Positions 1 through 64,000 of a DNA stretch of 64,000 nucleotides are shown here, in pieces. Numbering within the stretch: position 1 is the stretch's first letter; each line of letters opens with the position of its first letter. Where the stretch lies: positions 62,001 to 126,000 of the IMG/VR virus record IMGVR_UViG_3300046003_007892; one strand, 5' to 3'. Made by a program: the position numbers and the translations under genes. The notes under the pieces were generated by a model. That model did not search any database. It saw only the letters and a program-made list of their open reading frames with translations, and had not been told where the DNA came from.

Positions 1-126
1 CTTGACGATCTGCGCGTCCAGTTGGGCGGCGAACCAGGGGCTGAGGGTGTGGAGGTTATTTTGGCGGCTGAGATCGAGGATGTCAGCGCGGAGGGCGGCG
101 TCAGCCACCGGTATTCTGAAGGTCAT
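1..126 (-). CDS. hypothetical protein, runs off window edge
   Basis: ATG at 126, MTFRIPVADAALRADILDL..., open to position 1. Confidence 0.55.
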   Translation of the reverse strand, partial: MTFRIPVADAALRADILDLSRQNNLHTLSPWFAAQLDAQIVK

Positions 127-196
127 AACAAATCCTGCCATGTATGGCGGCGGTCGGGTCTATCCCAGTTGCCGTGCAAGCACTCTACGCCCGCCG

Positions 197-454
197 TCAC
201 GGCTTGACAATATCTTTGTTCAGTTTCAGCCGAAGTTTTGCTTCCTCGACCTCGCTGTCCAGCGTGAGGATGAGGAGGTGCTCGCAATCCGATTGGTACT
301 CCTTTGCCCGCCTATAGGGTTTATTCATCCCCGAGGATGGTTTTGCTTCAATGGTGTAGTCGAACAGCACGCCGTCCAGCATGGTGAAGACCTCGGTGAC
401 CTCTTTTAGGTCGTCGCACCAGAACCGATGAATGAAACGCTGTGAGTGCTGCAT
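197..454 (-). CDS. hypothetical protein
   Basis: 85 aa ORF in minus-strand gene run. Confidence 0.65.
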   Translation of the reverse strand: MQHSQRFIHRFWCDDLKEVTEVFTMLDGVLFDYTIEAKPSSGMNKPYRRAKEYQSDCEHLLILTLDSEVEEAKLRLKLNKDIVKP

Positions 455-455
455 C

Positions 456-791
456 TCAGATACCCAGCAAGGCGTTGACCTCGACGAGAATGTCTTCGCG
501 AGGACGGCCCAGTATGGTGCGAGCCAGGGCGGCTACTTTGCCGCCCATGTAGATCGAGCCCAGCATCTGAGCCGAAATGTCATGACAGATGATAGGAGAC
601 CATTGCCCCGAGGTTCCAATCCAGAACACACTGGAGTTCTCTCCGGGGACGTTGTGCTCGACCCAGAGACCGTCTTCGCGCTCAACCCGGTGGAGGCTCG
701 TCCGCTTCCACAGGTTTGGAGTTTCGCGGAACGATTTCTCCAGAGCCGCACAGATTGGCAGGCTCTGTTGGTTGAGTTCTTGGTTGGTCAT
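456..791 (-). CDS. hypothetical protein
   Basis: 111 aa ORF abutting next gene. Confidence 0.65.
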   Translation of the reverse strand: MTNQELNQQSLPICAALEKSFRETPNLWKRTSLHRVEREDGLWVEHNVPGENSSVFWIGTSGQWSPIICHDISAQMLGSIYMGGKVAALARTILGRPREDILVEVNALLGI

Positions 792-888
792 TTGGTGCCC
801 CGAAAGAGAACCCCTTTTAGAGGAACCATCCGGGTACTGTCAAAATGCTTTTATAGCAGTCGCCAACCAAATCCTTTATAGTTTCCCC

Positions 889-1179
889 ATGTTTCAAACC
901 CAACGCATGGCCACACCGGCTGAACTTGAAATCGCCACCCTCCTGTTCGAGCGGGCCCTTGAGGAGCATCGCATCGAACATAAACTGGCGCAGAAACGGC
1001 GCACGCCGTTCTGGGAATATCGAATGATCGTGTCTGGTATCGACCTCACCATCTCGCAGATGGGGCGGCGTGGAAACATCACCTGCGAGGACTGGAGATT
1101 CGTTGGCAACATGGTCGAGTTCGACACCGAGAGCCAGTTCTCCAAAGACCTCACGAAGGTGATGTTCCTCCTCACCTAG
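889..1179 (+). CDS. hypothetical protein
   Basis: MFQTQRMATP...VEFDTESQFSKDLTKVMFLLT; start moved to ATG 889 in the track ORF frame. Confidence 0.55.
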   Translation: MFQTQRMATPAELEIATLLFERALEEHRIEHKLAQKRRTPFWEYRMIVSGIDLTISQMGRRGNITCEDWRFVGNMVEFDTESQFSKDLTKVMFLLT

Positions 1180-1604
1180 GCATTTTTCACCAGATATTCG
1201 ATGCGGTGCTGGACAGCGATCTGGGCCTTGCGGATGCCAAGCACGGCGGCCTGCTGATAGGCCTCGTCCTGTGCATACAGCCACGGGTCAAACAGGCAGC
1301 CCCGGACAAACGGAAGAGCGGTGAACCCATCGGTGCGCTTCAGCGGAGCGTTCGAAACGCCGCCGATGAGAGTGCCGAACCCAGTGATGCTCTGAAGGAA
1401 GTTGTGGATGTCGATCAGGGTGTTGATCATCTGGTCGTTGATGGCCACGAGGCGGCCGGTGCCGTCGAGACCCCGGAACATGACGCGCTGGGCCCGCTCG
1501 ATGATCTCGTAGTCATCCAGCAGGGCGACCAGCGTGGCCCCCATGCCGTTCACGGTGTAGAACTCGATGCGGCCATTGGCGGGGTCGATGTTGATCGGGG
1601 TCAT
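1176..1604 (-). CDS. hypothetical protein
   Basis: 142 aa; ATGA coupling with upstream gene. Confidence 0.7.
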   Translation of the reverse strand: MTPINIDPANGRIEFYTVNGMGATLVALLDDYEIIERAQRVMFRGLDGTGRLVAINDQMINTLIDIHNFLQSITGFGTLIGGVSNAPLKRTDGFTALPFVRGCLFDPWLYAQDEAYQQAAVLGIRKAQIAVQHRIEYLVKNA

Positions 1605-1795
1605 GCGGCTTCCTCCCGGATGTCGAGCCAGTGGTCTGCGTCGAGAGCACCGTCCGAATAGATGATGAGTTCACGCCCGTTCGACAGGGTGATGCGAATG
1701 CCGTGCGAGACCATCGGGTTTCCCTCGACCTCCACGGCGGTGATGGTCTGGCCGACGATGGACTGGCCAGCGGCGGTGTCTGCTGCGTTGGCCAT
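1601..1795 (-). CDS. hypothetical protein
   Basis: 64 aa, coupled operon. Confidence 0.65.
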   Translation of the reverse strand: MANAADTAAGQSIVGQTITAVEVEGNPMVSHGIRITLSNGRELIIYSDGALDADHWLDIREEAA

Positions 1796-1798
1796 TCC

Positions 1799-2017
1799 TT
1801 AGCCCTCCCAAATGGTGCGGCCGATCACGGCGCCTTCGGGGGCGACGCGGACGCCCTGTTCGTCCAGATAGACGCACTTCCCGTCGATCTTGACGACGAT
1901 GTCCTGAATCATTTCTCCAGGCTCGTCGGTGCGGAAGGCGAAGGGACCGGTGACGATCTCGGTCTGACCCTTGTCGTTGTAGCGTTCACCTTCGACGAGT
2001 TGGCCAACGGTATACAT
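1799..2017 (-). CDS. hypothetical protein
   Basis: 72 aa, downstream of early promoter. Confidence 0.7.
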   Translation of the reverse strand: MYTVGQLVEGERYNDKGQTEIVTGPFAFRTDEPGEMIQDIVVKIDGKCVYLDEQGVRVAPEGAVIGRTIWEG

Positions 2018-2044
2018 GAAAAATCTCCTGCCGGTGTTGAACCC

Positions 2045-2079
2045 AACATAGACGGCTCTGGAAACTTGTCAAGTAAATA
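2045..2079 (-). promoter_or_regulatory. early (host sigma70-type) promoter
   Basis: TATTTAC-TTGACA-N16-TATGTT; same design at 7372-7406 and 8117-8151. Confidence 0.75.
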
Positions 2080-2083
2080 AAAA

Positions 2084-2175
2084 TGGTAGCAGACCAGGGA
2101 ATCGAGCCCTGCACGAACCGAGTATCTCTCGGCTGCTAAAGGTGTATAAATCCTTCGTGGTGCCTCACGCCTGCT
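2084..2175 (-). tRNA. atypical tRNA-like RNA, anticodon UAU (Ile), reduced D-arm, long variable arm
   Basis: acceptor AGCAGGC/GUCUGCU, A73, CCA; T-arm CAGGG-CUCGAUU-CCCUG; AC arm AAGG-A-UUUAUAC-A-CCUU; V-arm AGCCGAG/CUCGGUU. Confidence 0.6.
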
Positions 2176-2184
2176 AAATATTGG

Positions 2185-2715
2185 GTGTTTTATACTGTAT
2201 ACCGGATAACAAATCTGACGAACGGTAAGTTTTATGTGGGTGCTCACCAGACTGAGAACCTACGAGACTCATATATGGGAAGTGGTAGAGCCATCAAAGA
2301 AGCTATTCGTAAGCACGGTATAGATAGTTTCTCCAAAGAAATACTCCATGTGTTTGAAACTTCTGAAGAAATGTTCGCCATGGAGCGGTCCATTATTCAA
2401 GAGTGTCTGGGAGATCGAAACAACTACAATATGGGCGTCGGAGGAGCGGGAGGTTTCACATCTGAGATCGCTCGGCGAGGTGCACTAGCGCAAGCTGAGA
2501 AATACGACCTCGCCTCTAAGTCCGAATGGGGGCGAAAAGGAATTGCCGCGTTCCACGCAAACCCAGAGAATATCTCCAAACTTTCCGAGAATGGAAGGAA
2601 GGGTGGCCGGATGAACAAGGGAAAGAAAAAATCCCCCGAGCACATCCGCGCAATCCAGGAAGCCAAGCTTCGGAAAAAGAATGGTGCGCCCGGCCAGACT
2701 CGAACTGACAACTGA
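2185..2715 (+). CDS. GIY-YIG homing endonuclease (Seg-like)
   Basis: VYRITN..NGKFYVG, YMGSG, E and YN..GG motifs; TAAATA-N4-GTG; antisense inside tRNA operon. Confidence 0.9.
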   Translation: MFYTVYRITNLTNGKFYVGAHQTENLRDSYMGSGRAIKEAIRKHGIDSFSKEILHVFETSEEMFAMERSIIQECLGDRNNYNMGVGGAGGFTSEIARRGALAQAEKYDLASKSEWGRKGIAAFHANPENISKLSENGRKGGRMNKGKKKSPEHIRAIQEAKLRKKNGAPGQTRTDN

Positions 2716-2756
2716 TCACTTATGAGGTGATGGTTCTACCATTGAACTACAGGCGC
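2682..2756 (-). tRNA. tRNA CAU, probably Ile2 (lysidine)
   Basis: cloverleaf, loop CUCAUAA, CCA; G1-C72 (not initiator); C4-G69 and C5-G68 as in TilS substrates. Confidence 0.85.
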
Positions 2757-2757
2757 A

Positions 2758-2833
2758 TGGCATATCCGGCAGGGCTCGAACCTGCAACCGACGACTTAGA
2801 AGGTCGTTGCTCTTCCAATTGAGCTACGGATAC
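2758..2833 (-). tRNA. tRNA-Arg(UCU)
   Basis: canonical cloverleaf, loop CUUCUAA, CCA. Confidence 0.92.
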
Positions 2834-2885
2834 ACGGGAGGGTTCGGGGAGCGGCAGACGCGCGCGGACGAACTCCGGGAAGGAG

Positions 2886-2921
2886 TTATATTCGTCTCAG
2901 CCTGTTGGAGCGCGTCTTCAT
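2886..2921 (-). CDS. candidate leader peptide MKTRSNRLRRI of tRNA operon 1
   Basis: ATG 5 nt after TATAAATA; ends AGG CTG AGA CGA ATA TAA. Confidence 0.55.
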   Translation of the reverse strand: MKTRSNRLRRI

Positions 2922-2926
2922 AGGAG

Positions 2927-2957
2927 TATTTATACGTCAGGTCACCAGATAGGTCAA
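2927..2957 (-). promoter_or_regulatory. tRNA operon 1 promoter (sigma70-type plus late TATAAATA)
   Basis: TTGACC-N17-TATAAATA. Confidence 0.75.
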
Positions 2958-3409
2958 TAACCGCTTTTGATCATATCTTCCGAATCCGCATCAAGCTGGA
3001 TGAGGACGACGAACTTTTCGAAGGCGGCATGGTTGCCCACCAGTGTGATTTCGAGGGGACGGCTGGGACCGGCTACGTCAACGCCGAAGCAGAACTCTTC
3101 GTGCACGATCATGTATCGGTAGTTGCCGCCGCTGACGACCTCGTTGAACCGACGCGGCAGAGGCATGTAGTTTTTATGGTCGGGGTCGGTGATGATCTGT
3201 TGATCGATTCGATAGTAGGTATGGTCGGCTACATGCCCGACGTTAACTATCACTGAGCTTCGAATGCTTGGGCACTGCCCTGGCTCGAAAACCACGGGGG
3301 TTACCGCGTAGAACATCTTCGCCCACGCTCGACTGTCCAAGAGGGCGTTGTGCCAGCAATCCTCGTAGGCCTTGTCGATCAAGGCGATGAAGGGCATGGG
3401 GTCGATCAT
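2954..3409 (-). CDS. hypothetical protein
   Basis: 151 aa; C-terminus resembles next gene. Confidence 0.7.
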   Translation of the reverse strand: MIDPMPFIALIDKAYEDCWHNALLDSRAWAKMFYAVTPVVFEPGQCPSIRSSVIVNVGHVADHTYYRIDQQIITDPDHKNYMPLPRRFNEVVSGGNYRYMIVHEEFCFGVDVAGPSRPLEITLVGNHAAFEKFVVLIQLDADSEDMIKSGY

Positions 3410-3735
3410 TGCACGAGTCGCAAGTAGGCGATGAACTTCAGGTAGGCGTCGTAGTCGCCCTTCACGACCAAGCCATAGGAGGGCTCGGGTTTTGGGGGAA
3501 CGCTCGGCATATCGTTCGGCTCAAACAGGACGCGGAACTCAGGATGGACGATGTTCCATTTCATCCGCCCAGCGCGTCCAGCCAGACCACGGTCGCGCTC
3601 AAAGCCGAGTTGCATCCGCACGCCGCTGAACTCGAACGCCCACGGAGAACTGTTGAACTGGGTTCCGCGATAGCCTGAGATGTCGAGGAGAGTCGAGAAA
3701 TCCTCCTCCAGCATGTAGTGAAAGGTCTGCTTCAT
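3406..3735 (-). CDS. hypothetical protein
   Basis: start at MKQTFHY via ATGA coupling. Confidence 0.7.
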   Translation of the reverse strand: MKQTFHYMLEEDFSTLLDISGYRGTQFNSSPWAFEFSGVRMQLGFERDRGLAGRAGRMKWNIVHPEFRVLFEPNDMPSVPPKPEPSYGLVVKGDYDAYLKFIAYLRLVQ

Positions 3736-4442
3736 GCCGCCTCGGAAACCGCCGAGACTTCCAGCATGCGGAGCATGATCTCCAGCGTGTAGCGGGCGTC
3801 GTTGCCTCCGCAGTGCGGGCGCGGGCACTCGACGCCGAAATGCTCGGCCAGGGTCGAGAGCTTGGACACCTTGCCGGTCAGGGTTCGACCCCACCACAGG
3901 GTATCGAAGACGGGCCGGACGGGCAACTCGACGCCATGGCTGCGCAGGTGATCGAAGTCGTTCTTCAACGCCTGACCGCCGTAGAACTCGACCTGTTCGC
4001 AGACGCGGACGAACCTCGCATAGGCTTCGTCGCGGGGAAGGAACTCGGTGCGGCCGAAATCGAACACGCCGTGGGCGCGCGGCGAGAGGCGCAAGTTGTA
4101 GGACTGCGTGACGCCGTTGCCGTAGAGGGTGTACCCGATCTCGTGCGTGACCTGAGTGTCGCGGTGCCATTCACAGTCGAAGACCAGGATGGATTTCCCC
4201 GCCGCCAACGCGTCGCGGAGTTCGCTCATCTCGGTGATGCTGCGCTGGTTCTGATTTCGGGCACCGCGTGCATTTCCCTTGCGGCTCTGGTGGCGGTTGA
4301 CCCGCCGCATCAGATTGTTGAGCCGCTCGACCCTTTCGTGGAAGTCATCGACATGCACCATGACGCCGGGCGCAGGGAAGCGTTCAGCGAACAGGTCCGC
4401 CGTTTTCTTCCGCAGGCTTTCTCTCAGAAGTCTCAGGTCCAT
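3732..4442 (-). CDS. DEDDh 3'-5' exonuclease
   Basis: ILVFDCEW (ExoI), NDFD (ExoII), HCGGNDA (ExoIII). Confidence 0.8.
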   Translation of the reverse strand: MDLRLLRESLRKKTADLFAERFPAPGVMVHVDDFHERVERLNNLMRRVNRHQSRKGNARGARNQNQRSITEMSELRDALAAGKSILVFDCEWHRDTQVTHEIGYTLYGNGVTQSYNLRLSPRAHGVFDFGRTEFLPRDEAYARFVRVCEQVEFYGGQALKNDFDHLRSHGVELPVRPVFDTLWWGRTLTGKVSKLSTLAEHFGVECPRPHCGGNDARYTLEIMLRMLEVSAVSEAA

Positions 4443-4478
4443 TGGCTACCCATAACCCCGAGGGGTTTTTTGGTCAAC

Positions 4479-5162
4479 CTAATGTTCCTCGAACGGCCCG
4501 ACGTGCGTTCGAACCGCTTGTGCATCGTAGACGTAGGCGAGATCGTCGTAGTGGGTCAGGTGCAGGACCATCATGTCAGCCGCCGAGGTGACGGCGATGA
4601 TGGCCTCGTCGCGCCGGGGTTCTCCCCCACCATGATACATGTGCGACAGGCGAATCTCGGACACCATCTTGGTCATCGTATGCGGTATGGCGGCCAGGAG
4701 GTCTTCGATGTTCTCGGGACGGAGCACCACCAAATGCGTGAAGGGAAAGCCGCGCAGGATGAGCTTCTTGGCCGTCTGGCAGACGTGGAAGGGCGCCGCC
4801 TCGGCTGCGAAGTTCAAGAAAGGCGAGGGGTCCACCGGGGTGACATCGACTTCCCCTTTGAGGGTCGTCGTGACCTCGAACTCCTCCATGACCAACGTGG
4901 GCACGGGGGTCGTGCTCTGGAGGAGATGGGCGAGGATGAATTCCGCCCAGACCTGTTCGGTAGCCGCCCTCGTGCTCCAGCGGCGGCCACTGGCGTTGAA
5001 CTCAGGCACGATGTCGCGAGTTTCGTTGCAACGACTCAGGTAAAGTCCGGTCGCGGTGTCGCGGAGACGGAACTCCGACCGCTTGCCCACGGGGTGGGAC
5101 TTGAGCGAGGGCCGCCTCTTGCGGGGTTTGTAGTCGCAATCATCGATGGAGATGGCCTTCAT
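4479..5162 (-). CDS. hypothetical protein
   Basis: 227 aa. Confidence 0.7.
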   Translation of the reverse strand: MKAISIDDCDYKPRKRRPSLKSHPVGKRSEFRLRDTATGLYLSRCNETRDIVPEFNASGRRWSTRAATEQVWAEFILAHLLQSTTPVPTLVMEEFEVTTTLKGEVDVTPVDPSPFLNFAAEAAPFHVCQTAKKLILRGFPFTHLVVLRPENIEDLLAAIPHTMTKMVSEIRLSHMYHGGGEPRRDEAIIAVTSAADMMVLHLTHYDDLAYVYDAQAVRTHVGPFEEH

Positions 5163-5470
5163 GCGGCTTTGGCGAAGCCCTCGGCTTCAATTTTCAGAAC
5201 GGCGGCGAGGACTCCACCTTCGCAGGCGGTCCAGTTCTTCCGGTCAGGACAGGCCGCGAGATTGGAGCGACGGACTTTTTGGAGAAGCCGGTTGGCGATC
5301 TCCTGGCGGACCCAGAGATCGTCGGGCTCGAACCCAGCCCGGCCGATGGCCGACGCGACCGTCATGTTATCGAAGGTGCCGTTCATGACGGCTAGACCGG
5401 CCCGTATCGCATCTTTCCCGCACGTCTTTCCATCGACGGTGATCGCGGTGATGAAGATGCGTTGCGACAT
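5159..5470 (-). CDS. hypothetical protein
   Basis: start MSQRIF with GGGAG SD. Confidence 0.6.
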   Translation of the reverse strand: MSQRIFITAITVDGKTCGKDAIRAGLAVMNGTFDNMTVASAIGRAGFEPDDLWVRQEIANRLLQKVRRSNLAACPDRKNWTACEGGVLAAVLKIEAEGFAKAA

Positions 5471-5520
5471 TGTTGGTGCTCCCAAAGAAAGGATTTGTTC
5501 TACTACGTTGGGTGGCGGTG

Positions 5521-5880
5521 TCAACCAGGATTGAGCATCATCCACAGCATCACGTCACGACAGAACGCGGTATCGGTGGTGCCCAAATCGAAATCAAAGA
5601 TGTGGGCTTCGGTGAAAGTCCGGCGCCCATTCACGAAGGTGGTCTCGAAGGTGATCTTCCAAATGCTGTCGTCGAACCTGTCGCGGCTGACTTCTTTCGG
5701 CATCCCCGTGAGTCTAAAGGACGATCTTCCGTCCGCATGCCAGAGACGCACTAGAGCTATCTTGCGGTCCACGAAGATGATGCTGTCTTGGGCGAAGAGA
5801 GCCCCTTTGGTCAGGAGACCTTTGGTGCCGAGCCACAAGGTCACCACGGACTTTTCGGTATCGGTCAACTCCCTGATCAT
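5521..5880 (-). CDS. hypothetical protein
   Basis: 119 aa. Confidence 0.65.
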   Translation of the reverse strand: MIRELTDTEKSVVTLWLGTKGLLTKGALFAQDSIIFVDRKIALVRLWHADGRSSFRLTGMPKEVSRDRFDDSIWKITFETTFVNGRRTFTEAHIFDFDLGTTDTAFCRDVMLWMMLNPG

Positions 5881-5889
5881 TGATCTATT

Positions 5890-6543
5890 CTAGTCAGTAT
5901 CGTCGTCGTTGTCAAAGGAACTGCTATTGTAGAAGTGCATGTCGAGTATGCGCGCGCCCCTGGTCGCGTCGATCATAATCTCGTCGTCGCTCGCGTAGCC
6001 ATCCCATTGATCATGAATGCTATGATGGAGGGCATCCTTGGCCGGAGAGTCCGGGATAGTCTTCATGAAGGCACTCAGGCCTTGCATGGACCACAGAACG
6101 GAATCGGCGGGGACCTCGACCTCATAGACGACCATCAGGGACTGGAGGCCCTCAATGGCGTCTCCGGGGAGATGGCGACGATGGACTTGATCGAGACTGA
6201 AGTTGTTTCGGTTGATGAAGCCATGGGCTTTTTTCAGCGAAGACGTGAACGCCTGCGGGCCCTTCTGTAGATCGAACCGGCAGTGGGTCGCCATTTCGGC
6301 CTTGAGACCACTGAACATGTCTCCGGCAACTTCGAACCGGTGAATGTCCTCTTCGGTGACGTCGTGATAGATGGCCCGGAAATATTTTCCACCGCCGAAC
6401 ACTTCCGTGTAGCCGTGGTCACGCAAGACCTGGGCGGCGTGACGCTGGTCGAACCACTGATTATGTTGGATGTAGCTAGCCAGCGCGCTCAGCGTCTCGT
6501 CGAGGACGTTCAGGCTTTCGGCGAGTGTGAGGAAGCGTCTCAT
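5890..6543 (-). CDS. late protein with capsid-targeting-like N-terminus, possibly ART-like
   Basis: TATAAATA-N5-ATG; MRRFLTLAES; AFTSSLKKAHGF. Confidence 0.7.
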   Translation of the reverse strand: MRRFLTLAESLNVLDETLSALASYIQHNQWFDQRHAAQVLRDHGYTEVFGGGKYFRAIYHDVTEEDIHRFEVAGDMFSGLKAEMATHCRFDLQKGPQAFTSSLKKAHGFINRNNFSLDQVHRRHLPGDAIEGLQSLMVVYEVEVPADSVLWSMQGLSAFMKTIPDSPAKDALHHSIHDQWDGYASDDEIMIDATRGARILDMHFYNSSSFDNDDDTD

Positions 6544-6558
6544 CCTCGTATTTATAGG

Positions 6559-7350
6559 TCAGCCGACCTTGGTGGGGTCGCTGTCGTGAAGCATCAGGTT
6601 GGCGGCGTCCTTCTGGCTCTCCAGATAGGCGTAGCCACCAGCGAACATGACACGACCTTCGCATTTGTCTTCGACCCACGCGGCGAACTCGGGCAGGATT
6701 TCGTTCCACTGCTTCATCGGCGACGCGGCGAGGCGAACGCGGTGCTCGGGAAGATCGGACCCCGTCAGATGCTTGCCCGTCTCCTTGGTCAGGTGGGTGA
6801 GTTTTTTCTCAAGGGGGCGCCGGTATTGGGGGCGAGTGCTGCCGTGCTGAATCCCGTAGCCGACGCTGATGTTGAGCGCGCCCCACCAGCCGTTCAGAGT
6901 GGGAACCGGGCCCTTCTGGCGTTCGCTCTTGAAGTCGGCCTTGGTGATGCGCTTCGCCTTCGTGAAGGTGAAGCCGGAAATCTGCGTGCCGCAGAACCAG
7001 ACGAACAGGTCGGCAGTCTGAGCTTCAGTCAGAACTCCACCCTCGGGGCCGATGTCACCGACGAAGTGTTTGTCGAAGCCCGCGTAGCGACGCAGCACTT
7101 CACATTGGAATGCAGTGAGGCGGTTGTCCTGGTAATCGTTCACGATGGCGGAGCCGTCATCGTGGCCACCCGACCTGTCGCTGTCGTCGAAGCAGAGACC
7201 GATTTCCTTGACGGCTTCCGCGTAGGCGGCCTGCACGTCGGCGATGGGGTGAGACATCTGAACTTCGAAGACGACCCAGTGGTTATGGCCATCTTCGGAC
7301 CAATCACCAACGGTGACGATAGCGCGGTGCGGGGTGTCGGTCGCAGTCAT
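6559..7350 (-). CDS. hypothetical protein
   Basis: MTATDTPH start with GGAGAG SD after early promoter. Confidence 0.75.
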   Translation of the reverse strand: MTATDTPHRAIVTVGDWSEDGHNHWVVFEVQMSHPIADVQAAYAEAVKEIGLCFDDSDRSGGHDDGSAIVNDYQDNRLTAFQCEVLRRYAGFDKHFVGDIGPEGGVLTEAQTADLFVWFCGTQISGFTFTKAKRITKADFKSERQKGPVPTLNGWWGALNISVGYGIQHGSTRPQYRRPLEKKLTHLTKETGKHLTGSDLPEHRVRLAASPMKQWNEILPEFAAWVEDKCEGRVMFAGGYAYLESQKDAANLMLHDSDPTKVG

Positions 7351-7371
7351 GTGTCTCTCCTCTGAGAGGAC

Positions 7372-7406
7372 AGAATAGACGACCGTGCACACTTGTCAAG
7401 TAAATA
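7372..7406 (-). promoter_or_regulatory. early promoter
   Basis: TATTTAC-TTGACA-N16-TATTCT. Confidence 0.75.
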
Positions 7407-7408
7407 AA

Positions 7409-8092
7409 TCAGTTCACGGCCAGGATGTCGCGGCACTCCTCGAACGCCTTGTCGGCGTCGGCGATTTCGAGGGCTTGCTTGAGGCGATTGCGCAGAACTT
7501 CCTTGGCCATCTTGATCGCCTCCGCGTCGCTGATCTCCGGCAGGGTGAGGTCGATGGGCTCACGCAGCGAGGGGTGACGGGTGTCCGGGTCCTGCGGGGT
7601 AGTGCGGTATCCCCGCGCCTCAATCATGTTGGTGTAGTTGGGCTGCATGGGGACGCGCGTGATGATCTTGCGGGCGTGGTAGGGGTAGTGGGTTTCCCCC
7701 GTGGGGTAGCGGCGGGGCAGATCGGACTTTGCCCATTTGCCCACGAGAGCGATGGGCATCATCTCGCGTCGGGTGTCGCCGACCGCGACGATCTCGCCGC
7801 GCACGAAGGCACCGAAACCGTTGTCGTAGTGGACGATGGAGCCGAGTTCCTGGCTGTTCCACCATGCGTCGCCTTCGTCGATGATGGCGGCGATATGGTT
7901 CTCCATCTGAATGTGGCTCTGGATGTCAGTCGTCTCGTAGGCGCGGCGACCGCCCTCATAGCCCTCGGTGATGACCTCGCACGACCAGACGTTGGGGCCG
8001 AGAGCCTCGATGACCTTGAACTCAACGCGGGTGTCCGCGTAGGAGTCGTGGAAGGTGGTTCCGATTTTTACGACAGGCTTGCGGCTCGACAT
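7409..8092 (-). CDS. hypothetical protein
   Basis: 227 aa. Confidence 0.75.
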   Translation of the reverse strand: MSSRKPVVKIGTTFHDSYADTRVEFKVIEALGPNVWSCEVITEGYEGGRRAYETTDIQSHIQMENHIAAIIDEGDAWWNSQELGSIVHYDNGFGAFVRGEIVAVGDTRREMMPIALVGKWAKSDLPRRYPTGETHYPYHARKIITRVPMQPNYTNMIEARGYRTTPQDPDTRHPSLREPIDLTLPEISDAEAIKMAKEVLRNRLKQALEIADADKAFEECRDILAVN

Positions 8093-8116
8093 CTCAAATC
8101 TCCGTTGCTGGATGCG

Positions 8117-8163
8117 AAGATAGACGAACTGTGTTCTTTGTCAAGTAAATATCTAGATAAATA
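8117..8163. promoter_or_regulatory. back-to-back early (minus) and late (plus) promoters
   Basis: minus TTGACA-N16-TATCTT; plus TAAATA at 8146 and 8158. Confidence 0.7.
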
Positions 8164-8167
8164 TCGG

Positions 8168-8965
8168 ATGGACGGGATACGAAAATTTCTTTGCATCGTC
8201 GAATCTGCTCAGGCCCAAGCTCAGGCCCAGCCCGAGTTCCGATGCAGTTGCTGCCAGCCTCTGACCGAGTGGGCCGAAACGCTTACCAATTTGGGTCAGA
8301 CGTTTAGCGTCGGCGGCACTCAAATATCAATCGTCGGTAACGGTACGATAACCATTAACGGTCAAACCTATGGCGGGACCTCGTCTCAAGTCGGTGCACA
8401 GGAGCCATACGTCGCCAAGCCAGAAGAACGACGCGATGTAGCCGAACCAGATAAACCAGAAGAACGGCGAGATGTCGGCAATACCGAACTCATCTACTAC
8501 GAACATGTAAGCCCCCAGGTCAGAGATCAACTTGAACTCGCCGTATCCTACGCTCGCCGATGGATGGCCGCCAAAAAACTCACGTGGATTATGGACACCC
8601 AAATCATAATCAAGACAGACCCAACTTGGGGCGGCTTCTACGACGCCGATAACGATTCTCTTCGGATAACCCCCGGCTACTCAGTCAATGATCTCGTTCC
8701 TCTGATCATCCATGAGTTCGGCCATCGTTTCCATAACCGAGGCTGTCCTCGCGGCGTCTTCACCGGCATCGACACCGAAATCGCAGACAAGTACGCATAC
8801 TGTATGTCGCACGATACCTCAGTGTTCGTCAGTAACTATTCCAGAACGAACAGGAATGAGTTCTGGGCCGAGCATTTTGCCGGATGGGTCATGGGCACCA
8901 TGCCCGGAAATCGTGTGGGACCATGGATTGGCGAAATGGTAGCCAAATACAATAGAACCAACTAG
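8168..8965 (+). CDS. zinc metallopeptidase (lethal-factor-like), late
   Basis: HEFGH and YSRTNRNEFWAE; TAAATA-N4-ATG; MDGIRKFLCIVES. Confidence 0.75.
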   Translation: MDGIRKFLCIVESAQAQAQAQPEFRCSCCQPLTEWAETLTNLGQTFSVGGTQISIVGNGTITINGQTYGGTSSQVGAQEPYVAKPEERRDVAEPDKPEERRDVGNTELIYYEHVSPQVRDQLELAVSYARRWMAAKKLTWIMDTQIIIKTDPTWGGFYDADNDSLRITPGYSVNDLVPLIIHEFGHRFHNRGCPRGVFTGIDTEIADKYAYCMSHDTSVFVSNYSRTNRNEFWAEHFAGWVMGTMPGNRVGPWIGEMVAKYNRTN

Positions 8966-8970
8966 ATCGC

Positions 8971-9270
8971 ATGGCACAAATCAGATACGGCATCCCCAAC
9001 AACATCTCGGCCGACTGTCGTGTTGCCCTGCCGGTCAAGCGTCATGGTTTCGATTGGGGCCCATTCAACCTGTTTTTCATCCAGCCGATTTCGTCAGACA
9101 GGATAGCCTCGAAGGAACTCCAATCTGAGATTTTCGAATGGGTGAGGAAGTCGGTCTCGAAGACGGTCTACCACGTCCAGTATGAGAATCGTCTACGCGA
9201 CGACGAGACCTGGGAGTTCTTTTTCGCTAGTCCAGGAGACGCGTTGGCTTTCAGGATGAGATTTTCCTAG
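8971..9270 (+). CDS. hypothetical protein
   Basis: ends FFFASPGDALAFRMRFS. Confidence 0.7.
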   Translation: MAQIRYGIPNNISADCRVALPVKRHGFDWGPFNLFFIQPISSDRIASKELQSEIFEWVRKSVSKTVYHVQYENRLRDDETWEFFFASPGDALAFRMRFS

Positions 9271-9539
9271 TCGGCCCGGCCGATATAATCGGCATTCCAG
9301 CGCAACAACACCTTGGTGACCTCGGCGTCAGTAGCGACGCGAATCATTCCATAGATCGGTTTCTGATTTAGGACGGTGGGGGAATACGCAAACGCATTTC
9401 GGAGTTTGACCACGTTGTCATGCCTTTGGCTCGGGTGTTCCCAGGCGGGGTTCGTGATTCGACCTCCGCCCGAGACATTATACTGCCAGTCCGGGCAGTT
9501 CTCGTCCAGCCAGTCGTGAATATCCCGCCATTCCCACAT
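9267..9539 (-). CDS. hypothetical protein (start uncertain)
   Basis: MWEWRDIHDWLDENCPDW... Confidence 0.55.
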   Translation of the reverse strand: MWEWRDIHDWLDENCPDWQYNVSGGGRITNPAWEHPSQRHDNVVKLRNAFAYSPTVLNQKPIYGMIRVATDAEVTKVLLRWNADYIGRAD

Positions 9540-9570
9540 GGGGTGGGGGCCTACCCGAACTACAAATGGT

Positions 9571-9771
9571 CTATCGGACGGTGGCTGCGACACGCAATGC
9601 CTCAAGAGCGGTCTGGAGTTTGGCGGTCTCCTGGTCGTGCACAAGAAGGGCCCGCTGATCTTTCCAGAAGCGCGACGCCGTCTTGGCCATCTGCGCGTGC
9701 TCGACTTTACGCAGGGCGATCTTGTCCATCAGGACCCGCATCGAATCCCCAAGTATGATCGCCTCTGGCAT
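9571..9771 (-). CDS. hypothetical protein
   Basis: 66 aa, coupled. Confidence 0.6.
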   Translation of the reverse strand: MPEAIILGDSMRVLMDKIALRKVEHAQMAKTASRFWKDQRALLVHDQETAKLQTALEALRVAATVR

Positions 9772-10493
9772 CAGATGCCCCGTAGCGCGTTGGCGATCAT
9801 TTGGGCGACCTCTCGGGCGCGGGCGTCGGACCTCGCTTTATCCTCCGGCGACAAGGCGTCGTAGCGGGCCTTGTATTCGGCCATTTTCTTCTGAGAGTGG
9901 CGGCGATGCTCGTCATGAAAGAGTTCGAGGGCGTCGTCGTAGCGACCCTGCGCGACCAGAGCGGTATACTGGACGCCGACCTCCGGGAGTTCGGTGAGGA
10001 AATCGTCAGTCAAATATTTTTCGACCTGGGGAGGGACGATCTTGATCAGTTCCTCCATGGAGGTGATGAGATCAGCAATGTGCTTGGCGGCGACATTGAT
10101 CTTCGTCGGGTAGTAGAAACCCTGCTCTCCGACCGCGATGGCTTCGTTGTTGTCGTCCAACGCGATGCCCAGACCACCCGTCTCGGCGGCGGCGAAATCA
10201 TAGCTGCCGTTGGGACGAGCGGTGACGATAAGGAAGCCTCGCGCCGGGATGTTGAGCTTGCGGGCGAACGCCGTCTGCTCTTCCTGGAAACGGCTTCCTC
10301 CCTTGGATTTCAGGGTCGCGATCAGCCGTTTGGCGGTCACCATCGAGAAACCAACTCGGGCATGGTTGGTGGCCGAGCGGACCAGGATGGTGAAGTCGCC
10401 CGCCGCATCGCCGACCGTACAGACCAGCCAGCGGTCTCGGCCGAGATCGATGGAGAAGGAGACGCGGCTGTCGAAGCGTTCGAACTCAGCCAT
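9771..10493 (-). CDS. hypothetical protein
   Basis: start MAEFERF. Confidence 0.7.
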   Translation of the reverse strand: MAEFERFDSRVSFSIDLGRDRWLVCTVGDAAGDFTILVRSATNHARVGFSMVTAKRLIATLKSKGGSRFQEEQTAFARKLNIPARGFLIVTARPNGSYDFAAAETGGLGIALDDNNEAIAVGEQGFYYPTKINVAAKHIADLITSMEELIKIVPPQVEKYLTDDFLTELPEVGVQYTALVAQGRYDDALELFHDEHRRHSQKKMAEYKARYDALSPEDKARSDARAREVAQMIANALRGI

Positions 10494-10665
10494 TTTGTCC
10501 CGCCAGATATGCGCCCATTCCACGGATGGCGGCCCGCGCCTTGCGGCGATACCCATCAGAGTCATTGCAGGACTTGAGGTCGGTCAGCGGGCCCGCGAGG
10601 GTGTTGTGGCGAATGTCCTCGTTCACGAGGGCCAATGCGACGGCATCGACTAGGTTCTTGTCCAT
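10486..10665 (-). CDS. hypothetical protein
   Basis: MDKNLVDAVA..., 59 aa. Confidence 0.6.
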   Translation of the reverse strand: MDKNLVDAVALALVNEDIRHNTLAGPLTDLKSCNDSDGYRRKARAAIRGMGAYLAGQNG

Positions 10666-10666
10666 G

Positions 10667-11899
10667 TCAGTAGTCCCCCGAGGCGCCGCCGCCACCACTG
10701 CTGCCACCACCACCGTCGTAGGAAGGCGGGGAAGGCGAATAGGAGGGACCGCTGTCATAGGTGGAGCGACGGTTGTCATCGTCGCGACGGCGACGGTCGT
10801 CATCTTCCTGCTGGCGAGCACGACGGCGACGGCTTTCATCTTCGTCTCGCGCGGCCTGCTCACGACGACGCACGGCGGCTTCGGCATCGGCGACCCGCTG
10901 GGCTGCGGCGCGCTCGCGTTCCCGCTCCTGCGCGGCCTGCCGGGCTTCAGCTTCACGGCGGGCTTGATCGCGGGCCTTCTGGCGTTCGTTGGCCTCATAC
11001 TGGGCACGGGCCAGGGGCGTCATCGCGGCCAGCATGGCGGCATGGGCGGCAGCGGCCTGACGGGCTTCCTCCGCCTGCCGCTTCTCTTCGTCCTTTCGCC
11101 GTTGTTCGGCCAGCCGGGCGGTTCGAACCCGTTCGGCGGCGATGCGGACCTCTTCCTGAGCCCGCAGATCGTCTTCCTTGGCTTTCTTGATCACCAGTCG
11201 GATGATGTCCCCCATGGCGTTCACGCCCCGCTTGATGGCAGCCTTGCGGGCAGCGCGTCGGCGCGGGATGTTGGCGACCCAGAGGAGACCTTTGCCGGAG
11301 AAGAAAGTCGCGATGGCGGCCAGGACCCAGACCAGCACCGTGCCGATGAAGTCCCAGAACGCGGCGAAGGCTTGCTCATCTGCGGCCTTCTTCCTCGCCT
11401 CCATGGCGGCCAGTTCCTCCATGGTCATGCTGGTTTCGGCGATGATATCGGTGACGCCGCCGTCGATGCCCTCGGCGAAGTTCCCAGCCTTGAAGGCCGG
11501 GGTGATGGTGTTCTGAATGATCAGGGCGGAGTCGGCGTCGGTCAGCACGCCTTCCAGTCCGTAGCCGACTTCGATGCGGACCTTGCGCTCGGTCGGGGCA
11601 TGGAGGAGGAGAACGCCATCGTCGAGGTCTTTGTCCCCGAGGCCGAGTTCGCGGAAATATTCGTTCGCGTAGGTTTCGATGTCGCGACCTTCGAGCGAAG
11701 GAACGGTGGCGACGACGAGTTGGTGCCCGGTGGTTCGCTCGTATTCGAACAGGCGGGCGTTGAGTTGGGCCTCCGCCTCCGCGTCCAGAACGTTGGCCGC
11801 GTCGATCACAGGACGACCCTGGAGCGGGGGATAGCTCTGCGCTGCGGCGGCAGTGGAGAGCGTGAGAACGGCGGATGCCAGAATGAGAGCGATTTTCAT
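10667..11899 (-). CDS. TPM-domain membrane protein
   Basis: signal peptide; VIDAANVL, QLVVATVPSLEG, IEVGYGLEG; TM; coiled coil; Gly-rich tail. Confidence 0.85.
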   Translation of the reverse strand: MKIALILASAVLTLSTAAAAQSYPPLQGRPVIDAANVLDAEAEAQLNARLFEYERTTGHQLVVATVPSLEGRDIETYANEYFRELGLGDKDLDDGVLLLHAPTERKVRIEVGYGLEGVLTDADSALIIQNTITPAFKAGNFAEGIDGGVTDIIAETSMTMEELAAMEARKKAADEQAFAAFWDFIGTVLVWVLAAIATFFSGKGLLWVANIPRRRAARKAAIKRGVNAMGDIIRLVIKKAKEDDLRAQEEVRIAAERVRTARLAEQRRKDEEKRQAEEARQAAAAHAAMLAAMTPLARAQYEANERQKARDQARREAEARQAAQERERERAAAQRVADAEAAVRRREQAARDEDESRRRRARQQEDDDRRRRDDDNRRSTYDSGPSYSPSPPSYDGGGGSSGGGGASGDY

Positions 11900-11960
11900 A
11901 TCCTGCCATCTACATTAATTTGACGATCTCGTCTACCAAAATATTCGGTCTAAATACGGC

Positions 11961-12326
11961 ATGCGCACATATATCGACATCCTCATGGAATCCGCAGGCG
12001 AGCGGGAATACTTCATCCGCTTCGGGGACGTCCCTGAGTCGGGCTTCTCAACCATCCACAGCATGGGAAAATCCACGGGCAAGCAAGAAGTCGGTGTGTC
12101 GGCGTATTCAGCCTTCGAGGAGAACGGTCGCTGGTTCGTCGATGACGAAGAACTCAATCACACCTTCACCCTCGGCCACCTGATGAAAGAGGGTCGGGAT
12201 ATCTATCTGCTGACTGGCCGCCGCCTCCCCGAGAAGGGAAGCGACGGCGAGCCCCTGATAGCAGACGTAGAAATCGTCAAGAAACTACCGAAGGTATTTC
12301 AGGGGACGATGATCGACTTCCTCTAG
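11961..12326 (+). CDS. late protein with capsid-targeting-like N-terminus
   Basis: TAAATA-N4-ATG; MRTYIDILMES. Confidence 0.75.
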   Translation: MRTYIDILMESAGEREYFIRFGDVPESGFSTIHSMGKSTGKQEVGVSAYSAFEENGRWFVDDEELNHTFTLGHLMKEGRDIYLLTGRRLPEKGSDGEPLIADVEIVKKLPKVFQGTMIDFL

Positions 12327-12478
12327 TTCCCGGTCAGGGGTAGGACCAGGGTCAGGGTGTAGATCAGAGCCGCGACGAATTCGAGAATGAAACCCGTGCG
12401 GGAGAAATTTGGGCGGCTCGAAAATGCAACGAGACCGGCACCGACAGTGAAGAGAATAGCGCAGAGAAGGAGAATCAT
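12323..12478 (-). CDS. 51 aa two-TM membrane protein (not in ORF track)
   Basis: GAAAGG SD; MILLLCAILFTVGAGLVAF...FILEFVAALIYTLTLVLPLTGN. Confidence 0.6.
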   Translation of the reverse strand: MILLLCAILFTVGAGLVAFSSRPNFSRTGFILEFVAALIYTLTLVLPLTGN

Positions 12479-12535
12479 AATTGGCCTTTCAAAATGAAAG
12501 ACCAGTATGGACTTCTAGTTCAGCAATAGCGAAAT

Positions 12536-12838
12536 CTAAAGGCCTTGACCGGCCTTGAGCTTTCGGATGAGCGTGCTGAACTTTGCACAACCTCCCTTCG
12601 GCCCCGCCCGATTGAAAGCCATGAGGGATTCCAGACTATCGTAGCCCAGCATGCAACTCGTGCCCGTGCGCTCGGCTCGTTCCATCCGCTCTGGAAGCTC
12701 GTGCATTCTGGACCGGCCGTATTCCTCGGCATAGTAGGTCTCGAACGCCTCGCGGTTCATCCCGTAGGTGACCGGGGCATCCACGACGGTGGACCATTCG
12801 AAGAACATGCCTTCGTGGTGGCAGATGTAGCGAGGCAT
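12536..12838 (-). CDS. hypothetical protein
   Basis: MPRYICHHEG... Confidence 0.65.
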   Translation of the reverse strand: MPRYICHHEGMFFEWSTVVDAPVTYGMNREAFETYYAEEYGRSRMHELPERMERAERTGTSCMLGYDSLESLMAFNRAGPKGGCAKFSTLIRKLKAGQGL

Positions 12839-12866
12839 TCTGGGCTCCATTTGGTAGCCCGGAATA

Positions 12867-13418
12867 TCAGTCCTCCGTTGGCTCTGCAATGGCCAACAGA
12901 TGGGGTGTCGGGTCCATGAGGCCCTCGGGGGTCTCGGGCTCGAATTGCCAGTCAGCGGGCTCCCTAACGCCATGGCGGTAGAGTTCCAAATGCAGCATGG
13001 ACATCGGTCGCCCGCGATCTTCGAGCAAGACGGGGGTGACGTGGCCGACCACCGCGCCCTGTTCGATGGGGGCACCGACCTGGAGGCCATCGGGGATGAT
13101 CTCCCCATAGCAGACCACGCCGCTCTGGCCCTCAACCATGACCGACCACGTATTGCCCCACCACGGCGTCGGTGGCTCGGCGTGCTCGCCCGTGAACTTG
13201 TGAATGGCGACGATCACCCCATCCTCAACGCAGGTGATCGCTGTCCCCTCGGGAACGTAGAGGTCCACGCCCTGGTGGGTGTGGAAGCGTCTCCGATGCG
13301 CGAAGCAGCCGGGGTGACCAGTCAGGGGCAAGCCGGTCGCATCGTCGGGCATCTCACGGAATGATTCGCTCACCACCGTGGGGATGAGACGGTGCGGGAC
13401 AGGCGATTTCCACATCAC
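12867..13418 (-). CDS. M23 family peptidase
   Basis: HQGVDL and HLEL zinc motifs. Confidence 0.85.
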   Translation of the reverse strand: MMWKSPVPHRLIPTVVSESFREMPDDATGLPLTGHPGCFAHRRRFHTHQGVDLYVPEGTAITCVEDGVIVAIHKFTGEHAEPPTPWWGNTWSVMVEGQSGVVCYGEIIPDGLQVGAPIEQGAVVGHVTPVLLEDRGRPMSMLHLELYRHGVREPADWQFEPETPEGLMDPTPHLLAIAEPTED

Positions 13419-13654
13419 AGACCCAAAAGTGCTCGTGTTTCGTCGCCCATGTCTTCGATTTCACAACCACCATTGAAGTGATTGCACAGACCTTGATAGA
13501 CCCCGGCCAAGAAATCCTTATCGCTCATTTCGGCGACGCTGGCATAGCGGCTCTTGGTGGCAATAAGTCCACGAAGACCTTTCGACGAAAGGTGCGCGGC
13601 TCCGGCGAGTTGGCTTTGGGCCCAACTTGCTGCCGCGTCTACGGGACTGCTCAT
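13415..13654 (-). CDS. hypothetical protein
   Basis: 79 aa, coupled. Confidence 0.6.
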   Translation of the reverse strand: MSSPVDAAASWAQSQLAGAAHLSSKGLRGLIATKSRYASVAEMSDKDFLAGVYQGLCNHFNGGCEIEDMGDETRALLGL

Positions 13655-14481
13655 CAGGCGGCTTTCCTCATCGAGACGGCGAGGTCGTATTTTTGCTTGT
13701 TGGCCCAGTAGTGACCAGCGAACACCTCGGCCTCCTGACGGAAGGGGATGTTGTCCACCGTGTCCTTGGCGGCTTCACCCTCAAGCCACTCGGCGTGATC
13801 GCGGATAGCGGCGGCGGCGTCGCGGGCGGCGGCGAAGCGGAAGTCCGACATCCGCTGTTCGATCTCGCAGTAGCGGTCGGCCCACGTGATCGCGAAGACG
13901 GCGTTCTGGTCGGCGAACCGGCGAATCCACGTCTCGGTCAGGTCCATCTGCTCGACCGGCTTCGAGACCATGACGTCGCGCCGGATGGTCCGAATGGTCT
14001 CGATGGCGGCGGTGGGGTTCTTGCGCCACAGGGCCTGCATCCTGGGGTCGGTCAGGAAACGGTCGGCGTAGATGGGATGCTGGAACGAGCGCACGCGCAG
14101 TTCGGGCATTTGGAAATAGACCTGAATCTCCGACAGGACGCTGGCTTCGAGTTCGTTGCGCTGCATCTTCTCGTCGAAGGCCGCCTTGCCGATGCCGGGG
14201 ACGTAGGGCATCCGGGTGGCGTGATACATCTCGTGCAGGAGATAGAGATCGTGCACGTAGGGGTTCTCGTAGGTGCGCCGCATGACGACGTTCCACCACG
14301 TGGAGAAATGAGCGTTCTCCAAGCGGTGGTTGGTCATGTCGGCGAAAATGCGGGGGAATTGCGAGAACTCATCCACCAGAGCCTCAACGAAGGGCGAGTT
14401 CCTGAAGAGGTCCGTCTTCCACTGCGAGGCAACGTACTGCCTGACGTGCACGGGGAGGACCAGGATGGTGAGATTTTTCAT
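13654..14481 (-). CDS. hypothetical protein with HExxH-like motif
   Basis: HDLYLLHEMYH. Confidence 0.7.
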   Translation of the reverse strand: MKNLTILVLPVHVRQYVASQWKTDLFRNSPFVEALVDEFSQFPRIFADMTNHRLENAHFSTWWNVVMRRTYENPYVHDLYLLHEMYHATRMPYVPGIGKAAFDEKMQRNELEASVLSEIQVYFQMPELRVRSFQHPIYADRFLTDPRMQALWRKNPTAAIETIRTIRRDVMVSKPVEQMDLTETWIRRFADQNAVFAITWADRYCEIEQRMSDFRFAAARDAAAAIRDHAEWLEGEAAKDTVDNIPFRQEAEVFAGHYWANKQKYDLAVSMRKAA

Positions 14482-14491
14482 GCCTGAACTC

Positions 14492-14959
14492 CTAACCGGG
14501 TTTCGCTATTTTGTCAAGAAAATGATTTTGTGGCGATATTTGAACCCCATATGTTTTGGCTAAAGCCAGACAGGCGGTTTCATTTTGGTTCGCATATTTG
14601 ACCCAAAGATCAAGCAACAGCCGCGCGAAATTGGGGCCGTGCCCGTCAAATCCTTCGTCGATGAAATGATAGCCGGTATCATCTATCGAAAGAGAATGAG
14701 CAAGCTCGTGAAGGAGTAGATATTTGAGCCGGGTGCCTTTGGGTAAATGAATAGTTCGACGGCTTGCGCGAGCCGATGAACTACCTCGGCCGTCTTTAAC
14801 TACAGGGGGGTTTCCTGGTCGCGAATTAGCCCAAACTCTATCTACCAGTTGTTGACTTTCGCCCAATGAAACCGCCACTGGATTCAAAAACAACTCGTTG
14901 CTCCAAGCGTATACGGCTTGCGATTGGCCGCGATACTGCAATCTAAGAAGAGAAGCCAT
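14492..14959 (-). CDS. SprT-like metallopeptidase
   Basis: LLHELAH and DGHGPNF; start MASLL. Confidence 0.65.
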   Translation of the reverse strand: MASLLRLQYRGQSQAVYAWSNELFLNPVAVSLGESQQLVDRVWANSRPGNPPVVKDGRGSSSARASRRTIHLPKGTRLKYLLLHELAHSLSIDDTGYHFIDEGFDGHGPNFARLLLDLWVKYANQNETACLALAKTYGVQISPQNHFLDKIAKPG

Positions 14960-14961
14960 GG

Positions 14962-16470
14962 TCAAGCAAATGCTGGTTGGCTCTCCACGATCTTCTCCAG
15001 CGTGTTGAAATCGTAGAGGGTGATGTCGAGGCTGTGGTAATCGACGGTCATCTTGGCCGCCATGGCGTCCGCCATCGAGCACGCGACGGCGACGCTCGAC
15101 TGGAGCTTCACGCGGTCGAACTTGCTCCCCATGGCGTCGGTGGCTTCCTTGATGGCCGCCAAGGCTGCCTTGCCGCCGTCCGGGCTGTCTTCGAAAGTCT
15201 CGGCCTCCTCGTAGGGCTTGCCCCGGTAATCCAGACCCCGGTCGCGATTCTGGAAGAGAACGATGGCCCCATGGCCCTTGCCCTCGCCCTTCTTGTAGGC
15301 GGCGCGCACTGCCGGGCCGCAACCCTGCGTCAGCGTGCGGAGGCGCAGAAGGTCTCGATACCAGTTCTGGACGTCGAGGATTTCCTTCTCGATACCGGTG
15401 ACCTTGTCCACGACGACCATCTCCCAGGTCGCCGGAAGGTCCATTTTCTTCTTCCCGTCTGCGAAGATGTAGTTGATCTCCTCGCCCTCGTCGTTGATGC
15501 CGGAGTTGTAGCCGGTGAAGTCCCGGATGCTCGCCTTCACGGCGGAGGCATTCTTATATTTTTTCGCCGACGAGAACTTCGTCACCATCTTGGGCACGTC
15601 ACTCGTGTAGAGTTCGCCGTTGTTGGCCCACCGGGGGTCACGATGCGGCAGCATTTTCCAGCCGCCGAAATACTCGCCGGTCGCTGTATCGCGGAGAACG
15701 TAGACGAGCGTTTCCGGGATGGCCTCGGCAGTGATCGCGTCGGCGATTTGCTTGAAGGGAAGTTCGTGACCGTTGACCTTGTAGACCAACTGAGAGCCTG
15801 AGAAATCGGCACCCGACCGGTGCTCGGTGAGACCCACGGCGCACCGGTCGTAACGCTGGAACGGCACGGTGGATTTGATGGTGCTCTCGTCGTCGAACTT
15901 GACGCGCGCCACCAGCCCATCGGACAGATCGTCCGCGACCGAATAGCTGGTCCCGAACTTGTCCAGCACCGTGAACTTGGTCCCGGCCAGAAGGGTCTGG
16001 ACGACGACTTGGTGGTAATCCTTGGCGTGGTGCGACCGGCTTCCGGGGGCTTTCGGCATCCACAGCTTGATGTCCACGGTGCGATGGAAGACCCAGCGCG
16101 AGCCCGGAACCATCGTGTTGCGCTCGGCCTTGACGGTCGGCGCAGGGGCCAAGATTGAATCGGTGTCGCCGATCTCGACGACCTCCTCAACGGCCTCGAC
16201 CAGCTTCGAGAGTTCGGCCTGCCCGGTGGCCGTCACGGCGGCGGCCAGAGCGGGGTCATAGAGCCGTATGGCGGGGTTCTTGCCCCCGATTGTGATCTGC
16301 CCATCCTTGGCTTCCAGCGTGCAGACGATTTGCTTCGTCTTGGTGTTCTCGAACTCGCGCTCGATGTGCCCTGACGGTAGTGGTTTCTTGCCGCGACGCT
16401 TCCACTGCGCAGCAGTCGTGCCAGGGAAGGCGGCGATCAGGGCGTCTTTGATATTGTCGCTGCTGCTCAC
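14962..16470 (-). CDS. hypothetical protein (about 500 aa)
   Basis: GTG start by GTGA coupling. Confidence 0.75.
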   Translation of the reverse strand: MSSSDNIKDALIAAFPGTTAAQWKRRGKKPLPSGHIEREFENTKTKQIVCTLEAKDGQITIGGKNPAIRLYDPALAAAVTATGQAELSKLVEAVEEVVEIGDTDSILAPAPTVKAERNTMVPGSRWVFHRTVDIKLWMPKAPGSRSHHAKDYHQVVVQTLLAGTKFTVLDKFGTSYSVADDLSDGLVARVKFDDESTIKSTVPFQRYDRCAVGLTEHRSGADFSGSQLVYKVNGHELPFKQIADAITAEAIPETLVYVLRDTATGEYFGGWKMLPHRDPRWANNGELYTSDVPKMVTKFSSAKKYKNASAVKASIRDFTGYNSGINDEGEEINYIFADGKKKMDLPATWEMVVVDKVTGIEKEILDVQNWYRDLLRLRTLTQGCGPAVRAAYKKGEGKGHGAIVLFQNRDRGLDYRGKPYEEAETFEDSPDGGKAALAAIKEATDAMGSKFDRVKLQSSVAVACSMADAMAAKMTVDYHSLDITLYDFNTLEKIVESQPAFA

Positions 16471-16886
16471 AACGGGTCTCCGATGATCTGGGTTGGGAAT
16501 GAATCGGGTTCGTAATAGGTCCGCAGGCCGTCCTCGACGGTTTGGTATCCGGCCGCCTTGAGTTTCTCGACGGCCTCTTCGGTCGATTTGGCCACGACGA
16601 TGCCCTCGCGCTGCCGAGTCCAGTGCCCGCCGTCTTCTTCGTTGTCGTCCCACGCCCAGCAGGTTACCTCGAAGGCGAAATCGGGCTTCACCGGCTTGGA
16701 GGCGGCCTTGAGAGCCGCGAGGCGGTCTGTCATCCCGAAAGGAAACGGACCCTTGGGGAACAGGCGCCTATACACGACAGCGATGGTGGACGCGAACGCA
16801 TCTCCCTCTCTGTCGAGATAGAACCCGAACAGTGTGCAGAGGTCTATGCGGATTTGTTTTTCGGAAAGAGGCTGGCGGTCGGTCAC
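16467..16886 (-). CDS. hypothetical protein
   Basis: 139 aa, coupled. Confidence 0.65.
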   Translation of the reverse strand: MTDRQPLSEKQIRIDLCTLFGFYLDREGDAFASTIAVVYRRLFPKGPFPFGMTDRLAALKAASKPVKPDFAFEVTCWAWDDNEEDGGHWTRQREGIVVAKSTEEAVEKLKAAGYQTVEDGLRTYYEPDSFPTQIIGDPL

Positions 16887-17110
16887 ACGAACCTCACTTT
16901 GTCGGCGTCGGATTCCCGCATCGAACTCAGCACAGCGGTGCGGAATCGGAAGCGGGCAAGGTTGCAGATCAGGAACTCGGCGTTGGCGGTCATGAAGAGA
17001 ACGGCGTAGATGAGATCACGCGTCGCATACGCGGCGGCGAAAGCATAGATGAGCACACACAGAGCGGCGGTGTGGCAGAACCGGAGCCACAACGGGTACT
17101 TGACGATCAT
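16883..17110 (-). CDS. small membrane protein
   Basis: hydrophobic 75 aa. Confidence 0.6.
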   Translation of the reverse strand: MIVKYPLWLRFCHTAALCVLIYAFAAAYATRDLIYAVLFMTANAEFLICNLARFRFRTAVLSSMRESDADKVRFV

Positions 17111-17313
17111 CGGCGCCGAACCGGGCGGCTGAATGTACCGTCGTCTTCGGCGGGCGAGAAATCCCCCTCACGAGCCCGACGCCATGTCGTATCGTCGCCA
17201 TCCTGAATTTCGATCTGAAGCACCTCACGCCCGAGGCCAAACCACGTCACTCTATACCGCAGCCGCCCGGTGGCGCCCGGTGCATAGATGGTCGTTTCGT
17301 GGGTGATTTTCAT
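17107..17313 (-). CDS. hypothetical protein
   Basis: MKITHETT, ATGA coupling. Confidence 0.6.
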   Translation of the reverse strand: MKITHETTIYAPGATGRLRYRVTWFGLGREVLQIEIQDGDDTTWRRAREGDFSPAEDDGTFSRPVRRR

Positions 17314-18383
17314 TTTGTCATGCCGATCATTTTGGCCATTCCGGGCGTCAGGCAAATGCGAACCTTCCCGGCACGCGTCAGATACTCGCTCATGTAAGGC
17401 CCCCCGGTGATCTCGGCGTCCGTCTGGACCCCGGTGGCCAGGATGAAGACGTCGGCGGGCTTCAGGTCGAGGCCGAGTGCGGTAGAGGCGTCTTCAGCCA
17501 TCTTCGCCTGATGTTCCGCATAGACGGTCGGGAAGTGGAAGACTTTGTGCGCCTTCATCATCGCGGAGCCGATGGCGATACCGGACAGGCCCTTGAACCA
17601 TTTGTTGCCGAACAGGCCCATGTCTTCGTCGCGACAGAACACGCCGCCGACCCGATCATAATAGAGACCGAAGGGCTTCGACAGGCTGAAGACGATGTTC
17701 CGCACGGATGGGGCGTTGAGGTTGAAGCGTTCCTTGATCGACGCCTCCGGCACGGCGCCCACATAGGTGACATCGACCACCACGCTGTTCTCGGGCATCG
17801 CGGCCAGGAAGGCATTGAAGTCCGACCAGACCATGCCGTCGATGGCGGACGGTGCCGAGATGAAGAACAGGTCGAGACCGCCATCACGAACCCCGCGCCA
17901 CTCACTAGGGAAACCGCTGGCGGGCATATCGTAGTCACACAGCGTGTCCCAGTTCGCTCTCGGATGTTCGACCCAACCGATGCCAGCAGCCTCGGCCATG
18001 GCTTTGTAGCCCTCGTATTCACCCTCAAAGAAATGAATGCGGGGGGCTCCGGTTTTCCGCTTGGCGGCGAGATCGAAGATGATCTGTCGCAGGGGTTCGC
18101 TCGCGCCCGCCGTGGGATAGTAGAAGGGGAACAGGCTGCGGTCGAGATCGACAACCGGCTTCGACCACTCGGCCCAGGTGTCGAAGAACTCGACGTGGGT
18201 CTGGTCCTGTTTGCCCGTCCACGCCTCGCGAAACCCGTCGTAGTAGTCGGGCGCGTCGAACACACCCCGCTTGGCTGCTTCGGTCTCCGGCGTGACCAGC
18301 GCGTAGACGGTCTTGGACAAGCCAGCGCATTGCAGGGCAATGTTGAGGACCGGGACGGGGTTGTATTGAGTCGAGGTGGCCAC
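17310..18383 (-). CDS. PLP-dependent fold-type I (aminotransferase-like) enzyme
   Basis: VVVDVTY; SLSKPFGL..DRVG Schiff-base Lys motif. Confidence 0.75.
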   Translation of the reverse strand: MATSTQYNPVPVLNIALQCAGLSKTVYALVTPETEAAKRGVFDAPDYYDGFREAWTGKQDQTHVEFFDTWAEWSKPVVDLDRSLFPFYYPTAGASEPLRQIIFDLAAKRKTGAPRIHFFEGEYEGYKAMAEAAGIGWVEHPRANWDTLCDYDMPASGFPSEWRGVRDGGLDLFFISAPSAIDGMVWSDFNAFLAAMPENSVVVDVTYVGAVPEASIKERFNLNAPSVRNIVFSLSKPFGLYYDRVGGVFCRDEDMGLFGNKWFKGLSGIAIGSAMMKAHKVFHFPTVYAEHQAKMAEDASTALGLDLKPADVFILATGVQTDAEITGGPYMSEYLTRAGKVRICLTPGMAKMIGMTK

Positions 18384-18386
18384 GGG

Positions 18387-18767
18387 TCAGCCTTTCGGGT
18401 GTTTGGTTTTGCCCTCGGGCATGAAGACGCCGAACTCGCGGTCGAACAGCCGCGCTGTCCGAGCATCCGGGAACTCCACCATCGCGATGCTGGTCCCATC
18501 TTCGAACCCGAAGTCGGCGTCCGTGTCGTGCTCGCTCAACCACGCATCCATCTTGGGAGTGGGGCGCAGTTCGATGCTGCATTCGAGCGAGAACGGTTCA
18601 CCCGCTTCGACTACATCCTCCGGGATGGACGGTACGATGACGTCATGATCGAAGAGATCGGCGTGGGGCTTTCCGAGATAGCGGCAGACCGACGTGTTCC
18701 GCTTGCCCATCACGACCATGACGGCCAGGATGGCGAGGACTGCGGCACCCCCGAAGAAACGTCTCAT
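18387..18767 (-). CDS. hypothetical protein
   Basis: ATGA-coupled start MRRFFGG. Confidence 0.6.
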   Translation of the reverse strand: MRRFFGGAAVLAILAVMVVMGKRNTSVCRYLGKPHADLFDHDVIVPSIPEDVVEAGEPFSLECSIELRPTPKMDAWLSEHDTDADFGFEDGTSIAMVEFPDARTARLFDREFGVFMPEGKTKHPKG

Positions 18768-19255
18768 GCCGTCATCCCGCGAAGTTGCAGCATGGCGGCC
18801 CGGTAGGACGGCATCTTGCTGGTATTGAAGTCGAGTTCGGACAGACCCGCCAACTGGAGGGCCGTGTAGACCATCTCGGGGTGGAGTTCCTTCGCGAGCA
18901 CGGCGACGAAATGATCGGCGATCTTGTAGTAGTCGTTGTGCTGGCCGAGGGGTGTGCGCAGCCTCTTCAGGCGCGCGATCACCACGCTGATGAGCGAGTA
19001 TTGGAGCGGCAGCGACATGCCCTTCAGGCTCACGGCGCGCTGTTCCAGGATGTCTTCGACGGCGTCGCCGAGTTCGATGTAGCCGAACTTGCGGGGCAGG
19101 GCGGTGATCTTCGTGACGATCATGCGCCCCTCGGCGAGGCGGCATTCCACGGTGTCGCCTTCATTGAGTTCCAGCGCGGCGGCGATCTGGTGCGGAACCG
19201 CGACGAGCGTGTCGCCCGTGCATTCGTCGTCGTAAATCTTGACTTGTTCGCGCAT
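18764..19255 (-). CDS. AbrB/MazE-like DNA-binding domain protein
   Basis: VAVPHQIAAALELNEGDTVECRLAEGRMIV. Confidence 0.65.
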   Translation of the reverse strand: MREQVKIYDDECTGDTLVAVPHQIAAALELNEGDTVECRLAEGRMIVTKITALPRKFGYIELGDAVEDILEQRAVSLKGMSLPLQYSLISVVIARLKRLRTPLGQHNDYYKIADHFVAVLAKELHPEMVYTALQLAGLSELDFNTSKMPSYRAAMLQLRGMTA

Positions 19256-19335
19256 CAGTTCCTCCGGTGTAGAGATCGAACTAAGCCCGATGCGAAATCT
19301 TGTCAAGCAAAAAGGGTTGACTGCGATAGCGATAA

Positions 19336-19617
19336 ATGGAAAATGATGAGATGAAAATCAGCCCCCGCACCTGCACCCACGTCTTCAGCGTCGCGAAGAA
19401 AACCCGGTTCTATGTTGACACGCTCGACCCCGTTTGGCCGGACGTTGAGAAGATGCTGAAGAAATGGCGCATCGGCAATGTGAACGGGCATTTCAACCTC
19501 GAACGCACTGCCGACATCATAGAGATGAACCTCGTGTTGGGAATCACCGGTAGCTATGAGCCCCTAGACGAGGAAGACCAGGAACTCGTCCGTGAAGCGT
19601 TCGCGCGTCTTACCTGA
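19336..19617 (+). CDS. hypothetical protein
   Basis: 93 aa. Confidence 0.55.
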   Translation: MENDEMKISPRTCTHVFSVAKKTRFYVDTLDPVWPDVEKMLKKWRIGNVNGHFNLERTADIIEMNLVLGITGSYEPLDEEDQELVREAFARLT

Positions 19618-19741
19618 CCAGCCTCACATGACAGTTGAGCCACATCCCGGCTTCCATGAGGCGTTTGGCCTCAATGGCGTTGCGGGCATCGACACGACCG
19701 CACTCGCGGCCATCAGCGGCCAGGATTTGATAGGTCTTCAT
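19610..19741 (-). CDS. 43 aa hypothetical protein (not in ORF track)
   Basis: GGAGA SD; MKTYQILAADGRECGRVDARNA... Confidence 0.5.
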   Translation of the reverse strand: MKTYQILAADGRECGRVDARNAIEAKRLMEAGMWLNCHVRLVR

Positions 19742-19790
19742 GACATTTCTCCGATTCTGGTTTAACCAGTAAAGGGTATGGGAGAAAGTG

Positions 19791-20324
19791 TCAATGGGAG
19801 GACAGTATCGGCCAGACGATTGGCCACAATGCGATAAGAGACGGGATGGCCACAGCGAAAACAGAAATATACACGGCTCGTTTGGCTGTTCGGTGTGCCC
19901 GCCTCGCTTCCAGATTTGCTGATCGAGCCTCTCTGTTAGCCTCTTCGGCTATGCGGTTCGCTTCATCCGCAAGGTGGATATTTTTTTCTTCCCGCGCCAC
20001 ACGCTCTTTTTCGGCAACCACCTCTGGTGCGTTCGCTGCCATGTTCTCAGCGGTTTGGATTCCGAGATCAGTGAGATAAAATCGGTTGCAAGACCCGTAT
20101 GTCCCGTGGGTCCAAAACCTAGGCTCGTCATTCAACAGACGAGCCTCGTCTCTCAGGCGCACCAGTCCAGCATTTTTGTGTTTGTCGAGAATGAAATCGT
20201 TTGTCTCGTTGTCGGTCGCCCCGCTCTCTAACGAGACCGCGTTCTTTCCGTGCAAGTAAACGATTATCGATTCATCAATTTTGTCCATAAACCCTTCGTA
20301 TCGCAGGAGGAGCATGATAGTCAA
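19791..20324 (-). CDS. membrane-anchored coiled-coil protein
   Basis: EANR repeats then C-terminal TM. Confidence 0.6.
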   Translation of the reverse strand: MTIMLLLRYEGFMDKIDESIIVYLHGKNAVSLESGATDNETNDFILDKHKNAGLVRLRDEARLLNDEPRFWTHGTYGSCNRFYLTDLGIQTAENMAANAPEVVAEKERVAREEKNIHLADEANRIAEEANREARSANLEARRAHRTAKRAVYISVFAVAIPSLIALWPIVWPILSSH

Positions 20325-20331
20325 AATAAAA

Positions 20332-20419
20332 TGGAGACTGCCGGAGGGCTCGAACCTCTGGACTTCCTGCCCGCTCTTTAGTGTCGCCAGTTTAGGAAAC
20401 TGGTGCGGGGACGGCAGTC
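20332..20419 (-). tRNA. atypical D-armless tRNA-like RNA, anticodon CCU (Arg)
   Basis: acceptor GACUGCC/GGCAGUC, U73, CCA; T-loop UUCGAGC; AC arm CCAGU-UUCCUAA-ACUGG; 9 nt in place of D-arm; 27 nt variable region. Confidence 0.55.
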
Positions 20420-20443
20420 GTAGCTCAACGATAAATAGGGAGT

Positions 20444-20977
20444 ATGAATATTGAACTACTCCAAGAATATATCGAGCAGGGTCTGTCCAGCTATCAGATC
20501 GCGGCCAAGACCAATAAGGCGGCGACGACCGTCCGATACTGGATAAAGAAGCACGGCCTCAGCATTTCAAAGCCTGATAAGCCGGATAACCATTGCGCCC
20601 GGTGCGACACCGTCAAGACCAGAGACGACTTCTACCAATACGACACCAAGCGGAGGACGACCTACTGTAAGCCCTGCATGGCGTCGTGGATGAAAGATCG
20701 CTGTCGGAAGCTCAAGGCCCTGGCGGTGGAATATGCGGGAGGCTGCTGCAAGGGCTGCGGCTACGACAAATATCAGGGTGCTCTAGACTTCCATCACCGG
20801 GACCCGGCGCAGAAGGATTTCTCCATTGCTGCCAACATGCGGCGCGGAGACCTCAGCGAGACCATGAAGGCCGAGATCGATAAGTGTGTTCTCCTTTGTG
20901 CTAACTGCCACCGCGAGGCTCACGGCGGACTACGGGATTGGAAGATGGAGGGCCCTGAGAGAATCGAACTCTCGTGA
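20444..20977 (+). CDS. HNH homing endonuclease with HTH and Zn-finger
   Basis: ALDFHHRDP, LLCANCHREAH; TAAATA-N6-ATG; antisense inside tRNA operon. Confidence 0.9.
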   Translation: MNIELLQEYIEQGLSSYQIAAKTNKAATTVRYWIKKHGLSISKPDKPDNHCARCDTVKTRDDFYQYDTKRRTTYCKPCMASWMKDRCRKLKALAVEYAGGCCKGCGYDKYQGALDFHHRDPAQKDFSIAANMRRGDLSETMKAEIDKCVLLCANCHREAHGGLRDWKMEGPERIELS

Positions 20978-21019
20978 AGTGATTAAAAGTCACCTATTCT
21001 GCCATTGAATTAAGGGCCC
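20946..21019 (-). tRNA. tRNA-Lys(UUU), canonical length
   Basis: loop CUUUUAA, U73, CCA. Confidence 0.9.
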
Positions 21020-21022
21020 ATC

Positions 21023-21116
21023 TGGAGAACGCGGTGGGACTCGAACCCACGGGGTCAGGCTTGCACCTGTTACGGGCTTAAAAGGCCCGGCCTCTCGCCA
21101 CTGAGGTGACGCGTCC
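21023..21116 (-). tRNA. tRNA-Lys(UUU) with long variable arm
   Basis: 94 nt; CGGGC-CUUUUAA-GCCCG; V-arm CAGGU-GCAA-GCCUG; U73, CCA. Confidence 0.8.
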
Positions 21117-21130
21117 GTTCAGAAGAAACT

Positions 21131-21217
21131 TGGAGGATTGGATGGGACTCGAACCCATGATGAGCTTACGCTAGCGGGGTAAGAACCCGCGCCTCTCGCC
21201 GCTGAGGTGACCAATCC
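21131..21217 (-). tRNA. tRNA-Lys(CUU) with long variable arm
   Basis: 87 nt; GCGGG-UUCUUAC-CCCGC; V-arm AGC-GUAA-GCU; U73, CCA. Confidence 0.8.
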
Positions 21218-21235
21218 GAGAAGTGGTGTGGGTGG

Positions 21236-21311
21236 TGGTGAACGCGCTCGGGTTCGAACCGAGGACCAACAGATTAAGAGTCTGTCGCTCTACCAACTGA
21301 GCTACGCGTCC
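21236..21311 (-). tRNA. tRNA-Lys(CUU), canonical
   Basis: loop CUCUUAA, A73, CCA. Confidence 0.93.
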
Positions 21312-21386
21312 GTTACCACGGAAGGATTTGTTGGGAGCGTCATGGCTTCAAGCACACGAACGAAACCCGGCCACAGCTTTTGGCTG

Positions 21387-21428
21387 TTACCTGGATTTCC
21401 GTTTCGAGAAGGTGCGAAGCGAGGTCAT
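21387..21428 (-). CDS. candidate leader peptide MTSLRTFSKRKSR of tRNA operon 2
   Basis: ATG 8 nt after TAAATA; ends AAA CGG AAA TCC AGG TAA. Confidence 0.55.
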   Translation of the reverse strand: MTSLRTFSKRKSR

Positions 21429-21436
21429 GATGTTTG

Positions 21437-21466
21437 TATTTAGCCTGAGGGCTGCGTTTCTGTCAA
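21437..21466 (-). promoter_or_regulatory. tRNA operon 2 promoter
   Basis: TTGACA-N16-GCTAAATA. Confidence 0.75.
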
Positions 21467-21483
21467 TAAGTTTTTTCGACTGG

Positions 21484-21981
21484 TTAGACGATTGCGGTTC
21501 CGCCGTTCGTCAGTCTGATCTCAGACCCGGCGATGAGGCAGAGTTCGTCCTCCCGGTGGAAGTCCCAGAAGATGCCCCGCACCACGCTGCCCAGCCAGTC
21601 GATGGTGGAGTGGTCAATGTAAGCTTCCAAGATGGGACCGCCGTTGGCGAACTGCTCGGCCATGTCTGGGTTGACGGTCCAGTGCACGCCCAAGGGTTCT
21701 CGGGGTTTTTCAGTCTCGCGGAAGCCCCGATACATAATCTCCTGGCGGGCGTATGCAGCCACGTGGGCCTTGGCGTCACCGGTCATACTCACGAGCCACT
21801 GGTCTAGGGCATCTCGATTTCCGCCGAACATGTGCTCGATGCCGCCTTCGGTCCACCCGATCTGTTCTTTGTAACAGTCATGGACGTCGCCGTTCGCGGG
21901 GTCCCGCGAGTAGGCGATCACTTTCTCGGCGGTGACGTTAGCCAGTCCGGCCGTTTCCATGAGATCGATGTAGGCGCGCAT
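21484..21981 (-). CDS. late protein with capsid-targeting-like N-terminus, possibly ART-like
   Basis: TAAATA-N5-ATG; MRAYIDLMET; MYRGF..LGVHWT..A..FA. Confidence 0.7.
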   Translation of the reverse strand: MRAYIDLMETAGLANVTAEKVIAYSRDPANGDVHDCYKEQIGWTEGGIEHMFGGNRDALDQWLVSMTGDAKAHVAAYARQEIMYRGFRETEKPREPLGVHWTVNPDMAEQFANGGPILEAYIDHSTIDWLGSVVRGIFWDFHREDELCLIAGSEIRLTNGGTAIV

Positions 21982-21994
21982 GCACCTATTTAGA

Positions 21995-22399
21995 TCAGGC
22001 GGAGACGATTTCTTTTTCGAGATAACGCTTGGCCATCTCGGCGTAGATGCGCTTCATGACGCCGACCATCTCGATAGCGTTCTGCATCTCGCGGTGAGCG
22101 ATCAGGATGTCGGCGTACAGGAGGGCTTCCTCGCGGGTCTCGAAGGCGCGGTCGCGCTGCATGTAGACGTCGTGGCCGTAGCCGTCGTGGAAGACGTAGA
22201 CGCTCGCCTCACCGTAGCCGTTGCACATGCTCTCGCTGCCGTCCGGGATGATCTCGCCTTCGAACGTGGTGTGCTCGGCCACATAGCCGGTCTCGGGCTC
22301 CTTGACTTCCCAGAAACGAATCGGGACGAAGAAGAGGCGCGTGCCCACGGCCCAGCCAGTGGTGTTGATGGGCGAGACAGTGGTGCGCGGCGTTTCCAT
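21995..22399 (-). CDS. hypothetical protein
   Basis: ATG 5 nt after TTGACA-N16-TAAACA. Confidence 0.7.
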   Translation of the reverse strand: METPRTTVSPINTTGWAVGTRLFFVPIRFWEVKEPETGYVAEHTTFEGEIIPDGSESMCNGYGEASVYVFHDGYGHDVYMQRDRAFETREEALLYADILIAHREMQNAIEMVGVMKRIYAEMAKRYLEKEIVSA

Positions 22400-22442
22400 A
22401 AGGGTGTTTTAGACCATTGGGGAAACTTGTCAAGTAAATAAA

Positions 22443-22751
22443 TCAGCACATTTGGACTGGGCGGTCCTTGCCGAACGAACCGCCGATTGGTTCGAGGACG
22501 TCGCGGATATCGCGCAGATTGACCCCGACTTTGAGGCGAACCATCATGAAGGGGTCGAAGCCCGTGGTTGTCATCTGACGAGCAATATAGGGGCGGAGCT
22601 TCATCATCGCCTCGTGATTGGCCCCGGTGATAATCCAGTTCCACTCCGCGTCTTCTTCGGTCACGAAGTAAGACATGAAATCGTTGGGCCTCGGGCTGGG
22701 GCCGCGAGGATTGTCGGTGAAATCGGCATCATGGCCTTCGTAAGGTCTCAT
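22443..22751 (-). CDS. hypothetical protein
   Basis: 102 aa, coupled. Confidence 0.6.
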   Translation of the reverse strand: MRPYEGHDADFTDNPRGPSPRPNDFMSYFVTEEDAEWNWIITGANHEAMMKLRPYIARQMTTTGFDPFMMVRLKVGVNLRDIRDVLEPIGGSFGKDRPVQMC

Positions 22752-23014
22752 GCATTATCCTCGAACTTGACTACAATCCCGGTGTCGAACGTGAGGCGAT
22801 GTTCGACCATGTCACTGTCTGACAACTGGGCAAACAGGACGACGACGTCCAGCGTCACATCGCCATTGAGAACTTCTATCTGACCGGTGCCGATAACATA
22901 CTTCAACCCTCGTTCGACCACGAAGGCTTTGTGCTCAGTCTCGGCGACCGAGACCAACATGTTGGCGGGCAGGTTGGGACTATTGACGTCTTCACCCTTC
23001 GCACGAAGACCCAT
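22748..23014 (-). CDS. hypothetical protein (start uncertain)
   Basis: MGLRAKGED... Confidence 0.55.
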   Translation of the reverse strand: MGLRAKGEDVNSPNLPANMLVSVAETEHKAFVVERGLKYVIGTGQIEVLNGDVTLDVVVLFAQLSDSDMVEHRLTFDTGIVVKFEDNA

Positions 23015-23075
23015 GACCGTAGTATAGGTCACAGGGACCCAGTGGGTCCCGTCGCCTTGCGAAAAACTCTCGGTC

Positions 23076-23321
23076 TCAGTCTCCGCCGCCACCACCGCCG
23101 TCACCTCCACCGTCGCCTCCACCACCGAAGTCACCGAAATCCCATCCGCCGTCGCCGCCAGCACCGTGGCCGCGCCCAGCCGAACCGGCCTTGATCACGA
23201 CGGCCAGGATGAAGAGGATGGCGCAGATGATGCAGGCGATGCCCCACGGGTTGAAGTCGCCCGTGATCAAGGCCGTGACGAAGGTCGCCACCGTTGCAGC
23301 GAAAAGAAGAATCCGAATCAT
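23076..23321 (-). CDS. two-TM membrane protein with Gly/Asp-rich tail
   Basis: MIRILLFAA...GGGGDGGGDGGGGGGD. Confidence 0.65.
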   Translation of the reverse strand: MIRILLFAATVATFVTALITGDFNPWGIACIICAILFILAVVIKAGSAGRGHGAGGDGGWDFGDFGGGGDGGGDGGGGGGD

Positions 23322-23370
23322 TCGTGTCCCCAAAAAACTCGGGAGCATTTAACCAGCCGAAATCGACCTG

Positions 23371-24195
23371 TCAAATCTCTTCTTCGCTCAGGTCGGCAGA
23401 GTCGGCGCGGAATTCTTTTGCGAAGATGGACTTGATGTTCTTGGGGTCGAACACGAGCCACCAGTGACTGCTCTCGTAATCCCGAGAGCCATGATCGGCC
23501 AGCGTGTCGGAGATGTAGATACCGTCATAACCCTCGGCCATGATGGCGGCTTTGAACTCGTCTACTTCCTGGTCGTTCGACTTCACGCCACGGGGCAGAT
23601 GGGCCAGCAGGCGATGCCAGCCGTCCGTGCGCTGATAGCTGGCTTCCAACGCTCTGACTTCCCTGCCCAGCAATTCGTAGCGGGCCCGGTCAAAGGGCTG
23701 CCCGTCAGATTTGGCCATGAAGGTCGAACCGCCGTCTTCAGTTTTGAGGCCACGTTCGTTTTCCCGACCGCTGGCGTTGTATCGTTTGTGGAGGGCGTAA
23801 TACTCACGCATCTTGTCGGCGTCATCGCCCCACAGTCCCTCGGAATCCATATAGAGGGGCTTGGTGACCCGGAGGAAGCAGGGCATCACGTTTCCTCCGC
23901 CACCCGCACCAGCGGGCAGAGAATCGGTTCGATCACTGGCGACGCCCGCGAAATAGCTGGGAGTTCTCGGGTCCACGTCGAACCAGAACCCGAGACGGTT
24001 GAAGCCGTAGGACTTTCGGTTCTCCGATGCGTGCTTGAACTCCGTCACGTCTTCGAAGGTGCCGTGATAGCAGACGACTGGATGGCCATCGCCGTCTACG
24101 ACCTTGCTGCCCTGAAACCACCGCTGGAATCCTGGATGCTGGAGAACCCGCTCAACGGGGTTGGCAGCTTCGACGAGGTCGATCAGATCACGCAT
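23371..24195 (-). CDS. ART-PolyVal-like ADP-ribosyltransferase, late
   Basis: WFQGSKVVD..P..YHGT, GFWF, GYDGIYI, VFDPKNIKS; TAAATA-N4-ATG; MRDLIDLVEA. Confidence 0.75.
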   Translation of the reverse strand: MRDLIDLVEAANPVERVLQHPGFQRWFQGSKVVDGDGHPVVCYHGTFEDVTEFKHASENRKSYGFNRLGFWFDVDPRTPSYFAGVASDRTDSLPAGAGGGGNVMPCFLRVTKPLYMDSEGLWGDDADKMREYYALHKRYNASGRENERGLKTEDGGSTFMAKSDGQPFDRARYELLGREVRALEASYQRTDGWHRLLAHLPRGVKSNDQEVDEFKAAIMAEGYDGIYISDTLADHGSRDYESSHWWLVFDPKNIKSIFAKEFRADSADLSEEEI

Positions 24196-24202
24196 GGCGT
24201 AT

Positions 24203-24706
24203 TTATTCGGAGCGGAAGACGATGTCGGACGCATTCACACGCAAGACCGGTGGCATCTTGACGATCACCTCATCTTGGGCTCGCATCTTCGTGAACGGTT
24301 GGGCCTCTTCGTCAAAACGGACGAGGTCGCAGAACTCGTCCAGACCTTCCTTCTTGATCACGACATAGGCGGAGTCGAAGCCGAACATGAAATCGGTTGC
24401 GCTGTCTTGTTCACTCGACCAACTAGCAAGCGGTCTCCCCGCCGAGATAATGTCGAAGAAACCATTTTGGCGCAGGCTTTCTTTCTGGGCCCGGTCGGGC
24501 ATGTAGCCTCGATAGAGGGCGGCATGACCAGAGGTGAAGTGGTTGGCAGTCGCTTCCAGAGCCAGGAGATCGTTCTGGACCTCGTCCATGTCACCGCAGA
24601 CCCAGGTCGAAAGCGCACGACATAGGAGCTTCACCTGCGGGTCAGGATGCTGGCAGGATTGCCAGTGCGGTTTGGCAGTCTCCATGAGGACGTCGATGTA
24701 TCGCAT
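24203..24706 (-). CDS. late protein with capsid-targeting-like N-terminus, possibly ART-like
   Basis: TAAATA-N4-ATG; MRYIDVLMET; LYRG..ASWS..A.DF..QDEV. Confidence 0.7.
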   Translation of the reverse strand: MRYIDVLMETAKPHWQSCQHPDPQVKLLCRALSTWVCGDMDEVQNDLLALEATANHFTSGHAALYRGYMPDRAQKESLRQNGFFDIISAGRPLASWSSEQDSATDFMFGFDSAYVVIKKEGLDEFCDLVRFDEEAQPFTKMRAQDEVIVKMPPVLRVNASDIVFRSE

Positions 24707-24710
24707 CCGA

Positions 24711-24724
24711 TATTTACCTAAATA
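24711..24724. promoter_or_regulatory. divergent late promoters
   Basis: TATTTA-CC-TAAATA with ATG 4 nt away on each side. Confidence 0.8.
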
Positions 24725-24728
24725 CGCC

Positions 24729-25898
24729 ATGCGCGATCTCATCAATCTCATCACCGAAAGCCAGCAGACCGTCACGCTGTATCGGGGAGATGCATCAGAG
24801 ATCGAACGCCTCACGATGGACAAGGCGGACTCGGAGGCCTTGTTCGGGCGAGGCATCTACCTCACCGACAGTCCCGAGGTTGCCGCCGACTACACCCTGA
24901 AGGGGAACGGCGGGGACATCGTTTTTCAATCGGGCGCGTACAACAGTTCGTTCCAATCCAAGGAACAGCTAATCCAGGCCTATCTGGAAAAAATCTGCAT
25001 GGAGCTTGGCTACGAAGAAGAGGCCAAGAGGCTCAAAGAGCAATGGCATCAGATTGCTCTGGAACGCCAAAACAAGGCGGTGATTCCAGATGGTCTCTAC
25101 TGGGATGGGATGTCCTCTGAGGAACAGAACAAAGCCCACGTCGTCTACCGGGAAATCAGAAACAAGCCCGCGCTAGAGGCCAGGGCCGAGTATGAAGTCG
25201 AACGTCGCGCCCTGTCCCAGAAATTCGTGGCCAAGGCCAAAAAGGTCTATCGGGAGCGCATCAAGGATATGCGGATTATCCGCCAGAGCACGGGCGCATG
25301 GGTGTTCGTCAAATCGGAGCGCGGGGGCACGATCTCAACGTTTGAGGTGCCGCGCGCCTACTGCGAGATGACCCTCGACACCGAGGCGCCATTGGCAGAC
25401 GATGTCTTGCCGATTCTTCGGGATGCTTTCTATGCGGCATATGACAAAATCCCATACGGGACTGGCCGGATGGACCTCCGGGTCTGGGACGCCAAAGGTG
25501 ATGAGAAATTCCCGCTGTCGTTCGACGATTACGTCGAGGGCTATAAGACGATGGGGTCCAGGTATGCTTGGGCCGACCACAACATTGGCGGCAAGGGGAA
25601 GAACCCCACAGTGGACGAACTCCTAAATGGAACCCACGCTGGCTACCACGTCTTGAAAAATGCGCAGGACAAACTCATCGCTGATCTGAAGGGCAAGGGC
25701 TACGTGGGCTTCCGCTACCAGGGCGGCGTTCGCGTGGGAGGAACCGGCAATCGAGGTGGTGGTGGCGTCCTACACAACGCCTATTCGTTCTGGGACGAGA
25801 AGGTCATCAACGGCTTCCGTGGCGATCACCACGCCTACGAGGACCCCAAGGTTGACCCGTCCTCGGCCAAGGGCATGCGCTCGACGAGCGTTCTCTAG
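24729..25898 (+). CDS. ART-PolyVal-like protein with helical insert, late
   Basis: LYRG..FGRGIYLTDSPEVAADY..GYVGF; MRDLINLITES. Confidence 0.7.
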   Translation: MRDLINLITESQQTVTLYRGDASEIERLTMDKADSEALFGRGIYLTDSPEVAADYTLKGNGGDIVFQSGAYNSSFQSKEQLIQAYLEKICMELGYEEEAKRLKEQWHQIALERQNKAVIPDGLYWDGMSSEEQNKAHVVYREIRNKPALEARAEYEVERRALSQKFVAKAKKVYRERIKDMRIIRQSTGAWVFVKSERGGTISTFEVPRAYCEMTLDTEAPLADDVLPILRDAFYAAYDKIPYGTGRMDLRVWDAKGDEKFPLSFDDYVEGYKTMGSRYAWADHNIGGKGKNPTVDELLNGTHAGYHVLKNAQDKLIADLKGKGYVGFRYQGGVRVGGTGNRGGGGVLHNAYSFWDEKVINGFRGDHHAYEDPKVDPSSAKGMRSTSVL

Positions 25899-26221
25899 AA
25901 ATCGCGGTGACTGAGGCCGTTCGTCCTGAACGGTTCGAACTGCGACAGGTAGAGCTTCATCTTCACAAAGTCCCGATCTTCATCGAAATGAATCGTCATG
26001 ATCGTGAGTTGATTGTTGACCGGTGACGCCGTGTAGGCGACGAGGTTCTCATCAATCCACTCTATGAACGTCGCGCGTTCCTCCTTGTCGGCGAAGATCA
26101 CACAGACGATGTATTTGTTGATCAGGAACAGCTTATCCACTCCGGCGTTGCTGCCTTCCGGGTCGATGGTCGCACAGGCTTCGAGCCATTTCCTGCCCTC
26201 GTGTTCGAGAACTACTTGCAC
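25895..26221 (-). CDS. hypothetical protein
   Basis: 108 aa. Confidence 0.6.
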   Translation of the reverse strand: MQVVLEHEGRKWLEACATIDPEGSNAGVDKLFLINKYIVCVIFADKEERATFIEWIDENLVAYTASPVNNQLTIMTIHFDEDRDFVKMKLYLSQFEPFRTNGLSHRDF

Positions 26222-26757
26222 GCCGCCACCATCACCGCGATGTCACCCGAGATGGTGTGGACATCCCGCATCGCGTCGATATCGACAACCCTGGCGGTCT
26301 TGTAGAGATGCTCCAGCACGGGGTCAGTCATGGCGTAATACTCGGCCAACCGCACTGCGAACGCAGCGGCGTTGTCGTCGCTTCGGCCCTGCTCGGAGAA
26401 ACGGATGGCGACACGGTCGATCAGAGTTTCGGGCACGGCCACGAAGTTGAGGACCAGATCGATTGAGGTGAGTTCTTCGAGGCGGCGCGCTTGTTCGAGC
26501 GTGCGCGGAAAGCCGTCGAGGAGGTAATCTCCCGGCACGACCATGCGCTGCCGGATGAGTGAGACCGCGATGTCGTCGGTGACCAGATGCCCCTCGGCGA
26601 TGATGTCGGCGATCTGAAGGCCCAGGTCAGTCTTGGCGGCCACTTCGCTGCGAAGCATGTCGCCAGTCGAGAGATGGGTGAAGCCACAGGAGTCCACGAG
26701 GAACCGCGCTTGCGTTCCCTTGCCAGCGGCGGGGGGTCCGAAGAGGATGATGTTCAT
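26212..26757 (-). CDS. adk: adenylate kinase (short LID type)
   Basis: GPPAAGKGTQ, HLSTGDMLR, LLDGFPRT, RSDD. Confidence 0.92.
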   Translation of the reverse strand: MNIILFGPPAAGKGTQARFLVDSCGFTHLSTGDMLRSEVAAKTDLGLQIADIIAEGHLVTDDIAVSLIRQRMVVPGDYLLDGFPRTLEQARRLEELTSIDLVLNFVAVPETLIDRVAIRFSEQGRSDDNAAAFAVRLAEYYAMTDPVLEHLYKTARVVDIDAMRDVHTISGDIAVMVAACK

Positions 26758-26788
26758 GGGTGCTCCTTAAGCTGGACCATTAAACGGC

Positions 26789-26824
26789 AAACGGGCCGGG
26801 GAAGCAAATTATCCCGGCCCGTTT
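26789..26824. terminator. intrinsic terminator hairpin
   Basis: AAACGGGCCGGG...CCCGGCCCGTTT. Confidence 0.75.
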
Positions 26825-26890
26825 AGGTCGCGCACCCGGCGCAGACCGAATTTTGAGTGTTCTCTTGAATCATTGCGGTGATGATCATGG

Positions 26891-27006
26891 CTACTTCATT
26901 ATATTCTCCTTTCCTCGCCGTCAGCGAAACCTTCCGAGGGCCGTCGCCAAACCCGCAACCTAAGTCGCGGCGTCCTGCGCATCAGGGCCTTCCCAGAAGC
27001 TGAGAC
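26891..27006 (-). ncRNA. unassigned structured leader RNA ending in SD-AUG-AAG-UAG
   Basis: after TTGACA-N16-TAGGTT; several hairpins; no family recognised. Confidence 0.4.
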
Positions 27007-27079
27007 CAACCTACTCGTTATTTGACAAGTGTCAAGCCATTTTTATCGCATCACGCATGCGTGAATAGTATTATGGATC

Positions 27080-27280
27080 ATGACTGTATTTTGGGACGAC
27101 GTGCCGGGTAGCATCCTGGTTGAGAACTGCTACGTGGCGAACTGCCAAACTCGGACGTCTGGGGGCGGGAGTCGCGACGGCTCGGCGGTATCGCTGTGCG
27201 CCCAGCACCGCACCGAGGCTGATCTGGAGGCTGCCCTGACTCGTCTCAAGGGCTGGCGTGAAGACGGGGGCGGGGACTAA
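27080..27280 (+). CDS. hypothetical protein
   Basis: 66 aa followed by G/C hairpin. Confidence 0.55.
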   Translation: MTVFWDDVPGSILVENCYVANCQTRTSGGGSRDGSAVSLCAQHRTEADLEAALTRLKGWREDGGGD

Positions 27281-27418
27281 ACCCCACCCCCTTACTTCTC
27301 ATTTTCCACATTTGTAATCCGGGCGCCAAGCGGAATGCCTCCGAGTATCGAGGCACGAGCGCGAAAAAAGGACAGTGGGGTTTATCTACGGAGACATCGT
27401 TCCCTCCTGCCTTGGGGG

Positions 27419-27826
27419 TTACTCGGCGGTAAGCTTGCCGACCGAGAGTGCGAGGACGGCCCATACGACTTTGCAGCCGATGTGCAACCATTGATCGATG
27501 TGGAACGAGTTCTTTCCAAAACGACCAGCGGACTTGTTGTAATCGATCACGGCGTGAGCGATTGCTTCAAGCATCCCAATCCAGACGTATCCGGTCGCAT
27601 AAGCGACGAAGCCGCCATGAATCATGGAGTGGTAGAAGAGGCCCCACGGCCAAACCTTTTCACCCAGCCCAAGAGACGCGGACTTCAGGTGATTTTTGAG
27701 GGTGGCCAGGAATGCGCTCTGGGCTGGAAAATCGGCGACAGCGTGCCCGACGATCAGCCAGAAGAAGAGATCGATGAACGAGGTAGCGAACATGTGGGAA
27801 GCCAGGGAACTAGAGGGCGAATTCAA
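27419..27826 (-). CDS. DUF3307-like membrane protein
   Basis: GHAVADF, HSMIH, HAVID..K, DQWLH. Confidence 0.75.
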   Translation of the reverse strand: MNSPSSSLASHMFATSFIDLFFWLIVGHAVADFPAQSAFLATLKNHLKSASLGLGEKVWPWGLFYHSMIHGGFVAYATGYVWIGMLEAIAHAVIDYNKSAGRFGKNSFHIDQWLHIGCKVVWAVLALSVGKLTAE

Positions 27827-27866
27827 CCTAGCATCAGTCCTGCACTCTGGCTATATAAAAGTTGAC

Positions 27867-27895
27867 AAAAAAAGAGCCCCATGAAGGGGCTCTTT
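27867..27895. terminator. intrinsic terminator hairpin
   Basis: AAAGAGCCCC-ATGAA-GGGGCTCTTT. Confidence 0.75.
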
Positions 27896-27916
27896 CCTGT
27901 ATATCGCGGAACAGTA

Positions 27917-28159
27917 TTAGCTGTTCTTGCCCGCACCCATCTCCGTTGCAGCCGGAGCAGCTTTTTTCTTGTCGGAAGTAAAGACCAGGACGAGACCGGC
28001 AATGCCGGACCCGGTGGCTGCGATCATCTCAACAGCGTCGGGAGAGATGGTCAAACCGGCTGCTGAAAGAATGGCGATAAAGCCGAGCCAAGTCGAACGT
28101 TCTTTTAAGCGGGCGAGGGCGAACTCTTGAAATTTCGCCAGATCGAAGGTCAGGGTCAT
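27917..28159 (-). CDS. holin-like small membrane protein
   Basis: ERSTWLG, two TM segments, basic tail. Confidence 0.5.
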   Translation of the reverse strand: MTLTFDLAKFQEFALARLKERSTWLGFIAILSAAGLTISPDAVEMIAATGSGIAGLVLVFTSDKKKAAPAATEMGAGKNS

Positions 28160-28161
28160 GA

Positions 28162-28524
28162 TTAGTCCTCAGAATCTGTGATTTTGCGCTTCGGGGCAGC
28201 AGGTTTCGGGGGCGCGAAAGATGCGGCGGCGGCTTCGGCCGGGCTCAGGAAAGTCTGTTCGTCCGATGCCGGGGCTGCCTTGCGGGGGGCAGGGGCGAAA
28301 ACGTCTTCTGCGAGATCGCGCAGAGGAACTTGTTTGACCGGGCCAGCCGACGTGCGGTGATATTCAGCCGCAACTTCCTCACGGGATTTCACGATCTGAC
28401 CACGAGGTCCGATGACGTCGCCGCGCGCATTCATCGACGCGCCGCCGATAGCGATCACGTTTTCATTCTTAGCGATCAGACGGGCCATATCCACGGTGTG
28501 GCCCTTCATGGTCTTGATACTCAT
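28162..28524 (-). CDS. late hypothetical protein
   Basis: TAAATA 27 nt upstream. Confidence 0.7.
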   Translation of the reverse strand: MSIKTMKGHTVDMARLIAKNENVIAIGGASMNARGDVIGPRGQIVKSREEVAAEYHRTSAGPVKQVPLRDLAEDVFAPAPRKAAPASDEQTFLSPAEAAAASFAPPKPAAPKRKITDSED

Positions 28525-28600
28525 TTCGACTCCAATTGTTGTCCGTGAACCTATTTATGCAAGTAAAATCCACCCATAAGTGAGTACCCATAAATAGCCA

Positions 28601-29014
28601 ATGCGATATAGTGAGATCAACGAAGGTCAGGTTAGGAAGGTGGAAGTTCACTTCCGGCAGCCCGAAGTTATCGTTTACATCAACCCATCTGCTGCTCAAA
28701 TCGATACTGCTCTGTCGCGGACACAGTATGCTTGCCTGCGAGCCCACCTGGGAGATAAACTATTGGTTTGGGATGCCGAGTTTGCCACGCACGATCACGT
28801 CGATGACTGCGGAGAGTTCGGCAAGCTCAAGTATATCCGCCTCCTGATCGAGGACCACAAAATCCGCTGCATGCGCTACGGCTATGACGGCGCCGATTTC
28901 CCCACGGACCCAAACACCCTGGAAGACCTCATCTCGCACGAGCAACTCGTCGAGGCCGTGCAGTCCCATCCGCTGATCATGCAGGCGTTCCCCGGCTACC
29001 CGGTCTGGGCCTAA
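28601..29014 (+). CDS. late protein with capsid-targeting-like N-terminus
   Basis: TAAATA-N4-ATG; MRYSEINEG. Confidence 0.75.
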   Translation: MRYSEINEGQVRKVEVHFRQPEVIVYINPSAAQIDTALSRTQYACLRAHLGDKLLVWDAEFATHDHVDDCGEFGKLKYIRLLIEDHKIRCMRYGYDGADFPTDPNTLEDLISHEQLVEAVQSHPLIMQAFPGYPVWA

Positions 29015-29021
29015 ATACAGC

Positions 29022-29777
29022 ATGCGCCTTCTTGCCCTCTGCGAATCCGAGCAAAGCGATAGAGATGATCGCTTGAGGGCCAAACTGGCTTTCAAGCAGA
29101 TCAAGTATTGGCTCGACGCCAACGCGGATGATGGCTTCCGGCGTTTGAAGAAACTCCCCGAGGGAACCCGCTACGCGGGCTCGTTCGCACTCTTGTCTGA
29201 AATGTGCGATCTTGATGCCGACTATCCAGATTTGGCATTCATCTTTATCGACCGGCTCGATATCACTGGCGGGAGAGTCACGGCCAGCTTTGGGCAGTCT
29301 GCGGACAAGTCCAAATCTTTCATCTTCATTGGATGCCTGAAGGGACCTGGGGATTCCACGTATCTGAACACGCGTTTCTCCGGGACGGAGAAATATTTCG
29401 TCCACGAGTTCATGCACTACCTGATGCGCAAACGGGCACCGGATACGAAGCCGTCAACGTCCAAGCTGAATGGCAACGATTGGACGGACTACCACAACGA
29501 CGCTGACGAGACGAACGCCTACTATCAGGAGGCCGCTCACGGTGCTGTGGATTTCTTCCGCGTGGTTGCCTCGCACGCGCCAGTGCGCGTCGATGAGTTT
29601 GCCGACATGACGGTTCAGGAACTCGTCGCCTTCATCGTTCCACGGTTCGTCAACCAGGATTTCCTCGGCGACCTCACGGCGGACAATCGCAGGGCTCTCT
29701 TCAAGAGACTGGCTCGATGCGTGAACGAGACCATCAAGCCCATGCTAGAGCGCGCACGAGTAGCAGCCGTCGTCTAG
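29022..29777 (+). CDS. late HExxH metallopeptidase-like protein with capsid-targeting-like N-terminus
   Basis: TAAATA-N4-ATG; MRLLALCES; FVHEFMHY..DETNAYYQE. Confidence 0.7.
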   Translation: MRLLALCESEQSDRDDRLRAKLAFKQIKYWLDANADDGFRRLKKLPEGTRYAGSFALLSEMCDLDADYPDLAFIFIDRLDITGGRVTASFGQSADKSKSFIFIGCLKGPGDSTYLNTRFSGTEKYFVHEFMHYLMRKRAPDTKPSTSKLNGNDWTDYHNDADETNAYYQEAAHGAVDFFRVVASHAPVRVDEFADMTVQELVAFIVPRFVNQDFLGDLTADNRRALFKRLARCVNETIKPMLERARVAAVV

Positions 29778-30206
29778 CGGCGGCACCAGGGCCAAGGGTT
29801 TGACCATCGGGGTCACTTTCGCGAACAGGCGGCGCAGAACAAGTTCCGAAACATTTTTCCTCAGCACGAAGACGCCCTGCGGCCGATCAGCCTCCGGGGG
29901 CTTCGGCCGTTTCTTCATCTTGGGACGGGTTGATTTCTTGACGCTGACGATCTCGCAGACGGGCTCAACCGAATGACACTTGGTCGCCTTGACCGTGTAG
30001 GAATAGATGTCTTCGTATTCGCCGGACCAGATTTCGTAGTCACTATCGTCGATGATGTCATTGATCTCATCTTCGAACAGTGAATTGTAAGTGCTGGGTT
30101 CTGGCTTCGACGACGATTTATGATAGTCTTCCACCAAGTCGTATTCCCAGTGGTCTTCGTCGTCCTCGTCGTCCATCGTGATGATTTTGAGATTCATCGC
30201 CATCAT
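29745..30206 (-). CDS. hypothetical protein, paralog 3
   Basis: PEADRPQGVFVLRK motif. Confidence 0.7.
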   Translation of the reverse strand: MMAMNLKIITMDDEDDEDHWEYDLVEDYHKSSSKPEPSTYNSLFEDEINDIIDDSDYEIWSGEYEDIYSYTVKATKCHSVEPVCEIVSVKKSTRPKMKKRPKPPEADRPQGVFVLRKNVSELVLRRLFAKVTPMVKPLALVPPLDDGCYSCAL

Positions 30207-30637
30207 TTCACCGCCGCGAGCGCGTGGTTGAGTTGGAAATCCGAGACCCCCTTGGCCAGGATGAAGACGCCAGGGAGCTTGGGTGGGTGGATGTCCCGCT
30301 CTGGGTGGCCCATGCGGTCGAGTTCGTAGATGACCTCGTCGATGGCGAGTGATCGGGCCTCTTCTTCAATCCGAATCATTTCCAACAGACGGTACGAGCT
30401 AGGGCTCGGTATATAGCTGTGCCCTAGCTTATCCTTGAGACGGTACGCTTTCACGAAGCGGAGGTTATTTTCGCCACGAATGTCGAGCCATTGAATGAGA
30501 CCGTTGTGTGGGTTTCTCCCCATGATCTGAATGGTCTGGCTCCGGGGGTTGAAGCGCAGTTCTCCGATGGGTCCCTGGCCGCCCCGTTGTCCAATGCCCA
30601 TGTTGGTGATTTGGTGACCTACCGTTGAGACACTCAT
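30203..30637 (-). CDS. hypothetical protein, paralog 2
   Basis: PGVFILAKGV motif. Confidence 0.7.
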   Translation of the reverse strand: MSVSTVGHQITNMGIGQRGGQGPIGELRFNPRSQTIQIMGRNPHNGLIQWLDIRGENNLRFVKAYRLKDKLGHSYIPSPSSYRLLEMIRIEEEARSLAIDEVIYELDRMGHPERDIHPPKLPGVFILAKGVSDFQLNHALAAVK

Positions 30638-31083
30638 GCGGCCAGAGCCCCATAGAGACGCCGCAGGGTGATCTCCGGCACGCCCTTGCGAAGCACGAAC
30701 ACCCCGTCTGGGCGGTCTGCTTCAGGCAGCGCGTCCTGCTTCAGGATACGCTGCTTGAAGTAGTTGTTCTTGATCGTGGTCGCATTGGAATACGTGTTCA
30801 GGTAATAGTTCGAGACGTTGTAGGTATAGGGGTTCTTGGGAGGAGGCGGTTTCGCCTCTCCTGTGTGGAAATCGTACTCGGCACCGTTTGAGAACGTCAT
30901 CTTACGGTTCCGTTTTTCCGACTTCTTGATCTTTTTCTTGCTCGGTTTGTCGGGCTCGACATAGGGGGCACGCGGGTCATCCGCACCATAGAAGGTGTCA
31001 GTGGTGCCGTCGTATATGTTGCCGTTTGAGAACCTGACAGCCACAGTGGCTCCGAAGGTAAGGGATGCCCGCATTCGTAGCAT
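30634..31083 (-). CDS. hypothetical protein, paralog 1
   Basis: PEADRPDGVFVLRK motif. Confidence 0.7.
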   Translation of the reverse strand: MLRMRASLTFGATVAVRFSNGNIYDGTTDTFYGADDPRAPYVEPDKPSKKKIKKSEKRNRKMTFSNGAEYDFHTGEAKPPPPKNPYTYNVSNYYLNTYSNATTIKNNYFKQRILKQDALPEADRPDGVFVLRKGVPEITLRRLYGALAA

Positions 31084-31103
31084 CGAACGCGGGCCCCTGT
31101 CGA

Positions 31104-31784
31104 TTAGATTTTCGCTGGCCAGAGTTTGTCGATTGCCCCGCGCATGAACTCCTTGCAGGTGCAGGATTTGCCCGTGACGTGGTCTTCAATCGAGTTGTCG
31201 CGGAAACGGTAGGTGCGGATTTTGTCACCCCGCATCCCGCTGCCGACCTGGGCCGCACGAATCACATTGGTGGCCTCTCGCCCCGCCGTGCTCCGACCGG
31301 CGTCCAGTTTCGCCACAAGGCCTTCCATGGCCTCGCGCTCGTTGGAGGCACGGCTCCGTCCTTGAGACTTCACCGACAGCCCGGTGGGGACATGGGTGAG
31401 GTCTAGGGAGTTGTGGTGCTTGTTGGCGTGCTGGCCGCCCGCGCCGGTTGCCCCGAACCACCGGTAGGAAAAATCACTATTGTCCCTGCGGTCGTAGGCG
31501 GCATCTACAGCGTCTGCGTCCGACAGCACACTGACCGTGACCGTGCTGGTGTGCACGCGGCCCTTGCGTTCGGTTGGTGGTACTCTCTGGATTCGGTGGC
31601 CACCGGCTTCGTGCTTCAGGCCTTTCGCGGCATCACTCGCGACAATGGTCACCATCGAGTCGGTGACGTCGATGCTGGTCAGTCAACCCTTTTGGGTCAG
31701 GTATTTTGCGTAGGTTTCGCCCAAGTCTGCCATAAACAGCTTGGCGTCAGAACCGCCCTCGCCGGGGCGAATCTCGATAATCAT
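31104..31784 (-). CDS. RF1-like peptide chain release factor lacking domain 1, in-frame TGA at codon 34
   Basis: GAGGAG SD; MIIEIRPGEGGSDAKLF; QRVPPTE (PxT); GGQ; TGA at 31683-31685. Confidence 0.85.
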
Positions 31785-31850
31785 GAGACACTCCTCTGGG
31801 GCGCCAATCGCCCCAAGGTATTTACCTTACAGGAATGGTCTACCAGATGT

Positions 31851-32159
31851 CTAGTTCTTCGGGAACTTCGGCCCGGCGATCAGGTAGACGGACTTGTCTT
31901 CCACGGAGCCACGGCCGATCACGACGATCTGTTTGGCGATCAGGCGTTTGACAGCGGACCATTCGCGCGGCGTGGTGATGATGCCGACGTGGGTCTCCGG
32001 GCCGCCAGTGGGATTGACGAGTTTCTGGCTCGCATAGCCGGTTTCCCACTCGCCATTGCGCTTGAGGCGATTGATGAGGTCTTCACCCGCCCGCATGTCG
32101 GAGATGATGCTGGCTTCGCAGTCAGCGATGGTGCGGGGCGGCTTGGGGGAAAAGGTCAT
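31851..32159 (-). CDS. hypothetical protein
   Basis: ATG 6 nt after TTGACA-N16-TAAGTT. Confidence 0.65.
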   Translation of the reverse strand: MTFSPKPPRTIADCEASIISDMRAGEDLINRLKRNGEWETGYASQKLVNPTGGPETHVGIITTPREWSAVKRLIAKQIVVIGRGSVEDKSVYLIAGPKFPKN

Positions 32160-32197
32160 GAGGGCAACTTACACCATGGTGGATGCTTGTCAAGTAA

Positions 32198-32413
32198 TTA
32201 GTCTTCGACGAACATGCTCCACGGCCACGCTCGCTTCATCGTGTGATCGACGCCAAGATCGTCGCTGCTGTTGGGCGGGAGGCAGGCTTGTTCGAGCCTG
32301 CGATAGCGGATGTAGCCGGGTTGGTTCTGGTCCACTCGGGCTACGCCGATGCCGCCGAAACCATTGACGACCAGATCGCCAGGATGGACGTCGAAATGAG
32401 GGGAGTGAGGCAT
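32198..32413 (-). CDS. hypothetical protein
   Basis: TGATG-coupled start. Confidence 0.55.
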   Translation of the reverse strand: MPHSPHFDVHPGDLVVNGFGGIGVARVDQNQPGYIRYRRLEQACLPPNSSDDLGVDHTMKRAWPWSMFVED

Positions 32414-32616
32414 CAGATTGCCGCTGCCCACCAGTCGAACGCCCGGCTGCCCGGATAATCGCCATGCTTGTGGACGCCTTCGGCTTTCGCTGCCTTGATT
32501 GCGGCTTTCTCCGACAGGGCCATGACGGACACCGTTACGCCCCCGTCGAAGCGGGCATCGTAGCGGGGGTTCTGGGTCTTGGGCTTGAAGTTGACGAGGA
32601 ACTTACGAAGCATCAC
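32413..32616 (-). CDS. hypothetical protein
   Basis: 67 aa, coupled. Confidence 0.6.
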   Translation of the reverse strand: MMLRKFLVNFKPKTQNPRYDARFDGGVTVSVMALSEKAAIKAAKAEGVHKHGDYPGSRAFDWWAAAI

Positions 32617-32845
32617 CGTTCTCCGAATAGACCAGGATGATGTCCCGCGCCGTCTTCAGTGCGCCCGCCTTGGCGACGTGGGTATTGTGTCGCCCGGATT
32701 TCTGATCGACGGGGTTCTCCCATTGCTCACGCGTCCACGTTCTGCTCTGATTGGCGACGAGGAAGCCTGCCCGGTTCAACCCTTCGAGGTCTAGCCCCTT
32801 GGGGTCCACCGAGAAAATTTCTGCGAGGGTGAGTTGCTCAGGCAT
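32603..32845 (-). CDS. hypothetical protein
   Basis: MPEQLTLAEIF. Confidence 0.6.
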   Translation of the reverse strand: MPEQLTLAEIFSVDPKGLDLEGLNRAGFLVANQSRTWTREQWENPVDQKSGRHNTHVAKAGALKTARDIILVYSENGDAS

Positions 32846-33101
32846 AGGGCTTTCCGGTGACATAGACGGAGTTCTCGGCCGCGATGGGGAAGTCGGGGAA
32901 GTCCTGGAACCCCAGCGGGTTGATGACGTCGCCGCCGTCCGCCCACACCCAACGGGAGTGACGGCCATCGGGATTTCCCCACATAGCTTCGCCGACCTTC
33001 GGTTGAAGACCGTTCTCGCGGTAATAGCCCGCGATGATGACGCGGCGCAAGAAATCCGTTTCGGTCTGGGCTTCCCAGAGGGGTTTCCATTCAGGTTGCA
33101 T
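32838..33101 (-). CDS. hypothetical protein
   Basis: MQPEWKPLW. Confidence 0.6.
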   Translation of the reverse strand: MQPEWKPLWEAQTETDFLRRVIIAGYYRENGLQPKVGEAMWGNPDGRHSRWVWADGGDVINPLGFQDFPDFPIAAENSVYVTGKPYA

Positions 33102-33447
33102 TTCCGGCCTCTTCAATGGTCTTGCGAATATCGCGCAGGAGTTTGGCAAAAGTTTTTTCGTGGATGACCGTGCCGCCCGTTTGATCGGGTAGGCTGTAGA
33201 TCGCGCACCACGCGGGACCCAGCGTTGTCCGCTTTGACTTATAGTCGTATTCGATGGTCCCGATTTGGGTTCCATCCAGTTTTATCACATACCGCTGGAG
33301 TTTCGAGGACAGATGCTCGTTGCCGGGTACGCGACTATAGGTGAGGTTGAGGCCGTGCTGCCGCTCAACAGGGAAGCGACCGCAAGAGCGGCATTGCCCG
33401 TGGCGGTTCTTCTTGAAAACTCCACACCATTGGCAGCGAGGGTCCAT
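33091..33447 (-). CDS. hypothetical protein with N-terminal Zn ribbon
   Basis: CQWC..CRSC. Confidence 0.65.
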   Translation of the reverse strand: MDPRCQWCGVFKKNRHGQCRSCGRFPVERQHGLNLTYSRVPGNEHLSSKLQRYVIKLDGTQIGTIEYDYKSKRTTLGPAWCAIYSLPDQTGGTVIHEKTFAKLLRDIRKTIEEAGNAT

Positions 33448-33449
33448 GG

Positions 33450-33731
33450 CTAGATCGGTGCCGAATAGGCGAGCAGAAGGGCGGTTTCTCGCTCGTTGAG
33501 TTCGACGGCCTGAACGCCCCAGCCCTGCGAGAGCATCGACAGGTTGCAGAGAAGATCATGTTTCTCCTTGAGGATTGCTTCCGCTTCTTTCCGAGTCGGC
33601 ATCCCGCCGCGCCCCAGAATATCGACCGGCCAGTTCGTCCTTTCGATTTGGCGACGAGATGTCTCCACGTCGTCGCGAAGCCCCTTCATGATGGGCCCTC
33701 TGGTAAAATCTCCGGTGACGATCAGTTTCAC
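33450..33731 (-). CDS. hypothetical protein
   Basis: 93 aa. Confidence 0.6.
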   Translation of the reverse strand: MKLIVTGDFTRGPIMKGLRDDVETSRRQIERTNWPVDILGRGGMPTRKEAEAILKEKHDLLCNLSMLSQGWGVQAVELNERETALLLAYSAPI

Positions 33732-33797
33732 GGCCTGCCCTCTATGTGATCAGAACCCCTATCCCGTTGATCTATTCTTGTCAACTAAATAAGTACG

Positions 33798-34364
33798 ATG
33801 AGAACTCTCCGAACCTGCCTTGAATACGAGGCCACATGCAAACCTGAGATCGCCGACCTGATGGCACGGGCTGAATACCTCACCGATCATGAACTCCAGA
33901 CCGTCCAGGTTCCGCTACCGTGGTTTCGTGATGCCCTGCGGGAACTCCGCGACGAACTGAAGGGCCAGACGATCATGAAGATCACCGGGGCGGTCCTGAA
34001 TGACTACGTCACGATCTCGACCAACCCCGACCCCGAAGGCGTCACCTATCAATGGATGGGGATGGACACCTACGTCAAGGTCGGCAACACGCAACTGCTC
34101 CTCAAATATGGGGAGTATTTCTGGTTCGACCCCGAGGGCGGCGTCTGGCTCGACACCATCTACTGTCGGGTGCCCGACCCGATCTTGCGCGCCAGCCAGC
34201 CCGGTCGAATCGCGGTCATGACCCGCAGCCGCTATCAAGAAACCCTGCGGGCGGCCAGGAACAAGAACTGCCCCGCAAACGCACAGGTGATGGAGATCAG
34301 CGACGGTCGTCCCTCTGCTCTCGGTGGAGTCCTTGGACAGTTCGGCGTCCGTATCCAGCGATAA
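33798..34364 (+). CDS. late protein with capsid-targeting-like N-terminus
   Basis: TAAATA-N6-ATG; MRTLRTCLE. Confidence 0.7.
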   Translation: MRTLRTCLEYEATCKPEIADLMARAEYLTDHELQTVQVPLPWFRDALRELRDELKGQTIMKITGAVLNDYVTISTNPDPEGVTYQWMGMDTYVKVGNTQLLLKYGEYFWFDPEGGVWLDTIYCRVPDPILRASQPGRIAVMTRSRYQETLRAARNKNCPANAQVMEISDGRPSALGGVLGQFGVRIQR

Positions 34365-34371
34365 ATACGCC

Positions 34372-34974
34372 ATGCGCTGGATAGAGATCAACGAGGCCCG
34401 AGAGGCACCCCTCTACCATTTCATGGACGTCAAGAAGGCCATCGACGTCTTGTTGCACGACGCCATGCCCGCGAACTGGACCCACTACATCAATGATCAG
34501 CCGGTCAAGGGGAACAGTTTCACACGAAATCCCAGGTTTGAGATCGGCGGTCGCCCTGTCCGATTGATCATGAACCAGCACGCCCTGGCGGCGCGGCACA
34601 AGATCATCCCTCTCGACGGTGAGATCACCTTCCGGCATCCCAAGAACGACGAGGTCGGCTATGTCTCTGCCGACCCTTGGCCGCCCAAGAAACTGCACGG
34701 TTTCAAAGACCGCGTCATCAACTCCCGAAAACCTGGAGAAGATCGGGCCCTTCAGGAGGAGTTCGTCGTCGGCGACATCGCGCCTCTGGCCCGGATGATT
34801 GTCGAGATCGAGATTCTGAAGCCCAACTTCTATCACATGTCCGGCCAGCAGGCTTCCGACCTTCTCGACCTCGTTCGCAACTACGGTACAGAGCACAACG
34901 TCGCGACTAAAATCCATCCCGATTTCATTGAGCAAGTCAACGACATCAGGGAAATGTGGAGAGAAGAGGACTAG
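34372..34974 (+). CDS. late protein with capsid-targeting-like N-terminus, possibly ART-like
   Basis: TAAATA-N4-ATG; MRWIEINEA; LYHF..NSFTRN..QEE. Confidence 0.7.
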   Translation: MRWIEINEAREAPLYHFMDVKKAIDVLLHDAMPANWTHYINDQPVKGNSFTRNPRFEIGGRPVRLIMNQHALAARHKIIPLDGEITFRHPKNDEVGYVSADPWPPKKLHGFKDRVINSRKPGEDRALQEEFVVGDIAPLARMIVEIEILKPNFYHMSGQQASDLLDLVRNYGTEHNVATKIHPDFIEQVNDIREMWREED

Positions 34975-35561
34975 GCGAATGCCTTCCCGAGCAACATCCG
35001 CTTGGCGATGTATTTCTCGATGACGGGCTCAATCTCTGCATAGAAAGAGCCGAGGAGGTTTTTCTCCTCTTCATCCTCAATCGCCAGACTGGCGAACACA
35101 GACAGGACGGTGAAGAACTCCATGTAGTCGCCCGCGCTATCGGTCCCGACGATGGTGGGTGCCAACTCAACGGGCTTCGCCGCCGTCATGTTGGTCATGA
35201 CCGCGCGATGCATCATCTCGGTGCGATACATGAGATTGTAGTAGTTGGCCGCATGGTCGGCCTCAGCGAACGTGCTGTAGATTTCGACGTGATATTCGGC
35301 ATGGACCCTGATCGAAGTTCTCTCGACGGTTTTTGTCCAGCTTTGGTCCACCATGCCGCGCACGCGGTTCGCGTCGAAGATCACCGTCAGGTTGGCGTCG
35401 TGCTCGACCCGCTCGCCGATCTCATAGAAGGTCCAGACGGTGGGTTGCTTGCCGCCAAACTTTTTCTGCCGGACCATGATGTATCGACCGGGAACGAAAA
35501 GCTTCACCCGCTCGGCAAGCTCATCTTTGGTCAACGCTGGCTTACGTTCGTTCTCGAACAT
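34971..35561 (-). CDS. hypothetical protein
   Basis: 196 aa, coupled. Confidence 0.65.
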   Translation of the reverse strand: MFENERKPALTKDELAERVKLFVPGRYIMVRQKKFGGKQPTVWTFYEIGERVEHDANLTVIFDANRVRGMVDQSWTKTVERTSIRVHAEYHVEIYSTFAEADHAANYYNLMYRTEMMHRAVMTNMTAAKPVELAPTIVGTDSAGDYMEFFTVLSVFASLAIEDEEEKNLLGSFYAEIEPVIEKYIAKRMLLGKAFA

Positions 35562-36157
35562 CAGACTTCAATCTTACCTTCGAGGGCCATCCGCATGTGA
35601 AGCTGCGGGAAATCAATCGGCCGCAGGGCGACCGTGGTGGTGAAGAAATAGTCACGCCCCTCCTGTCTGAGGAAGGTGAACTCAATGACGTGCAGGCCGA
35701 GCAGAGTCAGGGCTTCCACGTAGGCGACGATGCGCGGAGTGTGGATGACGATGTTGGCCCGCACCTTCCAGCCGTTGCCTTCCATGTAGGGGAGACCGTT
35801 AAGAACCAGGGGTGCGCAATTCAAAGCCTTGCACCACTGGGGTTTTTTGGTCCCGTCTATGGATAGCTCAGCGGGCGGGTGACCAACCTTGGTGTACCGC
35901 TCCAGATATGGGGCATCAACGGCGGCAGTCAGGGCGGCGGAGGCAGCCTCGAAAATTTCGACGAAGTCGTGGCCCCGTTGTACTCGCTCGCGGGCCTCCA
36001 CGTAGGCCTTACGGCGCCGTCTTCCCTCGGCAGCGGTCAGAAGACCACCCTCGCGGCGAAGTTCCCAATTCCGAACCGCCACCTCCTTGAGGTGGTCACG
36101 ATAGCCGGGGAGCGTGTCGAACACGTAATGGTTCGCGGGGCTGCGCAAGAGGGTCAT
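35561..36157 (-). CDS. hypothetical protein
   Basis: 198 aa. Confidence 0.65.
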   Translation of the reverse strand: MTLLRSPANHYVFDTLPGYRDHLKEVAVRNWELRREGGLLTAAEGRRRRKAYVEARERVQRGHDFVEIFEAASAALTAAVDAPYLERYTKVGHPPAELSIDGTKKPQWCKALNCAPLVLNGLPYMEGNGWKVRANIVIHTPRIVAYVEALTLLGLHVIEFTFLRQEGRDYFFTTTVALRPIDFPQLHMRMALEGKIEV

Positions 36158-36188
36158 CGGTCTCTAATATTCGGTAAACCGAAAATGG

Positions 36189-36722
36189 TCAATCTTTTAG
36201 GAAGTCGTGAACCGACAGACCATACGCGAGAGAATTGATGCGGTGGACACCGATCAAGTAGAGGCAATAGGACGCCACAGACGAGCCGCGCCCCACACCC
36301 CACACGATTTTGTTCTGACGAAAATGATCTACCAGATACATCATCAGTTGAAGGAGAGACGTGAGGTCTCTGGCCTCGAACAGGTCCATCTCTTCATTGA
36401 CGCGGTCTCGTTCATCGTCCGTTTTGCACAGGCTGATGAGAAAGGGGCGAACTTCAATGTTGCGAATATCATCGCTGATCATCCACGTGTGTGAACGGCG
36501 ACTGTGCTCTTCTTCTGGAGAATGATCTGGCGTATCCGGCAGCGCGATGACGACCTCTCGCTTGTCGAACTCAGCGCACACGGCGTTGAACTGTTCGATC
36601 AGCGGGCTGTCGTCCATCGGCAGACTGAACACATCATAGCCCGAGTAGGCGATCTCGAAAGCCGCCTCCGGGTTCAGAATGACGCGCCCCCAATCGTCGG
36701 TGCGCTTGATCTTCGCCGTCAT
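36189..36722 (-). CDS. stand-alone DnaE (Pol III alpha) palm-entry fragment
   Basis: VWGVGRGSSVASYCLYLIGVH.I. Confidence 0.75.
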   Translation of the reverse strand: MTAKIKRTDDWGRVILNPEAAFEIAYSGYDVFSLPMDDSPLIEQFNAVCAEFDKREVVIALPDTPDHSPEEEHSRRSHTWMISDDIRNIEVRPFLISLCKTDDERDRVNEEMDLFEARDLTSLLQLMMYLVDHFRQNKIVWGVGRGSSVASYCLYLIGVHRINSLAYGLSVHDFLKD

Positions 36723-36865
36723 GTCTTCCCTCGTTGCTTGGACCTTTCGAGCACGTCTTCGAGATTTTCAAAGGCGGCCCGAACATCTGGGTCCCGGCTC
36801 ATGAGAGCCGCGAGGACACTATACAGGCGACGGGTGTCTCTTTCCGAAATTATTGTTTCATTCAT
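36719..36865 (-). CDS. 48 aa hypothetical protein (not in ORF track)
   Basis: fills gap, ATGA coupling. Confidence 0.5.
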   Translation of the reverse strand: MNETIISERDTRRLYSVLAALMSRDPDVRAAFENLEDVLERSKQRGKT

Positions 36866-37571
36866 CCGGTTTCGGCGGCTTCTTCCCGCCTTCAATGACC
36901 GTGGGCTTGAACTCGCGGACGGTTGAATCGCGGGCCCCGGTTACCTTGGTGCGTGAGGGACGGTCGATGAAGTCCAGCGAATATGCCCAGCCGGGCTTCT
37001 CGCTTAGGTCGGCTCCTTCTGGCGCGGTGACGTCAAGGGTCGAGGCGTCGGAGCGGGTCCACCACGGCGAGTTGAAGTGCGTCGGGCCATTGACCCAGTT
37101 CTCCATCTCTTTCGGAAGCGTTGACGAGTGGTCACCAGCGAGGGTGAATGACAGGCCGATCAGGTTGTCGGACTTGACCTCAATAGAGCCGACATTGATC
37201 GCGCCCTGGCCGAGCGAGTTCATCTTGGCCTGGAACAGGGTCCCCATGAGTTCGTCGCTGGGGTCGCCGGGCGTCAGCAGGAAGAGGTTGTTGGTCCGGT
37301 TGACGCCATTTTGATCAATGAGCATCGTGAACGCGTTTTCGTTGTCGCGGTCGAACGCGATGCATTTCGAAACCACGTTGTCGAACCAGTATTTGCATCG
37401 ATTCAGGGCGGCCTCGATCAGGCCTTCGTCGATGTCTTCTGCGCCCCGCTCAATAGCGGTCGCGATGGAGAAAGTCGTGGGGAGGAATACGTTTCCAATC
37501 AGCCTGACGATGCTTACATCGAAGGAGTAGGTGACGTAAATTTCGAGTTCGTCTTCGTCATCGTCAATCAT
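36858..37571 (-). CDS. hypothetical protein
   Basis: MIDDDEDEL. Confidence 0.7.
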   Translation of the reverse strand: MIDDDEDELEIYVTYSFDVSIVRLIGNVFLPTTFSIATAIERGAEDIDEGLIEAALNRCKYWFDNVVSKCIAFDRDNENAFTMLIDQNGVNRTNNLFLLTPGDPSDELMGTLFQAKMNSLGQGAINVGSIEVKSDNLIGLSFTLAGDHSSTLPKEMENWVNGPTHFNSPWWTRSDASTLDVTAPEGADLSEKPGWAYSLDFIDRPSRTKVTGARDSTVREFKPTVIEGGKKPPKPDE

Positions 37572-37581
37572 AATGTTCCAG

Positions 37582-37950
37582 TCAATCGTTTTGGGGTTTG
37601 GCGGATGGCCGCAGCCGTTCTTTGGCGGTCGGCACAATAGGGACTCGCCGAGATGTGGTCTTGGGTTGCGCGGCGACCTGGGCTGCCTCGACTTTCTGTT
37701 TTTCGATGAGGGCGAGATCGGGGTCGGTCTCGATGACGACATTTCGCGTCGCCATGGCGCGCTGACGACTGCCAATCATGCGGTCTCGCTGTTCGAACTC
37801 AATGGCGACCTTCATGCGTTGCAGGCCGGTCAGCATGTCTGCACTCCCAAATCGGGCGGCCCACACCATCTTGCCTGTGACTTGGTTCCATTTTTCAAGT
37901 AGTTCATCGTCCGAAAAATCGGTTGGCGTGAACCCAAATAGGTCAAACAT
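37582..37950 (-). CDS. late hypothetical protein
   Basis: MFDLFGF; TAAATA upstream. Confidence 0.65.
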   Translation of the reverse strand: MFDLFGFTPTDFSDDELLEKWNQVTGKMVWAARFGSADMLTGLQRMKVAIEFEQRDRMIGSRQRAMATRNVVIETDPDLALIEKQKVEAAQVAAQPKTTSRRVPIVPTAKERLRPSAKPQND

Positions 37951-38008
37951 CAAATACTCCAGAGACCAAAATACGAGTTTACTCGATGGTCTGCAATATT
38001 TAGTCCGC

Positions 38009-38254
38009 CTATTTCTTCTTAGGTTTCGAAGGTTGGGCCGGAGGAGCGAATGCGGGATTGACGATCTTGTATGGGTTGCCACATTCCTCGCAATAAAACT
38101 CGATCACTCTGAAGATCATTTTTGAGAAAGTGAGTTCCGAAGAGGTGGAGCAGCAAGGACACGTGAACCGGACGGGTCCAAGATGCATCTTCCGTAGATG
38201 CTCGGGAGCGGATGCCTTAACAGACCCTGTTATCGGAAAAGGGATGATATCCAT
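38009..38254 (-). CDS. Zn-ribbon protein
   Basis: CPCC..CEEC; TAAATA upstream. Confidence 0.65.
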   Translation of the reverse strand: MDIIPFPITGSVKASAPEHLRKMHLGPVRFTCPCCSTSSELTFSKMIFRVIEFYCEECGNPYKIVNPAFAPPAQPSKPKKK

Positions 38255-38319
38255 CTCAAAACACTACTCTCACTCCGTGTGTGAAAGTATTTAGATGGAG
38301 GTCATGAACAGTTTTATCC

Positions 38320-40269
38320 CTACTGATCAGCATCGAAGGAGATTATTCCGAAGCCTCCGGCATCGAACGTTGTTTCTCCGCCATCGAACATGGTCTCGTT
38401 GATTATCTCCTGCTCGAAAATGACGTAGCGAACGAACTTAAGAACATAGCCGACAGGGTAAAGACCCTGCGCTGCATTGAGACTCTCAGCCAGCGCGGCT
38501 CCCTTACCCGGCGCAACGAAACAGACCACCATGGCTGGCGTGTATCCCATGACGCTGTTTGGGTCGTTGGCTATCTGACGCGAGCGCATCCATTCCGGTA
38601 GGCCCTCTACGCCGTTCGGGCCGGTCACGTATCGGAGAGACGACGACGCGGTCGAGAACCCGATGTCCTTGACCATGTCATAACGGATATTCCTCAGGCT
38701 GCGGGGGAAGATGAACTTGGTCTGTCCTGGCTTACTCTGAGGCCAAGCCACGCGGTCCTCCACGACGGTATCTCCTGGACGGAAGCCGCCAGCGTTCTTC
38801 AAGGGGTCCAGGATTTCCCGATATACGACCTCATATTTGACCCGTTGGTTGGCATCGCGACATACCGCTACCACGTGACGACCCAGCGTGAGCTTAACCT
38901 CGCCATGGTAGTCGTTGTCCACGACGCCATTGACGCCGTTGCCTGACGTGGCGACATCAAGGCTCGATACGCTTAGCCCTTTGATCAGGTATATGGTTGG
39001 CGTTCTCTGGATGCCGAAGTTGATGTCTCCAATACGATAGACGTCGTTCTCGGGAATAAGGCCATTGTATTGGCTCGTCCAGGCGGTTGCTTGCGCATTG
39101 GACGCCCGGAAACGGATATCCATGACGTCATCACCAGAATAGATGTTCTTCACCCGGATTTCGAATTCTCGTTCCTGATAGACGTCGCCAGAGAACGCCC
39201 TAACGCGGAACGGATAGGCGGTGTCTCGTGGAACATGCTTGGTCGTGCCCCTGATCTGACCATTGGCCGACAGAGACAGGCCCGCTGGAAGCGGGAGACT
39301 GGATGGCGACAGGCTGTATTGGACGGGCAACGTATTGGTGGCTTCGACCCGAAGATCGGACGCCATGCCTTCGCGAAGCTCACCAAGAAATCCCTCCGGG
39401 GTCACCCAATCAATCGAGGACGGTTGCGTAACTAGGCTTGAGAGCACGGGGGAGACTCTGATTTCGCAATACTCGCGGTCGGCCGTTTGGCCAACGAACC
39501 CGAGGCGGAAGACGTATCTGCCGGGCGCGTTGTCGGGATGGATTACGCCTTGCAGGGTGGTGCCCTTCAGTACGATGCCCCTCGGGAGGCCATCATTGAC
39601 AATGGACGTGCCAAGACCATTGGAGAGCACTTCAATGGCCAGGGGTTCCCCGTCAGGGTCGGTGCCGCTGAAGGAGGATGAGAAACCTACGGCGCGGTCG
39701 AGGGTCCCTAGAGGCCTGTAGGAGACGCCCAAAAGAGGGTCGAAGACCGAGTCGGGGAAGGTGCCGGGAACCCAGGTGGACGGGCTGTCCAGCGGCGTAG
39801 CGTTGATGAAGAATGCTCGGTCGCGGATTTCGGCGGCAACCTTGGCCCTTAGGGTGAAGCGGAACGTGATCTGTTCGGTGCCCGACATGTTTCCAGTCAT
39901 GCCCTGGAGACGACCCCCAGACGAGATCGTCAATCCCGGTGGTAGTGTACCCCGCAGAAGCACGACATCTGGGCGGTTGCCGCTCGCCTCAATTGTGATG
40001 CGGTCGGGCAATCCAAGACCGGCTAGATTCAACGAGAGCTTTTTGCCGTTCCGAGTGATTCTCCCCCCATCTAGGGCGACCGAATTGACGGTGACGGATT
40101 GAACCTCCGTAGCCTGCACGTTCAAAATGATGTCGATGGTATCGGCATAATTGAGAACGGTGTGGCCGACCGAGATGGTTTCGACCAAACGATTCACGTT
40201 TTCACCCTCCGAGATGGTGGGTCCAACGGGGACGTCAGAGGAAGCTATCCATCGGGGTTCAAGTTTCAT
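38320..40269 (-). CDS. virion structural protein with Ig-like repeats (baseplate-like)
   Basis: LPPGLTISSGG and LPAGLSLSANG repeats; late promoter at 40418. Confidence 0.7.
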   Translation of the reverse strand: MKLEPRWIASSDVPVGPTISEGENVNRLVETISVGHTVLNYADTIDIILNVQATEVQSVTVNSVALDGGRITRNGKKLSLNLAGLGLPDRITIEASGNRPDVVLLRGTLPPGLTISSGGRLQGMTGNMSGTEQITFRFTLRAKVAAEIRDRAFFINATPLDSPSTWVPGTFPDSVFDPLLGVSYRPLGTLDRAVGFSSSFSGTDPDGEPLAIEVLSNGLGTSIVNDGLPRGIVLKGTTLQGVIHPDNAPGRYVFRLGFVGQTADREYCEIRVSPVLSSLVTQPSSIDWVTPEGFLGELREGMASDLRVEATNTLPVQYSLSPSSLPLPAGLSLSANGQIRGTTKHVPRDTAYPFRVRAFSGDVYQEREFEIRVKNIYSGDDVMDIRFRASNAQATAWTSQYNGLIPENDVYRIGDINFGIQRTPTIYLIKGLSVSSLDVATSGNGVNGVVDNDYHGEVKLTLGRHVVAVCRDANQRVKYEVVYREILDPLKNAGGFRPGDTVVEDRVAWPQSKPGQTKFIFPRSLRNIRYDMVKDIGFSTASSSLRYVTGPNGVEGLPEWMRSRQIANDPNSVMGYTPAMVVCFVAPGKGAALAESLNAAQGLYPVGYVLKFVRYVIFEQEIINETMFDGGETTFDAGGFGIISFDADQ

Positions 40270-40707
40270 CGGGTCTTTCTGCCTTTAGGCGCGTGACTTA
40301 GGGGAAACATTCTCCCCCGAACTGGGTAATTTTCGATCAGAACTCGCGTTTCCGGCGTCCTATACGCTCACTGGCTAACGATTATTGAAAGAAAGTTAAC
40401 GCTCTCCGGTCTCAGAATATTTATGCCGAATCAAAGAGTTAGGTTTTGGTTTACCAAGCTGTGGTTGTAGCTAACCCGAAATGGTAGAACAAAAAAATGC
40501 CGAGGCTGGTTGTCAGGCCACTGAAATCCCAGTAAGTTCGTCTCAATCAGCAGCGTCGATCACGGCTTGTTTCGGGGATTAAAACCTCCGAGGTGAACCA
40601 AATCGACAACGCTGGGGGAACTTTCGGCCATGGTGGCTGTTAGACGATGACGTGGTGGTCTTGGTGGTGGCCGCCCCACACATCGAGAAGTCAGGTCTAG
40701 AATACCA

Positions 40708-41427
40708 ATGAGCCAGATGAGCCCATTCAAGCTAACCTTCAACAAGCCCGCCGTTCAATCCTTCTTCGAAGGCGAAGACGCAGATGGCCTGAAGGTTGGA
40801 ATCGAGCAGAACGCCGTGGTCTTCACTCCGGTAAACGGGTCCAAGGACTCGGACGTCATTCCTCTACTTGAGCGAACGCGAGGCGGCGTCGAAGCCGTTG
40901 TCGAGGGCAGGATGGCCGCTCAACTCGCCATGGCTCTGGAGAACCCTCACGGGTCATTCTTCACCCTCAAACGCATGAAGGGCGGCGCCGTTCAGGCAGT
41001 TCCTTACGCCTCCGCTGACGCCCCGTCGAAGTTCACCCCGCATATGCGGGCTTGGCTTCCGAAAACGATGGACACCGAAGGTGCCCCGGCTGTGATGCCA
41101 AACATCGACGAGTTCCCCCGATTCCTCGAAGGTGTGCGGGCCGCCAAGCGGTTGGTCGATGAACACTCCACGGTCAAGCGCGCCGGTCGCCCCTCTCGGG
41201 AAGTCAGCGAGGCCCGTCGTCTCCTGGCCCAGTTCAGCGAACTCTCGCAGGAGATCATCCCCACCGTCTCGAACGACGAAGGTTTGCTCCGGCAGGCTCA
41301 CGAGCTTCTCGGCTCGATAGTTGCGGGGACCGTGACTCCGAAGGCCCACGTGGGTCGCCGACACAAGGCTCCGATCAGGAAGCCGAGCGCGCGGCGTACC
41401 ACGACGGAAGCGCACGCAACGGCGTAG
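40708..41427 (+). CDS. hypothetical protein
   Basis: 239 aa. Confidence 0.7.
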   Translation: MSQMSPFKLTFNKPAVQSFFEGEDADGLKVGIEQNAVVFTPVNGSKDSDVIPLLERTRGGVEAVVEGRMAAQLAMALENPHGSFFTLKRMKGGAVQAVPYASADAPSKFTPHMRAWLPKTMDTEGAPAVMPNIDEFPRFLEGVRAAKRLVDEHSTVKRAGRPSREVSEARRLLAQFSELSQEIIPTVSNDEGLLRQAHELLGSIVAGTVTPKAHVGRRHKAPIRKPSARRTTTEAHATA

Positions 41428-41499
41428 GCGAATCAAACCTTGACGAGTATTCGTGTCGGGAGTAAAGCTCTCGGCACGAATATTTGTTTGGGGGACCCG

Positions 41500-41877
41500 A
41501 TGCGCATTCAGTTGAACGAAGACGGCACTCTGGCGTCGCCGACTGATTGCGAAGAAGCGTCCAATGACGAGCGCGTCTTCTACGGAGCGCAGAGCTTTCG
41601 CAACGGCATCATCTACCCGACCTCGTTCGATGACGGCGAGATATGCGTCATTTTCGATTGCGATGTCGCTCCTACCAGCCACTCGGCCACGTTCCTCCGC
41701 AAGCTCCTCGACCTCAAGGTCGTCTGGCGCGGAGAAGAGTTCAACTACATCGACCTCGAACAAAAAACCTGGAAGGCTCCGAACGGAGACGTCCCATACC
41801 TGAGCAGCATCGATGTCTTCAGGGAACACACCTATACGACCGTTTGTCTGTGGTTCGCGAGACCTCGTGTAGATTAA
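41500..41877 (+). CDS. hypothetical protein
   Basis: MRIQLNED with GGGGA SD. Confidence 0.65.
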   Translation: MRIQLNEDGTLASPTDCEEASNDERVFYGAQSFRNGIIYPTSFDDGEICVIFDCDVAPTSHSATFLRKLLDLKVVWRGEEFNYIDLEQKTWKAPNGDVPYLSSIDVFREHTYTTVCLWFARPRVD

Positions 41878-41930
41878 ACTCGGACTACGAAAATATTGAC
41901 CCAGAAGGGCACCATGACCGATAGTAAGTC

Positions 41931-42737
41931 ATGGCAATACCTCCTCGCGGACGCGGTTCTCACGTAACGAAACTCGGGACCGGGTCCTCTCTCGGCACGA
42001 CCACTCCCTCGGCTCCGTTGAAGGTGGTCAACAAACGCGTCATGCCGACCAAGATTGCGTCGAACATCGTCGGCGTGTCTCCGATGATGCCGCCGTCTAA
42101 GGGCATCCAAAAACTCAGACAAGCCTTCAAGAAACGCCCGCACGTTCGCAAGCGCGCTCCGATCAACAGCGACGCCGCCGACAATCCTACGCTCCGGCCA
42201 ATAAGAGCGGTCGGGCAGATCAGCAAACCGGCCGCGAACAAAGCGATCTCGATCAAGGATTCGGCCAAGGCCAATCAGGAATATTATGCCTTCATCGTCC
42301 AGAACGCCTACGGGTCCTGGCGATTTGCTCGGGTCAACAACGGCAGCATGGACTGCTACAACTGCCCCTACCTTTTCCCGAAATCATCCCTTCCTGAGAT
42401 GATCGAAATCTGGAAGAGGGTCGTAATCGACAATGCGGTGCCGTGGGACGAGACAGTGGTCTCCACGACCCTCCGCATCATCAGCTACAGCATTGGCTGT
42501 CAGGACTCGACTGACGAGCTTCTGGAGGGCAGCGAGGACGCACAGGCTCTGAAGAAGAGATCAGCAATGGCTCGTCTCACCGATGCCGAGGCCAAAATGC
42601 TCGGTTTGGAGACCGAGAAAGCCACCCAGGTTCTTTTCTCGGAGCCCGATCTGTCCCAGCACGATATGCAAATCCTGCGCAGCCTCGCAGACGACCAGCT
42701 TGAGTTCAACCTCGAAGAGGTCATCAAGGTAGGTTAG
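41931..42737 (+). CDS. hypothetical protein
   Basis: 268 aa. Confidence 0.65.
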   Translation: MAIPPRGRGSHVTKLGTGSSLGTTTPSAPLKVVNKRVMPTKIASNIVGVSPMMPPSKGIQKLRQAFKKRPHVRKRAPINSDAADNPTLRPIRAVGQISKPAANKAISIKDSAKANQEYYAFIVQNAYGSWRFARVNNGSMDCYNCPYLFPKSSLPEMIEIWKRVVIDNAVPWDETVVSTTLRIISYSIGCQDSTDELLEGSEDAQALKKRSAMARLTDAEAKMLGLETEKATQVLFSEPDLSQHDMQILRSLADDQLEFNLEEVIKVG

Positions 42738-42756
42738 TCGCGGTCATAAATAGGTC

Positions 42757-43299
42757 ATGGCCGATCTCGATCTCGAACAGATTCACGACTCTCCGCACCT
42801 CTTGGACATCCTTCTCCAGATGGAAGACGTCCTCGACAGCATGGACCTTTATGTTTTCCGCAACTGGCTGAAGGGCGAAGTTGCCGAAGGACCGAATGTC
42901 CGTCGCTACTGGCTCGATTTTACCCTTCGATATGCCCACAAGGATATGCCTGACCCCCGTGGTGCCTTGCGGTTGCTCAAGCACGGTATCCGGGTCGATT
43001 ACCAAAAGGGACGCCAGGAAAACACCGAGAGTGACGAAGAGTTCGAGGGCGACGAGCCCCGCGAAGAAGACCTGATGTGGCTGGTAAAAATCAGCATCCC
43101 GCGTCGTCTGGTGGTCCAGATGGATGCGGCCGAGCACGATTTCTACGACGACGAGATCGACATCGATCAGGTCGAAGACGCCAAGGACGACGGCATGGAC
43201 GACGAGTCCGGCTTCGATGGCGAGGAGCAAACCGAAGAAGGCGGGGCGCCGCCGCCTCCTGGACCGGATGGCGAACCCGCAGAGGAGCCCGCACGATGA
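42757..43299 (+). CDS. late acidic hypothetical protein
   Basis: TAAATA-N4-ATG; MPDPRGALRL. Confidence 0.75.
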   Translation: MADLDLEQIHDSPHLLDILLQMEDVLDSMDLYVFRNWLKGEVAEGPNVRRYWLDFTLRYAHKDMPDPRGALRLLKHGIRVDYQKGRQENTESDEEFEGDEPREEDLMWLVKISIPRRLVVQMDAAEHDFYDDEIDIDQVEDAKDDGMDDESGFDGEEQTEEGGAPPPPGPDGEPAEEPAR

Positions 43300-44033
43300 C
43301 CCGCCAAATCAATGAAGGAATGCGCACCGGAGACCTGGAAGACCTCGTCCTCCCGATGGTTTCTGCCGATGAATTCGTCAGCAAGCTGGACGATAACGCA
43401 ATCGTGTTCGGCCTCTATGTGAACGACCAGCAGGCCGCGTCCGATCTGAATCGTTTTATCCAGAAATCGCCTGCGCCGCTCCTCGATACCGAGGTGTCTC
43501 CGGCCCCGGACCAGCGTGGCTACTTCATTGTTTTCTTTGAGGTTATGAACGACGACAAGATCGCCGAAACGCTGGGCAGCATTCTCGATGAGGTTTCGCC
43601 CCTGTGCAAGATCGAGAAATGGGACATGAAAATCCGTCTGGTAAAAGACCTAGAGCCGTTTGACAAAGACAAAATCTCTAAGCATTTCAAGACTATCCGG
43701 GATGAAGTTAAGAGGAAGGAAACGAATGAAAGCCTCCTGAACTTCCTTCAACCATCGACGCTGTCCAATGCCGAAATTCGTGGAAATCAACTCATGATTG
43801 AGGGCATGGGTCAAAATGGTGTCTATGATGTGGTTGCCTTCGGGCCCCGCTCTGAGGTAGTCTCCAATCAGTCCTGGGGAGTCGGCCCGCTCGATCTAGA
43901 GATAGCCGACGTCCTTCAGGAACTTCGCATGGACAGGATGCTCGGAGAGGGCTGGACCGCGACCCGTATGGGTGGCGTCACCGTCGTTCAGCGTCATGAT
44001 AGCGATCAAGCTATCGTGCTAAAAAAACGCTAA
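43296..44033 (+). CDS. late hypothetical protein
   Basis: MTRQINEG, ATGA coupling. Confidence 0.7.
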   Translation: MTRQINEGMRTGDLEDLVLPMVSADEFVSKLDDNAIVFGLYVNDQQAASDLNRFIQKSPAPLLDTEVSPAPDQRGYFIVFFEVMNDDKIAETLGSILDEVSPLCKIEKWDMKIRLVKDLEPFDKDKISKHFKTIRDEVKRKETNESLLNFLQPSTLSNAEIRGNQLMIEGMGQNGVYDVVAFGPRSEVVSNQSWGVGPLDLEIADVLQELRMDRMLGEGWTATRMGGVTVVQRHDSDQAIVLKKR

Positions 44034-44154
44034 AAACCCCTGATATTATTTCTTTTTCTGCTTTCCAAACCGCGAAGCTTGTTGCAAGCTCGACGTCTGG
44101 GGTGATGGGAGGAGTCGCTTAGTCGTGCGTCTATCGGTTGAGGTGGGTTTGCGG

Positions 44155-44496
44155 GTGAGCCGTAAAAAAATCATTGTGCCGCCCTCTATCGACGTGCTCG
44201 AACAGAGGGGCCGTAAGATCGGCTCACGGGGTGGTCTGGTCACGATTGTGCCGTGCTGCATCGAGACGGCCTGCCACCTGAAAGTGTGGGCGAACGAATC
44301 GCTCATCAAATCTCCCGCGATCTTCGGGTGCTGGTCATACGAGCTTCATGATTTCCGATGCGACCGGGAGTTCCTCGGCGTGACCGTCTACCTCAAATCT
44401 CTGGCCGACGTGGTGCACTTCAGGCTGGCCGTCAGCACCGAGCACACCAAGAGTGAAGACGATTTCCTGAAAGAGGCTACCGTTATCCTGGGCTAA
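44155..44496 (+). CDS. hypothetical protein
   Basis: GTG start MSRKKII. Confidence 0.55.
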   Translation: MSRKKIIVPPSIDVLEQRGRKIGSRGGLVTIVPCCIETACHLKVWANESLIKSPAIFGCWSYELHDFRCDREFLGVTVYLKSLADVVHFRLAVSTEHTKSEDDFLKEATVILG

Positions 44497-44560
44497 GGTG
44501 GGTTCTAAAACTTTGGGGTATGAGCCTAAATAAGGGTGTTCCTTTGTTTAGTGAGACCCC

Positions 44561-44827
44561 GTGGAAGAATTGTTCGTCAGCCTTGTGACAAACCTGGTAT
44601 CAGGTGGTCCGCAATCCATCATTGCTGGCTTGGTCCTGTTCATCGTTCTGCTCCTCTTCGAGCGGAAGCGATTGATGGCGACTATCACAAAGAAAGATGA
44701 AGACCTTCTCAAGAAAGACGATAAAATCGACAAGATCATCGAAGACTACTACAAGGGGAACATGACCCTAGCCGATGCTCTCAACGGTCTGAAGGTCGTC
44801 CTCTTCGATATCAAATCTCGTCTCTAA
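44561..44827 (+). CDS. small membrane plus coiled-coil protein (holin-like?)
   Basis: one TM, charged helical tail; TAAATA upstream. Confidence 0.6.
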   Translation: MEELFVSLVTNLVSGGPQSIIAGLVLFIVLLLFERKRLMATITKKDEDLLKKDDKIDKIIEDYYKGNMTLADALNGLKVVLFDIKSRL

Positions 44828-44907
44828 CCTGTTAACTCCTCGCACTACTTTCGCGCGTGGGGATAAATACGCCTGTCTATATCCATGCTGGATATCTTGG
44901 GTCTTCG

Positions 44908-46167
44908 ATGTTTTTTGGAAAAAAGAAGCGAGCGGCAGCCGCGAAGGCTGCTCACGATAGCATGGTCCGCGACCTGGACCGTGACCGCAAGCTTGCCGAA
45001 AGCCAACGGGCTCTCCTAAACGCTGCCCTCACGACCGCCGATACCGCCCAGGAAGTCACCGCCAAACTTCGTAGTCGCCTCGACGATATCGTCAACCAGT
45101 TCGATGCCACCTCTCGCCTTCTCAAGGACGCCCTCGTCATCTGCAACATCCTCGGAGAGATCACGGCTTTCAACCCTGCCGCAGAACTCCTGTTCGGTAT
45201 TCCACATGATGACGCAATTGGATTGCCGGTCATGGACCTCTTCCGCAAAGCGCAGGGCAACGAGGAGATCGCCGATCTTGCCAGCCTGTGGATTCTGCTC
45301 AAAAACGAAGACCAGACCGACGTCATTGGCGCCAACGGTGACAAGCGTTTCCCGGTTCAGACAAGCCTATCCATGCTGGACCGCCACGATGGCTCCTCGG
45401 TCATCCTCCTGCTCGTTCAGGACCAGAGCACTGCCGTCATGGCCAGTCGCAGCGAGCGCAAATACGATTCCCTGTTCGCTTCCAGCTTCGACGGCGTCCT
45501 GGTCGTCTACAAGGGTCGTATCGTGGCCGCCAACCCGGCAACGACGCGCCTGTTCGGATATCCCACGGAGCAGCTTTTGAACGAGCCACTGTTCATGCTC
45601 GTCCACGCCAGACACGCTAACCGGCTTCTCACCTCCAGGCTCCTCCCAGACGGTATGAAATCACCTTCGCAGAACTTCATCATCGAAGGGGTGCACAGCA
45701 GCACCCGGACCTTGAGTCTGATGTTCGCCACCACCCCCATTGAATGGGACAACGCGACGGCACTCCTCATCACAATCAAGGACGTGACGGAACTCCAGCG
45801 TCTGGAAACAGTGTTGGGCGTGAAGAGTTCCAACGGCGAAATGATCGTTTGTTTCGGAACCGATTATATCGTCACCTTTGCAAACAAGATGTTCATGGAT
45901 GTCCACGGGCCCGTGGCAATAGGCTGCGATATTCGCGTCATCCTGGCGCCGGACCAAATGGAGGTCTTTGAAGCCAACACGAAAAAACTCTCATCCGAGA
46001 ACTCGTCAGTGCGATCTCATACCCGCCATGTCCGGGATGATGGGACGGTATACTTCCAGGACTGGATTGATAATGCCGTGTTTGACCAATGCGGTAGTCC
46101 AATCGAATATCAACGAATTGGACGAACGATCAGCGATGCCCTTTCGAGCGCGATCAGAGACGATTGA
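44908..46167 (+). CDS. multi-PAS domain protein without output domain
   Basis: PAS-type FNPAAELLFG, ANPATTRLFGY, ANKMFMDVHG. Confidence 0.8.
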   Translation: MFFGKKKRAAAAKAAHDSMVRDLDRDRKLAESQRALLNAALTTADTAQEVTAKLRSRLDDIVNQFDATSRLLKDALVICNILGEITAFNPAAELLFGIPHDDAIGLPVMDLFRKAQGNEEIADLASLWILLKNEDQTDVIGANGDKRFPVQTSLSMLDRHDGSSVILLLVQDQSTAVMASRSERKYDSLFASSFDGVLVVYKGRIVAANPATTRLFGYPTEQLLNEPLFMLVHARHANRLLTSRLLPDGMKSPSQNFIIEGVHSSTRTLSLMFATTPIEWDNATALLITIKDVTELQRLETVLGVKSSNGEMIVCFGTDYIVTFANKMFMDVHGPVAIGCDIRVILAPDQMEVFEANTKKLSSENSSVRSHTRHVRDDGTVYFQDWIDNAVFDQCGSPIEYQRIGRTISDALSSAIRDD

Positions 46168-46501
46168 TTCGTGGCCCGTCGTCTCCGAGGACCCTAAGGC
46201 GAGCATATTCTGGCTCGGCGAAACAGAGCTTGTATTCGATCAGGTCTGCCTCTTCTAGGAGGATTTCCATGACGACGTCCCCGCTCGGAAACGCCCAAAC
46301 CTTGTGATCGAAATGGCGTTCGAACAAGAAAGAGATCGCCTCCTGGTCACCAATGTAGTGTTCAACGGTGCGGTTGAAGCTATATTCGAGAACGTGGAAA
46401 GCACTTCTGACTGTTGCCCCGCGCGCCGATTGCACCACCCTCATCGGGTCTGTGCCCGAGACCCGGTAGCTCGAAATCGGCACCCAGTAGCAGGGTTTCA
46501 C
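46154..46501 (-). CDS. hypothetical protein
   Basis: 115 aa, coupled. Confidence 0.6.
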   Translation of the reverse strand: MKPCYWVPISSYRVSGTDPMRVVQSARGATVRSAFHVLEYSFNRTVEHYIGDQEAISFLFERHFDHKVWAFPSGDVVMEILLEEADLIEYKLCFAEPEYARLRVLGDDGPRINRL

Positions 46502-46785
46502 GACTGTTTCTTCTGGATGGTGATCTCCAGCGTCTTGACGTCGAACCCGTGCCGCTCCAGTTCCTCCAAGAGGCTCTCGCGCGGGCTCTTGTCGTCACTG
46601 AGGATGAAGGGCTCTCGCTTGCGGCCCAGGACGTCCAAGACCTCCACCATCACCCACGCGTCGCCGCGATTACAGCCGTCGCCATGAGCGATCACGTGGC
46701 CGCGTTCGCCGTCATAGTCGAGACCGTATTTCATCCGAATACTGTTCGGCTTGGCTCGCACCCGGCTGAGACGTTTGCGCTTCAT
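46498..46785 (-). CDS. hypothetical protein
   Basis: MKRKRLS, ATGA coupling. Confidence 0.6.
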   Translation of the reverse strand: MKRKRLSRVRAKPNSIRMKYGLDYDGERGHVIAHGDGCNRGDAWVMVEVLDVLGRKREPFILSDDKSPRESLLEELERHGFDVKTLEITIQKKQS

Positions 46786-47138
46786 TCCAATATCCCTTCG
46801 AGCTTGAGGGCGGTGATGTCCCGGCGCATCGCAATCGCGTCGCCACTGAATTTCAGTTCGGTCATAAACACTTCGGTGAAACTGGTGTTGATTTCCATTT
46901 CCACCTTCCACTCCTGGGCTTCAAGAGAAAGGCGACGACCGTCGAGATTCCCGTCTATGAGGAACCTTTCGTCTGTCATCTCCATGGATGGGACCGAAAC
47001 AAACGATGCCCGGTAGACGACTAACCAAGTCGTGGAACTAAGCGGCGGTATATTGCGGCTCGCCCAAACCAAGAGGTCCACGAAACACTGAAGCGAAACG
47101 CCTCGAACAGAATGGAAGAGGGTCGAGTATTCGCTCAC
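46782..47138 (-). CDS. hypothetical protein
   Basis: GTGA coupling. Confidence 0.55.
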   Translation of the reverse strand: MSEYSTLFHSVRGVSLQCFVDLLVWASRNIPPLSSTTWLVVYRASFVSVPSMEMTDERFLIDGNLDGRRLSLEAQEWKVEMEINTSFTEVFMTELKFSGDAIAMRRDITALKLEGILE

Positions 47139-47308
47139 GTCGCCCTCTCGGTTTGCTGGACCTCCCACGGCCCATAGCGGGAATGTTCCGGTGAAGCGTT
47201 GACCTCGCGCTCAGCCCGATCATAGGGCTGCTCGTTCGTGTCGTTGCCGACGTGCACAGTCAGGCGCCATCCCTGCGGGTTGGTAAGCGTGCACCGATAG
47301 GTCTTCAC
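47135..47308 (-). CDS. hypothetical protein
   Basis: GTG start MKTYRC. Confidence 0.55.
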   Translation of the reverse strand: MKTYRCTLTNPQGWRLTVHVGNDTNEQPYDRAEREVNASPEHSRYGPWEVQQTERAT

Positions 47309-47526
47309 TTCCGACGTTTGCCGAAGCTGGTGTTGAACATGAAGCCGGAGAAAAACATCCAGCCAAAGGCCGCGATCACCACCACATAGAAGAGGGCGAT
47401 GATGCCGCCGATGAGCAGGATGACGCGCATGATGCCGGGGGCGATCTCGAACAGTTCGGTGACGAGCCAGCCGATACCGAACACGCACGCGCCGATGATG
47501 GCGAGGACAACCAGGAGGGCTCTCAT
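47305..47526 (-). CDS. two-TM membrane protein
   Basis: MRALLVVL... Confidence 0.65.
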   Translation of the reverse strand: MRALLVVLAIIGACVFGIGWLVTELFEIAPGIMRVILLIGGIIALFYVVVIAAFGWMFFSGFMFNTSFGKRRK

Positions 47527-47756
47527 CGGGCGGCCCGGTGTTCTTTCCACAGGTCCGTCTGGAGGAGCCAGTGGAGGAAACGGAGCCCGCGCGAAGACAT
47601 GATGCGCTCGCGATCAGCAATCCGCTCGGCTGCCCGTTCCGCCCGAAAGGCCGCAATGTCTTCTTCCGAAGGCACGTAGCGGGTCCAGGTTCCCCGAGAG
47701 AGAGCTTGTTCGAGTTCGACGGCGTTCAGGCCGCCTCCGATGGTTTCAGTGCTCAC
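47523..47756 (-). CDS. hypothetical protein
   Basis: 77 aa. Confidence 0.6.
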   Translation of the reverse strand: MSTETIGGGLNAVELEQALSRGTWTRYVPSEEDIAAFRAERAAERIADRERIMSSRGLRFLHWLLQTDLWKEHRAAR

Positions 47757-47964
47757 TGGGTCCTCCGATGCGAAGGCGACCGGCAGGGCCGCCCTGGCGT
47801 GCGACGGCGTACTCGACCGCCTGTTTCACGAACGACTTCAGGCTCACGCCGTGCTCGGCCGCCATGGTCTGATACCGCTCGTAGTCCTCGGGCGAAAGCT
47901 CGATCTTGACGTTGCGGAGAAGCTTGCGCGGGGGCCGCTTCTGGGGGACGAACTCGTCGCTCAT
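47746..47964 (-). CDS. ribbon-helix-helix-like DNA-binding protein
   Basis: VKIELSPEDYERY..AAEHGVSLKSFVKQAV. Confidence 0.6.
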   Translation of the reverse strand: MSDEFVPQKRPPRKLLRNVKIELSPEDYERYQTMAAEHGVSLKSFVKQAVEYAVARQGGPAGRLRIGGPSEH

Positions 47965-48308
47965 CGTGTCACCCGGTAGTCGTTGACCTCGTAGCCGCCG
48001 TGCAGCCATGTTGCGCAGACAACGCCGCGAACCGAACGCCCGTCGATGTTCTTCGCCGTGTAGCCCCGGAAAACGTCCTTGCCCTTGCTGCACCGCGCGT
48101 TGTCGCCTGTGCGGAACAGTTGCGCGCCGACGTCCTCCATGAGGACGACTTCCGTGTAGCCGCGATTGGCGAGTTCGGTCTTGGCCTGATCATCGGATAT
48201 TCGGGCGGTAAGCTGAAGATAGCAGATGACGCAGACGGCAACGAACACGGCGACTGTGAGGACGCCCATGGCATAGGCTGCGGCGATGGGGACTGGTCTG
48301 CTGGCCAT
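47961..48308 (-). CDS. membrane-anchored protein
   Basis: N-terminal TM. Confidence 0.6.
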   Translation of the reverse strand: MASRPVPIAAAYAMGVLTVAVFVAVCVICYLQLTARISDDQAKTELANRGYTEVVLMEDVGAQLFRTGDNARCSKGKDVFRGYTAKNIDGRSVRGVVCATWLHGGYEVNDYRVTR

Positions 48309-48817
48309 CAGTCGTTGCTCACCAGCGGAAAGCGGCCGATCAGGACGTCGAGTTCGGGCTTGAGGCCGAACACGTAGGCGGTCGTGGTCTCCTCGGTGAA
48401 ACATACGTGCTGCTCACGACCGGCCGGACGCGGTGGCATGGTGTGCAGGCTGGCATCCAGACGGGGGACCAGTTCATTGGGAACCAGATAGGGATAGGTG
48501 GGGTCCACGACCGGGTCGGCGATGTAGCCCAGACCCTGAGCGGCTTCGACGACCGCCTTCATGGTGTCGAGACCGGGAACGGCCAGCGTCAAGGTGGTGC
48601 CGAAGCGTCCCGCCTGCGCGCGCCATTCCATGACGGCCTTGTTGGGCTTGTCGCCGCGCAGCAGCGGCGCGATGATCATGTCGTCGGTCAGGGCGTTGCA
48701 GGCATGGCCGATTTGGGCACCGCCCTTGCCATACTTCATGCTCGCCATGTCGGTGCGGACCAGGACGTACAGAATCCAGTCCTTCGGGGCGGCGACGATC
48801 TTGGGCTTCTTGGCCAT
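48308..48817 (-). CDS. PTH2-family peptidyl-tRNA hydrolase-like protein
   Basis: YVLVRTDM..GKGGAQIGHA..TTTAYVFG. Confidence 0.7.
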   Translation of the reverse strand: MAKKPKIVAAPKDWILYVLVRTDMASMKYGKGGAQIGHACNALTDDMIIAPLLRGDKPNKAVMEWRAQAGRFGTTLTLAVPGLDTMKAVVEAAQGLGYIADPVVDPTYPYLVPNELVPRLDASLHTMPPRPAGREQHVCFTEETTTAYVFGLKPELDVLIGRFPLVSND

Positions 48818-49009
48818 TTATGCTTCCTGCGGCACCAAGTAGGAATCGACAGCGACCCCGCCCCGGACCAGTTCGATCAGGACGGCATCGGTGGCGACGC
48901 CTACCGAGTAGTTGAACAACTGACGAATCTTCTTCGCCGGGGCGTTCAGAACCTGAACCCGGTTAGACACCTGATGGGTGAAGCGGATGAAGGGCAGAGA
49001 AACGTCCAT
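48818..49009 (-). CDS. hypothetical protein
   Basis: ATG 6 nt after TTGACA-N16-TAGAAA. Confidence 0.55.
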   Translation of the reverse strand: MDVSLPFIRFTHQVSNRVQVLNAPAKKIRQLFNYSVGVATDAVLIELVRGGVAVDSYLVPQEA

Positions 49010-49044
49010 ACGGCATTTCTACACCGCCCATCATTTTTGTCAAA

Positions 49045-49875
49045 CTATTCGTCGTCCAAATATTCCGAACTGCTGTCCTCGAACTCGTCTTCCGATGAAT
49101 CCACAACTGGTTGCTCGGTACGGACGAGCGGCTCGACTTTCGAAAGGTCGTAGAGGGGGCCGGGTTGGACGGGTGAGTAGAGGTGCACCGCCTGAGCGAT
49201 GGCGTCGGTCATGCCGGAGTCATCATCCCAGGACAGGCTGGAGAAATCTGGCGTCGTGTTGAACTCGGCAATGACCTTGTATTCCGAGCAGACGCCCTTG
49301 GGGGCCTCGGGCTCATAGGCGACGATGTCCATGGGGTCGATCTCGACCATGACATACGGGCGATCATCGGACGAGCAGTGATCATAGGTGCCGAAGAAAA
49401 CCCGACCTTCGCCCGGTGTCGAGTGAGAGTAGGCGGTGAGGGCGCCATCAGGAGTGATCGTGAACAGTCCGGTGGCGATAGCATGCGAGATGGACGCGAT
49501 GACATCTTGATCGGCGGCGAAGAACGAACGTTTGATGAAGTTCAGACTGGGCTCGAACGGCAGCTTGACCAAATTCGAGATTGAGATTGTGCTTCGCAGG
49601 GGCGTCGCATACGGGGCGCCATTGACCATCACGGTGCTGTTGACCTCGTCATACAGGACGTCGATTGAGTTGCTTCTGGCCAGTTCGGTAATGGAATTCC
49701 ACAGGCTCATCGCCAATCTGTCATCGTGCGGCGTGTTGAGGAGTTCTCTCAGCCCGTCGTAGATGGCGTCGTGGTGGCGATGGGTCGGCAGAATAACATG
49801 CTGGTGACCGTCCACATCCGTGAAGGTGAGACGCTTGTAGGATATCGTGTAGGAGAAATTCTTTGGACTGATCAT
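49045..49875 (-). CDS. RIIB-like protein
   Basis: ITPDGALTAY..VEIDPMDIV..K..CSEYKV. Confidence 0.65.
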   Translation of the reverse strand: MISPKNFSYTISYKRLTFTDVDGHQHVILPTHRHHDAIYDGLRELLNTPHDDRLAMSLWNSITELARSNSIDVLYDEVNSTVMVNGAPYATPLRSTISISNLVKLPFEPSLNFIKRSFFAADQDVIASISHAIATGLFTITPDGALTAYSHSTPGEGRVFFGTYDHCSSDDRPYVMVEIDPMDIVAYEPEAPKGVCSEYKVIAEFNTTPDFSSLSWDDDSGMTDAIAQAVHLYSPVQPGPLYDLSKVEPLVRTEQPVVDSSEDEFEDSSSEYLDDE

Positions 49876-49914
49876 GGGTGGAGATTACCAGATCGGGTCG
49901 GTGAGAAACAAAAT

Positions 49915-50223
49915 CTATCTGCACACCGTCATGTCGTCTGAGTACCGAATGACGGCGTGCTTGACCTCCAGGATGGCGTCGGCGGTGGAGAGATTGAACC
50001 ACTCGCCGGAAACCTTGAGATGACGAACCAATCCGTGCAGGGCTTTCTCCAAAGCCTTAACCTTCTCGGCCGGAACAGGCTCCTTGTGGAACAGGCGCAA
50101 CTTGGTGGCCGCGCCAGTCTGGAGTTGACGAACGCGTTTCTCCGGGGTGGCGGAAAAACCGAGCTTACACGGACCCTGGTCGGTCTCAGAGATCACATAT
50201 AGGTAGACGGTCTTTTCTTCCAT
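49915..50223 (-). CDS. GIY-YIG T5orf172-family protein
   Basis: LYVI..CKLGFS..KRVRQLQTG..E..LH..GEWF; TAAATA-N4-ATG. Confidence 0.8.
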   Translation of the reverse strand: MEEKTVYLYVISETDQGPCKLGFSATPEKRVRQLQTGAATKLRLFHKEPVPAEKVKALEKALHGLVRHLKVSGEWFNLSTADAILEVKHAVIRYSDDMTVCR

Positions 50224-50241
50224 CTCCTATTTAGTCTAGAG

Positions 50242-50643
50242 TTAATAGACCGGATGGCCGAGCAGTTGCTTGATCTGGCTGTAGAGACGGACGGCTCGAT
50301 AGAAGGCGTTGCGTTCTATGAGGCTGAAGCCCAGCACGCCGAGAGCTTCACGGAAGATTCGATCTGCTTTCTTGGGCGGCATGCCATGCGAGAGCATGAA
50401 GTCGTGCACGATGGCAGCCTTGGCTCCGCGACCAGTATCGATGAAGGCCCGCAGCGGCGCCGGGATGGACATGAAATCCGTTCGGAAGCCTACCGGAATT
50501 GAGATGATCTCGGTTGGGTTTTCAAAATCACCAACGCGGTATTCAAAGCCAGCCCAGAGGACGAATACGGTGCGGTTATGCACCATATCGTTGGTTACAC
50601 GCACGATCAAGTCTTCGGTGAAAGATGACATATGGTCCCCCAT
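50242..50643 (-). CDS. DUF1353-family protein
   Basis: IPVGFRTDFMSIP..AAIVHD..ADRIF. Confidence 0.8.
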   Translation of the reverse strand: MGDHMSSFTEDLIVRVTNDMVHNRTVFVLWAGFEYRVGDFENPTEIISIPVGFRTDFMSIPAPLRAFIDTGRGAKAAIVHDFMLSHGMPPKKADRIFREALGVLGFSLIERNAFYRAVRLYSQIKQLLGHPVY

Positions 50644-50665
50644 AAGATACTGGGAGTATTTATCG

Positions 50666-51040
50666 TCAGCTAGAAATTTTGATTTCTACTTCTTTCGGAA
50701 AGTTGATCTCGTCTTCGTCGAAAGCCAGTCTGATTTTCGCAGCTTGTTTGTCTGAGAACGTTGCCACCGAGCCGTCAGCGTTGTAGCCGAAGTTGATCGG
50801 GAAGCACTGAATAGCCCGCAAGCGGGCTTTGACCTCTTTGAACTCAGAAGCGTTGAAAACGCCGGGGAACTCAACGATGGTGATGCCAGGACGAACGCGA
50901 GGGGAGAACTCATTCCACCCCGTCAGAACCTGGAAGGAACTCCGTGTGCGACGACGAACAGGCGCGTTCGACCGAGCGATCACGCGCTCGTGCATGCGCC
51001 GGTCAAAGCTGGCCTGCTTGCTGCTCCACGTCGATTTCAT
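50666..51040 (-). CDS. hypothetical protein
   Basis: MKSTWSS, ATGA coupling. Confidence 0.6.
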   Translation of the reverse strand: MKSTWSSKQASFDRRMHERVIARSNAPVRRRTRSSFQVLTGWNEFSPRVRPGITIVEFPGVFNASEFKEVKARLRAIQCFPINFGYNADGSVATFSDKQAAKIRLAFDEDEINFPKEVEIKISS

Positions 51041-52233
51041 TCCGTGACCTCGTTCCAACCCCAGCGGACGCCGCCCCAAAGGTGGCGCACGAGATCAACG
51101 CGAGTAGCCGAACCCAGATGCTTGGCCACGACCCGGTGTCCAACCTCGACCGGGTCTTGCCCGTCGAAGATCGAGAACATCATCGTCCTGTCGAGTCCGT
51201 CCACGTCCTTGATCGCCAGCGCGAGGTCCCGCTTGGAATATCCGGCATACTGCTCGGCGACGCGTTTGGCCAGAGCCTCCATGTAGGTCGAGATGCCTTT
51301 CTGGACCGCGTCCGCGTAATCGACCACGCGCTGACGGTCGTCTGCCGCCAGCAGGGGCAGGGTGTCGTCGATCTTGTCCTCAAGGATGAGGGCCAAGACG
51401 TTCTTCTCGCTTGAGAGGTTGTCCTTGGCGGCATGCATGATGCAATATTCGTCGGCCTTGACCTTCAGCTTGTGGCCGTTCTGGAACGCGATCACCCAGC
51501 CCTCGGTCTCGACGAGGTCGCGGGTTTCGGTGACGAAATCGTTTACGTCGTGCAGGCTCCCAGGACGTCGCTGGACAAGCTCAACGCGGTGGAAGTCGCA
51601 CAGGTCGCCAAGATACCCGAAGTCGCTGTAGACCCCCGTATCGTTGTCGCGGATGGCCAGCAAGACCAGACGGTCTACCGGGTGGTCGATGACGATGCGC
51701 TGTTGGCGCGAACACCATTCGAAGATCGGGGTTTTGTTTTCGCTCACGCATTCTCGCGCAAGCCCCTCGTAGCGGAGATTGCGTTCAACGAACCGATCAA
51801 CCTGGAGGGCAATATCGGTGAGACCCATTTTGGTCGCCCACCGCATTCCACCAGACGTCGGCAATGGAGTGATCATGCTACCGTCCATCTTTTCTAGGAT
51901 GTCACAGTTTTCGCTCCAGTCAACATTTTGTGTAAGGACTTCCGGGCGTTCGTTGAGGTTGAAGAACTTGTGGAACTTCCGGTTCACTACTTTGCCAGTC
52001 GCCTTTGAGAAAGTCAGGCCACGGCACTCGCGCAGAATCGCATACTCGCGATCTTCCTCGCGGTCGCCAGAGAACGCCGGGAAAGTTCCAGAGAAACTGA
52101 TCAGGTAGTTGAAGAGGACAAAGTCGCCACGGTCGGCTTCAATGAAGACCTGGGTGCCCAGCCGGGCGTTGTGGCGCGCAACTACTCCGCTGACCTCAGC
52201 CAGGGACATGTCATGGGGAAATTCGTAAAACAT
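51037..52233 (-). CDS. T4 Rnl1-type RNA ligase
   Basis: ECRGL, HKFFN, EKMDGS, EGWV, KVK. Confidence 0.9.
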   Translation of the reverse strand: MFYEFPHDMSLAEVSGVVARHNARLGTQVFIEADRGDFVLFNYLISFSGTFPAFSGDREEDREYAILRECRGLTFSKATGKVVNRKFHKFFNLNERPEVLTQNVDWSENCDILEKMDGSMITPLPTSGGMRWATKMGLTDIALQVDRFVERNLRYEGLARECVSENKTPIFEWCSRQQRIVIDHPVDRLVLLAIRDNDTGVYSDFGYLGDLCDFHRVELVQRRPGSLHDVNDFVTETRDLVETEGWVIAFQNGHKLKVKADEYCIMHAAKDNLSSEKNVLALILEDKIDDTLPLLAADDRQRVVDYADAVQKGISTYMEALAKRVAEQYAGYSKRDLALAIKDVDGLDRTMMFSIFDGQDPVEVGHRVVAKHLGSATRVDLVRHLWGGVRWGWNEVTE

Positions 52234-52277
52234 TATACGTCTCAGATGATTGAGACGTATTTAGTCCTCAGATAACC

Positions 52278-52574
52278 CTAGTTGGGCAGAAGGGTGTCTG
52301 CGTGACGGTTGAAGAAATCGTATTCCTCGGTGAGTTGGAATATCAGGGCGTCACCTGGGTCATCGAACCGCATTGAGATGACGCGATCTTCGAGGTTCTC
52401 CACCTCCCACCCGTGGCGGCAGTTTCGGCCGCACCAGTTCTGGAGCAAGGCTTGGAAGAGGAGGGCGGTTACGATGTCGATTTTGGAGCGACGGATATCC
52501 AGCCCGAACTCGTAGCCGGGGCCCGACTCTCTTGCAGGGATGCCCGCCGTAGACGGGAAGCACGCCATGTCCAT
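52278..52574 (-). CDS. late hypothetical protein
   Basis: TAAATA-N4-ATG; ends MRFDDPGDALIFQLT. Confidence 0.65.
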   Translation of the reverse strand: MDMACFPSTAGIPARESGPGYEFGLDIRRSKIDIVTALLFQALLQNWCGRNCRHGWEVENLEDRVISMRFDDPGDALIFQLTEEYDFFNRHADTLLPN

Positions 52575-52589
52575 GCGGTATTTAGGCGC

Positions 52590-52628
52590 AAAACAACAGG
52601 TTGGTTCCCGATGTGGGAGCCAACCTGT
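52590..52628 (-). terminator. intrinsic terminator
   Basis: CAGGTTGGCTCCC/GGGAACCAACCTG then TTGTTTT. Confidence 0.75.
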
Positions 52629-52681
52629 GCTTTATCTCGCCATGGTCGTCGGAAAGACAGAAAACGCCCGCGTTGGTTGGA

Positions 52682-53203
52682 TTAAGCCGGGCGGACCCAG
52701 ACCTCGGTTCCGAGACGGTGCGGGATTTCGTTGATGACCCGGCAGTTCGGCAGGGTGATCTTGTTGTTGAACGAGGGCGAGGCGTCGAGGGCGGCGATCA
52801 GGTCGCCCAGATAGACGACTTCCTTGGAGTCGAGATACCTGCGCTCGGCCGGAGTGATGATCGGGAAGGCATCCTCGATCTTGCGCGACATCGAAACCTG
52901 GAACTCGCTCGGGCTGTCATCAACCGGCAGGGGAGGCAGACCGCAGGCGGCGCGGACGGCATCCTCATAGGCCTCGGCGGCACGATTGTAGTCCTCCTGA
53001 GCCCCGGCGTAGTAGTCGATGTCTTCCCACTGGCCGGTGTAGCTGGGAATGCTGTCCTTGGCTTTTTCGAGACGACGTTCGGCGTCGTTGAGGACCGAGA
53101 CGGCGTTGGCGATCAGCATAGCGGTGGCGCGAGCCGGGCGCGGGCGACGTTCCTTCAGAATCGATTGGTACGAATCCTCGGCGACGTAAAGTCTACCAGT
53201 CAT
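52682..53203 (-). CDS. hypothetical protein with possible RNAP alpha-CTD-like C-terminus
   Basis: RYLDSKEVVYLGDL...RLGTEVWVRPA. Confidence 0.6.
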   Translation of the reverse strand: MTGRLYVAEDSYQSILKERRPRPARATAMLIANAVSVLNDAERRLEKAKDSIPSYTGQWEDIDYYAGAQEDYNRAAEAYEDAVRAACGLPPLPVDDSPSEFQVSMSRKIEDAFPIITPAERRYLDSKEVVYLGDLIAALDASPSFNNKITLPNCRVINEIPHRLGTEVWVRPA

Positions 53204-53268
53204 GACGGCTCTCCCTTGAAGCAATAACGGCTTATCGCCCCAAGGAAGAGATTTGTCAAGTAATCGAT

Positions 53269-53877
53269 TTACAGGCTCTTGAGGGCAGCCCGGTCGGTGA
53301 TGACGTGATCGACGATGCCCCAGGCCTGCGCCTCGGTGGCGGACATGAAGTTGTCGCGGTCCATGGCGGGCTCGACGACTTCCAAGGGTTGGCCGGTGTC
53401 TTCGACGACCATCTGGTTGAGCATCGCCTTCAGCTTCTGGATTTCCTTGAACTGGATTTCGATATCCGAAGCCATGCCGCGCGCGCCGCCGCTGGGCTGG
53501 TGAATCATGACGCGAGCGTTCGGCAGGCAGTAACGCTTGCCCTTGGTTCCCGACATGAGAAGCATGGCACCCATGCTGCACGCCTGCCCGGTGCAGATCG
53601 TCTGCACGTCGTTGGAGATGAAGCGGAGGGTATCGCGGATAGCGAGGCCCGCAGTGACGACACCACCCGGCGAGTTGATGTAGAGGGCGATATCCTTCTT
53701 GGAATCTTCGCTTTCCAGGAAGAGGAGTTGGGCGACGATCAGGTTGGCCATGTGGTCTTCGACTGGGCCATTCAGGAAGATGATGCGCTCGCGCAGGAGG
53801 CGAGAGAAGATATCGAAGGACCGTTCGCCACGGCTCGATTGCTCGACGACCATGGGGACGAGGGTGTTGGATGTCAT
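53269..53877 (-). CDS. clpP: ClpP protease subunit
   Basis: [25 protein letters not shown]. Confidence 0.95.
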
Positions 53878-53894
53878 GTGGGAGGGTTCCGAAC

Positions 53895-54185
53895 TCAAAA
53901 ACTAAGGTTATCTTTCCACTGGATTTCCCCGTCGAGCATGCGAAACAGCATGAGATCGGCGACGTCTTCGAAGTAGACTACGGCTTTTCTGGAGAGTTGA
54001 ATGATTCCGAACCGTCCTGGAATATTTTTTGCCACCCATGCAACTAGCGGCCGGACATTATGATTCGAGTAATCGATTTCGAGTCGCTCCCATGAAGGCG
54101 GGAAAGGCCCGGACACCCACCGTTCCGCCAACATTTCGCGGGGGTAGACATCGAGTTCAGTAAAGTAGACCGGTTCAGGGGTCAT
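53895..54185 (-). CDS. hypothetical protein
   Basis: ends [15 protein letters not shown]. Confidence 0.65.
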
Positions 54186-54349
54186 TCGTGCTCCGTCCAT
54201 TCAACATGCCCCAACCCATTTCGGAATGCAATTTCGTTAACCCAGATTGGGTGAAAAAAATCATATTGACCCCGATCTGCCGTGAAGCTATATATGGTGC
54301 ATAGGTCTGAATTCACAGCCCTATTTGAATACACGGGTGTAAAGCACAT

Positions 54350-55909
54350 GTGGGACGTAATCCGCTAACGAAGACCTTCGACCACCAAACCGAAGAGACT
54401 TCCATCTATCAGGCCTGGGAAACCAGTGGCGCCTTCAAGCCATCAGGCAAAGGGGAACCCTATTTCCTCCCCATGCCCCCGCCGAACATCACCGGCATTC
54501 TGCATATGGGCCACGCCCTGTTTGCAACCCTTCAGGACATCAGCACGCGATTCAACCGGATGCGGGGGCGCAATACCCTCTGGCTGCCGGGGACCGATCA
54601 CGCCGGGTTGGCCACGCAAGCCAAGCTGGACGAACTCATGATCGCTCAGGGGCTCGACCCGCAGGGACCGGAGTTCGACGCGTTCGCTGCCGACTACAAG
54701 GCCAACCTGAAGAGCACCATCACGGGTCAGCTTCGCCGTTGTGGCGCGTCTGCTGACTGGTCCAGAGAGACCTTCACGCTCGACGACGATTACAGCGCAG
54801 CCGTCATCGCCGCCATGGAGAAATGCCATGAGGCCGGGATGCTCTACCAGCGGGACGGCCAGTGGTGGCTCGACATGGAACCATTGGCGGCTGAACTCCT
54901 GTCCGAGATGGACGCGGGGAGCCTGGAGATCATTCCCTCGGGCGGTGAAGGCACGCTGCGCAACTTCCTGACCAAGATCGAGCCGTGGTGCATCAGCCGT
55001 CAAATCCGCTGGGGTCATCGTTTGCCGATCTGGAAACGGAACGGCATTCGCTCCGGCATCCAGCGCATCAACGAGTTCACGATCAGCGCGACCTGTCCGG
55101 GAGACCCCCAGGATTGGACGCAGGAAGAAGGATGTCTGGATACGTGGTTCTCTTCGGCCCTCTGGCCGTTCGCCACGCTGGGTTGGCCCAAAGACACTCC
55201 CGACATGCGGACCTTCTACCCGGCCGCCATGATCGAGACCGCCGACGACATCCTGTTCTTCTGGTGCGCCCGCATGCTCATGATGGGGCTCCTCCTGACT
55301 GACCAGATGGCCTTCAAGACAATCTTCCTGCACGGTCTCATCCGGGACAAGGACGGGCGCAAGATGGCCAAGTCCATCGGCAACGGCATCGACCCCCTAG
55401 ATATCATCGAGAAGTTCGGCTGCGACGCCATGCGGTTCGCTCTGGCCGAAGATGCCACGCCGGGCCAGGACATGCGGATGTGGGATGAAAAGTTCCAAGC
55501 CGCGAAGGGACTGCGGACCAAAATCTGGAACGCATCCCGGTATGCGATCTCGCACTGGGACCGCATCGGCCACGGTCGTCTCGCATTCCCGTCCCAGCAT
55601 CCCGATGACATCGCCATCCGGGCCCGGCTAGACGAAACCATCCAGGAAATGACTGCCATGCTAGAGGGGCTTCGCTACCACGAGGCCGCCTTCACCATTC
55701 GGCAGTTCATCTTCAATGACCTGTGCGGGACCTACATCGAGCAGACCAAGTCTCGGCTCTACGATGAGAATGACATGGCGGCCAACGCGACCCTCATGGA
55801 AACCCTCCATCAGACCCTACGTCTCCTCCACCCGTTCATGCCTTACGTCACGGAGAGGATTCGGGCAGCCTACTCGCCAGACCCCTTGATCACGACCGAC
55901 TGGGTGTAG
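54350..55909 (+). CDS. valS: valyl-tRNA synthetase, minimal (no CP1 editing domain)
   Basis: PPPNITGILHMGH, WCISRQ, LDTWFSS, KMAKS; 519 aa. Confidence 0.85.
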   Translation: MGRNPLTKTFDHQTEETSIYQAWETSGAFKPSGKGEPYFLPMPPPNITGILHMGHALFATLQDISTRFNRMRGRNTLWLPGTDHAGLATQAKLDELMIAQGLDPQGPEFDAFAADYKANLKSTITGQLRRCGASADWSRETFTLDDDYSAAVIAAMEKCHEAGMLYQRDGQWWLDMEPLAAELLSEMDAGSLEIIPSGGEGTLRNFLTKIEPWCISRQIRWGHRLPIWKRNGIRSGIQRINEFTISATCPGDPQDWTQEEGCLDTWFSSALWPFATLGWPKDTPDMRTFYPAAMIETADDILFFWCARMLMMGLLLTDQMAFKTIFLHGLIRDKDGRKMAKSIGNGIDPLDIIEKFGCDAMRFALAEDATPGQDMRMWDEKFQAAKGLRTKIWNASRYAISHWDRIGHGRLAFPSQHPDDIAIRARLDETIQEMTAMLEGLRYHEAAFTIRQFIFNDLCGTYIEQTKSRLYDENDMAANATLMETLHQTLRLLHPFMPYVTERIRAAYSPDPLITTDWV

Positions 55910-56172
55910 GGCGTTTTCCGATAGGCGGCGTTCGCGGCCCGCATGGCGTCGCGGATGCCGTTCATGCGATTTTTCGCGTAGCTGATTATGGTTCCGGTGC
56001 GGGGGCTCCACACCGCGATCTTGCCGTTGGCGAATTCGAGCACGTCGAAGCGGAAATCGTCTGAGGTTCGACGCATGATGTCGGCATCCGTTTCGACCTC
56101 GCCACTAATCCTGGCGGGGCCGAAATGGTCGTGCCAGATCGGGTTGCCGTTGCCGTCGTATCTGTCTGTCAT
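55870..56172 (-). CDS. hypothetical protein
   Basis: 100 aa, coupled. Confidence 0.6.
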   Translation of the reverse strand: MTDRYDGNGNPIWHDHFGPARISGEVETDADIMRRTSDDFRFDVLEFANGKIAVWSPRTGTIISYAKNRMNGIRDAMRAANAAYRKTPYTQSVVIKGSGE

Positions 56173-56432
56173 GCAGGAATCTCGACTTCGATGAAGTGAT
56201 CTTCGGCCTGATAGGTCCCGATTTCTACATTGCCGATCACCTTGGAGCCGCAGAAATCACCGATGGTGTAGTCGGCGCCCGATACATCGTAGATCGAGAA
56301 ACACGGATACTGCCCGCCGCTGACATCGATCTTGGCAGACTTCCACGGCCCGGTGGGCTCTCGGCCGATGGCAGATCGGGCCCGGACAGTGCTGCCGTCA
56401 ACGAGTTTGGCGAAAAACACCTTATGTTTCAT
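56169..56432 (-). CDS. hypothetical protein
   Basis: 87 aa, coupled. Confidence 0.6.
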   Translation of the reverse strand: MKHKVFFAKLVDGSTVRARSAIGREPTGPWKSAKIDVSGGQYPCFSIYDVSGADYTIGDFCGSKVIGNVEIGTYQAEDHFIEVEIPA

Positions 56433-56719
56433 CGGAGATGCTCCATCACGGTCGCGAGTTCAGGGAGGATGCGGGCCTCGGCGGCATCGTTTTCGGCCCA
56501 GGTCGTCGGATAGGAAACGTATTCAGATAGGCGAATCCGCCATCCGTTTCCTGAAACATTTTTCGGTTCCACGGTGAGGCGCGGTGCGAACAGGTTTGTG
56601 AGACGAGCGGGCGGGCCGTAGCCGGACCATATGTCGTGTGCGCCCTCAAAGCGGGGGGCGTAGTGGGAACAGATGGCCTCTACAGCGGCCACCTCCTCGG
56701 GTGTGGACGGGCGTATCAT
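56429..56719 (-). CDS. hypothetical protein
   Basis: 96 aa, coupled. Confidence 0.6.
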   Translation of the reverse strand: MIRPSTPEEVAAVEAICSHYAPRFEGAHDIWSGYGPPARLTNLFAPRLTVEPKNVSGNGWRIRLSEYVSYPTTWAENDAAEARILPELATVMEHLR

Positions 56720-58068
56720 GCGCTCCTCCAGACCGTTCCCTCGGGCTTGTCTTCTAGTACGACACCCATGCTTTCGATCTTGGCCCTCAAGCGGTCAGCC
56801 TCGGCCCAGTCCTTATTGGCCCGCGCCGAGTTGCGTTCTTGAATGAGTTCCCAAATGTCGAACATCGGCCGGGTGTCGGTCTTGCGTTGACGCCAGCGGG
56901 TCGGGTCGGACTCCAACAAGCCCATCATGTTGGCCGACCGGAGAAGCTTATCGACGCTCTCTTCGCCGCGCGAAACCCGACTGGCCAGATCGTGCAGGGC
57001 CGCCAGTGCACCGGGGGTGTTGAGATCGTCCTGAAGGGCCCCCAGAACGGATTCATCGACGTCCGGGGGTCCGGCGACCTTTCCGTTCAGAACAGCCGTG
57101 TAGAGGCCGTTCAGAGCCTTCTCCGCCTCTTCCATGCGGGCTTCGGTATAGTCGATGGCCGCTCTATAGTGGGTGGAGAGCAGGAAGTAGCGCACGACCT
57201 CGCCGTCGAGATCGCTTTTCATGAGTTCAGCCAAGGTGACGAAGTTGCCCTGGCTCTTCGACATCTTCTTGCCGTCTACGGTCAGCATGCCGTTGTGGAG
57301 CCAGTAGTTGGCCAGCGGCTCACCGTGCGCGCATTCCGACTGCGCGATCTCGTTCTCGTGGTGGGGGAATATGAGATCGGAGCCGCCGCCGTGAATGTCG
57401 ATGGTCGGGCCGAATATGCGGGCGATCATGGCCGAGCATTCGATATGCCAGCCCGGACGTCCCATTCCCCACGGCGAGGTCCAGACAGGCTCACCCGGTT
57501 CCTTGCCGGGTTTCCACAAGACGAAGTCGGCGGGGTCGCGCTTGTATGAGCCGGGCTCGACGCGGGCCCCGGCTTGGAGGCCGAGAAGGTTTTGTTTGGA
57601 GAGCTTGCCGTGTTGGGCGTGGCTCTTCACCGAGAAGAGAACGTGCCCATCCGCCACGTAGGCGTGACCCTTGTCGATCAGCGTGGTGATCATCTCGATC
57701 ATGACGCCGATATGCGTGGTCGCTCGGGGGTTCAAAGTTGGGTCGAGGTTCCCCAGCATCCGCATCACCGAATGGTAGACCTGGATGGTCTCATTGGTGA
57801 GTTCACTGATGCTGATGTTGCGCTCTTTTGCGCGCTCGATGATCTTGTCGTCGATGTCCGTGTAGTTGCGCGCGAAGAAGACGCTGTCCTCCCCATAGGT
57901 GTGGCGAAGGAGACGGAACAGGATATCGAACGCGGCGGCGGGGCGACCATTTCCCAGGTGGGGGTGGTCATAAACCGTGGGGCCGCACTGGTACACGGTC
58001 ACCCGGTTGGGGTGCAGGGGAGTGAACTCGCGTTTCTCTCCCGTCATCGTGTCGTGCAGCTTGATCAT
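56716..58068 (-). CDS. cysS: cysteinyl-tRNA synthetase
   Basis: YQCGPTVY, HLGN, GRPGWHIECS, FPHHENE, KMSKS, anticodon-binding helix. Confidence 0.95.
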   Translation of the reverse strand: MIKLHDTMTGEKREFTPLHPNRVTVYQCGPTVYDHPHLGNGRPAAAFDILFRLLRHTYGEDSVFFARNYTDIDDKIIERAKERNISISELTNETIQVYHSVMRMLGNLDPTLNPRATTHIGVMIEMITTLIDKGHAYVADGHVLFSVKSHAQHGKLSKQNLLGLQAGARVEPGSYKRDPADFVLWKPGKEPGEPVWTSPWGMGRPGWHIECSAMIARIFGPTIDIHGGGSDLIFPHHENEIAQSECAHGEPLANYWLHNGMLTVDGKKMSKSQGNFVTLAELMKSDLDGEVVRYFLLSTHYRAAIDYTEARMEEAEKALNGLYTAVLNGKVAGPPDVDESVLGALQDDLNTPGALAALHDLASRVSRGEESVDKLLRSANMMGLLESDPTRWRQRKTDTRPMFDIWELIQERNSARANKDWAEADRLRAKIESMGVVLEDKPEGTVWRSA

Positions 58069-58248
58069 CTGATCTCCAAAATACGGGTGGCCCCGGACAA
58101 CTCGACCACCCGCCGCATACTTTAATACACCCGTTGCCGCGTTGCCGCGCAGCATCCCGACCCAGCATTGAGCCGAAGACCCGGCGACGGGGCTCATTTT
58201 CACGTCCCCGTACCTTCCCACTATCATGGGAACTATTTTTTGCAAAGC

Positions 58249-58283
58249 AAAAGGGCCGGACTGGTTTCCCAATCCGACCCTTT
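58249..58283 (-). terminator. intrinsic terminator
   Basis: GGGTCGGATTGG-GAAA-CCAGTCCGGCCC-TTTT. Confidence 0.8.
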
Positions 58284-58305
58284 CTTTACGAAGAGATCGC
58301 CCCTC

Positions 58306-59589
58306 TTACTTGGTTTTCTCTTCGTAATAGCAGGTGAGGCCGAACGGAGCCTCGATGCCTTGCGTTGCCGCGTGTCCGTGGATGACGAACAGGGTATCGA
58401 CGTAGTTCTCGTCGCCGGGCGGGCACCAGTGACCGCAGGGATAGCCGTCCGTGAAGAAGACCATCCGTTCGGGCTCGATGCCCTCCTTCTTCATGAACTC
58501 CCAGTTGCACTCGAACATGGTGCCGCCGCGACCCTGCATGGGGTACTCGTCGATCTCGTCCAGGTTGGCGCCCGTGAACTCCTTCAGACCGTAGGTCTGG
58601 GTGTCGAAGGTCCAGACGAGCAGCTTGAAGTCCCGGAAGGTCTCCATGATGCCCTTGATCTCCGACAGGATGTCACGGAGCATTTCCTCGCTCATCGACC
58701 CCGAGGTGTCGATCACGCAGGCGATGTCGATGGTGTCCATGTAGTTCTGGCCGGGCAGCATGAACTGCGGGCGGCCAACCTTGCCGGTCTTCTCGTCGAG
58801 AATGCCGGTGGCCCACGTCCGACGCGACGGACGTTCGAAGGTGTAGTCGTCCTTCATGGTCGAGCGGAAGTGCGCGTCCAGAAGGGTGCGCCAGTCCAGC
58901 TTGGGCTCGACCAGTTCGTCGATCATCTGACGAACGGCGGCCGGAACGTTGCCCGCACCGGCACCCTGCGCGGCCTGAATGGTCGCCGCACGGACTTCGT
59001 TGCGGATGTTCTGGAGGTCGCGCTCGGTCAGAGACGGCGGGCCGTTCTTGCCGATCACGTTGACGTCGGTGCCGCCTTGGCCGCCACCTTCGCCGTCGCC
59101 GTCCTCGTCGGCCTCGCCGTCGAAGTCGAGGTGCTCGTCCATCGACATCTTCATCGGCGTGTTGTTCTGCTGGAGCATGTCGTAGATTTCGTAGGCGGAC
59201 AGTTCGTCCGTATACGTTTGCTCGTGCAGAATGTTCTCGGACGGCGGAACGCCAACCTTCTCCTGGATGAGGATGTAGTTGACGCTGTAGTCGATGGCCA
59301 TGCCCCACAGTTGCTTGTCGCGGTGACCGCGACGTCCCAGGTGGTCGAGGACGCAGTGCAGGACTTCGTGACCCAGAACGAACAGGAGTTCGGGCAGGCT
59401 CAGGCTCTTGATGAAATCGCGGTTGTAGTAGAGACGGCGACCATCGGTAGTGATCGAGCGGCACCAGTCGGTGGCGTCAACCAGCGTCAGGCGCGTAGCC
59501 AGATTCCCGAAGAACGGCTTCGAGAACAGGAGCTTCACGCGAGCAGCGGTGATCGCTTGAACTACCGGGTCTGAAAGATCGTATGACAT
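58306..59589 (-). CDS. metallopeptidase plus vWA domain protein (MoxR partner)
   Basis: HEVLH; IDTSGSMS; FTDG. Confidence 0.85.
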   Translation of the reverse strand: MSYDLSDPVVQAITAARVKLLFSKPFFGNLATRLTLVDATDWCRSITTDGRRLYYNRDFIKSLSLPELLFVLGHEVLHCVLDHLGRRGHRDKQLWGMAIDYSVNYILIQEKVGVPPSENILHEQTYTDELSAYEIYDMLQQNNTPMKMSMDEHLDFDGEADEDGDGEGGGQGGTDVNVIGKNGPPSLTERDLQNIRNEVRAATIQAAQGAGAGNVPAAVRQMIDELVEPKLDWRTLLDAHFRSTMKDDYTFERPSRRTWATGILDEKTGKVGRPQFMLPGQNYMDTIDIACVIDTSGSMSEEMLRDILSEIKGIMETFRDFKLLVWTFDTQTYGLKEFTGANLDEIDEYPMQGRGGTMFECNWEFMKKEGIEPERMVFFTDGYPCGHWCPPGDENYVDTLFVIHGHAATQGIEAPFGLTCYYEEKTK

Positions 59590-59648
59590 TGGACCTCGGG
59601 AAAGGGAGAAAATAGTGGGGGCGGATTCTTAGGCCCGCCCCCTGCGGA

Positions 59649-61049
59649 TTACGAGACGATCAGTCCCTTGAACTTGTCGGCGAAGGCGTCGAACGTCTTC
59701 ATCCGGCTCGTGTCGAAGGGCAGGCGGTGGACCGACAGCGCGGCCTTGGCGCCCATGATGGCGATCTCGGCCTGGAAGTTGTCCATGATGAAGGCCAGGA
59801 AGTTGTCGGCCGAGGCCAGCCACTTCGTGTACTCCTCCTTGGCCGACTCCGCCTTCTTGAAGTTCTCGCCGTGGTGACGCTTGATGTCCTCGATCTGGTC
59901 CTTCAGGCGGTAGCAGAGCGTGGTGGTCAGGGCGTAGGCCAGTTGGACCTCGACCTTTTCCATCTTCTTCAGCTTGCCGGAGAGGATTTGATCGGCGTCC
60001 GGCAGCTTGGACGCGATCTTGCGGAACTCGTTGAACTGGACGCCCGAGCCGTCGCCGACGCAGCCGATGACCAGAGCGGTCAGGATGAACTCGCCCGCCG
60101 TGGGGTTGTTCTCCAGGATTTCGGACACGAAGGTCCACGAGCGCGGGGTCTGGAAGCCACGGGCCGCCGAACCGGGGTCGAACTTGTGGAGTTGGTCCTT
60201 GAAGGCCGAGATGTAGCCGACGACTTCCGGGTGCACCATGGCGCCCAGAGCCCAGGTAATCCACTCGTCGGCGTCGGACTGGAGTTCGACGTGAACGAAG
60301 CGGTTGGCGATGGGGGTCGGCATCTTGAAGGTGACGCCCTTGTCGGTGTCCCGGTTGCCCATGGCGAGCATCAGGACGTCCTTCGGCACCTCGTATTCGC
60401 CCTGACGGCGGTCGAGGATAAGCTGGTAGGCGGCGGCCTGCACGGACGGCGGAGCGGAGTTGAACTCCTCGAAGCCCAGAACGGCCTTGGTCAGACCGGT
60501 GACGCGGTAGCGGACCTGACCGGCGACCGGGGCGCCGCTGGCGTCCTTCAGGATGACCGTGAAGCGGTCCTGAGCGACGGCGACCGACGAATCCGAGGCC
60601 TCGCCGCGAACGACGGTGACGATCTCGGCGGTGTGTTCGGGGTTGATCGCATCGACCGTGATCTTCGGGTCGGTGCAGTAGGCGATGCCGTTGATGCCGG
60701 TCGGGTTGTAGAACCGGACGTTGCGCTCACAGGCGTCGATTTCGATGACGTTGTCTTCGTCGAGGTTGCGCGGCAGGACCAGCGGGGCTGACCAGCGGAC
60801 GCCGTTGACTGAGCCTTCGACGACCGGATACGGGATGCCGCGCAGATCGGTCGGGTCCATCTGGGACAGGCGGACGTCGATGAAGGCGCGGCCCATTGAG
60901 GTGGCGACTTGCTGCGAAATCTGGGACTTCGCGATACCGGGGGGACCCCAGATGAAGGTGGAGAGTTGCGTGTTGGACATCGCAGCCAGAGCCAGAACAA
61001 GCTCTGACGGCTTCAGGACCATCACGGTGGGGTTGTCTTTCTTCGCCAT
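59649..61049 (-). CDS. MoxR-family AAA+ ATPase with internal insert
   Basis: GPPGIAKS, DVRLSQ..DLRG, EEFN, GNR, NRF. Confidence 0.85.
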   Translation of the reverse strand: MAKKDNPTVMVLKPSELVLALAAMSNTQLSTFIWGPPGIAKSQISQQVATSMGRAFIDVRLSQMDPTDLRGIPYPVVEGSVNGVRWSAPLVLPRNLDEDNVIEIDACERNVRFYNPTGINGIAYCTDPKITVDAINPEHTAEIVTVVRGEASDSSVAVAQDRFTVILKDASGAPVAGQVRYRVTGLTKAVLGFEEFNSAPPSVQAAAYQLILDRRQGEYEVPKDVLMLAMGNRDTDKGVTFKMPTPIANRFVHVELQSDADEWITWALGAMVHPEVVGYISAFKDQLHKFDPGSAARGFQTPRSWTFVSEILENNPTAGEFILTALVIGCVGDGSGVQFNEFRKIASKLPDADQILSGKLKKMEKVEVQLAYALTTTLCYRLKDQIEDIKRHHGENFKKAESAKEEYTKWLASADNFLAFIMDNFQAEIAIMGAKAALSVHRLPFDTSRMKTFDAFADKFKGLIVS

Positions 61050-61187
61050 TACTCGGTTATCCTCTAGAGGGGCAAAATGCAGGATTAAGACTGCACCTGT
61101 TGGAGGATTTCGTCAAGGCTTTTCGTTCACCTAAATCGAACTATTTTCTCCGCCTTCGCGAAAAATCTGGTTCGGGGGTGTGGCGAA

Positions 61188-61595
61188 CTATCGACCCTCC
61201 GCCTCAATAAGGGCGGAGATGTCTCCATCGACCAGCTTCAACTTCAATCCCAGCTTGGAGTCGAAACAAACGATCTCTCCGCACATGTCCACATGGTAGG
61301 GGAGAGTCGCTTTTTTGTCCAGATAAAGAAGAGCGTCGGCTGTCATTTTTCGGCCCTCTTCCGGGGCCTCGACCGTGATCGATTTGAAAAATGTTTGCAT
61401 GATTCCAAGCCCCTGGCCAGACAGGCGCAGGCCTTTGGCGGTTTTACCCCGGCCTCGAAAGTTGGTGAACATGAGGCGGGTGAGTTCCTCGTCGGTCATC
61501 CCACATAGAAATCGAGCTACCTTCGACGGCATGGAATCAGTATCGTTAACCATTTTACGAATGTGGTTCACGAGATATTGATGAACCTCGTTCAT
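61188..61595 (-). CDS. hypothetical protein
   Basis: 135 aa. Confidence 0.7.
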   Translation of the reverse strand: MNEVHQYLVNHIRKMVNDTDSMPSKVARFLCGMTDEELTRLMFTNFRGRGKTAKGLRLSGQGLGIMQTFFKSITVEAPEEGRKMTADALLYLDKKATLPYHVDMCGEIVCFDSKLGLKLKLVDGDISALIEAEGR

Positions 61596-61599
61596 CGAA

Positions 61600-61890
61600 T
61601 CAGTTCTCTTCTATCCTCTCACCGACCGTGAGGGCGAACACCGCGAACTTGTCTGTCTTGAAGAGCTTGTTGAGCTTCTCAGCCAGATTGAAGGCGTGAC
61701 CCTTGTTCGAGAACGAACTCTTCTTGTATTTCGCACTCGGGTAGTTGATCAGTGAGTTGAGGGAGCGGAGGTTTACCGGCTTTCCTTCGTAGAAAACCGC
61801 ATAGATCGCATCAGCCTTTAGAACCTGCTCAGACTTGTACGTCTTGGGGTCGGTGTAGTCTAGAAGGATACTCGGCTTGGGACGGGACAC
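61600..61890 (-). CDS. late hypothetical protein
   Basis: MSRPKP; TAAATA upstream. Confidence 0.7.
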   Translation of the reverse strand: MSRPKPSILLDYTDPKTYKSEQVLKADAIYAVFYEGKPVNLRSLNSLINYPSAKYKKSSFSNKGHAFNLAEKLNKLFKTDKFAVFALTVGERIEEN

Positions 61891-61919
61891 TGGAAAACCT
61901 CACTGTATTATACTCCTAT

Positions 61920-62252
61920 TTATCTAAGGAGCAGCGAGGCGAGGTGATCGGTCTTCTCTATCGGGACAGATGCCGATTCGACCCGATCAATTTTCAGGAG
62001 GGTCTGGTGGCTGAGATAAAACGAGATGCAGTCCGTGTGGGTCTCGAAGTTGACGGTGAAAATCAGGAAAGCGTCATCGGCCACGGAGATGACGTCAATG
62101 TCCTTGAACTGATACCACAAGGTCTGCCCGCGATACCTAGAGCGTACTTCGCAGAAATCTTTCACGCTGCCGGTCATATAGAACCGGTAGGCAAACGGTT
62201 CTCCGGTCTCGAACTTCACTGGCCGACCATCTTGATGTGGCTGATTCGACAT
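61920..62252 (-). CDS. hypothetical protein
   Basis: 110 aa. Confidence 0.6.
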   Translation of the reverse strand: MSNQPHQDGRPVKFETGEPFAYRFYMTGSVKDFCEVRSRYRGQTLWYQFKDIDVISVADDAFLIFTVNFETHTDCISFYLSHQTLLKIDRVESASVPIEKTDHLASLLLR

Positions 62253-62446
62253 TCGGCGGCGTGACGGAGGAAGAACTCGACGGCGGCAGCCTCGCTCTCG
62301 AACTCTTTGTTCACGACGAAATAAATCGTGCTGTCTTCCTCTACAATGGTTCCCTTGGTGAGACCAGTGGTGACGAGGACATCGACATCCCCGGTGAGAA
62401 ACATGTCCTTCAACGGTCGCAAAAAGAACCGATACCGGTAGGCCAT
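62216..62446 (-). CDS. hypothetical protein
   Basis: MAYRYRFF, TGATG coupling. Confidence 0.6.
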   Translation of the reverse strand: MAYRYRFFLRPLKDMFLTGDVDVLVTTGLTKGTIVEEDSTIYFVVNKEFESEAAAVEFFLRHAAECRISHIKMVGQ

Positions 62447-62931
62447 CAGTCTTCGGTGTTCTCGGTCAGCCCCATGAGCATGACGAGTCGCTCCCATTGG
62501 CCCCGGTAGTCGTCGTTAGCCAGGATGGCGTCGAGCATGATCTGGAAGTCGCAACCCTTCTCGGCCGCGTTCAGGATGTTGGTCACCATGTCGATGTCGG
62601 ACTGGTTGTTCTCCGTCGAGGCAAGCTCGCTGTCGAGTTCCTCTGACCGGGTAAACTGCCAACGCAGAGGGATTCGCCGCTCTAGCCCGCCCATGGAGAG
62701 CATATTGAAGAAATTGCTGACCCGCTCGTTATTGCTACGCAGAAGAGCCACGTGTTCGGCGTGCTGGGACTTCAGTCTCGTGATCTCCGACATCCACCGT
62801 TGCTCGGCGGCCTGCTCGATGGCGAAAGTGTCGGGAGTCTGCGAGGCCATCTGGATGAGGGCGGCGCGGAGATCATCAGAGCCGCCCTGCGAGTTGAGGG
62901 CGTCGTTCATGTCGTCGTTGGTTTGGGTCAT
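62446..62931 (-). CDS. hypothetical protein
   Basis: 161 aa. Confidence 0.65.
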   Translation of the reverse strand: MTQTNDDMNDALNSQGGSDDLRAALIQMASQTPDTFAIEQAAEQRWMSEITRLKSQHAEHVALLRSNNERVSNFFNMLSMGGLERRIPLRWQFTRSEELDSELASTENNQSDIDMVTNILNAAEKGCDFQIMLDAILANDDYRGQWERLVMLMGLTENTED

Positions 62932-62951
62932 TCGTCCTTTCGGCCGACGAC

Positions 62952-63263
62952 TTAAGCGGTCGGCTCGGTGGTGATCTTCACGCTATGCTGGCCGTGTTGG
63001 GCGCAGAAAGCGGTAGCGCGATCAACGCGCTGGTTTGCGACTTCACGGGGGTAGGTCCCCACGGTGGCGCGCTTCTTGTCCTGAATGGTCGCCGCCAGGG
63101 ACTTGGCCTCGGAGGCTTCCTTGTAGAAGATGGCCGCCAGCAGGGCGATCAGGAACTGCGGCGGCGCCGGGGTTCCATCCTCATTGTGAACGATGACGCG
63201 CCACAGCTTCGGCATCGAGAGCCGTTGCTTGGTACGGGATTCGGTCATCGTATCGTCGGACAA
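62952..63263 (-). CDS. clpS: ClpS-like N-degron adaptor
   Basis: PKLWRVIVHNED.TP..F..LL..IF..A..VGTYPREVA. Confidence 0.75.
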   Translation of the reverse strand: MSDDTMTESRTKQRLSMPKLWRVIVHNEDGTPAPPQFLIALLAAIFYKEASEAKSLAATIQDKKRATVGTYPREVANQRVDRATAFCAQHGQHSVKITTEPTA

Positions 63264-63351
63264 GGGACACCTCTGAAAAACTTGAAATCAGAGCATGACC
63301 CCAAAACGCGATTTGGTCAACTAAAAAAGACGGCCCCGAGAGGCCGCCTCC

Positions 63352-63579
63352 TTATGCGTTCTCGGCAGCGAGACGCTTGGCTTTGGCGACCCGGCGCGTG
63401 CCTTCGGCTGCCTTGCGACGACGAACCGTGGACGGTTTCTCGAAGAATTGGCGAGCACGAATTTCCTTGAGAATGCCCTCTTGCTTGACCTTGCGGTTCA
63501 GCAAACGGATGGCCTTCTCAATGTTGTTGTTGCGGACTTCGACCAGAAGGCCCCGCTTTTCAAAAGACTTTACAGCCAC
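63352..63579 (-). CDS. rpsU: ribosomal protein bS21
   Basis: VEVRNNNIEKAIRLL.RK..EGILKEIRARQFFEKPS. Confidence 0.9.
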   Translation of the reverse strand: MAVKSFEKRGLLVEVRNNNIEKAIRLLNRKVKQEGILKEIRARQFFEKPSTVRRRKAAEGTRRVAKAKRLAAENA

Positions 63580-63653
63580 GAAAATAACTCCAAGTATTAC
63601 CCCTGCGGCAATACTATGAAATTATAGGTCTTTACTGTATTGGTTGTCAAATA

Positions 63654-64000
63654 TTATTGATGGCGTTCTTTGTAGATGTCAGCCTTCGACTTGACCGGAG
63701 CCAGGACGGCTTGCATGTCGCGACCACCATCGGCGAGGGGTTTGTCGAGCTTGTGCTCTCCGACCATCCCAAGGAAGGAATCGACTGTCGCTCGACCGAT
63801 ATCCTTGTGGGCCCGTTCGCGGCCACGGAAGCGGACCACGATCTTGACCTTGTTGCCTTCAGCGAGGAACCCTGCGGCCCGCTTCGCCTTGACGAGAAGA
63901 TCGTTGTCGTCGGTGCCCGGCCGTAGCTGAACTTCCTTGACCTCAATCGTTAGCTCCCGCTGGCGGCGGGCAAGCTCTCGCTCCTGTTTCTTTTTCTCGA
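63654..64000 (-). CDS. infC: translation initiation factor IF3, C-terminal part (5' end beyond window)
   Basis: VKEVQLRPGTDDNDL..K..FLAEGNKVKIVVRFRGRE. Confidence 0.9.
   Translation of the reverse strand, partial: EKKKQERELARRQRELTIEVKEVQLRPGTDDNDLLVKAKRAAGFLAEGNKVKIVVRFRGRERAHKDIGRATVDSFLGMVGEHKLDKPLADGGRDMQAVLAPVKSKADIYKERHQ

What the first reader, a model, noticed from the sequence alone, without database searches (positions are those of the whole stretch)
21023..21217. Two tRNA-Lys with class-II long variable arms, each paired with a canonical isoacceptor
Seen: the 94-nt UUU and 87-nt CUU tRNAs carry GNRA-capped V-arms and U73. They share a near-identical D-arm (UCACCUCAGYGGCGAGAGGC) with 3 nt between acceptor and D stems. 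The long-arm UUU tRNA has the same acceptor stem (GGACGCG/CGCGUUC) as the canonical CUU tRNA. Established: long V-arms normally mark Leu/Ser/Tyr/Sec tRNAs, and SerRS/LeuRS largely ignore the anticodon. Inference: nuclease-resistant or decoy Lys tRNAs, or tRNAs that insert another amino acid at Lys codons.
Basis: partly seen in the sequence, partly recalled or inferred. Interest (0 to 1): 0.8.

Follow-up and report, generated by a model that had tools for sequence, protein, structure and literature searches.

The report
Phage lysine tRNAs with extra arm
A lake-water giant phage carries two lysine tRNAs with an extra hairpin arm normally seen only in Ser/Leu/Tyr tRNAs; they belong to a widespread, apparently undescribed family in phages of Alphaproteobacteria (including the lab phage phiCbK) and most likely still carry lysine.

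Summary
ARAGORN and Rfam call four tRNA-Lys genes on the minus strand at 20946-21311. The two middle ones (UUU, 94 nt; CUU, 87 nt) have GNRA-capped variable-arm hairpins, U73, an encoded CCA and a shared D arm behind a 3-nt connector.

They are not a one-off. The same body occurs in 49 distinct tRNA-Lys sequences: from IMG/VR jumbo phages, metagenome contigs, tRNA arrays in three alphaproteobacterial genomes, and phages of Caulobacter and Brevundimonas. In the phiCbK tRNA array the two long forms are the only tRNA-Lys. Covariation supports a 7/5 cloverleaf plus the extra helix.

The same body also carries Tyr, Asn and Cys anticodons. Other arrays hold arm-expanded Thr, Ile, Val, Asp and Asn copies next to normal-length copies. 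In these pairs the discriminator and upper acceptor stem follow the anticodon's amino acid.

I therefore read them as genuine lysine-decoding tRNAs on a tRNA-Tyr-like class II core, not Ser/Leu-inserting recoders. The purpose of the arm is unproven. My best guess is that it diversifies the phage's tRNA supply against tRNA-targeting host defences. No expression or charging data exist. I found no description in the searchable literature.

The parts
21023..21116 (-). tRNA-Lys(UUU), long-arm form. 94 nt including the encoded CCA, 7/5 acceptor/T stems, 3-nt connector UCA, D arm CCUC-AGUGGCGA-GAGG, anticodon loop CUUUUAA, 22-nt variable region, G2:U71, U73.
   Evidence: ARAGORN; Rfam tRNA 45.9 bits; MFE is a five-armed cloverleaf; family model R1 83.7 bits.
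21056..21069 (-). Variable-arm hairpin of the UUU form: 5-bp stem CAGGU/GCCUG capped by GCAA. It is flanked by UAA on the 5' side and ACCCC on the 3' side.
   Evidence: The same architecture with compensatory changes is seen in L006 (CAAGC/GCUUG) and L069 (CUGGC/GCCAG).
21131..21217 (-). tRNA-Lys(CUU), long-arm form. 87 nt including CCA, same connector and D arm (AGCGGCGA loop), anticodon loop UUCUUAC, 15-nt variable region, G2-C71, U73.
   Evidence: ARAGORN; Rfam tRNA 44.8 bits; R1 99.7 bits.
21163..21172 (-). Variable-arm hairpin of the CUU form: 3-bp stem AGC/GCU capped by GUAA, followed by an unpaired CAUC tail.
   Evidence: All three pairs covary across the family (AGC/GCU, GUC/GAC, UGC/GCA, GAC/GUC, GGC/GCC).
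20946..21019 (-). Canonical-length tRNA-Lys(UUU), 74 nt, U73, anticodon stem-loop 3' side UAAUCA.
   Evidence: (64.7 bits).
21236..21311 (-). Canonical-length tRNA-Lys(CUU), 76 nt, A73, with the same acceptor stem as the long UUU form. It resembles abundant cellular tRNA-Lys of the lake communities.
   Evidence: 71.7 bits. In one search about 900-1150x summed contig depth from other organisms lands on this gene only.
20444..20977 (+). HNH endonuclease gene, convergent with the tRNA cluster. Its last 32 nt overlap the 3' end of the canonical tRNA-Lys(UUU) gene. Context only, not part of the tRNAs.
   Evidence: PHROG phrog_2255, HNH endonuclease, E=4e-34.

Best explanation
The two long genes are real elongator tRNAs that read AAA and AAG and are most likely charged with lysine by the host lysyl-tRNA synthetase. 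They belong to a large family of phage tRNAs built on a class II core like that of bacterial tRNA-Tyr. The family's hallmarks are a D loop AGYGGCGA, usually a 3-nt connector, a T loop UUCGAGU, and a variable region ending CAYC/CACC that usually carries a 3-bp GNRA-capped hairpin. The same core is used with Tyr, Asn, Cys and Lys anticodons, which points to origin by anticodon remoulding or module exchange inside phage tRNA arrays. Shown: the genes, their structure, the family and its covariation. Also shown: identity-relevant positions (discriminator, top of the acceptor stem) follow the anticodon. Inferred: expression as a four-tRNA polycistron and charging with lysine. Lysine identity rests mainly on the anticodon. 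The hosts that can be named are Alphaproteobacteria, and most of these have only a class I LysRS, for which the discriminator is of minor importance. More speculative: the extra arm is kept beside a canonical copy because it makes part of the phage's tRNA-Lys supply structurally unlike host tRNA-Lys. That copy would then survive host factors that destroy or disable tRNA-Lys, such as PrrC/RloC-like or AriB-like nucleases. On this view the tRNA quartet is a bet-hedging anti-defence set.
For: Genes and fold.

Family:
- The D-arm motif occurs in jumbo-phage contigs of 220-517 kb.
- A scaffold-plus-Lys-anticodon pattern hits 17 IMG/VR contigs, 3 alphaproteobacterial genome contigs and 30 metagenome contigs.
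- blastn finds 23 Caulobacter and 7 Brevundimonas phage records.
- This gives 49 unique sequences: 25 UUU and 24 CUU, with a 3-nt connector in 46 of 49.

Structure under selection: 94.5% of cells paired, 20 of 24 pairs with double changes, 0 of 500 shuffles as good.

Slot filling: in the phiCbK tRNA array (44-58 kb of the genome) the two long forms are the only tRNA-Lys.

Core relationship: model R1, built from the Lys family, scores Lys-long 80-103 bits, Asn-long 73-83, Cys-long 75.6 and scaffold Tyr 67-75. Ser and Leu tRNAs of the same arrays score about 35-57.

Cognate identity:
- Long and short copies of the same isotype share N73 in 24 of 36 pairs, against 26% for different isotypes (15 of 16 when Lys is excluded).
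- They share 3.8 of 6 bases at pairs 1-3:70-72, against 2.0 for different isotypes.
- In L004 the long and canonical CUU forms have identical acceptor stem, T arm and U73.
- U73 also occurs on canonical Lys bodies.
- G2:U71 or A2:U71 occurs in 10 of 49 family members. G2:U71 is the class I LysRS determinant in Borrelia, where A73 is marginal (PMC9976931).

Hosts: most Alphaproteobacteria, Caulobacter crescentus included, have only class I LysRS (PMC1475646).

Lys codons must mean Lys: the KMSKS motif of the phage CysRS and the KxDG motif of its RNA ligase use AAG.

Anti-defence context:
- Phage tRNA-Lys is known to rescue infection from PrrC (PMC11555353) and from PARIS/AriB (PMC11464382; bioRxiv 10.1101/2025.02.04.636281).
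- The window encodes a T4 RnlA-family RNA ligase and a PTH2-like hydrolase.
- At positions 36-41 the canonical UUU copy reads UAAUCA and the canonical CUU copy UAAUCU, whereas the long copies read UAAGCC and UACCCC.
- Full quartets (both anticodons, both shapes) recur in four huge phages.
Against: There is no expression, processing or aminoacylation evidence. No RNA run holds the locus. No promoter-like site was found by the simple scan.

The CUU form carries G1-C72, G2-C71, A3-U70 and C11-G24, which are E. coli seryl determinants. phiCbK tRNA-Ser(CGA) has U73. The phiCbK Ser(GGA) acceptor (GGAUGUA) is nearly the same as that of the phiCbK long CUU form (GGAUGUG). Mukai et al. (PMC5389517) took a long V arm plus G73/U73 as a seryl signature for allo-tRNAs.

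Most family members keep U36-A-A-U-C, so the anticodon-stem differences in the window are not a family trait.

Known anticodon nucleases recognise mainly the anticodon stem-loop, where a V arm need not matter.

No polynucleotide kinase partner for the RNA ligase was found among the roughly 50 ORFs scanned.

Arm-expanded Asn, Asp and Thr tRNAs exist. Their synthetases are class II, so a class I LysRS is not needed to explain tolerance of the arm.
Confidence: 0.55

Rival explanations
1. Tolerated relic. The long forms are ordinary lysine tRNAs that arose by anticodon mutation of a duplicated phage tRNA-Tyr/Asn-type gene. The arm has no function of its own and persists only because the host LysRS, EF-Tu and the ribosome tolerate it. 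Copies beside canonical ones merely add gene dosage.
For: The same core carries Tyr, Asn, Cys and Lys anticodons that are one or two substitutions apart. V-region length and pairing vary widely, from 7 to 22 nt, and about a third of members have no convincing stem. Kabachok-type Brevundimonas phages carry a degenerate copy with G18 and U55 lost.
Against: Where a stem exists it is maintained by compensatory changes and capped mostly by GNRA loops, which argues for selection on the hairpin. Long-plus-canonical pairs with the same anticodon recur in independent huge phages and in other isotypes.
Confidence: 0.22
2. Recoding or mistranslation. The long arm, together with G1-C72/G2-C71/A3-U70/C11-G24 and U73, makes these tRNAs substrates of SerRS (or of TyrRS or LeuRS). 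Serine or another residue is then inserted at some Lys codons during infection, as proposed for allo-tRNAs and shown in vitro for nematode V-arm tRNAs.
For: Seryl-type acceptor features, and similarity to the phage's own tRNA-Ser acceptor stems and U73. PMC5389517 reasons this way for allo-tRNAs. In GenBank record KY555145 (Ccr29) the UUU long form is annotated as tRNA-Ser.
Against: The arm is short (3 bp, with a 4-nt 3' tail), unlike the 5-bp, tightly flanked arms of the tRNA-Ser genes in the same arrays. Some members have no arm at all. Only the two Lys anticodons occur on this Lys-type acceptor. Sister tRNAs keep cognate discriminators. Canonical Lys tRNAs in the same arrays share GGA...UYC acceptors and U73. 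The phage's own catalytic lysines are encoded by AAG. In the phiCbK tRNA array the long forms are the only tRNA-Lys. The Ccr29 'Ser' call places the anticodon inside the anticodon stem, so it is an annotation artefact.
Confidence: 0.12
3. Non-translational role. The long forms act as decoys that titrate a tRNA-Lys-targeting nuclease, as ligands for a phage protein, or as regulators, rather than as substrates for the ribosome.
For: They are redundant with canonical copies in the window. GNRA loops often mediate RNA-RNA or RNA-protein contacts.
Against: All positions needed for a working tRNA are invariant or covary: U8, A14, G18 G19, U33, A37, the T loop, the G15:C48 partners, and the encoded CCA. 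In the phiCbK tRNA array they are the only tRNA-Lys.
Confidence: 0.08

Closest known systems
Bacterial class II tRNA-Tyr
   Same: Same D arm type (CCCG-AGCGGC..A-AGGG with G13:A22). Short 3-bp variable stem with 3-4 unpaired nucleotides on its 3' side. 7/5 acceptor/T stems. Phage tRNA-Tyr genes with exactly the family's D loop, 3-nt connector and T loop exist and score 67-75 bits on the Lys-family model.
   Different: The anticodon is UUU or CUU instead of GUA. The discriminator is U73 (or A73 or C73). The D loop is 8 nt rather than 9-10, and there is an extra connector nucleotide compared with E. coli tRNA-Tyr. The E. coli sequence is recalled from memory and was not re-fetched.
allo-tRNAs and other irregular tRNAs of Mukai et al. 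2017 (PMC5389517)
   Same: Long V arm combined with anticodons outside Ser/Leu/Tyr. U73 or G73. Occurrence in tRNA clusters of phages of Alphaproteobacteria.
   Different: allo-tRNAs are defined by an 8/4 or 9/3 acceptor/T branch and a Sec-like long D stem with a tetraloop. The tRNAs here are 7/5 with a 4-bp D stem and an 8-nt loop. allo-tRNA bodies are uniform across 35 anticodons, whereas here the acceptor stem and discriminator change with the anticodon.
Nematode nev-tRNAs / eukaryotic nov-tRNAs (Hamashima et al.; cited in PMC5389517 ref. 8; otherwise from my own knowledge)
   Same: tRNAs for normally class I isotypes that carry a long V arm.
   Different: Those are eukaryotic, keep the Leu-type body and are charged with leucine in vitro. 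Here the identity positions follow the anticodon, and the setting is phage tRNA arrays.
Phage tRNAs that neutralise tRNA-targeting defences: T5 tRNA-Lys against PARIS/AriB (PMC11464382; 10.1101/2025.02.04.636281); tRNA-Lys against PrrC and T5 tRNA-Tyr against retron-Eco7 (PMC11555353)
   Same: A phage-encoded tRNA-Lys that duplicates a host function but differs in sequence. In the window the long copies differ at positions 38/39-41, where the T5 changes (U39>A, A41>C) confer AriB resistance.
   Different: The known cases are canonical class I-shaped tRNAs that escape through a few anticodon stem-loop substitutions or through overexpression. None has an added arm, and no defence system has been linked to the present family.
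T4 Rnl1/Pnkp repair of PrrC-cleaved tRNA-Lys (established knowledge)
   Same: The window phage encodes a T4 RnlA-family RNA ligase, the enzyme family that reseals cleaved tRNA-Lys.
   Different: No Pnkp was found in the window. T4 Rnl1 also has a tail-fibre attachment role, and relatives are annotated that way. The link to the tRNAs is therefore circumstantial.

Membership tests
tRNA (functional cloverleaf) | Matches the tRNA covariance model; 7-bp acceptor and 5-bp T stem; conserved U8, A14, G18G19, U33 and T loop | tested here: met
   Rfam RF00005 gives 45.9 and 44.8 bits against a gathering score of 29. ARAGORN calls both. Invariant columns and 100% pairing of the acceptor and T helices are seen across 27 members.
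Class II (long variable arm) tRNA | Variable region of 10 nt or more that forms a helix | tested here: met
   The variable regions are 22 nt and 15 nt. The hairpins are predicted by folding. All three V-stem pairs covary. Family-wide the region is 7-22 nt, so a minority of relatives are not class II by this criterion.
tRNA-Lys | Anticodon UUU or CUU in a 7-nt loop with U33 and A37 | tested here: met
   The loops are CUUUUAA and UUCUUAC. The family holds 25 UUU and 24 CUU members, though the search pattern required YUU.
tRNA-Lys | Discriminator A73 (E. coli class II LysRS identity set; PMC9976931) | tested here: not met
   Both long forms have U73. The canonical UUU copy of the same cluster and other canonical phage Lys tRNAs also have U73. 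For class I LysRS, A73 is reported as marginal (PMC9976931).
tRNA-Lys | G2:U71 (class I LysRS determinant in Borrelia; PMC9976931) | tested here: inconclusive
   G2:U71 is present in the long UUU form and the canonical CUU form and absent (G2-C71) in the long CUU form. Among 49 family members, 6 have G:U and 4 have A:U at 2:71. Whether alphaproteobacterial LysRS needs this pair is not known to me.
tRNA-Lys | Aminoacylation with lysine | not testable with these tools
   Requires charging assays or analysis of the amino acid attached in vivo.
allo-tRNA (PMC5389517) | 8/4 or 9/3 acceptor/T branch | tested here: not met
   A 7-bp acceptor and 5-bp T stem are both 100% paired with covariation.
tRNA-Ser (bacterial identity set: long V arm, about 5-7 bp with 0-1 unpaired nt on the 3' side, G73, G2-C71, A3-U70, C11-G24; from PMC9976931, PMC7609411 and my own knowledge) | Ser-type arm geometry and G73 | tested here: not met
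   Both long forms have U73. The CUU arm is 3 bp with a 4-nt 3' tail, and the UUU arm is 5 bp with 3 unpaired nt on the 5' side and 5 on the 3' side. tRNA-Ser genes of the same arrays have 5-bp arms flanked by single nucleotides, and they score only about 35-57 bits on the Lys-family model. The acceptor features G1-C72/G2-C71/A3-U70 and C11-G24 are met by the CUU form, so seryl charging is disfavoured but not excluded.
tRNA-Sec | UCA anticodon, 8/5 branch, 6-bp D stem | tested here: not met
Anti-defence phage tRNA (nuclease-escape variant) | Resists a host tRNA-targeting effector that inactivates the host isoacceptor, and rescues infection | not testable with these tools
   Only circumstantial evidence exists: an RNA ligase in the window and differences from the AriB site at positions 38/39-41.

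The most novel reading that the evidence does not exclude
Large phages maintain a parallel set of arm-expanded, class-II-shaped copies of normally class I tRNAs, often beside canonical copies with the same anticodon. The isotypes seen are Lys, Asn, Thr, Ile, Met, Val, Cys and Asp. The added hairpin would be a general device that shields phage tRNAs from host tRNA-targeting immunity, or earmarks them for a phage factor, while leaving cognate charging intact. For lysine this may have been made possible by the class I LysRS of alphaproteobacterial hosts.
Probability: 0.3. Interest if true: 0.85.

Novelty: new variant of a known kind. Interest (0 to 1): 0.68.

Why it matters
Textbooks and recent reviews restrict long variable arms in bacteria to tRNA-Ser, -Leu, -Tyr and -Sec (PMC7609411). 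A conserved, covarying family of class-II-shaped lysine tRNAs breaks that rule, and probably the Asn, Cys, Thr, Ile and Val versions do too. It raises concrete questions about how synthetases, modification enzymes and tRNA-targeting nucleases deal with an extra arm.

The family is present in phiCbK and its relatives, which infect the genetically tractable Caulobacter crescentus. Charging, processing and anti-defence roles can therefore be tested directly.

It also matters for annotation. The same gene is called tRNA-Lys, tRNA-Ser or nothing in different GenBank records.

If the arm proves to be a shield against tRNA-directed immunity, it would be a new mode of counter-defence, distinct from the anticodon-loop point mutations described so far. 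It would also offer a natural scaffold for engineering orthogonal tRNAs.

Tried and rejected
- Megablast of 19000-23000 against GenBank phages found nothing. The window phage has no close cultured relative.
- My first collection pattern had too large a gap (N28-52) and missed short-armed members. It cost one genome scan and was repeated with N16-42.
- Literature searches for a long variable arm combined with tRNA-Lys or tRNA-Asn in phages found no description. Reviews of non-canonical tRNAs do not mention it.
- Expression: no RNA run holds the locus. Laying DNA contigs showed only that the cluster is identical in four lake metagenomes.
- The simple promoter scan found nothing, and the terminator-like hits were at chance level.
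- I looked for a phage LysRS or a Pnkp partner among about 50 ORFs. I found CysRS, a short ValRS-like protein, an RNA ligase and a PTH2-like protein, but no LysRS and no kinase-phosphatase. About half of the small ORFs and the other roughly 176 kb of the phage were not examined.
- An 8/5 or 8/4 reading of the acceptor branch, and a 5-bp D stem that absorbs the third connector nucleotide, were both considered. The would-be extra pair is A:C, A:A, A:G, C:U or U:G in different members, so it does not covary. The 3-nt connector stands.
- The idea that only a class I LysRS could tolerate the arm was downgraded after arm-expanded Asn, Asp and Thr tRNAs, which are served by class II synthetases, turned up.
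- The enrichment of U36 (ANN-decoding) isotypes among expanded tRNAs is 27 of 46 against 141 of 449. It is reported only as a lead, because the loci were collected with a scaffold-specific pattern and some ARAGORN calls may be false.
Full report
**1. The observation**

ARAGORN finds six tRNA genes in the window. Four are tRNA-Lys genes packed on the minus strand between 20946 and 21311. In the order of transcription they are:
- canonical CUU (21311-21236, 76 nt, A73);
- long CUU (21217-21131, 87 nt);
- long UUU (21116-21023, 94 nt);
- canonical UUU (21019-20946, 74 nt, U73).

The spacers are 18, 14 and 3 nt. Rfam's tRNA model scores all four above its gathering threshold of 29 bits (71.7, 44.8, 45.9 and 64.7). 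It places the extra nucleotides of the long forms as insertions in the variable region.

- Both long forms have U73 and an encoded CCA.
- Three nucleotides (UCA) lie between the acceptor stem and the D stem.
- The D arm is CCUC-AGYGGCGA-GAGG.
- The variable-arm hairpins are capped by GCAA and GUAA.
- The long UUU form has the same acceptor stem (GGACGCG/CGCGUUC) as the canonical CUU form.

The minimum-energy fold of the UUU form is exactly the five-armed cloverleaf, and the CUU fold contains the V hairpin.

**2. The setting**

The window has about 58% G+C and looks like part of a large phage. IMG/VR contig 3300046003_007892 (240,363 bp) carries the identical tRNA quartet. The sequence recurs almost unchanged in several lake-water metagenomes.

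Elsewhere in the window are several translation and RNA-related genes:
- a CysRS;
- a 519-aa ValRS-like protein that appears to lack the editing domain;
- a T4 RnlA-family RNA ligase;
- a PTH2-like peptidyl-tRNA hydrolase;
- ClpP, an ART-PolyVal ADP-ribosyltransferase and an adenylate kinase.

An HNH endonuclease gene abuts the tRNA cluster. The best matches of the RNA ligase are in phages of Alphaproteobacteria: Ruegeria, Caulobacter, Rhizobium, Sinorhizobium and Agrobacterium.

**3. A family, not an oddity**

The 18-nt D-arm motif occurs in seven IMG/VR contigs. Six are jumbo phages of 220-517 kb that carry long-arm tRNA-Lys.

A pattern combining the D arm, a YUU anticodon and the T loop hits 17 IMG/VR contigs and 30 metagenome contigs. 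It also hits three genome contigs, all alphaproteobacterial: a Methyloligellaceae MAG, Bradyrhizobium guangdongense and a Pseudomonadota MAG. Each hit lies inside a dense, prophage-like tRNA array.

blastn finds the pair in 23 records of Caulobacter phiCbK-like phages and 7 of Brevundimonas jumbo phages. In the phiCbK tRNA array, the 88- and 91-nt long forms are the only tRNA-Lys genes.

Annotation is inconsistent. Most records say tRNA-Lys. Ccr29 calls the UUU form 'tRNA-Ser, codon UCG', which places the anticodon inside the stem. Kabachok-type phages leave a degenerate copy unannotated.

Altogether I collected 49 distinct sequences:
- 25 have UUU and 24 have CUU.
- The discriminator is U in 32, A in 16 and C in 1.
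- The connector is 3 nt in 46 of 49.
- The variable region is 7-22 nt.

**4. Structure under selection**

On an alignment of 27 members, 94.5% of cells form standard pairs (shuffled mean 69.9%). Twenty of 24 pairs show changes on both sides, no shuffle of 500 reaches the observed values, and sliding the partners collapses pairing to 38-50%.

The acceptor (7 bp) and T (5 bp) helices are 100% paired, so the branch is the canonical 7/5. All three pairs of the short V stem covary (AGC/GCU, GUC/GAC, UGC/GCA, GAC/GUC, GGC/GCC). The loops are mostly GNRA.

The 5-bp arm of the window's UUU form recurs with compensatory changes in L006 (CAAGC/GCUUG) and L069 (CUGGC/GCCAG), always between UAA and (A/U)CCCC.

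The candidate extra pair that would absorb the third connector nucleotide does not covary. The 3-nt connector is therefore real.

**5. What the body is**

The D arm (CCCG-AGYGGCGA-AGGG, with G13:A22 in many members), the 3-bp V stem and its four unpaired 3' nucleotides resemble bacterial tRNA-Tyr rather than tRNA-Ser or tRNA-Leu.

I repeated the collection scan with the anticodon left free. It returned the same body with four kinds of anticodon:
- Tyr GUA with A73 (many);
- Asn GUU, 85-94 nt, with G73;
- Cys GCA, 87 nt, with U73;
- a Ser GCU.

A covariance model built only from the Lys family scores as follows:

| tRNA group | R1 score (bits) |
|---|---|
| Lys-long | 80-103 |
| Asn-long | 73-83 |
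| Cys-long | 75.6 |
| Scaffold Tyr | 67-75 |
| Canonical Lys | 33-60 |
| Ser and Leu of the same arrays | about 35-57 |

Other arrays hold arm-expanded Thr(UGU), Ile(GAU), Val(UAC), Met(CAU), Asp(GUC) and Arg(ACG) genes. Some of these arrays resemble the 630-640-kb uncultured huge phages LR756502 and LR745206. The expanded genes often sit next to a normal-length gene with the same anticodon.

**6. Which amino acid?**

No tool here can measure charging, so the argument is comparative.

(a) Long and short genes of the same isotype in the same array share the discriminator in 24 of 36 pairs, against 26% for different isotypes (15 of 16 when Lys is left out). They also share on average 3.8 of the 6 bases at pairs 1-3:70-72, against 2.0. 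Thr keeps G1-C72/C2-G71, Asn keeps U1-A72/G73, Val keeps A73 and Cys keeps U73. The arm is therefore added without changing the positions that synthetases read.

(b) U73 is not special to the long Lys forms. Three canonical Lys tRNAs also have it: the UUU copy in the window and the CUU copies in L004 and L009. In L004 the long and canonical CUU forms have the same acceptor stem, T arm and U73.

(c) The arm itself varies from absent to 5 bp on a constant body. That is not how an identity element behaves.

(d) The tRNA-Ser genes of these arrays have 5-bp arms flanked by single nucleotides, a different geometry.

(e) The phage's own catalytic lysines (CysRS KMSKS, ligase KxDG) are AAG codons. Lys codons make up 4.3% of codons in the larger predicted genes, with 465 AAG and 221 AAA.

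(f) Every host that can be named is an alphaproteobacterium. Most Alphaproteobacteria, Caulobacter crescentus included, have only a class I LysRS (PMC1475646). For that enzyme, studied in Borrelia, U35/U36 and G2:U71 matter and A73 is marginal (PMC9976931). G2:U71 is present in the window's long UUU and canonical CUU forms.

Against this, the CUU form carries seryl-type acceptor features (G1-C72, G2-C71, A3-U70, C11-G24). phiCbK tRNA-Ser(CGA) has U73. Mukai et al. read a long arm plus G73/U73 as a seryl signature for allo-tRNAs (PMC5389517). I put cognate lysylation at roughly 0.7 and mischarging at roughly 0.1.

**7. Why keep an arm?**

This part is inference. Four independent huge phages keep the full quartet of both anticodons in both shapes: the window/L001, L004, L006 and L021. 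Other isotypes show the same doubling. That suggests the two shapes are not redundant.

The current view of phage tRNAs is that they replace host tRNAs destroyed by defence nucleases. Examples are tRNA-Lys against PrrC and PARIS/AriB, and tRNA-Tyr against retron-Eco7 (PMC11555353, PMC11464382). AriB cuts between positions 40 and 41 at U36-A-A-U-C|A. It targets Lys(UUU), Thr(UGU) and Asn(GUU), and it also reads features outside the anticodon loop (bioRxiv 10.1101/2025.02.04.636281).

In the window the canonical UUU copy has exactly UAAUCA at positions 36-41, and the canonical CUU copy has UAAUCU. The long copies have UAAGCC and UACCCC.

An arm emerging next to the 3' strand of the anticodon stem could also hinder an enzyme that binds there. 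The phage's RnlA-type ligase fits a tRNA-repair theme.

Three caveats apply. Most family members retain UAAUC. No Pnkp was found. No defence system is known for these hosts. The neutral-relic alternative therefore keeps substantial weight.

**8. Comparison with known kinds**

These are tRNAs, class II by shape and Lys by anticodon. They are not allo-tRNAs (7/5 rather than 8/4 or 9/3), not tRNA-Sec, and not Ser-type in arm geometry.

The nearest relatives in sequence are phage tRNA-Tyr, -Asn and -Cys genes on the same core. The nearest in concept are allo-tRNAs and nematode V-arm tRNAs (a long arm on the 'wrong' anticodon) and the nuclease-escape tRNAs of T5.

I found no paper describing class-II-shaped tRNA-Lys, or the wider set of arm-expanded phage tRNAs, in the searchable library. 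Subscription literature could not be searched. The genes themselves have been in GenBank since 2012 under the plain label tRNA-Lys.

**9. Verdict**

This is a new structural variant of a known kind of molecule. It is widespread in phages of Alphaproteobacteria and experimentally accessible through phiCbK and Caulobacter. Interest is moderate to high.

The main uncertainties are charging and the function of the arm. Both can be decided by standard tRNA biochemistry and phage genetics.

Noticed in passing
window 54350-55909 (+): A ValRS-like class I synthetase of only 519 aa. It matches valine--tRNA ligase profiles in two stretches, with the best covering profile positions about 352-686 of 860. 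It appears to lack the CP1 editing domain, so it may be an editing-deficient phage ValRS.
   Followed up: partly
window 56716-58272 (-): A full-length cysteinyl-tRNA synthetase (TIGR00435, 473.6 bits against a cutoff of 340) encoded by the phage. It has an N-terminal extension of about 70 aa.
   Followed up: partly
window 51037-52233 (-) and 48308-48817 (-): A T4 RnlA-family RNA ligase, whose best relatives are in phages of Alphaproteobacteria, and a PTH2-like peptidyl-tRNA hydrolase. Together they suggest a tRNA repair or recycling theme. No polynucleotide kinase-phosphatase was found among the ORFs scanned.
   Followed up: partly
window 20444-20977 (+): An HNH endonuclease gene, convergent with the tRNA cluster. 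Its last 32 nt overlap the canonical tRNA-Lys(UUU) gene. This recalls the homing endonucleases found in other phage tRNA regions.
   Followed up: partly
L026, L027, L031, L042, L045, L049 (e.g. L027:7359-7443, L027:8121-8207, L045:1310-1395, L042 Asp 87 nt): Arm-expanded (83-95 nt) versions of Thr(UGU), Asn(GUU), Ile(GAU), Val(UAC), Met(CAU), Asp(GUC), Cys(GCA) and Arg(ACG) tRNAs. They often sit beside a normal-length gene with the same anticodon and the same discriminator. Isotypes with U36 are over-represented (27 of 46 against 141 of 449), but the sample is biased.
   Followed up: partly
L024:4001-4091 (Brevundimonas phage Kabachok; four further Brevundimonas phages gave identical-scoring unannotated hits): An unannotated long-arm tRNA-Lys(CUU) relative with a degenerate D loop (AGUAGCGA, G18 lost) and T loop (UGCGAGU, U55 lost). 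ARAGORN does not call it, but the family model gives 79.6 bits. It may be a decaying copy.
   Followed up: partly
L081:396-486 (Caulobacter phage Ccr29, KY555145): The long-arm UUU tRNA is annotated in GenBank as 'tRNA-Ser, codon recognized UCG'. Ccr32 shows the same tRNA-Ser label (its note not checked). These are annotation artefacts caused by the extra arm.
   Followed up: yes
window 21236-21311: In four lake metagenomes the canonical tRNA-Lys(CUU) gene attracts about 900-1150x summed contig depth from other organisms at 85% likeness or more. The long-arm genes attract far less. The canonical copy is therefore host-like, and the long forms are phage-specific.
   Followed up: partly
L014:690-767, L016:2912-2988 and 4963-5038, L019:1016-1092: tRNAs with stop-codon anticodons (UCA, called 'SeC'; CUA, called 'Pyl') sit in the same arrays as long-arm tRNA-Lys. 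They may be suppressor tRNAs of phages with recoded stop codons.
   Followed up: no
window 23371-24234 (-), 58306-61049 (-), 44857-46167 (+), 53269-53898 (-): An ART-PolyVal ADP-ribosyltransferase; a DUF2201 metallopeptidase/VWA protein next to an AAA_5-like ATPase; a tandem PAS-domain protein; and a ClpP protease. These are typical accessory genes of very large phages.
   Followed up: no
L007:3002-3089, L005:11075-11162, L024:4885-4972: The tRNA-Ser(CGA) genes of phiCbK-like and Brevundimonas phages have U73 instead of the usual G73. The tRNA-Ser(GGA) gene next to them has G73.
   Followed up: no

Follow-up and report, generated by a model that had tools for sequence, protein, structure and literature searches.

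Several described systems tie the synthesis of a release factor to a stop codon or link a release factor to UGA decoding, and the best known is bacterial prfB, in which an early in-frame UGA, the codon specific for RF2, is bypassed by a +1 frameshift at a CUU-UGA slippery site with a spaced Shine-Dalgarno (SD)-like element, so that RF2 regulates its own production. Atkins et al. (PMC5009743) note that a version based on in-frame readthrough was once expected but was found in no bacterial RF2 gene, and that the UAG counterpart in RF1 genes is also unknown; the only viral case they cite is a megavirus/mimivirus-type eRF1 gene, which needs both readthrough and a frameshift. No recoding is known for the bacterial RF1 gene prfA (Prince et al. 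2025, PMC12421855). In phage Q-beta, low-level reading of UGA by host tRNA-Trp inserts Trp and extends the coat protein into A1. Borges et al. found RF1, TrpRS, and a UGA suppressor tRNA together in the proposed code-change module of Jade phages, which recode TGA genome-wide in late genes, and report that these code-change genes are written in standard code, whereas Al-Shayeb et al. list RF1 and RF2 among huge-phage genes without comment, using code 11 calls. Finally, PrfH (RF-H), a release factor homologue paired with RtcB, lacks the N-terminal domain but keeps the codon-recognition-like and GGQ domains (PMC6514570). Our literature searches found no description of the gene family reported here or of its in-frame UGA.

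We analyzed a 64,000-nucleotide stretch (the window; GC about 0.58) of the 240,363-bp IMG/VR contig IMGVR_UViG_3300046003_007892, in which a first-pass annotation had described a phage RF1-like gene interrupted by an in-frame UGA at a conserved Trp position. This observation is confirmed. An open reading frame on the minus strand is interrupted by a single TGA and continues in the same frame to a terminal TAA (Table 1), and the mechanical ORF list, which starts at the internal ATG 31655, misses 43 codons. The first piece matches Pfam PCRF positions 102 to 134 (E = 2.6e-7) and the second matches PCRF 153 to 194 plus the RF-1 domain, and the two are therefore collinear. The first piece also aligns without gaps to Escherichia coli RF1 residues 111 to 143, which places the TGA on Trp144. 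We recovered 81 cellular RF1 genes from the genome scan and the phage collection, all of them uninterrupted (median length, 378 codons), and in this column 79 have Trp and two have Ile or Leu.

Table 1. Features of the interrupted RF1-like gene and its surroundings, in window coordinates.
Feature	Position	Strand	Remarks
TAAATA promoter-like element	31819-31824	-	34 nt upstream of the start codon
5' leader hairpin	31798-31814	-	GGGGCG-ATTGG-CGCCCC, between TAAATA and the SD
Shine-Dalgarno	31791-31796	-	GAGGAG, 6 nt before ATG 31784
First 33 codons	31686-31784	-	MIIEIRPGEGGSDAKLF...YAKYLTQKG; start of RF domain 2, EIRxGxGG motif
In-frame TGA (codon 34)	31683-31685	-	position of RF1 Trp144; next base C; proposed readthrough site
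Remaining 192 codons	31107-31682	-	rest of domain 2, domain 3, and domain 4
PPT tripeptide	31572-31580	-	RF1-type PxT, stop-codon recognition
GGQ motif	31431-31439	-	catalytic motif
Terminal stop	31104-31106	-	TAA
Three small co-oriented genes directly downstream	29745-31083	-	30634-31083, 30203-30637, and 29745-30206; the first two end in TGA that overlaps the next ATG (ATGA); no Pfam family found

The encoded protein resembles RF1 more than any other release factor but is not a typical member. RF1 is the best hit in Pfam, NCBIfam, and PDB: RF1 models score 153 to 163 bits, compared with 89 for RF2 and 43 for prfH, and PDB RF1 chains match at E = 3e-29, such that the sequence evidence for the RF1 fold is strong. 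It retains the GGHR(I/V)QR and HTS decoding elements and the IRTYxF motif, and in the family alignment P35, P36, and GGQ are invariant and T37 is nearly so. However, the RF1 scores fall below the curated equivalog cut-offs of 400 to 423 bits (TIGR00019/NF001859), and at 226 residues, against about 360, the protein starts at the equivalent of RF1 residue 111 and lacks domain 1 (about 105 residues), a point that the first-pass annotation did not mention. The upstream ORF (31851-32159) has no Pfam hit and is not a detached domain 1. PrfH shares the missing N-terminal domain, but the prfH model (TIGR03072) scores far below its cut-off of 166.65 bits, no RtcB was found among the eight neighboring ORFs scanned, and RF1 decoding motifs are retained here.

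We next asked whether relatives carry TGA or TGG at this site, since TGG in relatives together with decay of this copy had been named beforehand as grounds for rejecting the idea. A scan of IMG/VR returned 80 loci at 47 to 54% identity, and all 79 that reach the site have TGA; a scan of JGI metagenomes added 68 loci that reach the site, all with TGA; and three closer relatives (59 to 69% identity) from Logan and ENA assemblies have it too, with a separately annotated 34- to 38-residue ORF that gets its own PCRF hit. Pooled across IMG/VR, JGI metagenomes, ENA, Logan, and NCBI, 152 loci that reach the site (135 unique genes, 46 to 70% identity, GC 0.34 to 0.69) all have TGA in this column and never TGG, TAA, or TAG, which is far beyond chance. 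In a collection of 5.8 billion proteins, nearly all close homologues are called at 165 to 195 residues, that is, cut at the same place. Six apparently intact homologues of 226 to 253 residues show W at the site, but the three checked at the DNA level still carry the stop and had been translated with code 4 on 1- to 2-kb contigs; they are not TGG variants. A nucleotide search of the locus against 50,697 GenBank phage records found nothing, and a translated search found only hits of 42% identity or less, to contaminating bacterial RF1/RF2 and to huge-phage genes; no isolated phage carries a family member.

Selection holds TGA specifically. Across the family, the 31 codons before the stop are under purifying selection (pN = 0.225, pS = 0.758, pN/pS = 0.30) while synonymous sites are saturated, and invariant Glu, Lys, Asp, Tyr, and Phe columns use both synonymous codons freely (e.g., GAA 110/GAG 25, GAA 103/GAG 32, AAG 60/AAA 55, TAC 86/TAT 49). 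In contrast, the interrupted column is never TGG, and the two other conserved Trp columns are TGG in 132 of 132 and 107 of 107 genes. Each of the 69 unique IMG/VR genes has exactly one in-frame TGA and no in-frame TAA or TAG, and their terminal stop is TAA in 64, TGA in 4, and TAG in 1. TGA and TGG are therefore not interchangeable in these genomes, and a one-step change to TGG has been kept out.

The rest of the window uses the standard code, consistent with the earlier proposal of local rather than genome-wide recoding. In our heuristic, composition-filtered gene sets, coding density is 0.826 under code 11 and 0.796 under code 4, and TGA is the commonest stop, ending 44 to 49 of 87 to 100 genes. 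A six-frame codon usage model finds same-frame coding continuing after 2 of 44 TGA, 3 of 23 TAG, and 2 of 19 TAA stops, compared with 28 of 40 mid-gene control points, and coding does continue after the TGA of the RF gene (score 10.3, the best of six frames). The two ATGA overlaps downstream show that UGA acts as a stop on what is probably the same transcript; overlaps of the looser form NTGA are uninformative, because about 75% are expected by chance. A GC3 frame test had suggested that coding continues after TAG stops, and one aminoacyl-tRNA synthetase (aaRS) looked truncated at a TAG, but the sequence after that TAG is not coding and the six-frame model removed the signal, which was an antisense artifact. 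ORF cover in 49 kb of the huge phage LR756501 likewise does not improve under code 4, whereas in short loci greedy ORF cover without a composition filter rises for any removed stop codon and is uninformative.

No helper in trans or in cis was found. ARAGORN detected no tRNA with anticodon UCA among several hundred tRNAs in the window (64 kb of the 240-kb genome), within 3 to 6 kb on either side of the gene in 86 related loci, or in 49 kb of LR756501. tRNA-Trp(CCA) lies nearby in five loci; two of three nearby phage tRNA-Trp genes have a U11-A24 pair like the Hirsh suppressor, and all have 5-bp anticodon stems, but this is common in tRNAs and is not evidence of suppression. No secondary structure is conserved after the TGA (0 predicted pairs in 23 diverse members), the fold energy after the UGA in the window's own copy is unremarkable (z = -1.27), and Rfam has no match, so readthrough may be only at background level. 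Apart from the TGA, only the GG of the preceding Gly codon is near-invariant (at least 90% of the 23 aligned sequences), and Gly is also the commonest residue there in cellular RF1 (43 of 81). The first-pass annotation noted a weak UGA-C context also used in prfB, but this is not a family feature: the next base is A in 97, C in 25, G in 13, and T in none of the 135 genes, compared with T after 28 of 104 genuine TGA stops in flanking genes. This fits avoidance of the strongest termination context but may equally reflect the following residue, which is K, Q, R, or T in cellular RF1. Only 10 of 135 genes have an in-frame ATG within 25 codons after the TGA, and only 1 has a start codon with an SD, such that separate initiation of the second piece is not conserved.

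The first-pass annotation also missed the gene's membership in a large phage-only clade and its setting among translation genes. In a maximum-likelihood tree, 72 TGA-bearing genes form one clade (support 98/92) that is sister to three huge-phage genes, and both are separated from 82 cellular RF1s by a long branch (100/99). No family member appeared among the best 80 loci returned from 185,579 species-representative bacterial genomes. The huge-phage relatives LR756501, LR756502, LR745206, and LR756504 (GC 0.27 to 0.32) also lack domain 1 and carry one or two in-frame TGAs, never TAA or TAG, at other early codons, although in LR756501 one of them is at the Trp site; a fifth short RF1-like gene from a huge phage, LR756511, which was not in the tree, has none. 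In most loci the family gene sits inside a tRNA island, with a phage tmRNA next to it in seven loci and IF-1 directly upstream in one, and the window itself has six tRNAs, a CysRS, and another class I aaRS. The four GC-rich relatives share TAAATA followed by a 5- to 7-bp hairpin and then an SD; outside the window the stems differ in sequence (GTGGGG/CCCCAC, CTGGGA/TCCCAG, and CTGGA/TCCAG). TAAATA is enriched in the window (32 matches, 4.2 expected), although its earlier designation as a late element remains putative.

We consider it most likely (probability roughly 0.65) that the gene encodes a phage-specific minimal RF1 whose synthesis needs programmed readthrough of the UGA at codon 34. In this view, a ribosome reaching the UGA either terminates with host RF2, releasing a 33-residue peptide, or accepts a near-cognate tRNA and completes the 226-residue factor. 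The tRNA is most likely tRNA-Trp (anticodon CCA), the classic UGA misreader, which would restore the ancestral Trp; background UGA reading by endogenous tRNA-Trp(CCA) in E. coli is documented (PMC13092985). By the tripeptide rule, a factor with PxT rather than SPF should read UAA and UAG but not UGA, and the yield would therefore depend on host RF2 activity relative to tRNA-Trp and not on the phage factor itself, giving a low basal level that rises when UGA termination is slow. The extra RF1-type factor could then take over UAA and UAG stops and free RF2 for UGA. The analysis itself establishes the anatomy of the gene, the conservation of the TGA under selection, its place on the Trp position, standard code elsewhere in the window, and the absence of a detectable cis RNA structure or conserved restart codon; the inserted residue, the production of full-length protein, peptide release and its codon specificity (deduced from the PxT, Gln, and Thr decoding residues alone), and the feedback logic are inferences from sequence. 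The earlier interpretation is thus partly supported: the RF1-type assignment, the Trp position, and local recoding hold, and relatives carry TGA with no sign of decay, but production of the factor only when RF2 activity falls or a suppressor is present, while a reasonable inference from PxT specificity and the RF2 specificity of UGA, is not shown, and no suppressor tRNA was found in the DNA examined. Unlike prfB, the frame here is zero, so no CUU-UGA slippery site or spaced SD is needed, and the result would be cross-regulation by host RF2 rather than autoregulation; unlike Q-beta A1, the stop lies inside a domain, so that only the readthrough product can fold; the amoeba virus gene encodes a eukaryotic-type eRF1 unrelated in sequence and host system; and unlike in Jade phages, the genome is standard-code as far as seen and the RF1 gene itself is the exception.

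Two alternatives remain possible, though each is unlikely. First, the phage or a helper could supply a UGA-reading tRNA (anticodon UCA or an altered tRNA-Trp), with the factor made only after that tRNA appears, as part of a code change from TGA to Trp like that proposed for Jade phages. Suppressors were detected in only 35% of code 4 phage genomes by Borges et al., so absence is weak evidence; the gene sits among phage tRNA genes; and only 27% of this genome was examined, such that a suppressor tRNA, or late genes with in-frame TGA, could lie elsewhere; however, TGA is the main true stop in the window, code 4 brings no gain in coding density there or in 49 kb of LR756501, TGA and TGG are not interchangeable within the gene, no UCA-anticodon tRNA was seen, and the code-change genes of Borges et al. 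are in standard code. Second, by the same mechanism, the UGA could be a constitutive attenuator that just keeps a potentially harmful, RF3-independent factor at a very low level with no sensing role. Overexpression of release factors reduces fitness (PMC12421855), no stimulatory structure was found, and a simple attenuator of a toxic protein explains the data as well as an RF2 sensor does. Yet a weak SD or start codon would do the same job and could evolve easily, whereas the gene keeps a strong SD and an invariant TGA over saturating divergence, the interrupting codon is only ever TGA, and TGAs appear at other positions in four of five huge-phage relatives, which favors the RF2-specific codon mattering. 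A split gene, with two chains made by restart after termination, is very unlikely even though gene callers annotate two ORFs and the short one gets its own PCRF hit, because restart codons are not conserved, the split would remove a Trp conserved in 79 of 81 cellular RF1s, and a plain split would not require the break always to be TGA. Selenocysteine insertion, although UGA is the selenocysteine codon, is made very unlikely by the lack of a conserved hairpin or Rfam match after the UGA and by an ancestral Trp in a buried-looking helix end rather than a redox site, and a sequencing error or pseudogene, although TGA is one base from TGG, is refuted by 152 independent loci from many samples and assemblers and by purifying selection on both pieces with no other stops or frameshifts.

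A more far-reaching reading, which is not excluded but which we hold only tentatively, is that when UGA termination becomes limiting during infection, readthrough rises and the additional RF1-type factor takes over UAA and UAG, freeing RF2 for UGA. This would be a viral cross-regulatory homeostat for termination and the first natural release factor gene in the bacterial world controlled by in-frame stop-codon readthrough, and it appears to have been reinvented at different codons in a sister clade of huge phages. Public gene calls split or truncate nearly all of these genes, or translate them with code 4 on short contigs, and the family is therefore misannotated and can mislead genetic code prediction for phage contigs. 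The family also defines a phage-only minimal RF1 without domain 1, a natural test of what domain 1 and RF3 recycling are needed for; truncated E. coli release factors without domain 1 reportedly still release peptide in a codon-dependent way but lose the RF3 interaction (Mora et al. 2003, listed in PMC6514570). Programmed readthrough and stop-codon control of a release factor are each known, but we found their combination in this form described for no bacterial or phage release factor gene. This family would be the missing case that recoding researchers once expected, with the twist that the codon is specific for the other release factor, so the virus would be reading the state of a host factor.

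The window carries 32 TAAATA sites, an approximately 8-fold enrichment. At many of these sites TAAATA lies only 4 to 6 nt before an ATG (TAAATAcgccATGcgc), which suggests near-leaderless transcripts from a phage promoter. Several of the genes positioned in this way begin M-R-x-L/Y-I-D-L and may therefore be a paralogue family. A longer repeated motif, ATAGACG-N11-CTTGTCAAGTAAATAA, occurs four to five times on the plus strand and is possibly a second promoter class or an operator. We also found that a 5′ leader hairpin between TAAATA and the Shine-Dalgarno sequence of the RF gene is kept in four relatives with entirely different stem sequences; this looks like covariation, although there were too few sequences for a test.

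Features noted in the window and in related loci (L numbers denote related loci; RF, release factor gene)
Feature	Sequence	Coordinates	Strand
TAAATA (5 examples of 32 sites)	window	24200-24205	-
	window	34362-34367	+
	window	11951-11956	+
	window	29012-29017	+
	window	52579-52584	-
Longer repeated motif	window	2039-2080	+
	window	7366-7407	+
	window	8111-8152	+
	window	22400-22441	+
Longer repeated motif, variant	window	33786	
5′ leader hairpin of RF gene	window	31798-31814	-
	L085	5832-5851	
	L086	5821-5835	
	L087	5844-5857	
Three small genes downstream of RF gene	window	29745-31083	-
Cysteinyl-tRNA synthetase and second class-I aminoacyl-tRNA synthetase	window	56716-58272 and 54350-55909	- and +
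Four tRNA-Lys genes	window	20946-21311	-
IF-1 gene	L016	2545-2841	
GcrA-like gene	L086	8537-8974	
tRNA-Trp(CCA)	L009	1199-1272	
tRNA-Trp(CCA)	L037	1677-1750	

Members of this RF family also occur on contigs of 1 Mb or more, namely, locus L208 (Ga0308170_10000002; 1,057,871 bp, GC 0.66) and the contig encoding protein P0111 (1.56 Mb). These could be megaphages, prophages in bacterial chromosomes, or chimeric assemblies; L208 has the usual tRNA genes next to the gene. The contig of L086, a close relative, carries a GcrA-like gene. GcrA is an alphaproteobacterial cell cycle regulator that is also found in phiCbK-like phages, and its presence is a weak hint at the host group of the GC-rich subclade. 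On short contigs, public gene calls translated the RF gene with code 4 (loci L081, L082, and L083 and proteins P0056, P0066, P0085, P0104, P0112, and P0118), and these entries could mislead genetic code predictors. In two huge-phage short RF1s, L088 (LR756501) and L089 (LR756502), the Gln of the GGHRxQR decoding element is replaced (GSHCFIR and GSHCFVR, respectively), which may change third-base recognition of stop codons.

In the window, the three small proteins encoded downstream of the short RF1 gene share a C-terminal motif (ADRPxGVFVLRKxVxExxLRRL), have no Pfam family, and look like tandem paralogues. In L016, an IF-1 gene (Pfam eIF-1a/IF-1, E = 3e-18) ends just before the RF gene, and an IF-1-like C terminus is also visible in the upstream-frame translation of a further locus, L032. 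Two phage tRNA-Trp(CCA) genes near the RF gene, in L009 and L037, have a U11-A24 pair, as in the Hirsh UGA suppressor of Escherichia coli; this pair is common in tRNAs, and so the resemblance is only a lead. The window itself has four tRNA-Lys genes in a row, two of which are unusually long (94 and 87 nt) and possibly contain an intron or are miscalled. In seven related loci (L026, L031, L038, L042, L050, L052, and L064), a phage-encoded tmRNA gene lies directly beside the short RF1 gene, and in L052 it starts within a few bases of the RF stop codon; a functional link between the two is possible. The phage of the window also encodes a cysteinyl-tRNA synthetase (Pfam E = 5e-115) and a second class-I aminoacyl-tRNA synthetase, which makes it a translation-rich jumbo phage.

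What the first reader, a model, noticed from the sequence alone, without database searches (positions are those of the whole stretch)
54350..55909. Minimal ValRS with clean deletion of the CP1 editing domain
Seen: GMLYQRDG joins directly to QWWLDM, where cellular ValRS has the CP1 editing insert of about 200 aa (recalled architecture). The C-terminal coiled coil is also missing, but HIGH, KMSKS-like and anticodon helix remain. Established: CP1 removes mischarged Thr. Inference: a low-fidelity or altered-specificity enzyme, possibly charging unusual phage tRNAs.
Basis: partly seen in the sequence, partly recalled or inferred. Interest (0 to 1): 0.6.

Follow-up and report, generated by a model that had tools for sequence, protein, structure and literature searches.

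The report
Huge-phage valyl-tRNA synthetase without proofreading domain
A lake-water huge phage carries a stripped-down valine-charging enzyme that has cleanly lost its proofreading domain and its tRNA-elbow-binding tail, and it belongs to a conserved family of over 100 such phage enzymes that I could not find described in the literature.

Summary
Residues 1-169 align to T. thermophilus ValRS 3-170, and Q171 onward aligns to residue 358 onward. About 187 residues (the Zn knuckle and the whole CP1 editing domain) are replaced by a D-G turn, and about 157 C-terminal residues (stem-contact domain and coiled coil) are absent.

HIGH (HMGH), KMSKS (KMAKS), the seven valine-pocket residues and the anticodon-reading helix are all kept. 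AlphaFold2 gives pLDDT 94.7 with a closed beta-hairpin at the CP1 site (TM 0.90 to 1GAX).

The gene is one of 104 clusters (90% identity) with the same junction. They form one clade, evolve under purifying selection (dN/dS about 0.15) and lie mostly on 240-580 kb phage contigs, plus the cultured Stenotrophomonas jumbo phages RAS14 and CM1.

Three complete genomes hold no separate CP1, C-terminal piece or YbaK/ProX deacylase. Two of them keep a full-length IleRS, and this phage's CysRS, AspRS and SerRS are full length.

Most likely it is an active, editing-free ValRS that charges phage and host tRNA-Val during infection. Altered amino-acid specificity is not supported. No biochemistry exists. 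I rate it a new variant of a known kind.

The parts
54350..55909 (+). Gene for the minimal ValRS (519 aa, GTG start, TGA stop). It is a lone + strand gene inside a block of - strand genes.
   Evidence: the same call by another pipeline; a GTG start is conserved in 10 of 10 family genes read from DNA
54201..54349 (.). Intergenic stretch of about 150 nt upstream of the gene, divergent from the - strand genes. The 55-aa ORF listed here is not called by other pipelines. By eye there is TTGACC-N17-TATATA at about 54265-54293, but the rule-based scan finds no promoter.
54476..54514 (+). PPPNITGxLHMGH: valine-pocket residues P43, P44 and N46 (Tth P41, P42, N44) and the HIGH motif HMGH (52-55).
   Evidence: invariant wherever the residue is present in the gene call
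54842..54871 (+). Site of the missing CP1. Strands 165-168 and 171-174 are joined by the D169-G170 turn, which replaces Tth ValRS residues 171-357 (Zn knuckle plus editing domain).
   Evidence: bridged by independent contigs
55028..55138 (+). Residual insert (residues 227-263) at the position of the second Zn-binding insert of full-length ValRS. It has no Cys cluster here and is shortened to 6-8 residues in many family members.
55145..55264 (+). DTW...DILFFW segment with pocket residues W266, I301 and W305 (Tth W456, I491, W495) and D300. It also holds the family-specific changes D299 and C306.
55361..55375 (+). KMSKS loop, here KMAKS (338-342). Both lysines are invariant in the family.
55484..55867 (+). 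Helix-bundle anticodon-binding domain (about residues 379-506), with K391, N394, R397 and Y398 matching Tth K581, N584, R587 and F588. The protein ends 13 residues later, where full-length ValRS continues for about 160-170 residues.
56716..58227 (-). Neighbouring full-length CysRS (context, not part of the ValRS). It scores over the equivalog cut-off and is called as 503 aa by another pipeline.

Best explanation
The gene encodes a working but minimal valyl-tRNA synthetase of a huge, lake-water phage. It has a Rossmann catalytic core, the stem-contact fold and the helix-bundle anticodon reader, and nothing else. It most likely activates valine in an unchanged valine pocket, recognises tRNA-Val through A35/C36 with the retained helix bundle, and charges the phage's own tRNA-Val(UAC, GAC) and probably the host's. 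This would keep Val-tRNA supply up during a long infection as part of a phage translation module (24 tRNAs and at least 4 synthetases in the 240-kb fragment). CP1 is replaced by a two-residue turn and no phage trans-editor is present, so the enzyme cannot hydrolyse Thr- or aminobutyryl-tRNA-Val itself. Fidelity then rests on the synthetic site alone, or on the host's ValRS acting in trans. The loss happened once, in the ancestor of a large phage family, and has been kept under purifying selection. Shown here: the architecture, residue conservation, monophyly, selection, absence of trans pieces and co-occurrence with tRNA-Val. Inferred: activity, substrates and the drop in fidelity.
For: - ValRS is the best family by far: 546 bits against 227 for IleRS. 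1GAX is the best sequence match (E 1.5e-108) and the best fold match (TMq 0.90).
- The AF2 model has pLDDT 94.7 and pTM 0.93, with a closed hairpin at 165-174.
- P43, P44, N46, D83, W266, I301, W305, D300, K338, K341 and K391 are invariant in 104 short sequences.
- All 104 share the 5-residue junction and lack the C-terminus. They form one side of a branch with SH-aLRT 100.
- dN/dS is 0.13-0.17 in the least saturated pairs.
- There is no separate ValRS CP1 or C-terminal piece in the complete genomes RAS14, G002 and G003, and no PF04073 deacylase in them or in G000.
- tRNA-Val genes are present in G000 (2), RAS14 (1) and G002 (5). Both G000 tRNA-Val have A35, C36, A73 and CCA.
- The other synthetases are full length: CysRS, AspRS and SerRS in G000, and IleRS with CP1 in G002 and G003.
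- Precedent: the naturally CP1-less M. mobile LeuRS is active, and its short linker can replace CP1 in E. coli LeuRS (PMC3643597). Its structure 3ZIU is a top fold match.
Against: - No biochemical or expression data exist, and no RNA run holds the sequence.
- The protein scores below the NCBIfam ValRS equivalog cut-offs: 546 against 704, and 516 against 612.
- As I recall from Fukai et al. (2000, 2003; not re-read here), the missing C-terminal coiled coil contacts the tRNA elbow in the T. thermophilus complex and its deletion lowers charging. Activity on tRNA may therefore be weak or need a partner.
- Thirteen family-specific substitutions, some near the active site (D299, C306), have unknown effect.
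- The query has KMAKS rather than KMSKS.
- The own record is only about 45% complete, so a trans factor in the unseen half cannot be excluded for this phage itself.
Confidence: 0.7

Rival explanations
1. The enzyme is active, but translation in the infected cell stays accurate. Mischarged Thr-tRNA-Val is cleared in trans by the host's full-length ValRS (CP1) or another host deacylase, so the domain loss is simple streamlining with no cost in fidelity.
For: A bacterial assembly that carries a family member (Sphingomonas sp. 3-13AW) also has a canonical ValRS scoring 985 bits. Free-standing ProXp-ST1/ST2 deacylases that hydrolyse Thr-tRNA-Val exist in bacteria (PMC11295145).
Against: No PF04073 gene was found in that Sphingomonas assembly or in any of the four phage records. 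EF-Tu capture competes with re-binding (general knowledge). The two complete relatives G002 and G003 keep CP1 in their own IleRS, so streamlining is not general.
Confidence: 0.2
2. The protein has a job outside ribosomal translation. It could supply an aminoacyl-tRNA for a tRNA-dependent transferase (such as DNA or cell-wall modification), or act as a tRNA-Val-binding decoy or regulator.
For: Phage enzymes that use charged tRNA for DNA hypermodification are known (Mom with Gly-tRNA, PMC13219725). Many synthetase paralogues have non-translational roles (PMC9437257).
Against: Both catalytic motifs and the anticodon reader are conserved, which a decoy would not need. No conserved partner gene lies next to it, and synteny differs between relatives. 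It co-occurs with full tRNA sets and other normal synthetases.
Confidence: 0.08
3. Amino-acid specificity has shifted to threonine, aminobutyrate or another near-cognate, and that is why editing was discarded.
For: Thirteen positions are fixed differently from full-length ValRS, including D299 (Y in ValRS) and C306 (V) beside pocket residues I301 and W305.
Against: All seven residues that form the valine pocket in 1GAX, as I recall them (their numbering fits the alignment), are invariant. The anticodon helix still fits A35/C36. The phage tRNA-Val genes are canonical in their identity elements.
Confidence: 0.06
4. It is a decaying gene remnant or an assembly or annotation artefact.
For: It scores below the equivalog cut-offs. 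Many database entries of the family look N-terminally truncated.
Against: The frame is open with the same junction in 104 clusters, and dN/dS is about 0.15. Independent contigs bridge the junction, and the gene is present in cultured phage genomes. The apparent N-terminal truncations are mis-called starts: tblastn finds residues 1-41, and the genes start with GTG.
Confidence: 0.02

Closest known systems
Bacterial valyl-tRNA synthetase (T. thermophilus ValRS, PDB 1GAX; NCBIfam TIGR00422 / NF004349)
   Same: It shares the catalytic Rossmann fold with HIGH and KMSKS, the identical valine pocket, the stem-contact fold and the helix-bundle anticodon domain. Identity to bacterial ValRS over the shared parts is about 43%, and TMq is 0.90.
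   Different: It lacks residues equivalent to 1GAX 171-357 (Zn knuckle plus CP1 editing domain) and about 706-862 (stem-contact extension and coiled coil). It has lost the Cys clusters of both Zn sites. It scores below the equivalog cut-offs. It is phage-borne and additional to the host enzyme.
Mycoplasma mobile LeuRS (PDB 3ZIU), the known natural class Ia synthetase without CP1
   Same: The CP1 editing domain is replaced by a short linker in an otherwise intact class Ia core. It is among the top fold matches (TMq 0.79, TMt 0.71). It is documented as active and error-prone (Li et al. 2011 as cited in PMC3643597).
   Different: It has a different amino-acid family (Leu, not Val; 17% identity) and a nonapeptide linker rather than a two-residue turn. 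It keeps a C-terminal tRNA-binding domain. It is the sole LeuRS of a reduced cellular genome, whereas this enzyme is an accessory copy in a virus and part of a family of more than 100 clusters.
Synthetases of huge phages (Al-Shayeb et al. 2020, PMC7162821)
   Same: Huge phages carry up to 15 tRNA synthetases and many tRNAs. The authors proposed that these charge phage tRNA variants and redirect translation. This phage fits that picture: 24 tRNAs and at least 4 synthetases in 240 kb.
   Different: That paper's main text, searched for 'tRNA synthetases', 'synthetase' and 'editing', does not mention domain loss. Here the ValRS alone is minimised, while CysRS, AspRS and SerRS, and IleRS in relatives, are full length.
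MetRS minimal core (e.g. S. aureus MetRS, 7WPN)
   Same: It has a similar size (about 500 aa) and domain plan: a Rossmann core plus helix bundle, with no editing domain. TMt is 0.81.
   Different: The sequence family and pocket are ValRS, not MetRS (63 bits against 321 in Pfam). MetRS never had a CP1 editing domain, whereas this lineage lost one.

Membership tests
Valyl-tRNA synthetase (class Ia) | HIGH and KMSKS signature motifs in a Rossmann fold | tested here: met
   HMGH is at 52-55 and KMAKS at 338-342. Both lysines and both histidines are invariant in the family. The fold is confirmed.
Valyl-tRNA synthetase (class Ia) | Valine-binding pocket residues (Tth P41, P42, N44, D81, W456, I491, W495) | tested here: met
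   P43, P44, N46, D83, W266, I301 and W305 align to them and are invariant in the 104 short sequences. The list of pocket residues is recalled from Fukai et al. 2000. The numbering was checked against the 1GAX alignment.
Valyl-tRNA synthetase (class Ia) | Helix-bundle anticodon-binding domain that reads A35/C36 | tested here: met
   Pfam Anticodon_1 matches at E 1.6e-20. K391, N394, R397 and Y398 align to Tth K581, N584, R587 and F588. Binding itself was not tested.
Valyl-tRNA synthetase (class Ia) | CP1 editing domain inserted in the Rossmann fold | tested here: not met
   There are 5 residues where full-length enzymes have 187-191. PF13603 is absent from all short members. The model shows a closed hairpin.
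Valyl-tRNA synthetase (class Ia) | C-terminal stem-contact extension and coiled coil (PF10458) | tested here: not met
   The protein ends at the position of 1GAX ~705 of 862. There are 0-20 residues after W518 against 164-172 in full-length enzymes. PF10458 is found only in the full-length hits.
Valyl-tRNA synthetase (class Ia) | Score over the curated equivalog cut-off (NCBIfam) | tested here: not met
   NF004349 gives 546 bits against 704, and TIGR00422 gives 516 against 612. ValRS is still the best family by more than 300 bits over IleRS.
Valyl-tRNA synthetase (class Ia) | Charges tRNA-Val with valine | not testable with these tools
   This needs ATP-PPi exchange and aminoacylation assays.
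Naturally CP1-less class Ia synthetases (M. mobile LeuRS type) | Editing domain replaced by a short peptide while the synthetic core is intact | tested here: met
   A D-G turn replaces about 187 residues. 3ZIU is a top fold match.
Naturally CP1-less class Ia synthetases (M. mobile LeuRS type) | Orthology to that LeuRS lineage, and being the only synthetase of its kind in a reduced cellular genome | tested here: not met
   It belongs to the ValRS family, with 17% identity to 3ZIU. It is virus-encoded, and a bacterial assembly that carries a relative also has a canonical ValRS.
Synthetase-like paralogues without a tRNA function (e.g. MshC-type ligases) | Loss of the anticodon-binding domain or of tRNA-contact motifs | tested here: not met
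   The anticodon domain and KMSKS are retained and conserved.

The most novel reading that the evidence does not exclude
The phage family discarded ValRS proofreading and the elbow-binding tail on purpose. One possibility is a private, insulated ValRS/tRNA-Val pair that keeps working when the host ValRS or tRNA-Val is shut off or attacked, for example by a defence or by the phage itself. Another is a controlled level of Val-to-Thr mistranslation in the infected cell. Either way, over 100 natural variants of a roughly 450-520-aa editing-free ValRS would be a ready-made minimal scaffold, and a natural experiment on how much fidelity a virus needs.
Probability: 0.15. Interest if true: 0.8.

Novelty: new variant of a known kind. 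Interest (0 to 1): 0.6.

Why it matters
ValRS is the textbook case of the 'double sieve', and its CP1 domain is treated as a near-universal part of the enzyme. The only well-studied natural class Ia enzyme without CP1 is the LeuRS of Mycoplasma mobile.

This finding is a whole clade of viral ValRS that lost CP1, both Zn modules and the C-terminal tRNA-binding tail in one ancestral event and has kept the remainder under purifying selection. Related phages keep the editing domain in their IleRS.

If the enzymes are active, three things follow:
- They define the minimal ValRS.
- They let one ask whether phages tolerate or exploit Val-to-Thr errors.
- They allow direct tests in cultured systems (Stenotrophomonas phages RAS14 and CM1).

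There is also an annotation lesson. Family members are often mis-started because of a conserved GTG start, and they fall below the equivalog cut-offs, so pipelines label them only as 'class I tRNA ligase family protein'.

Tried and rejected
- **CP1 or C-terminal domain encoded separately.** A valS profile scan of the own 240-kb record and of three complete genomes (RAS14 at 320 kb, G002 at 578 kb, G003 at 543 kb) found only the two core stretches plus other class I enzymes.
- **Phage YbaK/ProX-type trans-editor.** PF04073 was not found in any of the four phage records, nor in the Sphingomonas assembly.
- **Assembly artefact.** Rejected by independent contigs bridging the junction and by 104 clusters with the same junction.
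- **N-terminally truncated family members.** These are mis-called starts. tblastn recovers residues 1-41, and 10 of 10 genes start with GTG.
- **P0099 and P0107 (CP1 present, C-terminus absent) as evolutionary intermediates.** They group with full-length Chloroflexi-like ValRS, not next to the short clade.
- **TAG recoding suggested by a CUA-anticodon tRNA.** ORF statistics give no signal.
- **Sigma-70 promoter upstream.** The rule-based scan finds none. A by-eye TTGACC-N17-TATATA is only a lead.
- **Expression evidence.** No RNA run holds the sequence.
- **Literature.** Nine full-text searches found no paper describing a CP1-less phage or cellular ValRS. The library does not hold subscription-only papers.
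- **Look-ups that failed.** P0054 is not on record by exact sequence. The 1.27-Mb record of P0081 is not held for whole-record search.
- **Nature of the 581-kb Sphingomonas contig.** It is ORFan-rich near the gene, but a virion-protein query did not hit it, so it is left unresolved.
- **The large representative search.** Not run, on the operators' advice, because the family was already clear.

Full report
**1. The observation**

The ORF at window:54350-55909(+) is real. It has a GTG start and encodes 519 aa. Another pipeline calls the identical product on two further contigs.

Pfam finds tRNA-synt_1 (E 1.4e-95, in two stretches) and Anticodon_1. Among NCBIfam models ValRS is best by far, at 546 bits against 227 for IleRS. 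It matches in two stretches and stays below the curated cut-off of 704.

Against T. thermophilus ValRS (1GAX, 862 aa), query 6-169 aligns to chain 3-170, and query Q171 aligns to chain Q358. The alignment runs on to about chain 694. So about 187 residues are replaced by D169-G170, and the last ~157 residues of 1GAX have no counterpart. The missing internal block holds the CxxC...CxxC zinc knuckle and the whole CP1 editing domain.

A 10-sequence alignment shows this residue by residue. In a 120-sequence alignment the query has 5 residues where full-length ValRS has 187-191, and 1 residue where they have 164-172 at the C-terminus.

The junction is not an assembly error. Contigs from other lake-water studies cover nt 53900-55175 and 54749-54907 without a difference.

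**2. What is kept**

HMGH (52-55) and KMAKS (338-342) are present. Using the 1GAX alignment, the residues I recall as forming the valine pocket (Fukai et al. 2000: P41, P42, N44, D81, W456, I491, W495) correspond to P43, P44, N46, D83, W266, I301 and W305. The anticodon-reading helix (K581, N584, R587, F588) corresponds to K391, N394, R397 and Y398.

In the 104 short homologues these catalytic and pocket positions are invariant wherever the gene call includes them. The helix positions vary only conservatively: N/Q/S, R/K and F/Y.

AlphaFold2 with the family alignment gives pLDDT 94.7 and pTM 0.93. Strands 165-168 and 171-174 form a closed hairpin exactly where CP1 would leave and re-enter the Rossmann fold.

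Foldseek puts 1GAX first (TMq 0.90). The naturally CP1-less LeuRS of Mycoplasma mobile (3ZIU; TMq 0.79, TMt 0.71) and minimal MetRS cores (TMt up to 0.81) follow.

The second Zn-binding insert has no cysteine cluster here, and many relatives shrink it to 6-8 residues.

**3. It is a family, not a one-off**

The word-index search returned 104 clusters (90% identity) of 411-567-aa proteins with the same junction. Full-length bacterial ValRS appear only from about 43% identity downward.

Many members sit on contigs of 240-580 kb. IMG/VR holds nine relatives, including records of 578 kb (direct terminal repeats, 100% complete) and 543 kb (100% complete). The cultured Stenotrophomonas jumbo phages RAS14 and CM1 carry one, annotated simply as 'valyl-tRNA synthetase'.

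On a quick maximum-likelihood tree (460 columns) the short forms are one side of a branch with SH-aLRT 100. This is compatible with a single loss event. Two proteins that keep CP1 but lack the C-terminus (P0099, P0107) group with full-length enzymes and are not intermediates.

Codon comparisons of ten family genes give dN/dS of 0.13-0.17 in the least saturated pairs (dS 0.8-1.0). That is purifying selection.

The turn residues are turn-formers throughout: D/G at 169 and G/D/N at 170. Thirteen positions are fixed differently from full-length ValRS, among them D299 and C306 beside the pocket.

Many database entries seem to start at M42 or M53. This is a gene-calling artefact. tblastn finds residues 1-41 upstream, paired cluster members differ only in their start, and all ten genes read from DNA begin with GTG.

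**4. Context**

The window is bases 62001-126000 of a 240,363-bp IMG/VR virus record that CheckV estimates as 45% complete. Nearly identical DNA occurs in lake-water metagenomes of at least five studies.

The window is ORFan-rich with a few virion-protein hits. It shares virion, ClpP, RNA-ligase, DUF2201 and ATPase genes with the 578-kb and 543-kb phages.

The record carries 24 tRNA genes, among them tRNA-Val(UAC) and tRNA-Val(GAC). Both have A35, C36, A73 and an encoded CCA, and the GAC species has an unusual T-loop. RAS14 has 29 tRNAs with one tRNA-Val. The 578-kb relative has 69 tRNAs with five tRNA-Val.

The other synthetases in the record pass their equivalog cut-offs at full length: CysRS (474 bits), AspRS (740 bits) and SerRS (419 bits). 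The two complete relatives encode a full-length IleRS (657 and 739 bits, one stretch over profile positions ~30-850, so CP1 is included). The minimisation is therefore specific to ValRS and is not general genome streamlining.

**5. Is editing supplied in trans?**

A valS profile scan of the own record and of three complete genomes finds no separate CP1 or C-terminal piece.

A 2024 review notes that free-standing ProXp-ST1/ST2 deacylases hydrolyse Thr-tRNA-Val and that ProXp-x clears aminobutyryl-tRNAs (PMC11295145). The corresponding Pfam family (PF04073) is absent from all four phage records. It was also not found in the Sphingomonas sp. 3-13AW assembly. That assembly carries a family member on a 581-kb ORFan-rich contig and a canonical ValRS (985 bits) on another contig.

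The only evident trans-editor is thus the host's own ValRS.

**6. Most likely mechanism (confidence about 0.7)**

It is most likely an active, editing-free ValRS. Valine is activated in an unchanged pocket, and tRNA-Val is held through its anticodon by the helix bundle. The 3' end is charged without any later hydrolytic check.

According to the same review, ValRS CP1 normally removes Thr and aminobutyrate. Without it, accuracy depends on the synthetic site alone.

By my recollection of the classical measurements (Fersht), this discrimination is a few hundred-fold. That would mean roughly one error per thousand Val codons, which a lytic virus could plausibly tolerate. This number is recalled, not computed here.

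The natural precedent is M. mobile LeuRS. It lacks CP1 and charges tRNA, and its short linker can replace CP1 in E. coli LeuRS (PMC3643597).

The weakest point is the lost coiled coil, which contacts the tRNA elbow in 1GAX (recalled). The enzyme may be slower, may rely on the 13 family-specific residues, or may prefer phage tRNAs.

The rivals are set out in their own section:
- accuracy rescued in trans by the host;
- a role outside translation;
- shifted amino-acid specificity, which is contradicted by the invariant pocket;
- a pseudogene or artefact, which is essentially excluded.

**7. Comparison and novelty**

By descent and by its catalytic features it is a ValRS. It fails three membership features of the canonical family: CP1, the C-terminal domain and the equivalog cut-off. 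It works like the M. mobile LeuRS type of editing-free class Ia enzyme but is not related to it beyond the class.

Al-Shayeb et al. 2020 reported synthetases in huge phages in general. In that paper's main text, searched for 'tRNA synthetases', 'synthetase' and 'editing', I found no mention of domain loss (PMC7162821). Nine full-text searches found no description of a CP1-less ValRS, and that library is incomplete.

I rate it a new variant of a known kind, with interest 0.6.

Noticed in passing
window 20946-21311 (-) and 51037-52233 (-): There are four tRNA-Lys genes in a row (two UUU, two CUU), and two of them are unusually long (94 and 87 nt). The same window holds a T4-type RNA ligase (Pfam RNA_lig_T4_1). 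Together they look like a possible answer to anticodon nucleases that cut tRNA-Lys.
   Followed up: no
G000:C1:139655-139730 (outside the window; window = G000 62001-126000): This is a tRNA with a CUA anticodon (amber-suppressor type). RAS14 carries CUA and UUA suppressor-type tRNAs, and the 578-kb relative carries two CUA. ORF-length statistics give no sign of TAG recoding in this record.
   Followed up: partly
G000:C1:141056-141146 and 141497-143596 (outside the window): A 91-nt tRNA-Cys with a long variable arm lies next to a full-length AspRS. A long tRNA-Asn (89 nt) lies at G000:C1:40741-40829.
   Followed up: no
G000:C1:42533-42607 (outside the window): The phage tRNA-Val(GAC) has the T-loop UGCGAAA, with G where U55 is expected. 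This may be relevant to an enzyme that lacks the elbow-binding coiled coil.
   Followed up: no
window 53269-59589, compared with G002:C1:76204-81873: In the complete 578-kb relative, RNA ligase, ClpP, DUF2201 peptidase and ATPase are contiguous, and ValRS and CysRS lie about 70-100 kb away. In the window a ~4.4-kb block sits between ClpP and DUF2201: ValRS on +, three small ORFs, and CysRS on -. The synthetase genes therefore move within these genomes.
   Followed up: partly
window 54350 and L008-L017 match starts: All ten family genes read from DNA start with GTG. Gene callers often choose a downstream ATG (M42 or M53), which gives database entries that lack part of the HIGH region.
   Followed up: yes
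G002:C1:358257-359234: The homologue of the virion protein window:43077-44033 in the 578-kb relative is reported with five in-frame TGA codons. This could mean TGA read-through or recoding in that phage's late genes, or a broken gene.
   Followed up: no
L005 (contig JBAJGS010024343.1, 1,273,734 bp): A family member (P0081) lies on a 1.27-Mb metagenome contig in a neighbourhood almost free of Pfam hits. Two other members are on contigs over 1 Mb. What these elements are is unknown.
   Followed up: no
window 58306-61049 (-): A DUF2201 putative metallopeptidase with a VWA-like domain lies next to a MoxR-like ATPase (phrog_1297). The pair is conserved in the 578-kb relative.
   Followed up: no
L008 (Sphingomonas sp. 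3-13AW, contig NZ_JASNVZ010000001.1, 581,572 bp): A cultured-isolate assembly holds a short ValRS on an ORFan-rich 581-kb contig, in addition to its canonical ValRS. The contig may be a huge phage or a megaplasmid, and it hints at sphingomonads as hosts for part of the family.
   Followed up: partly
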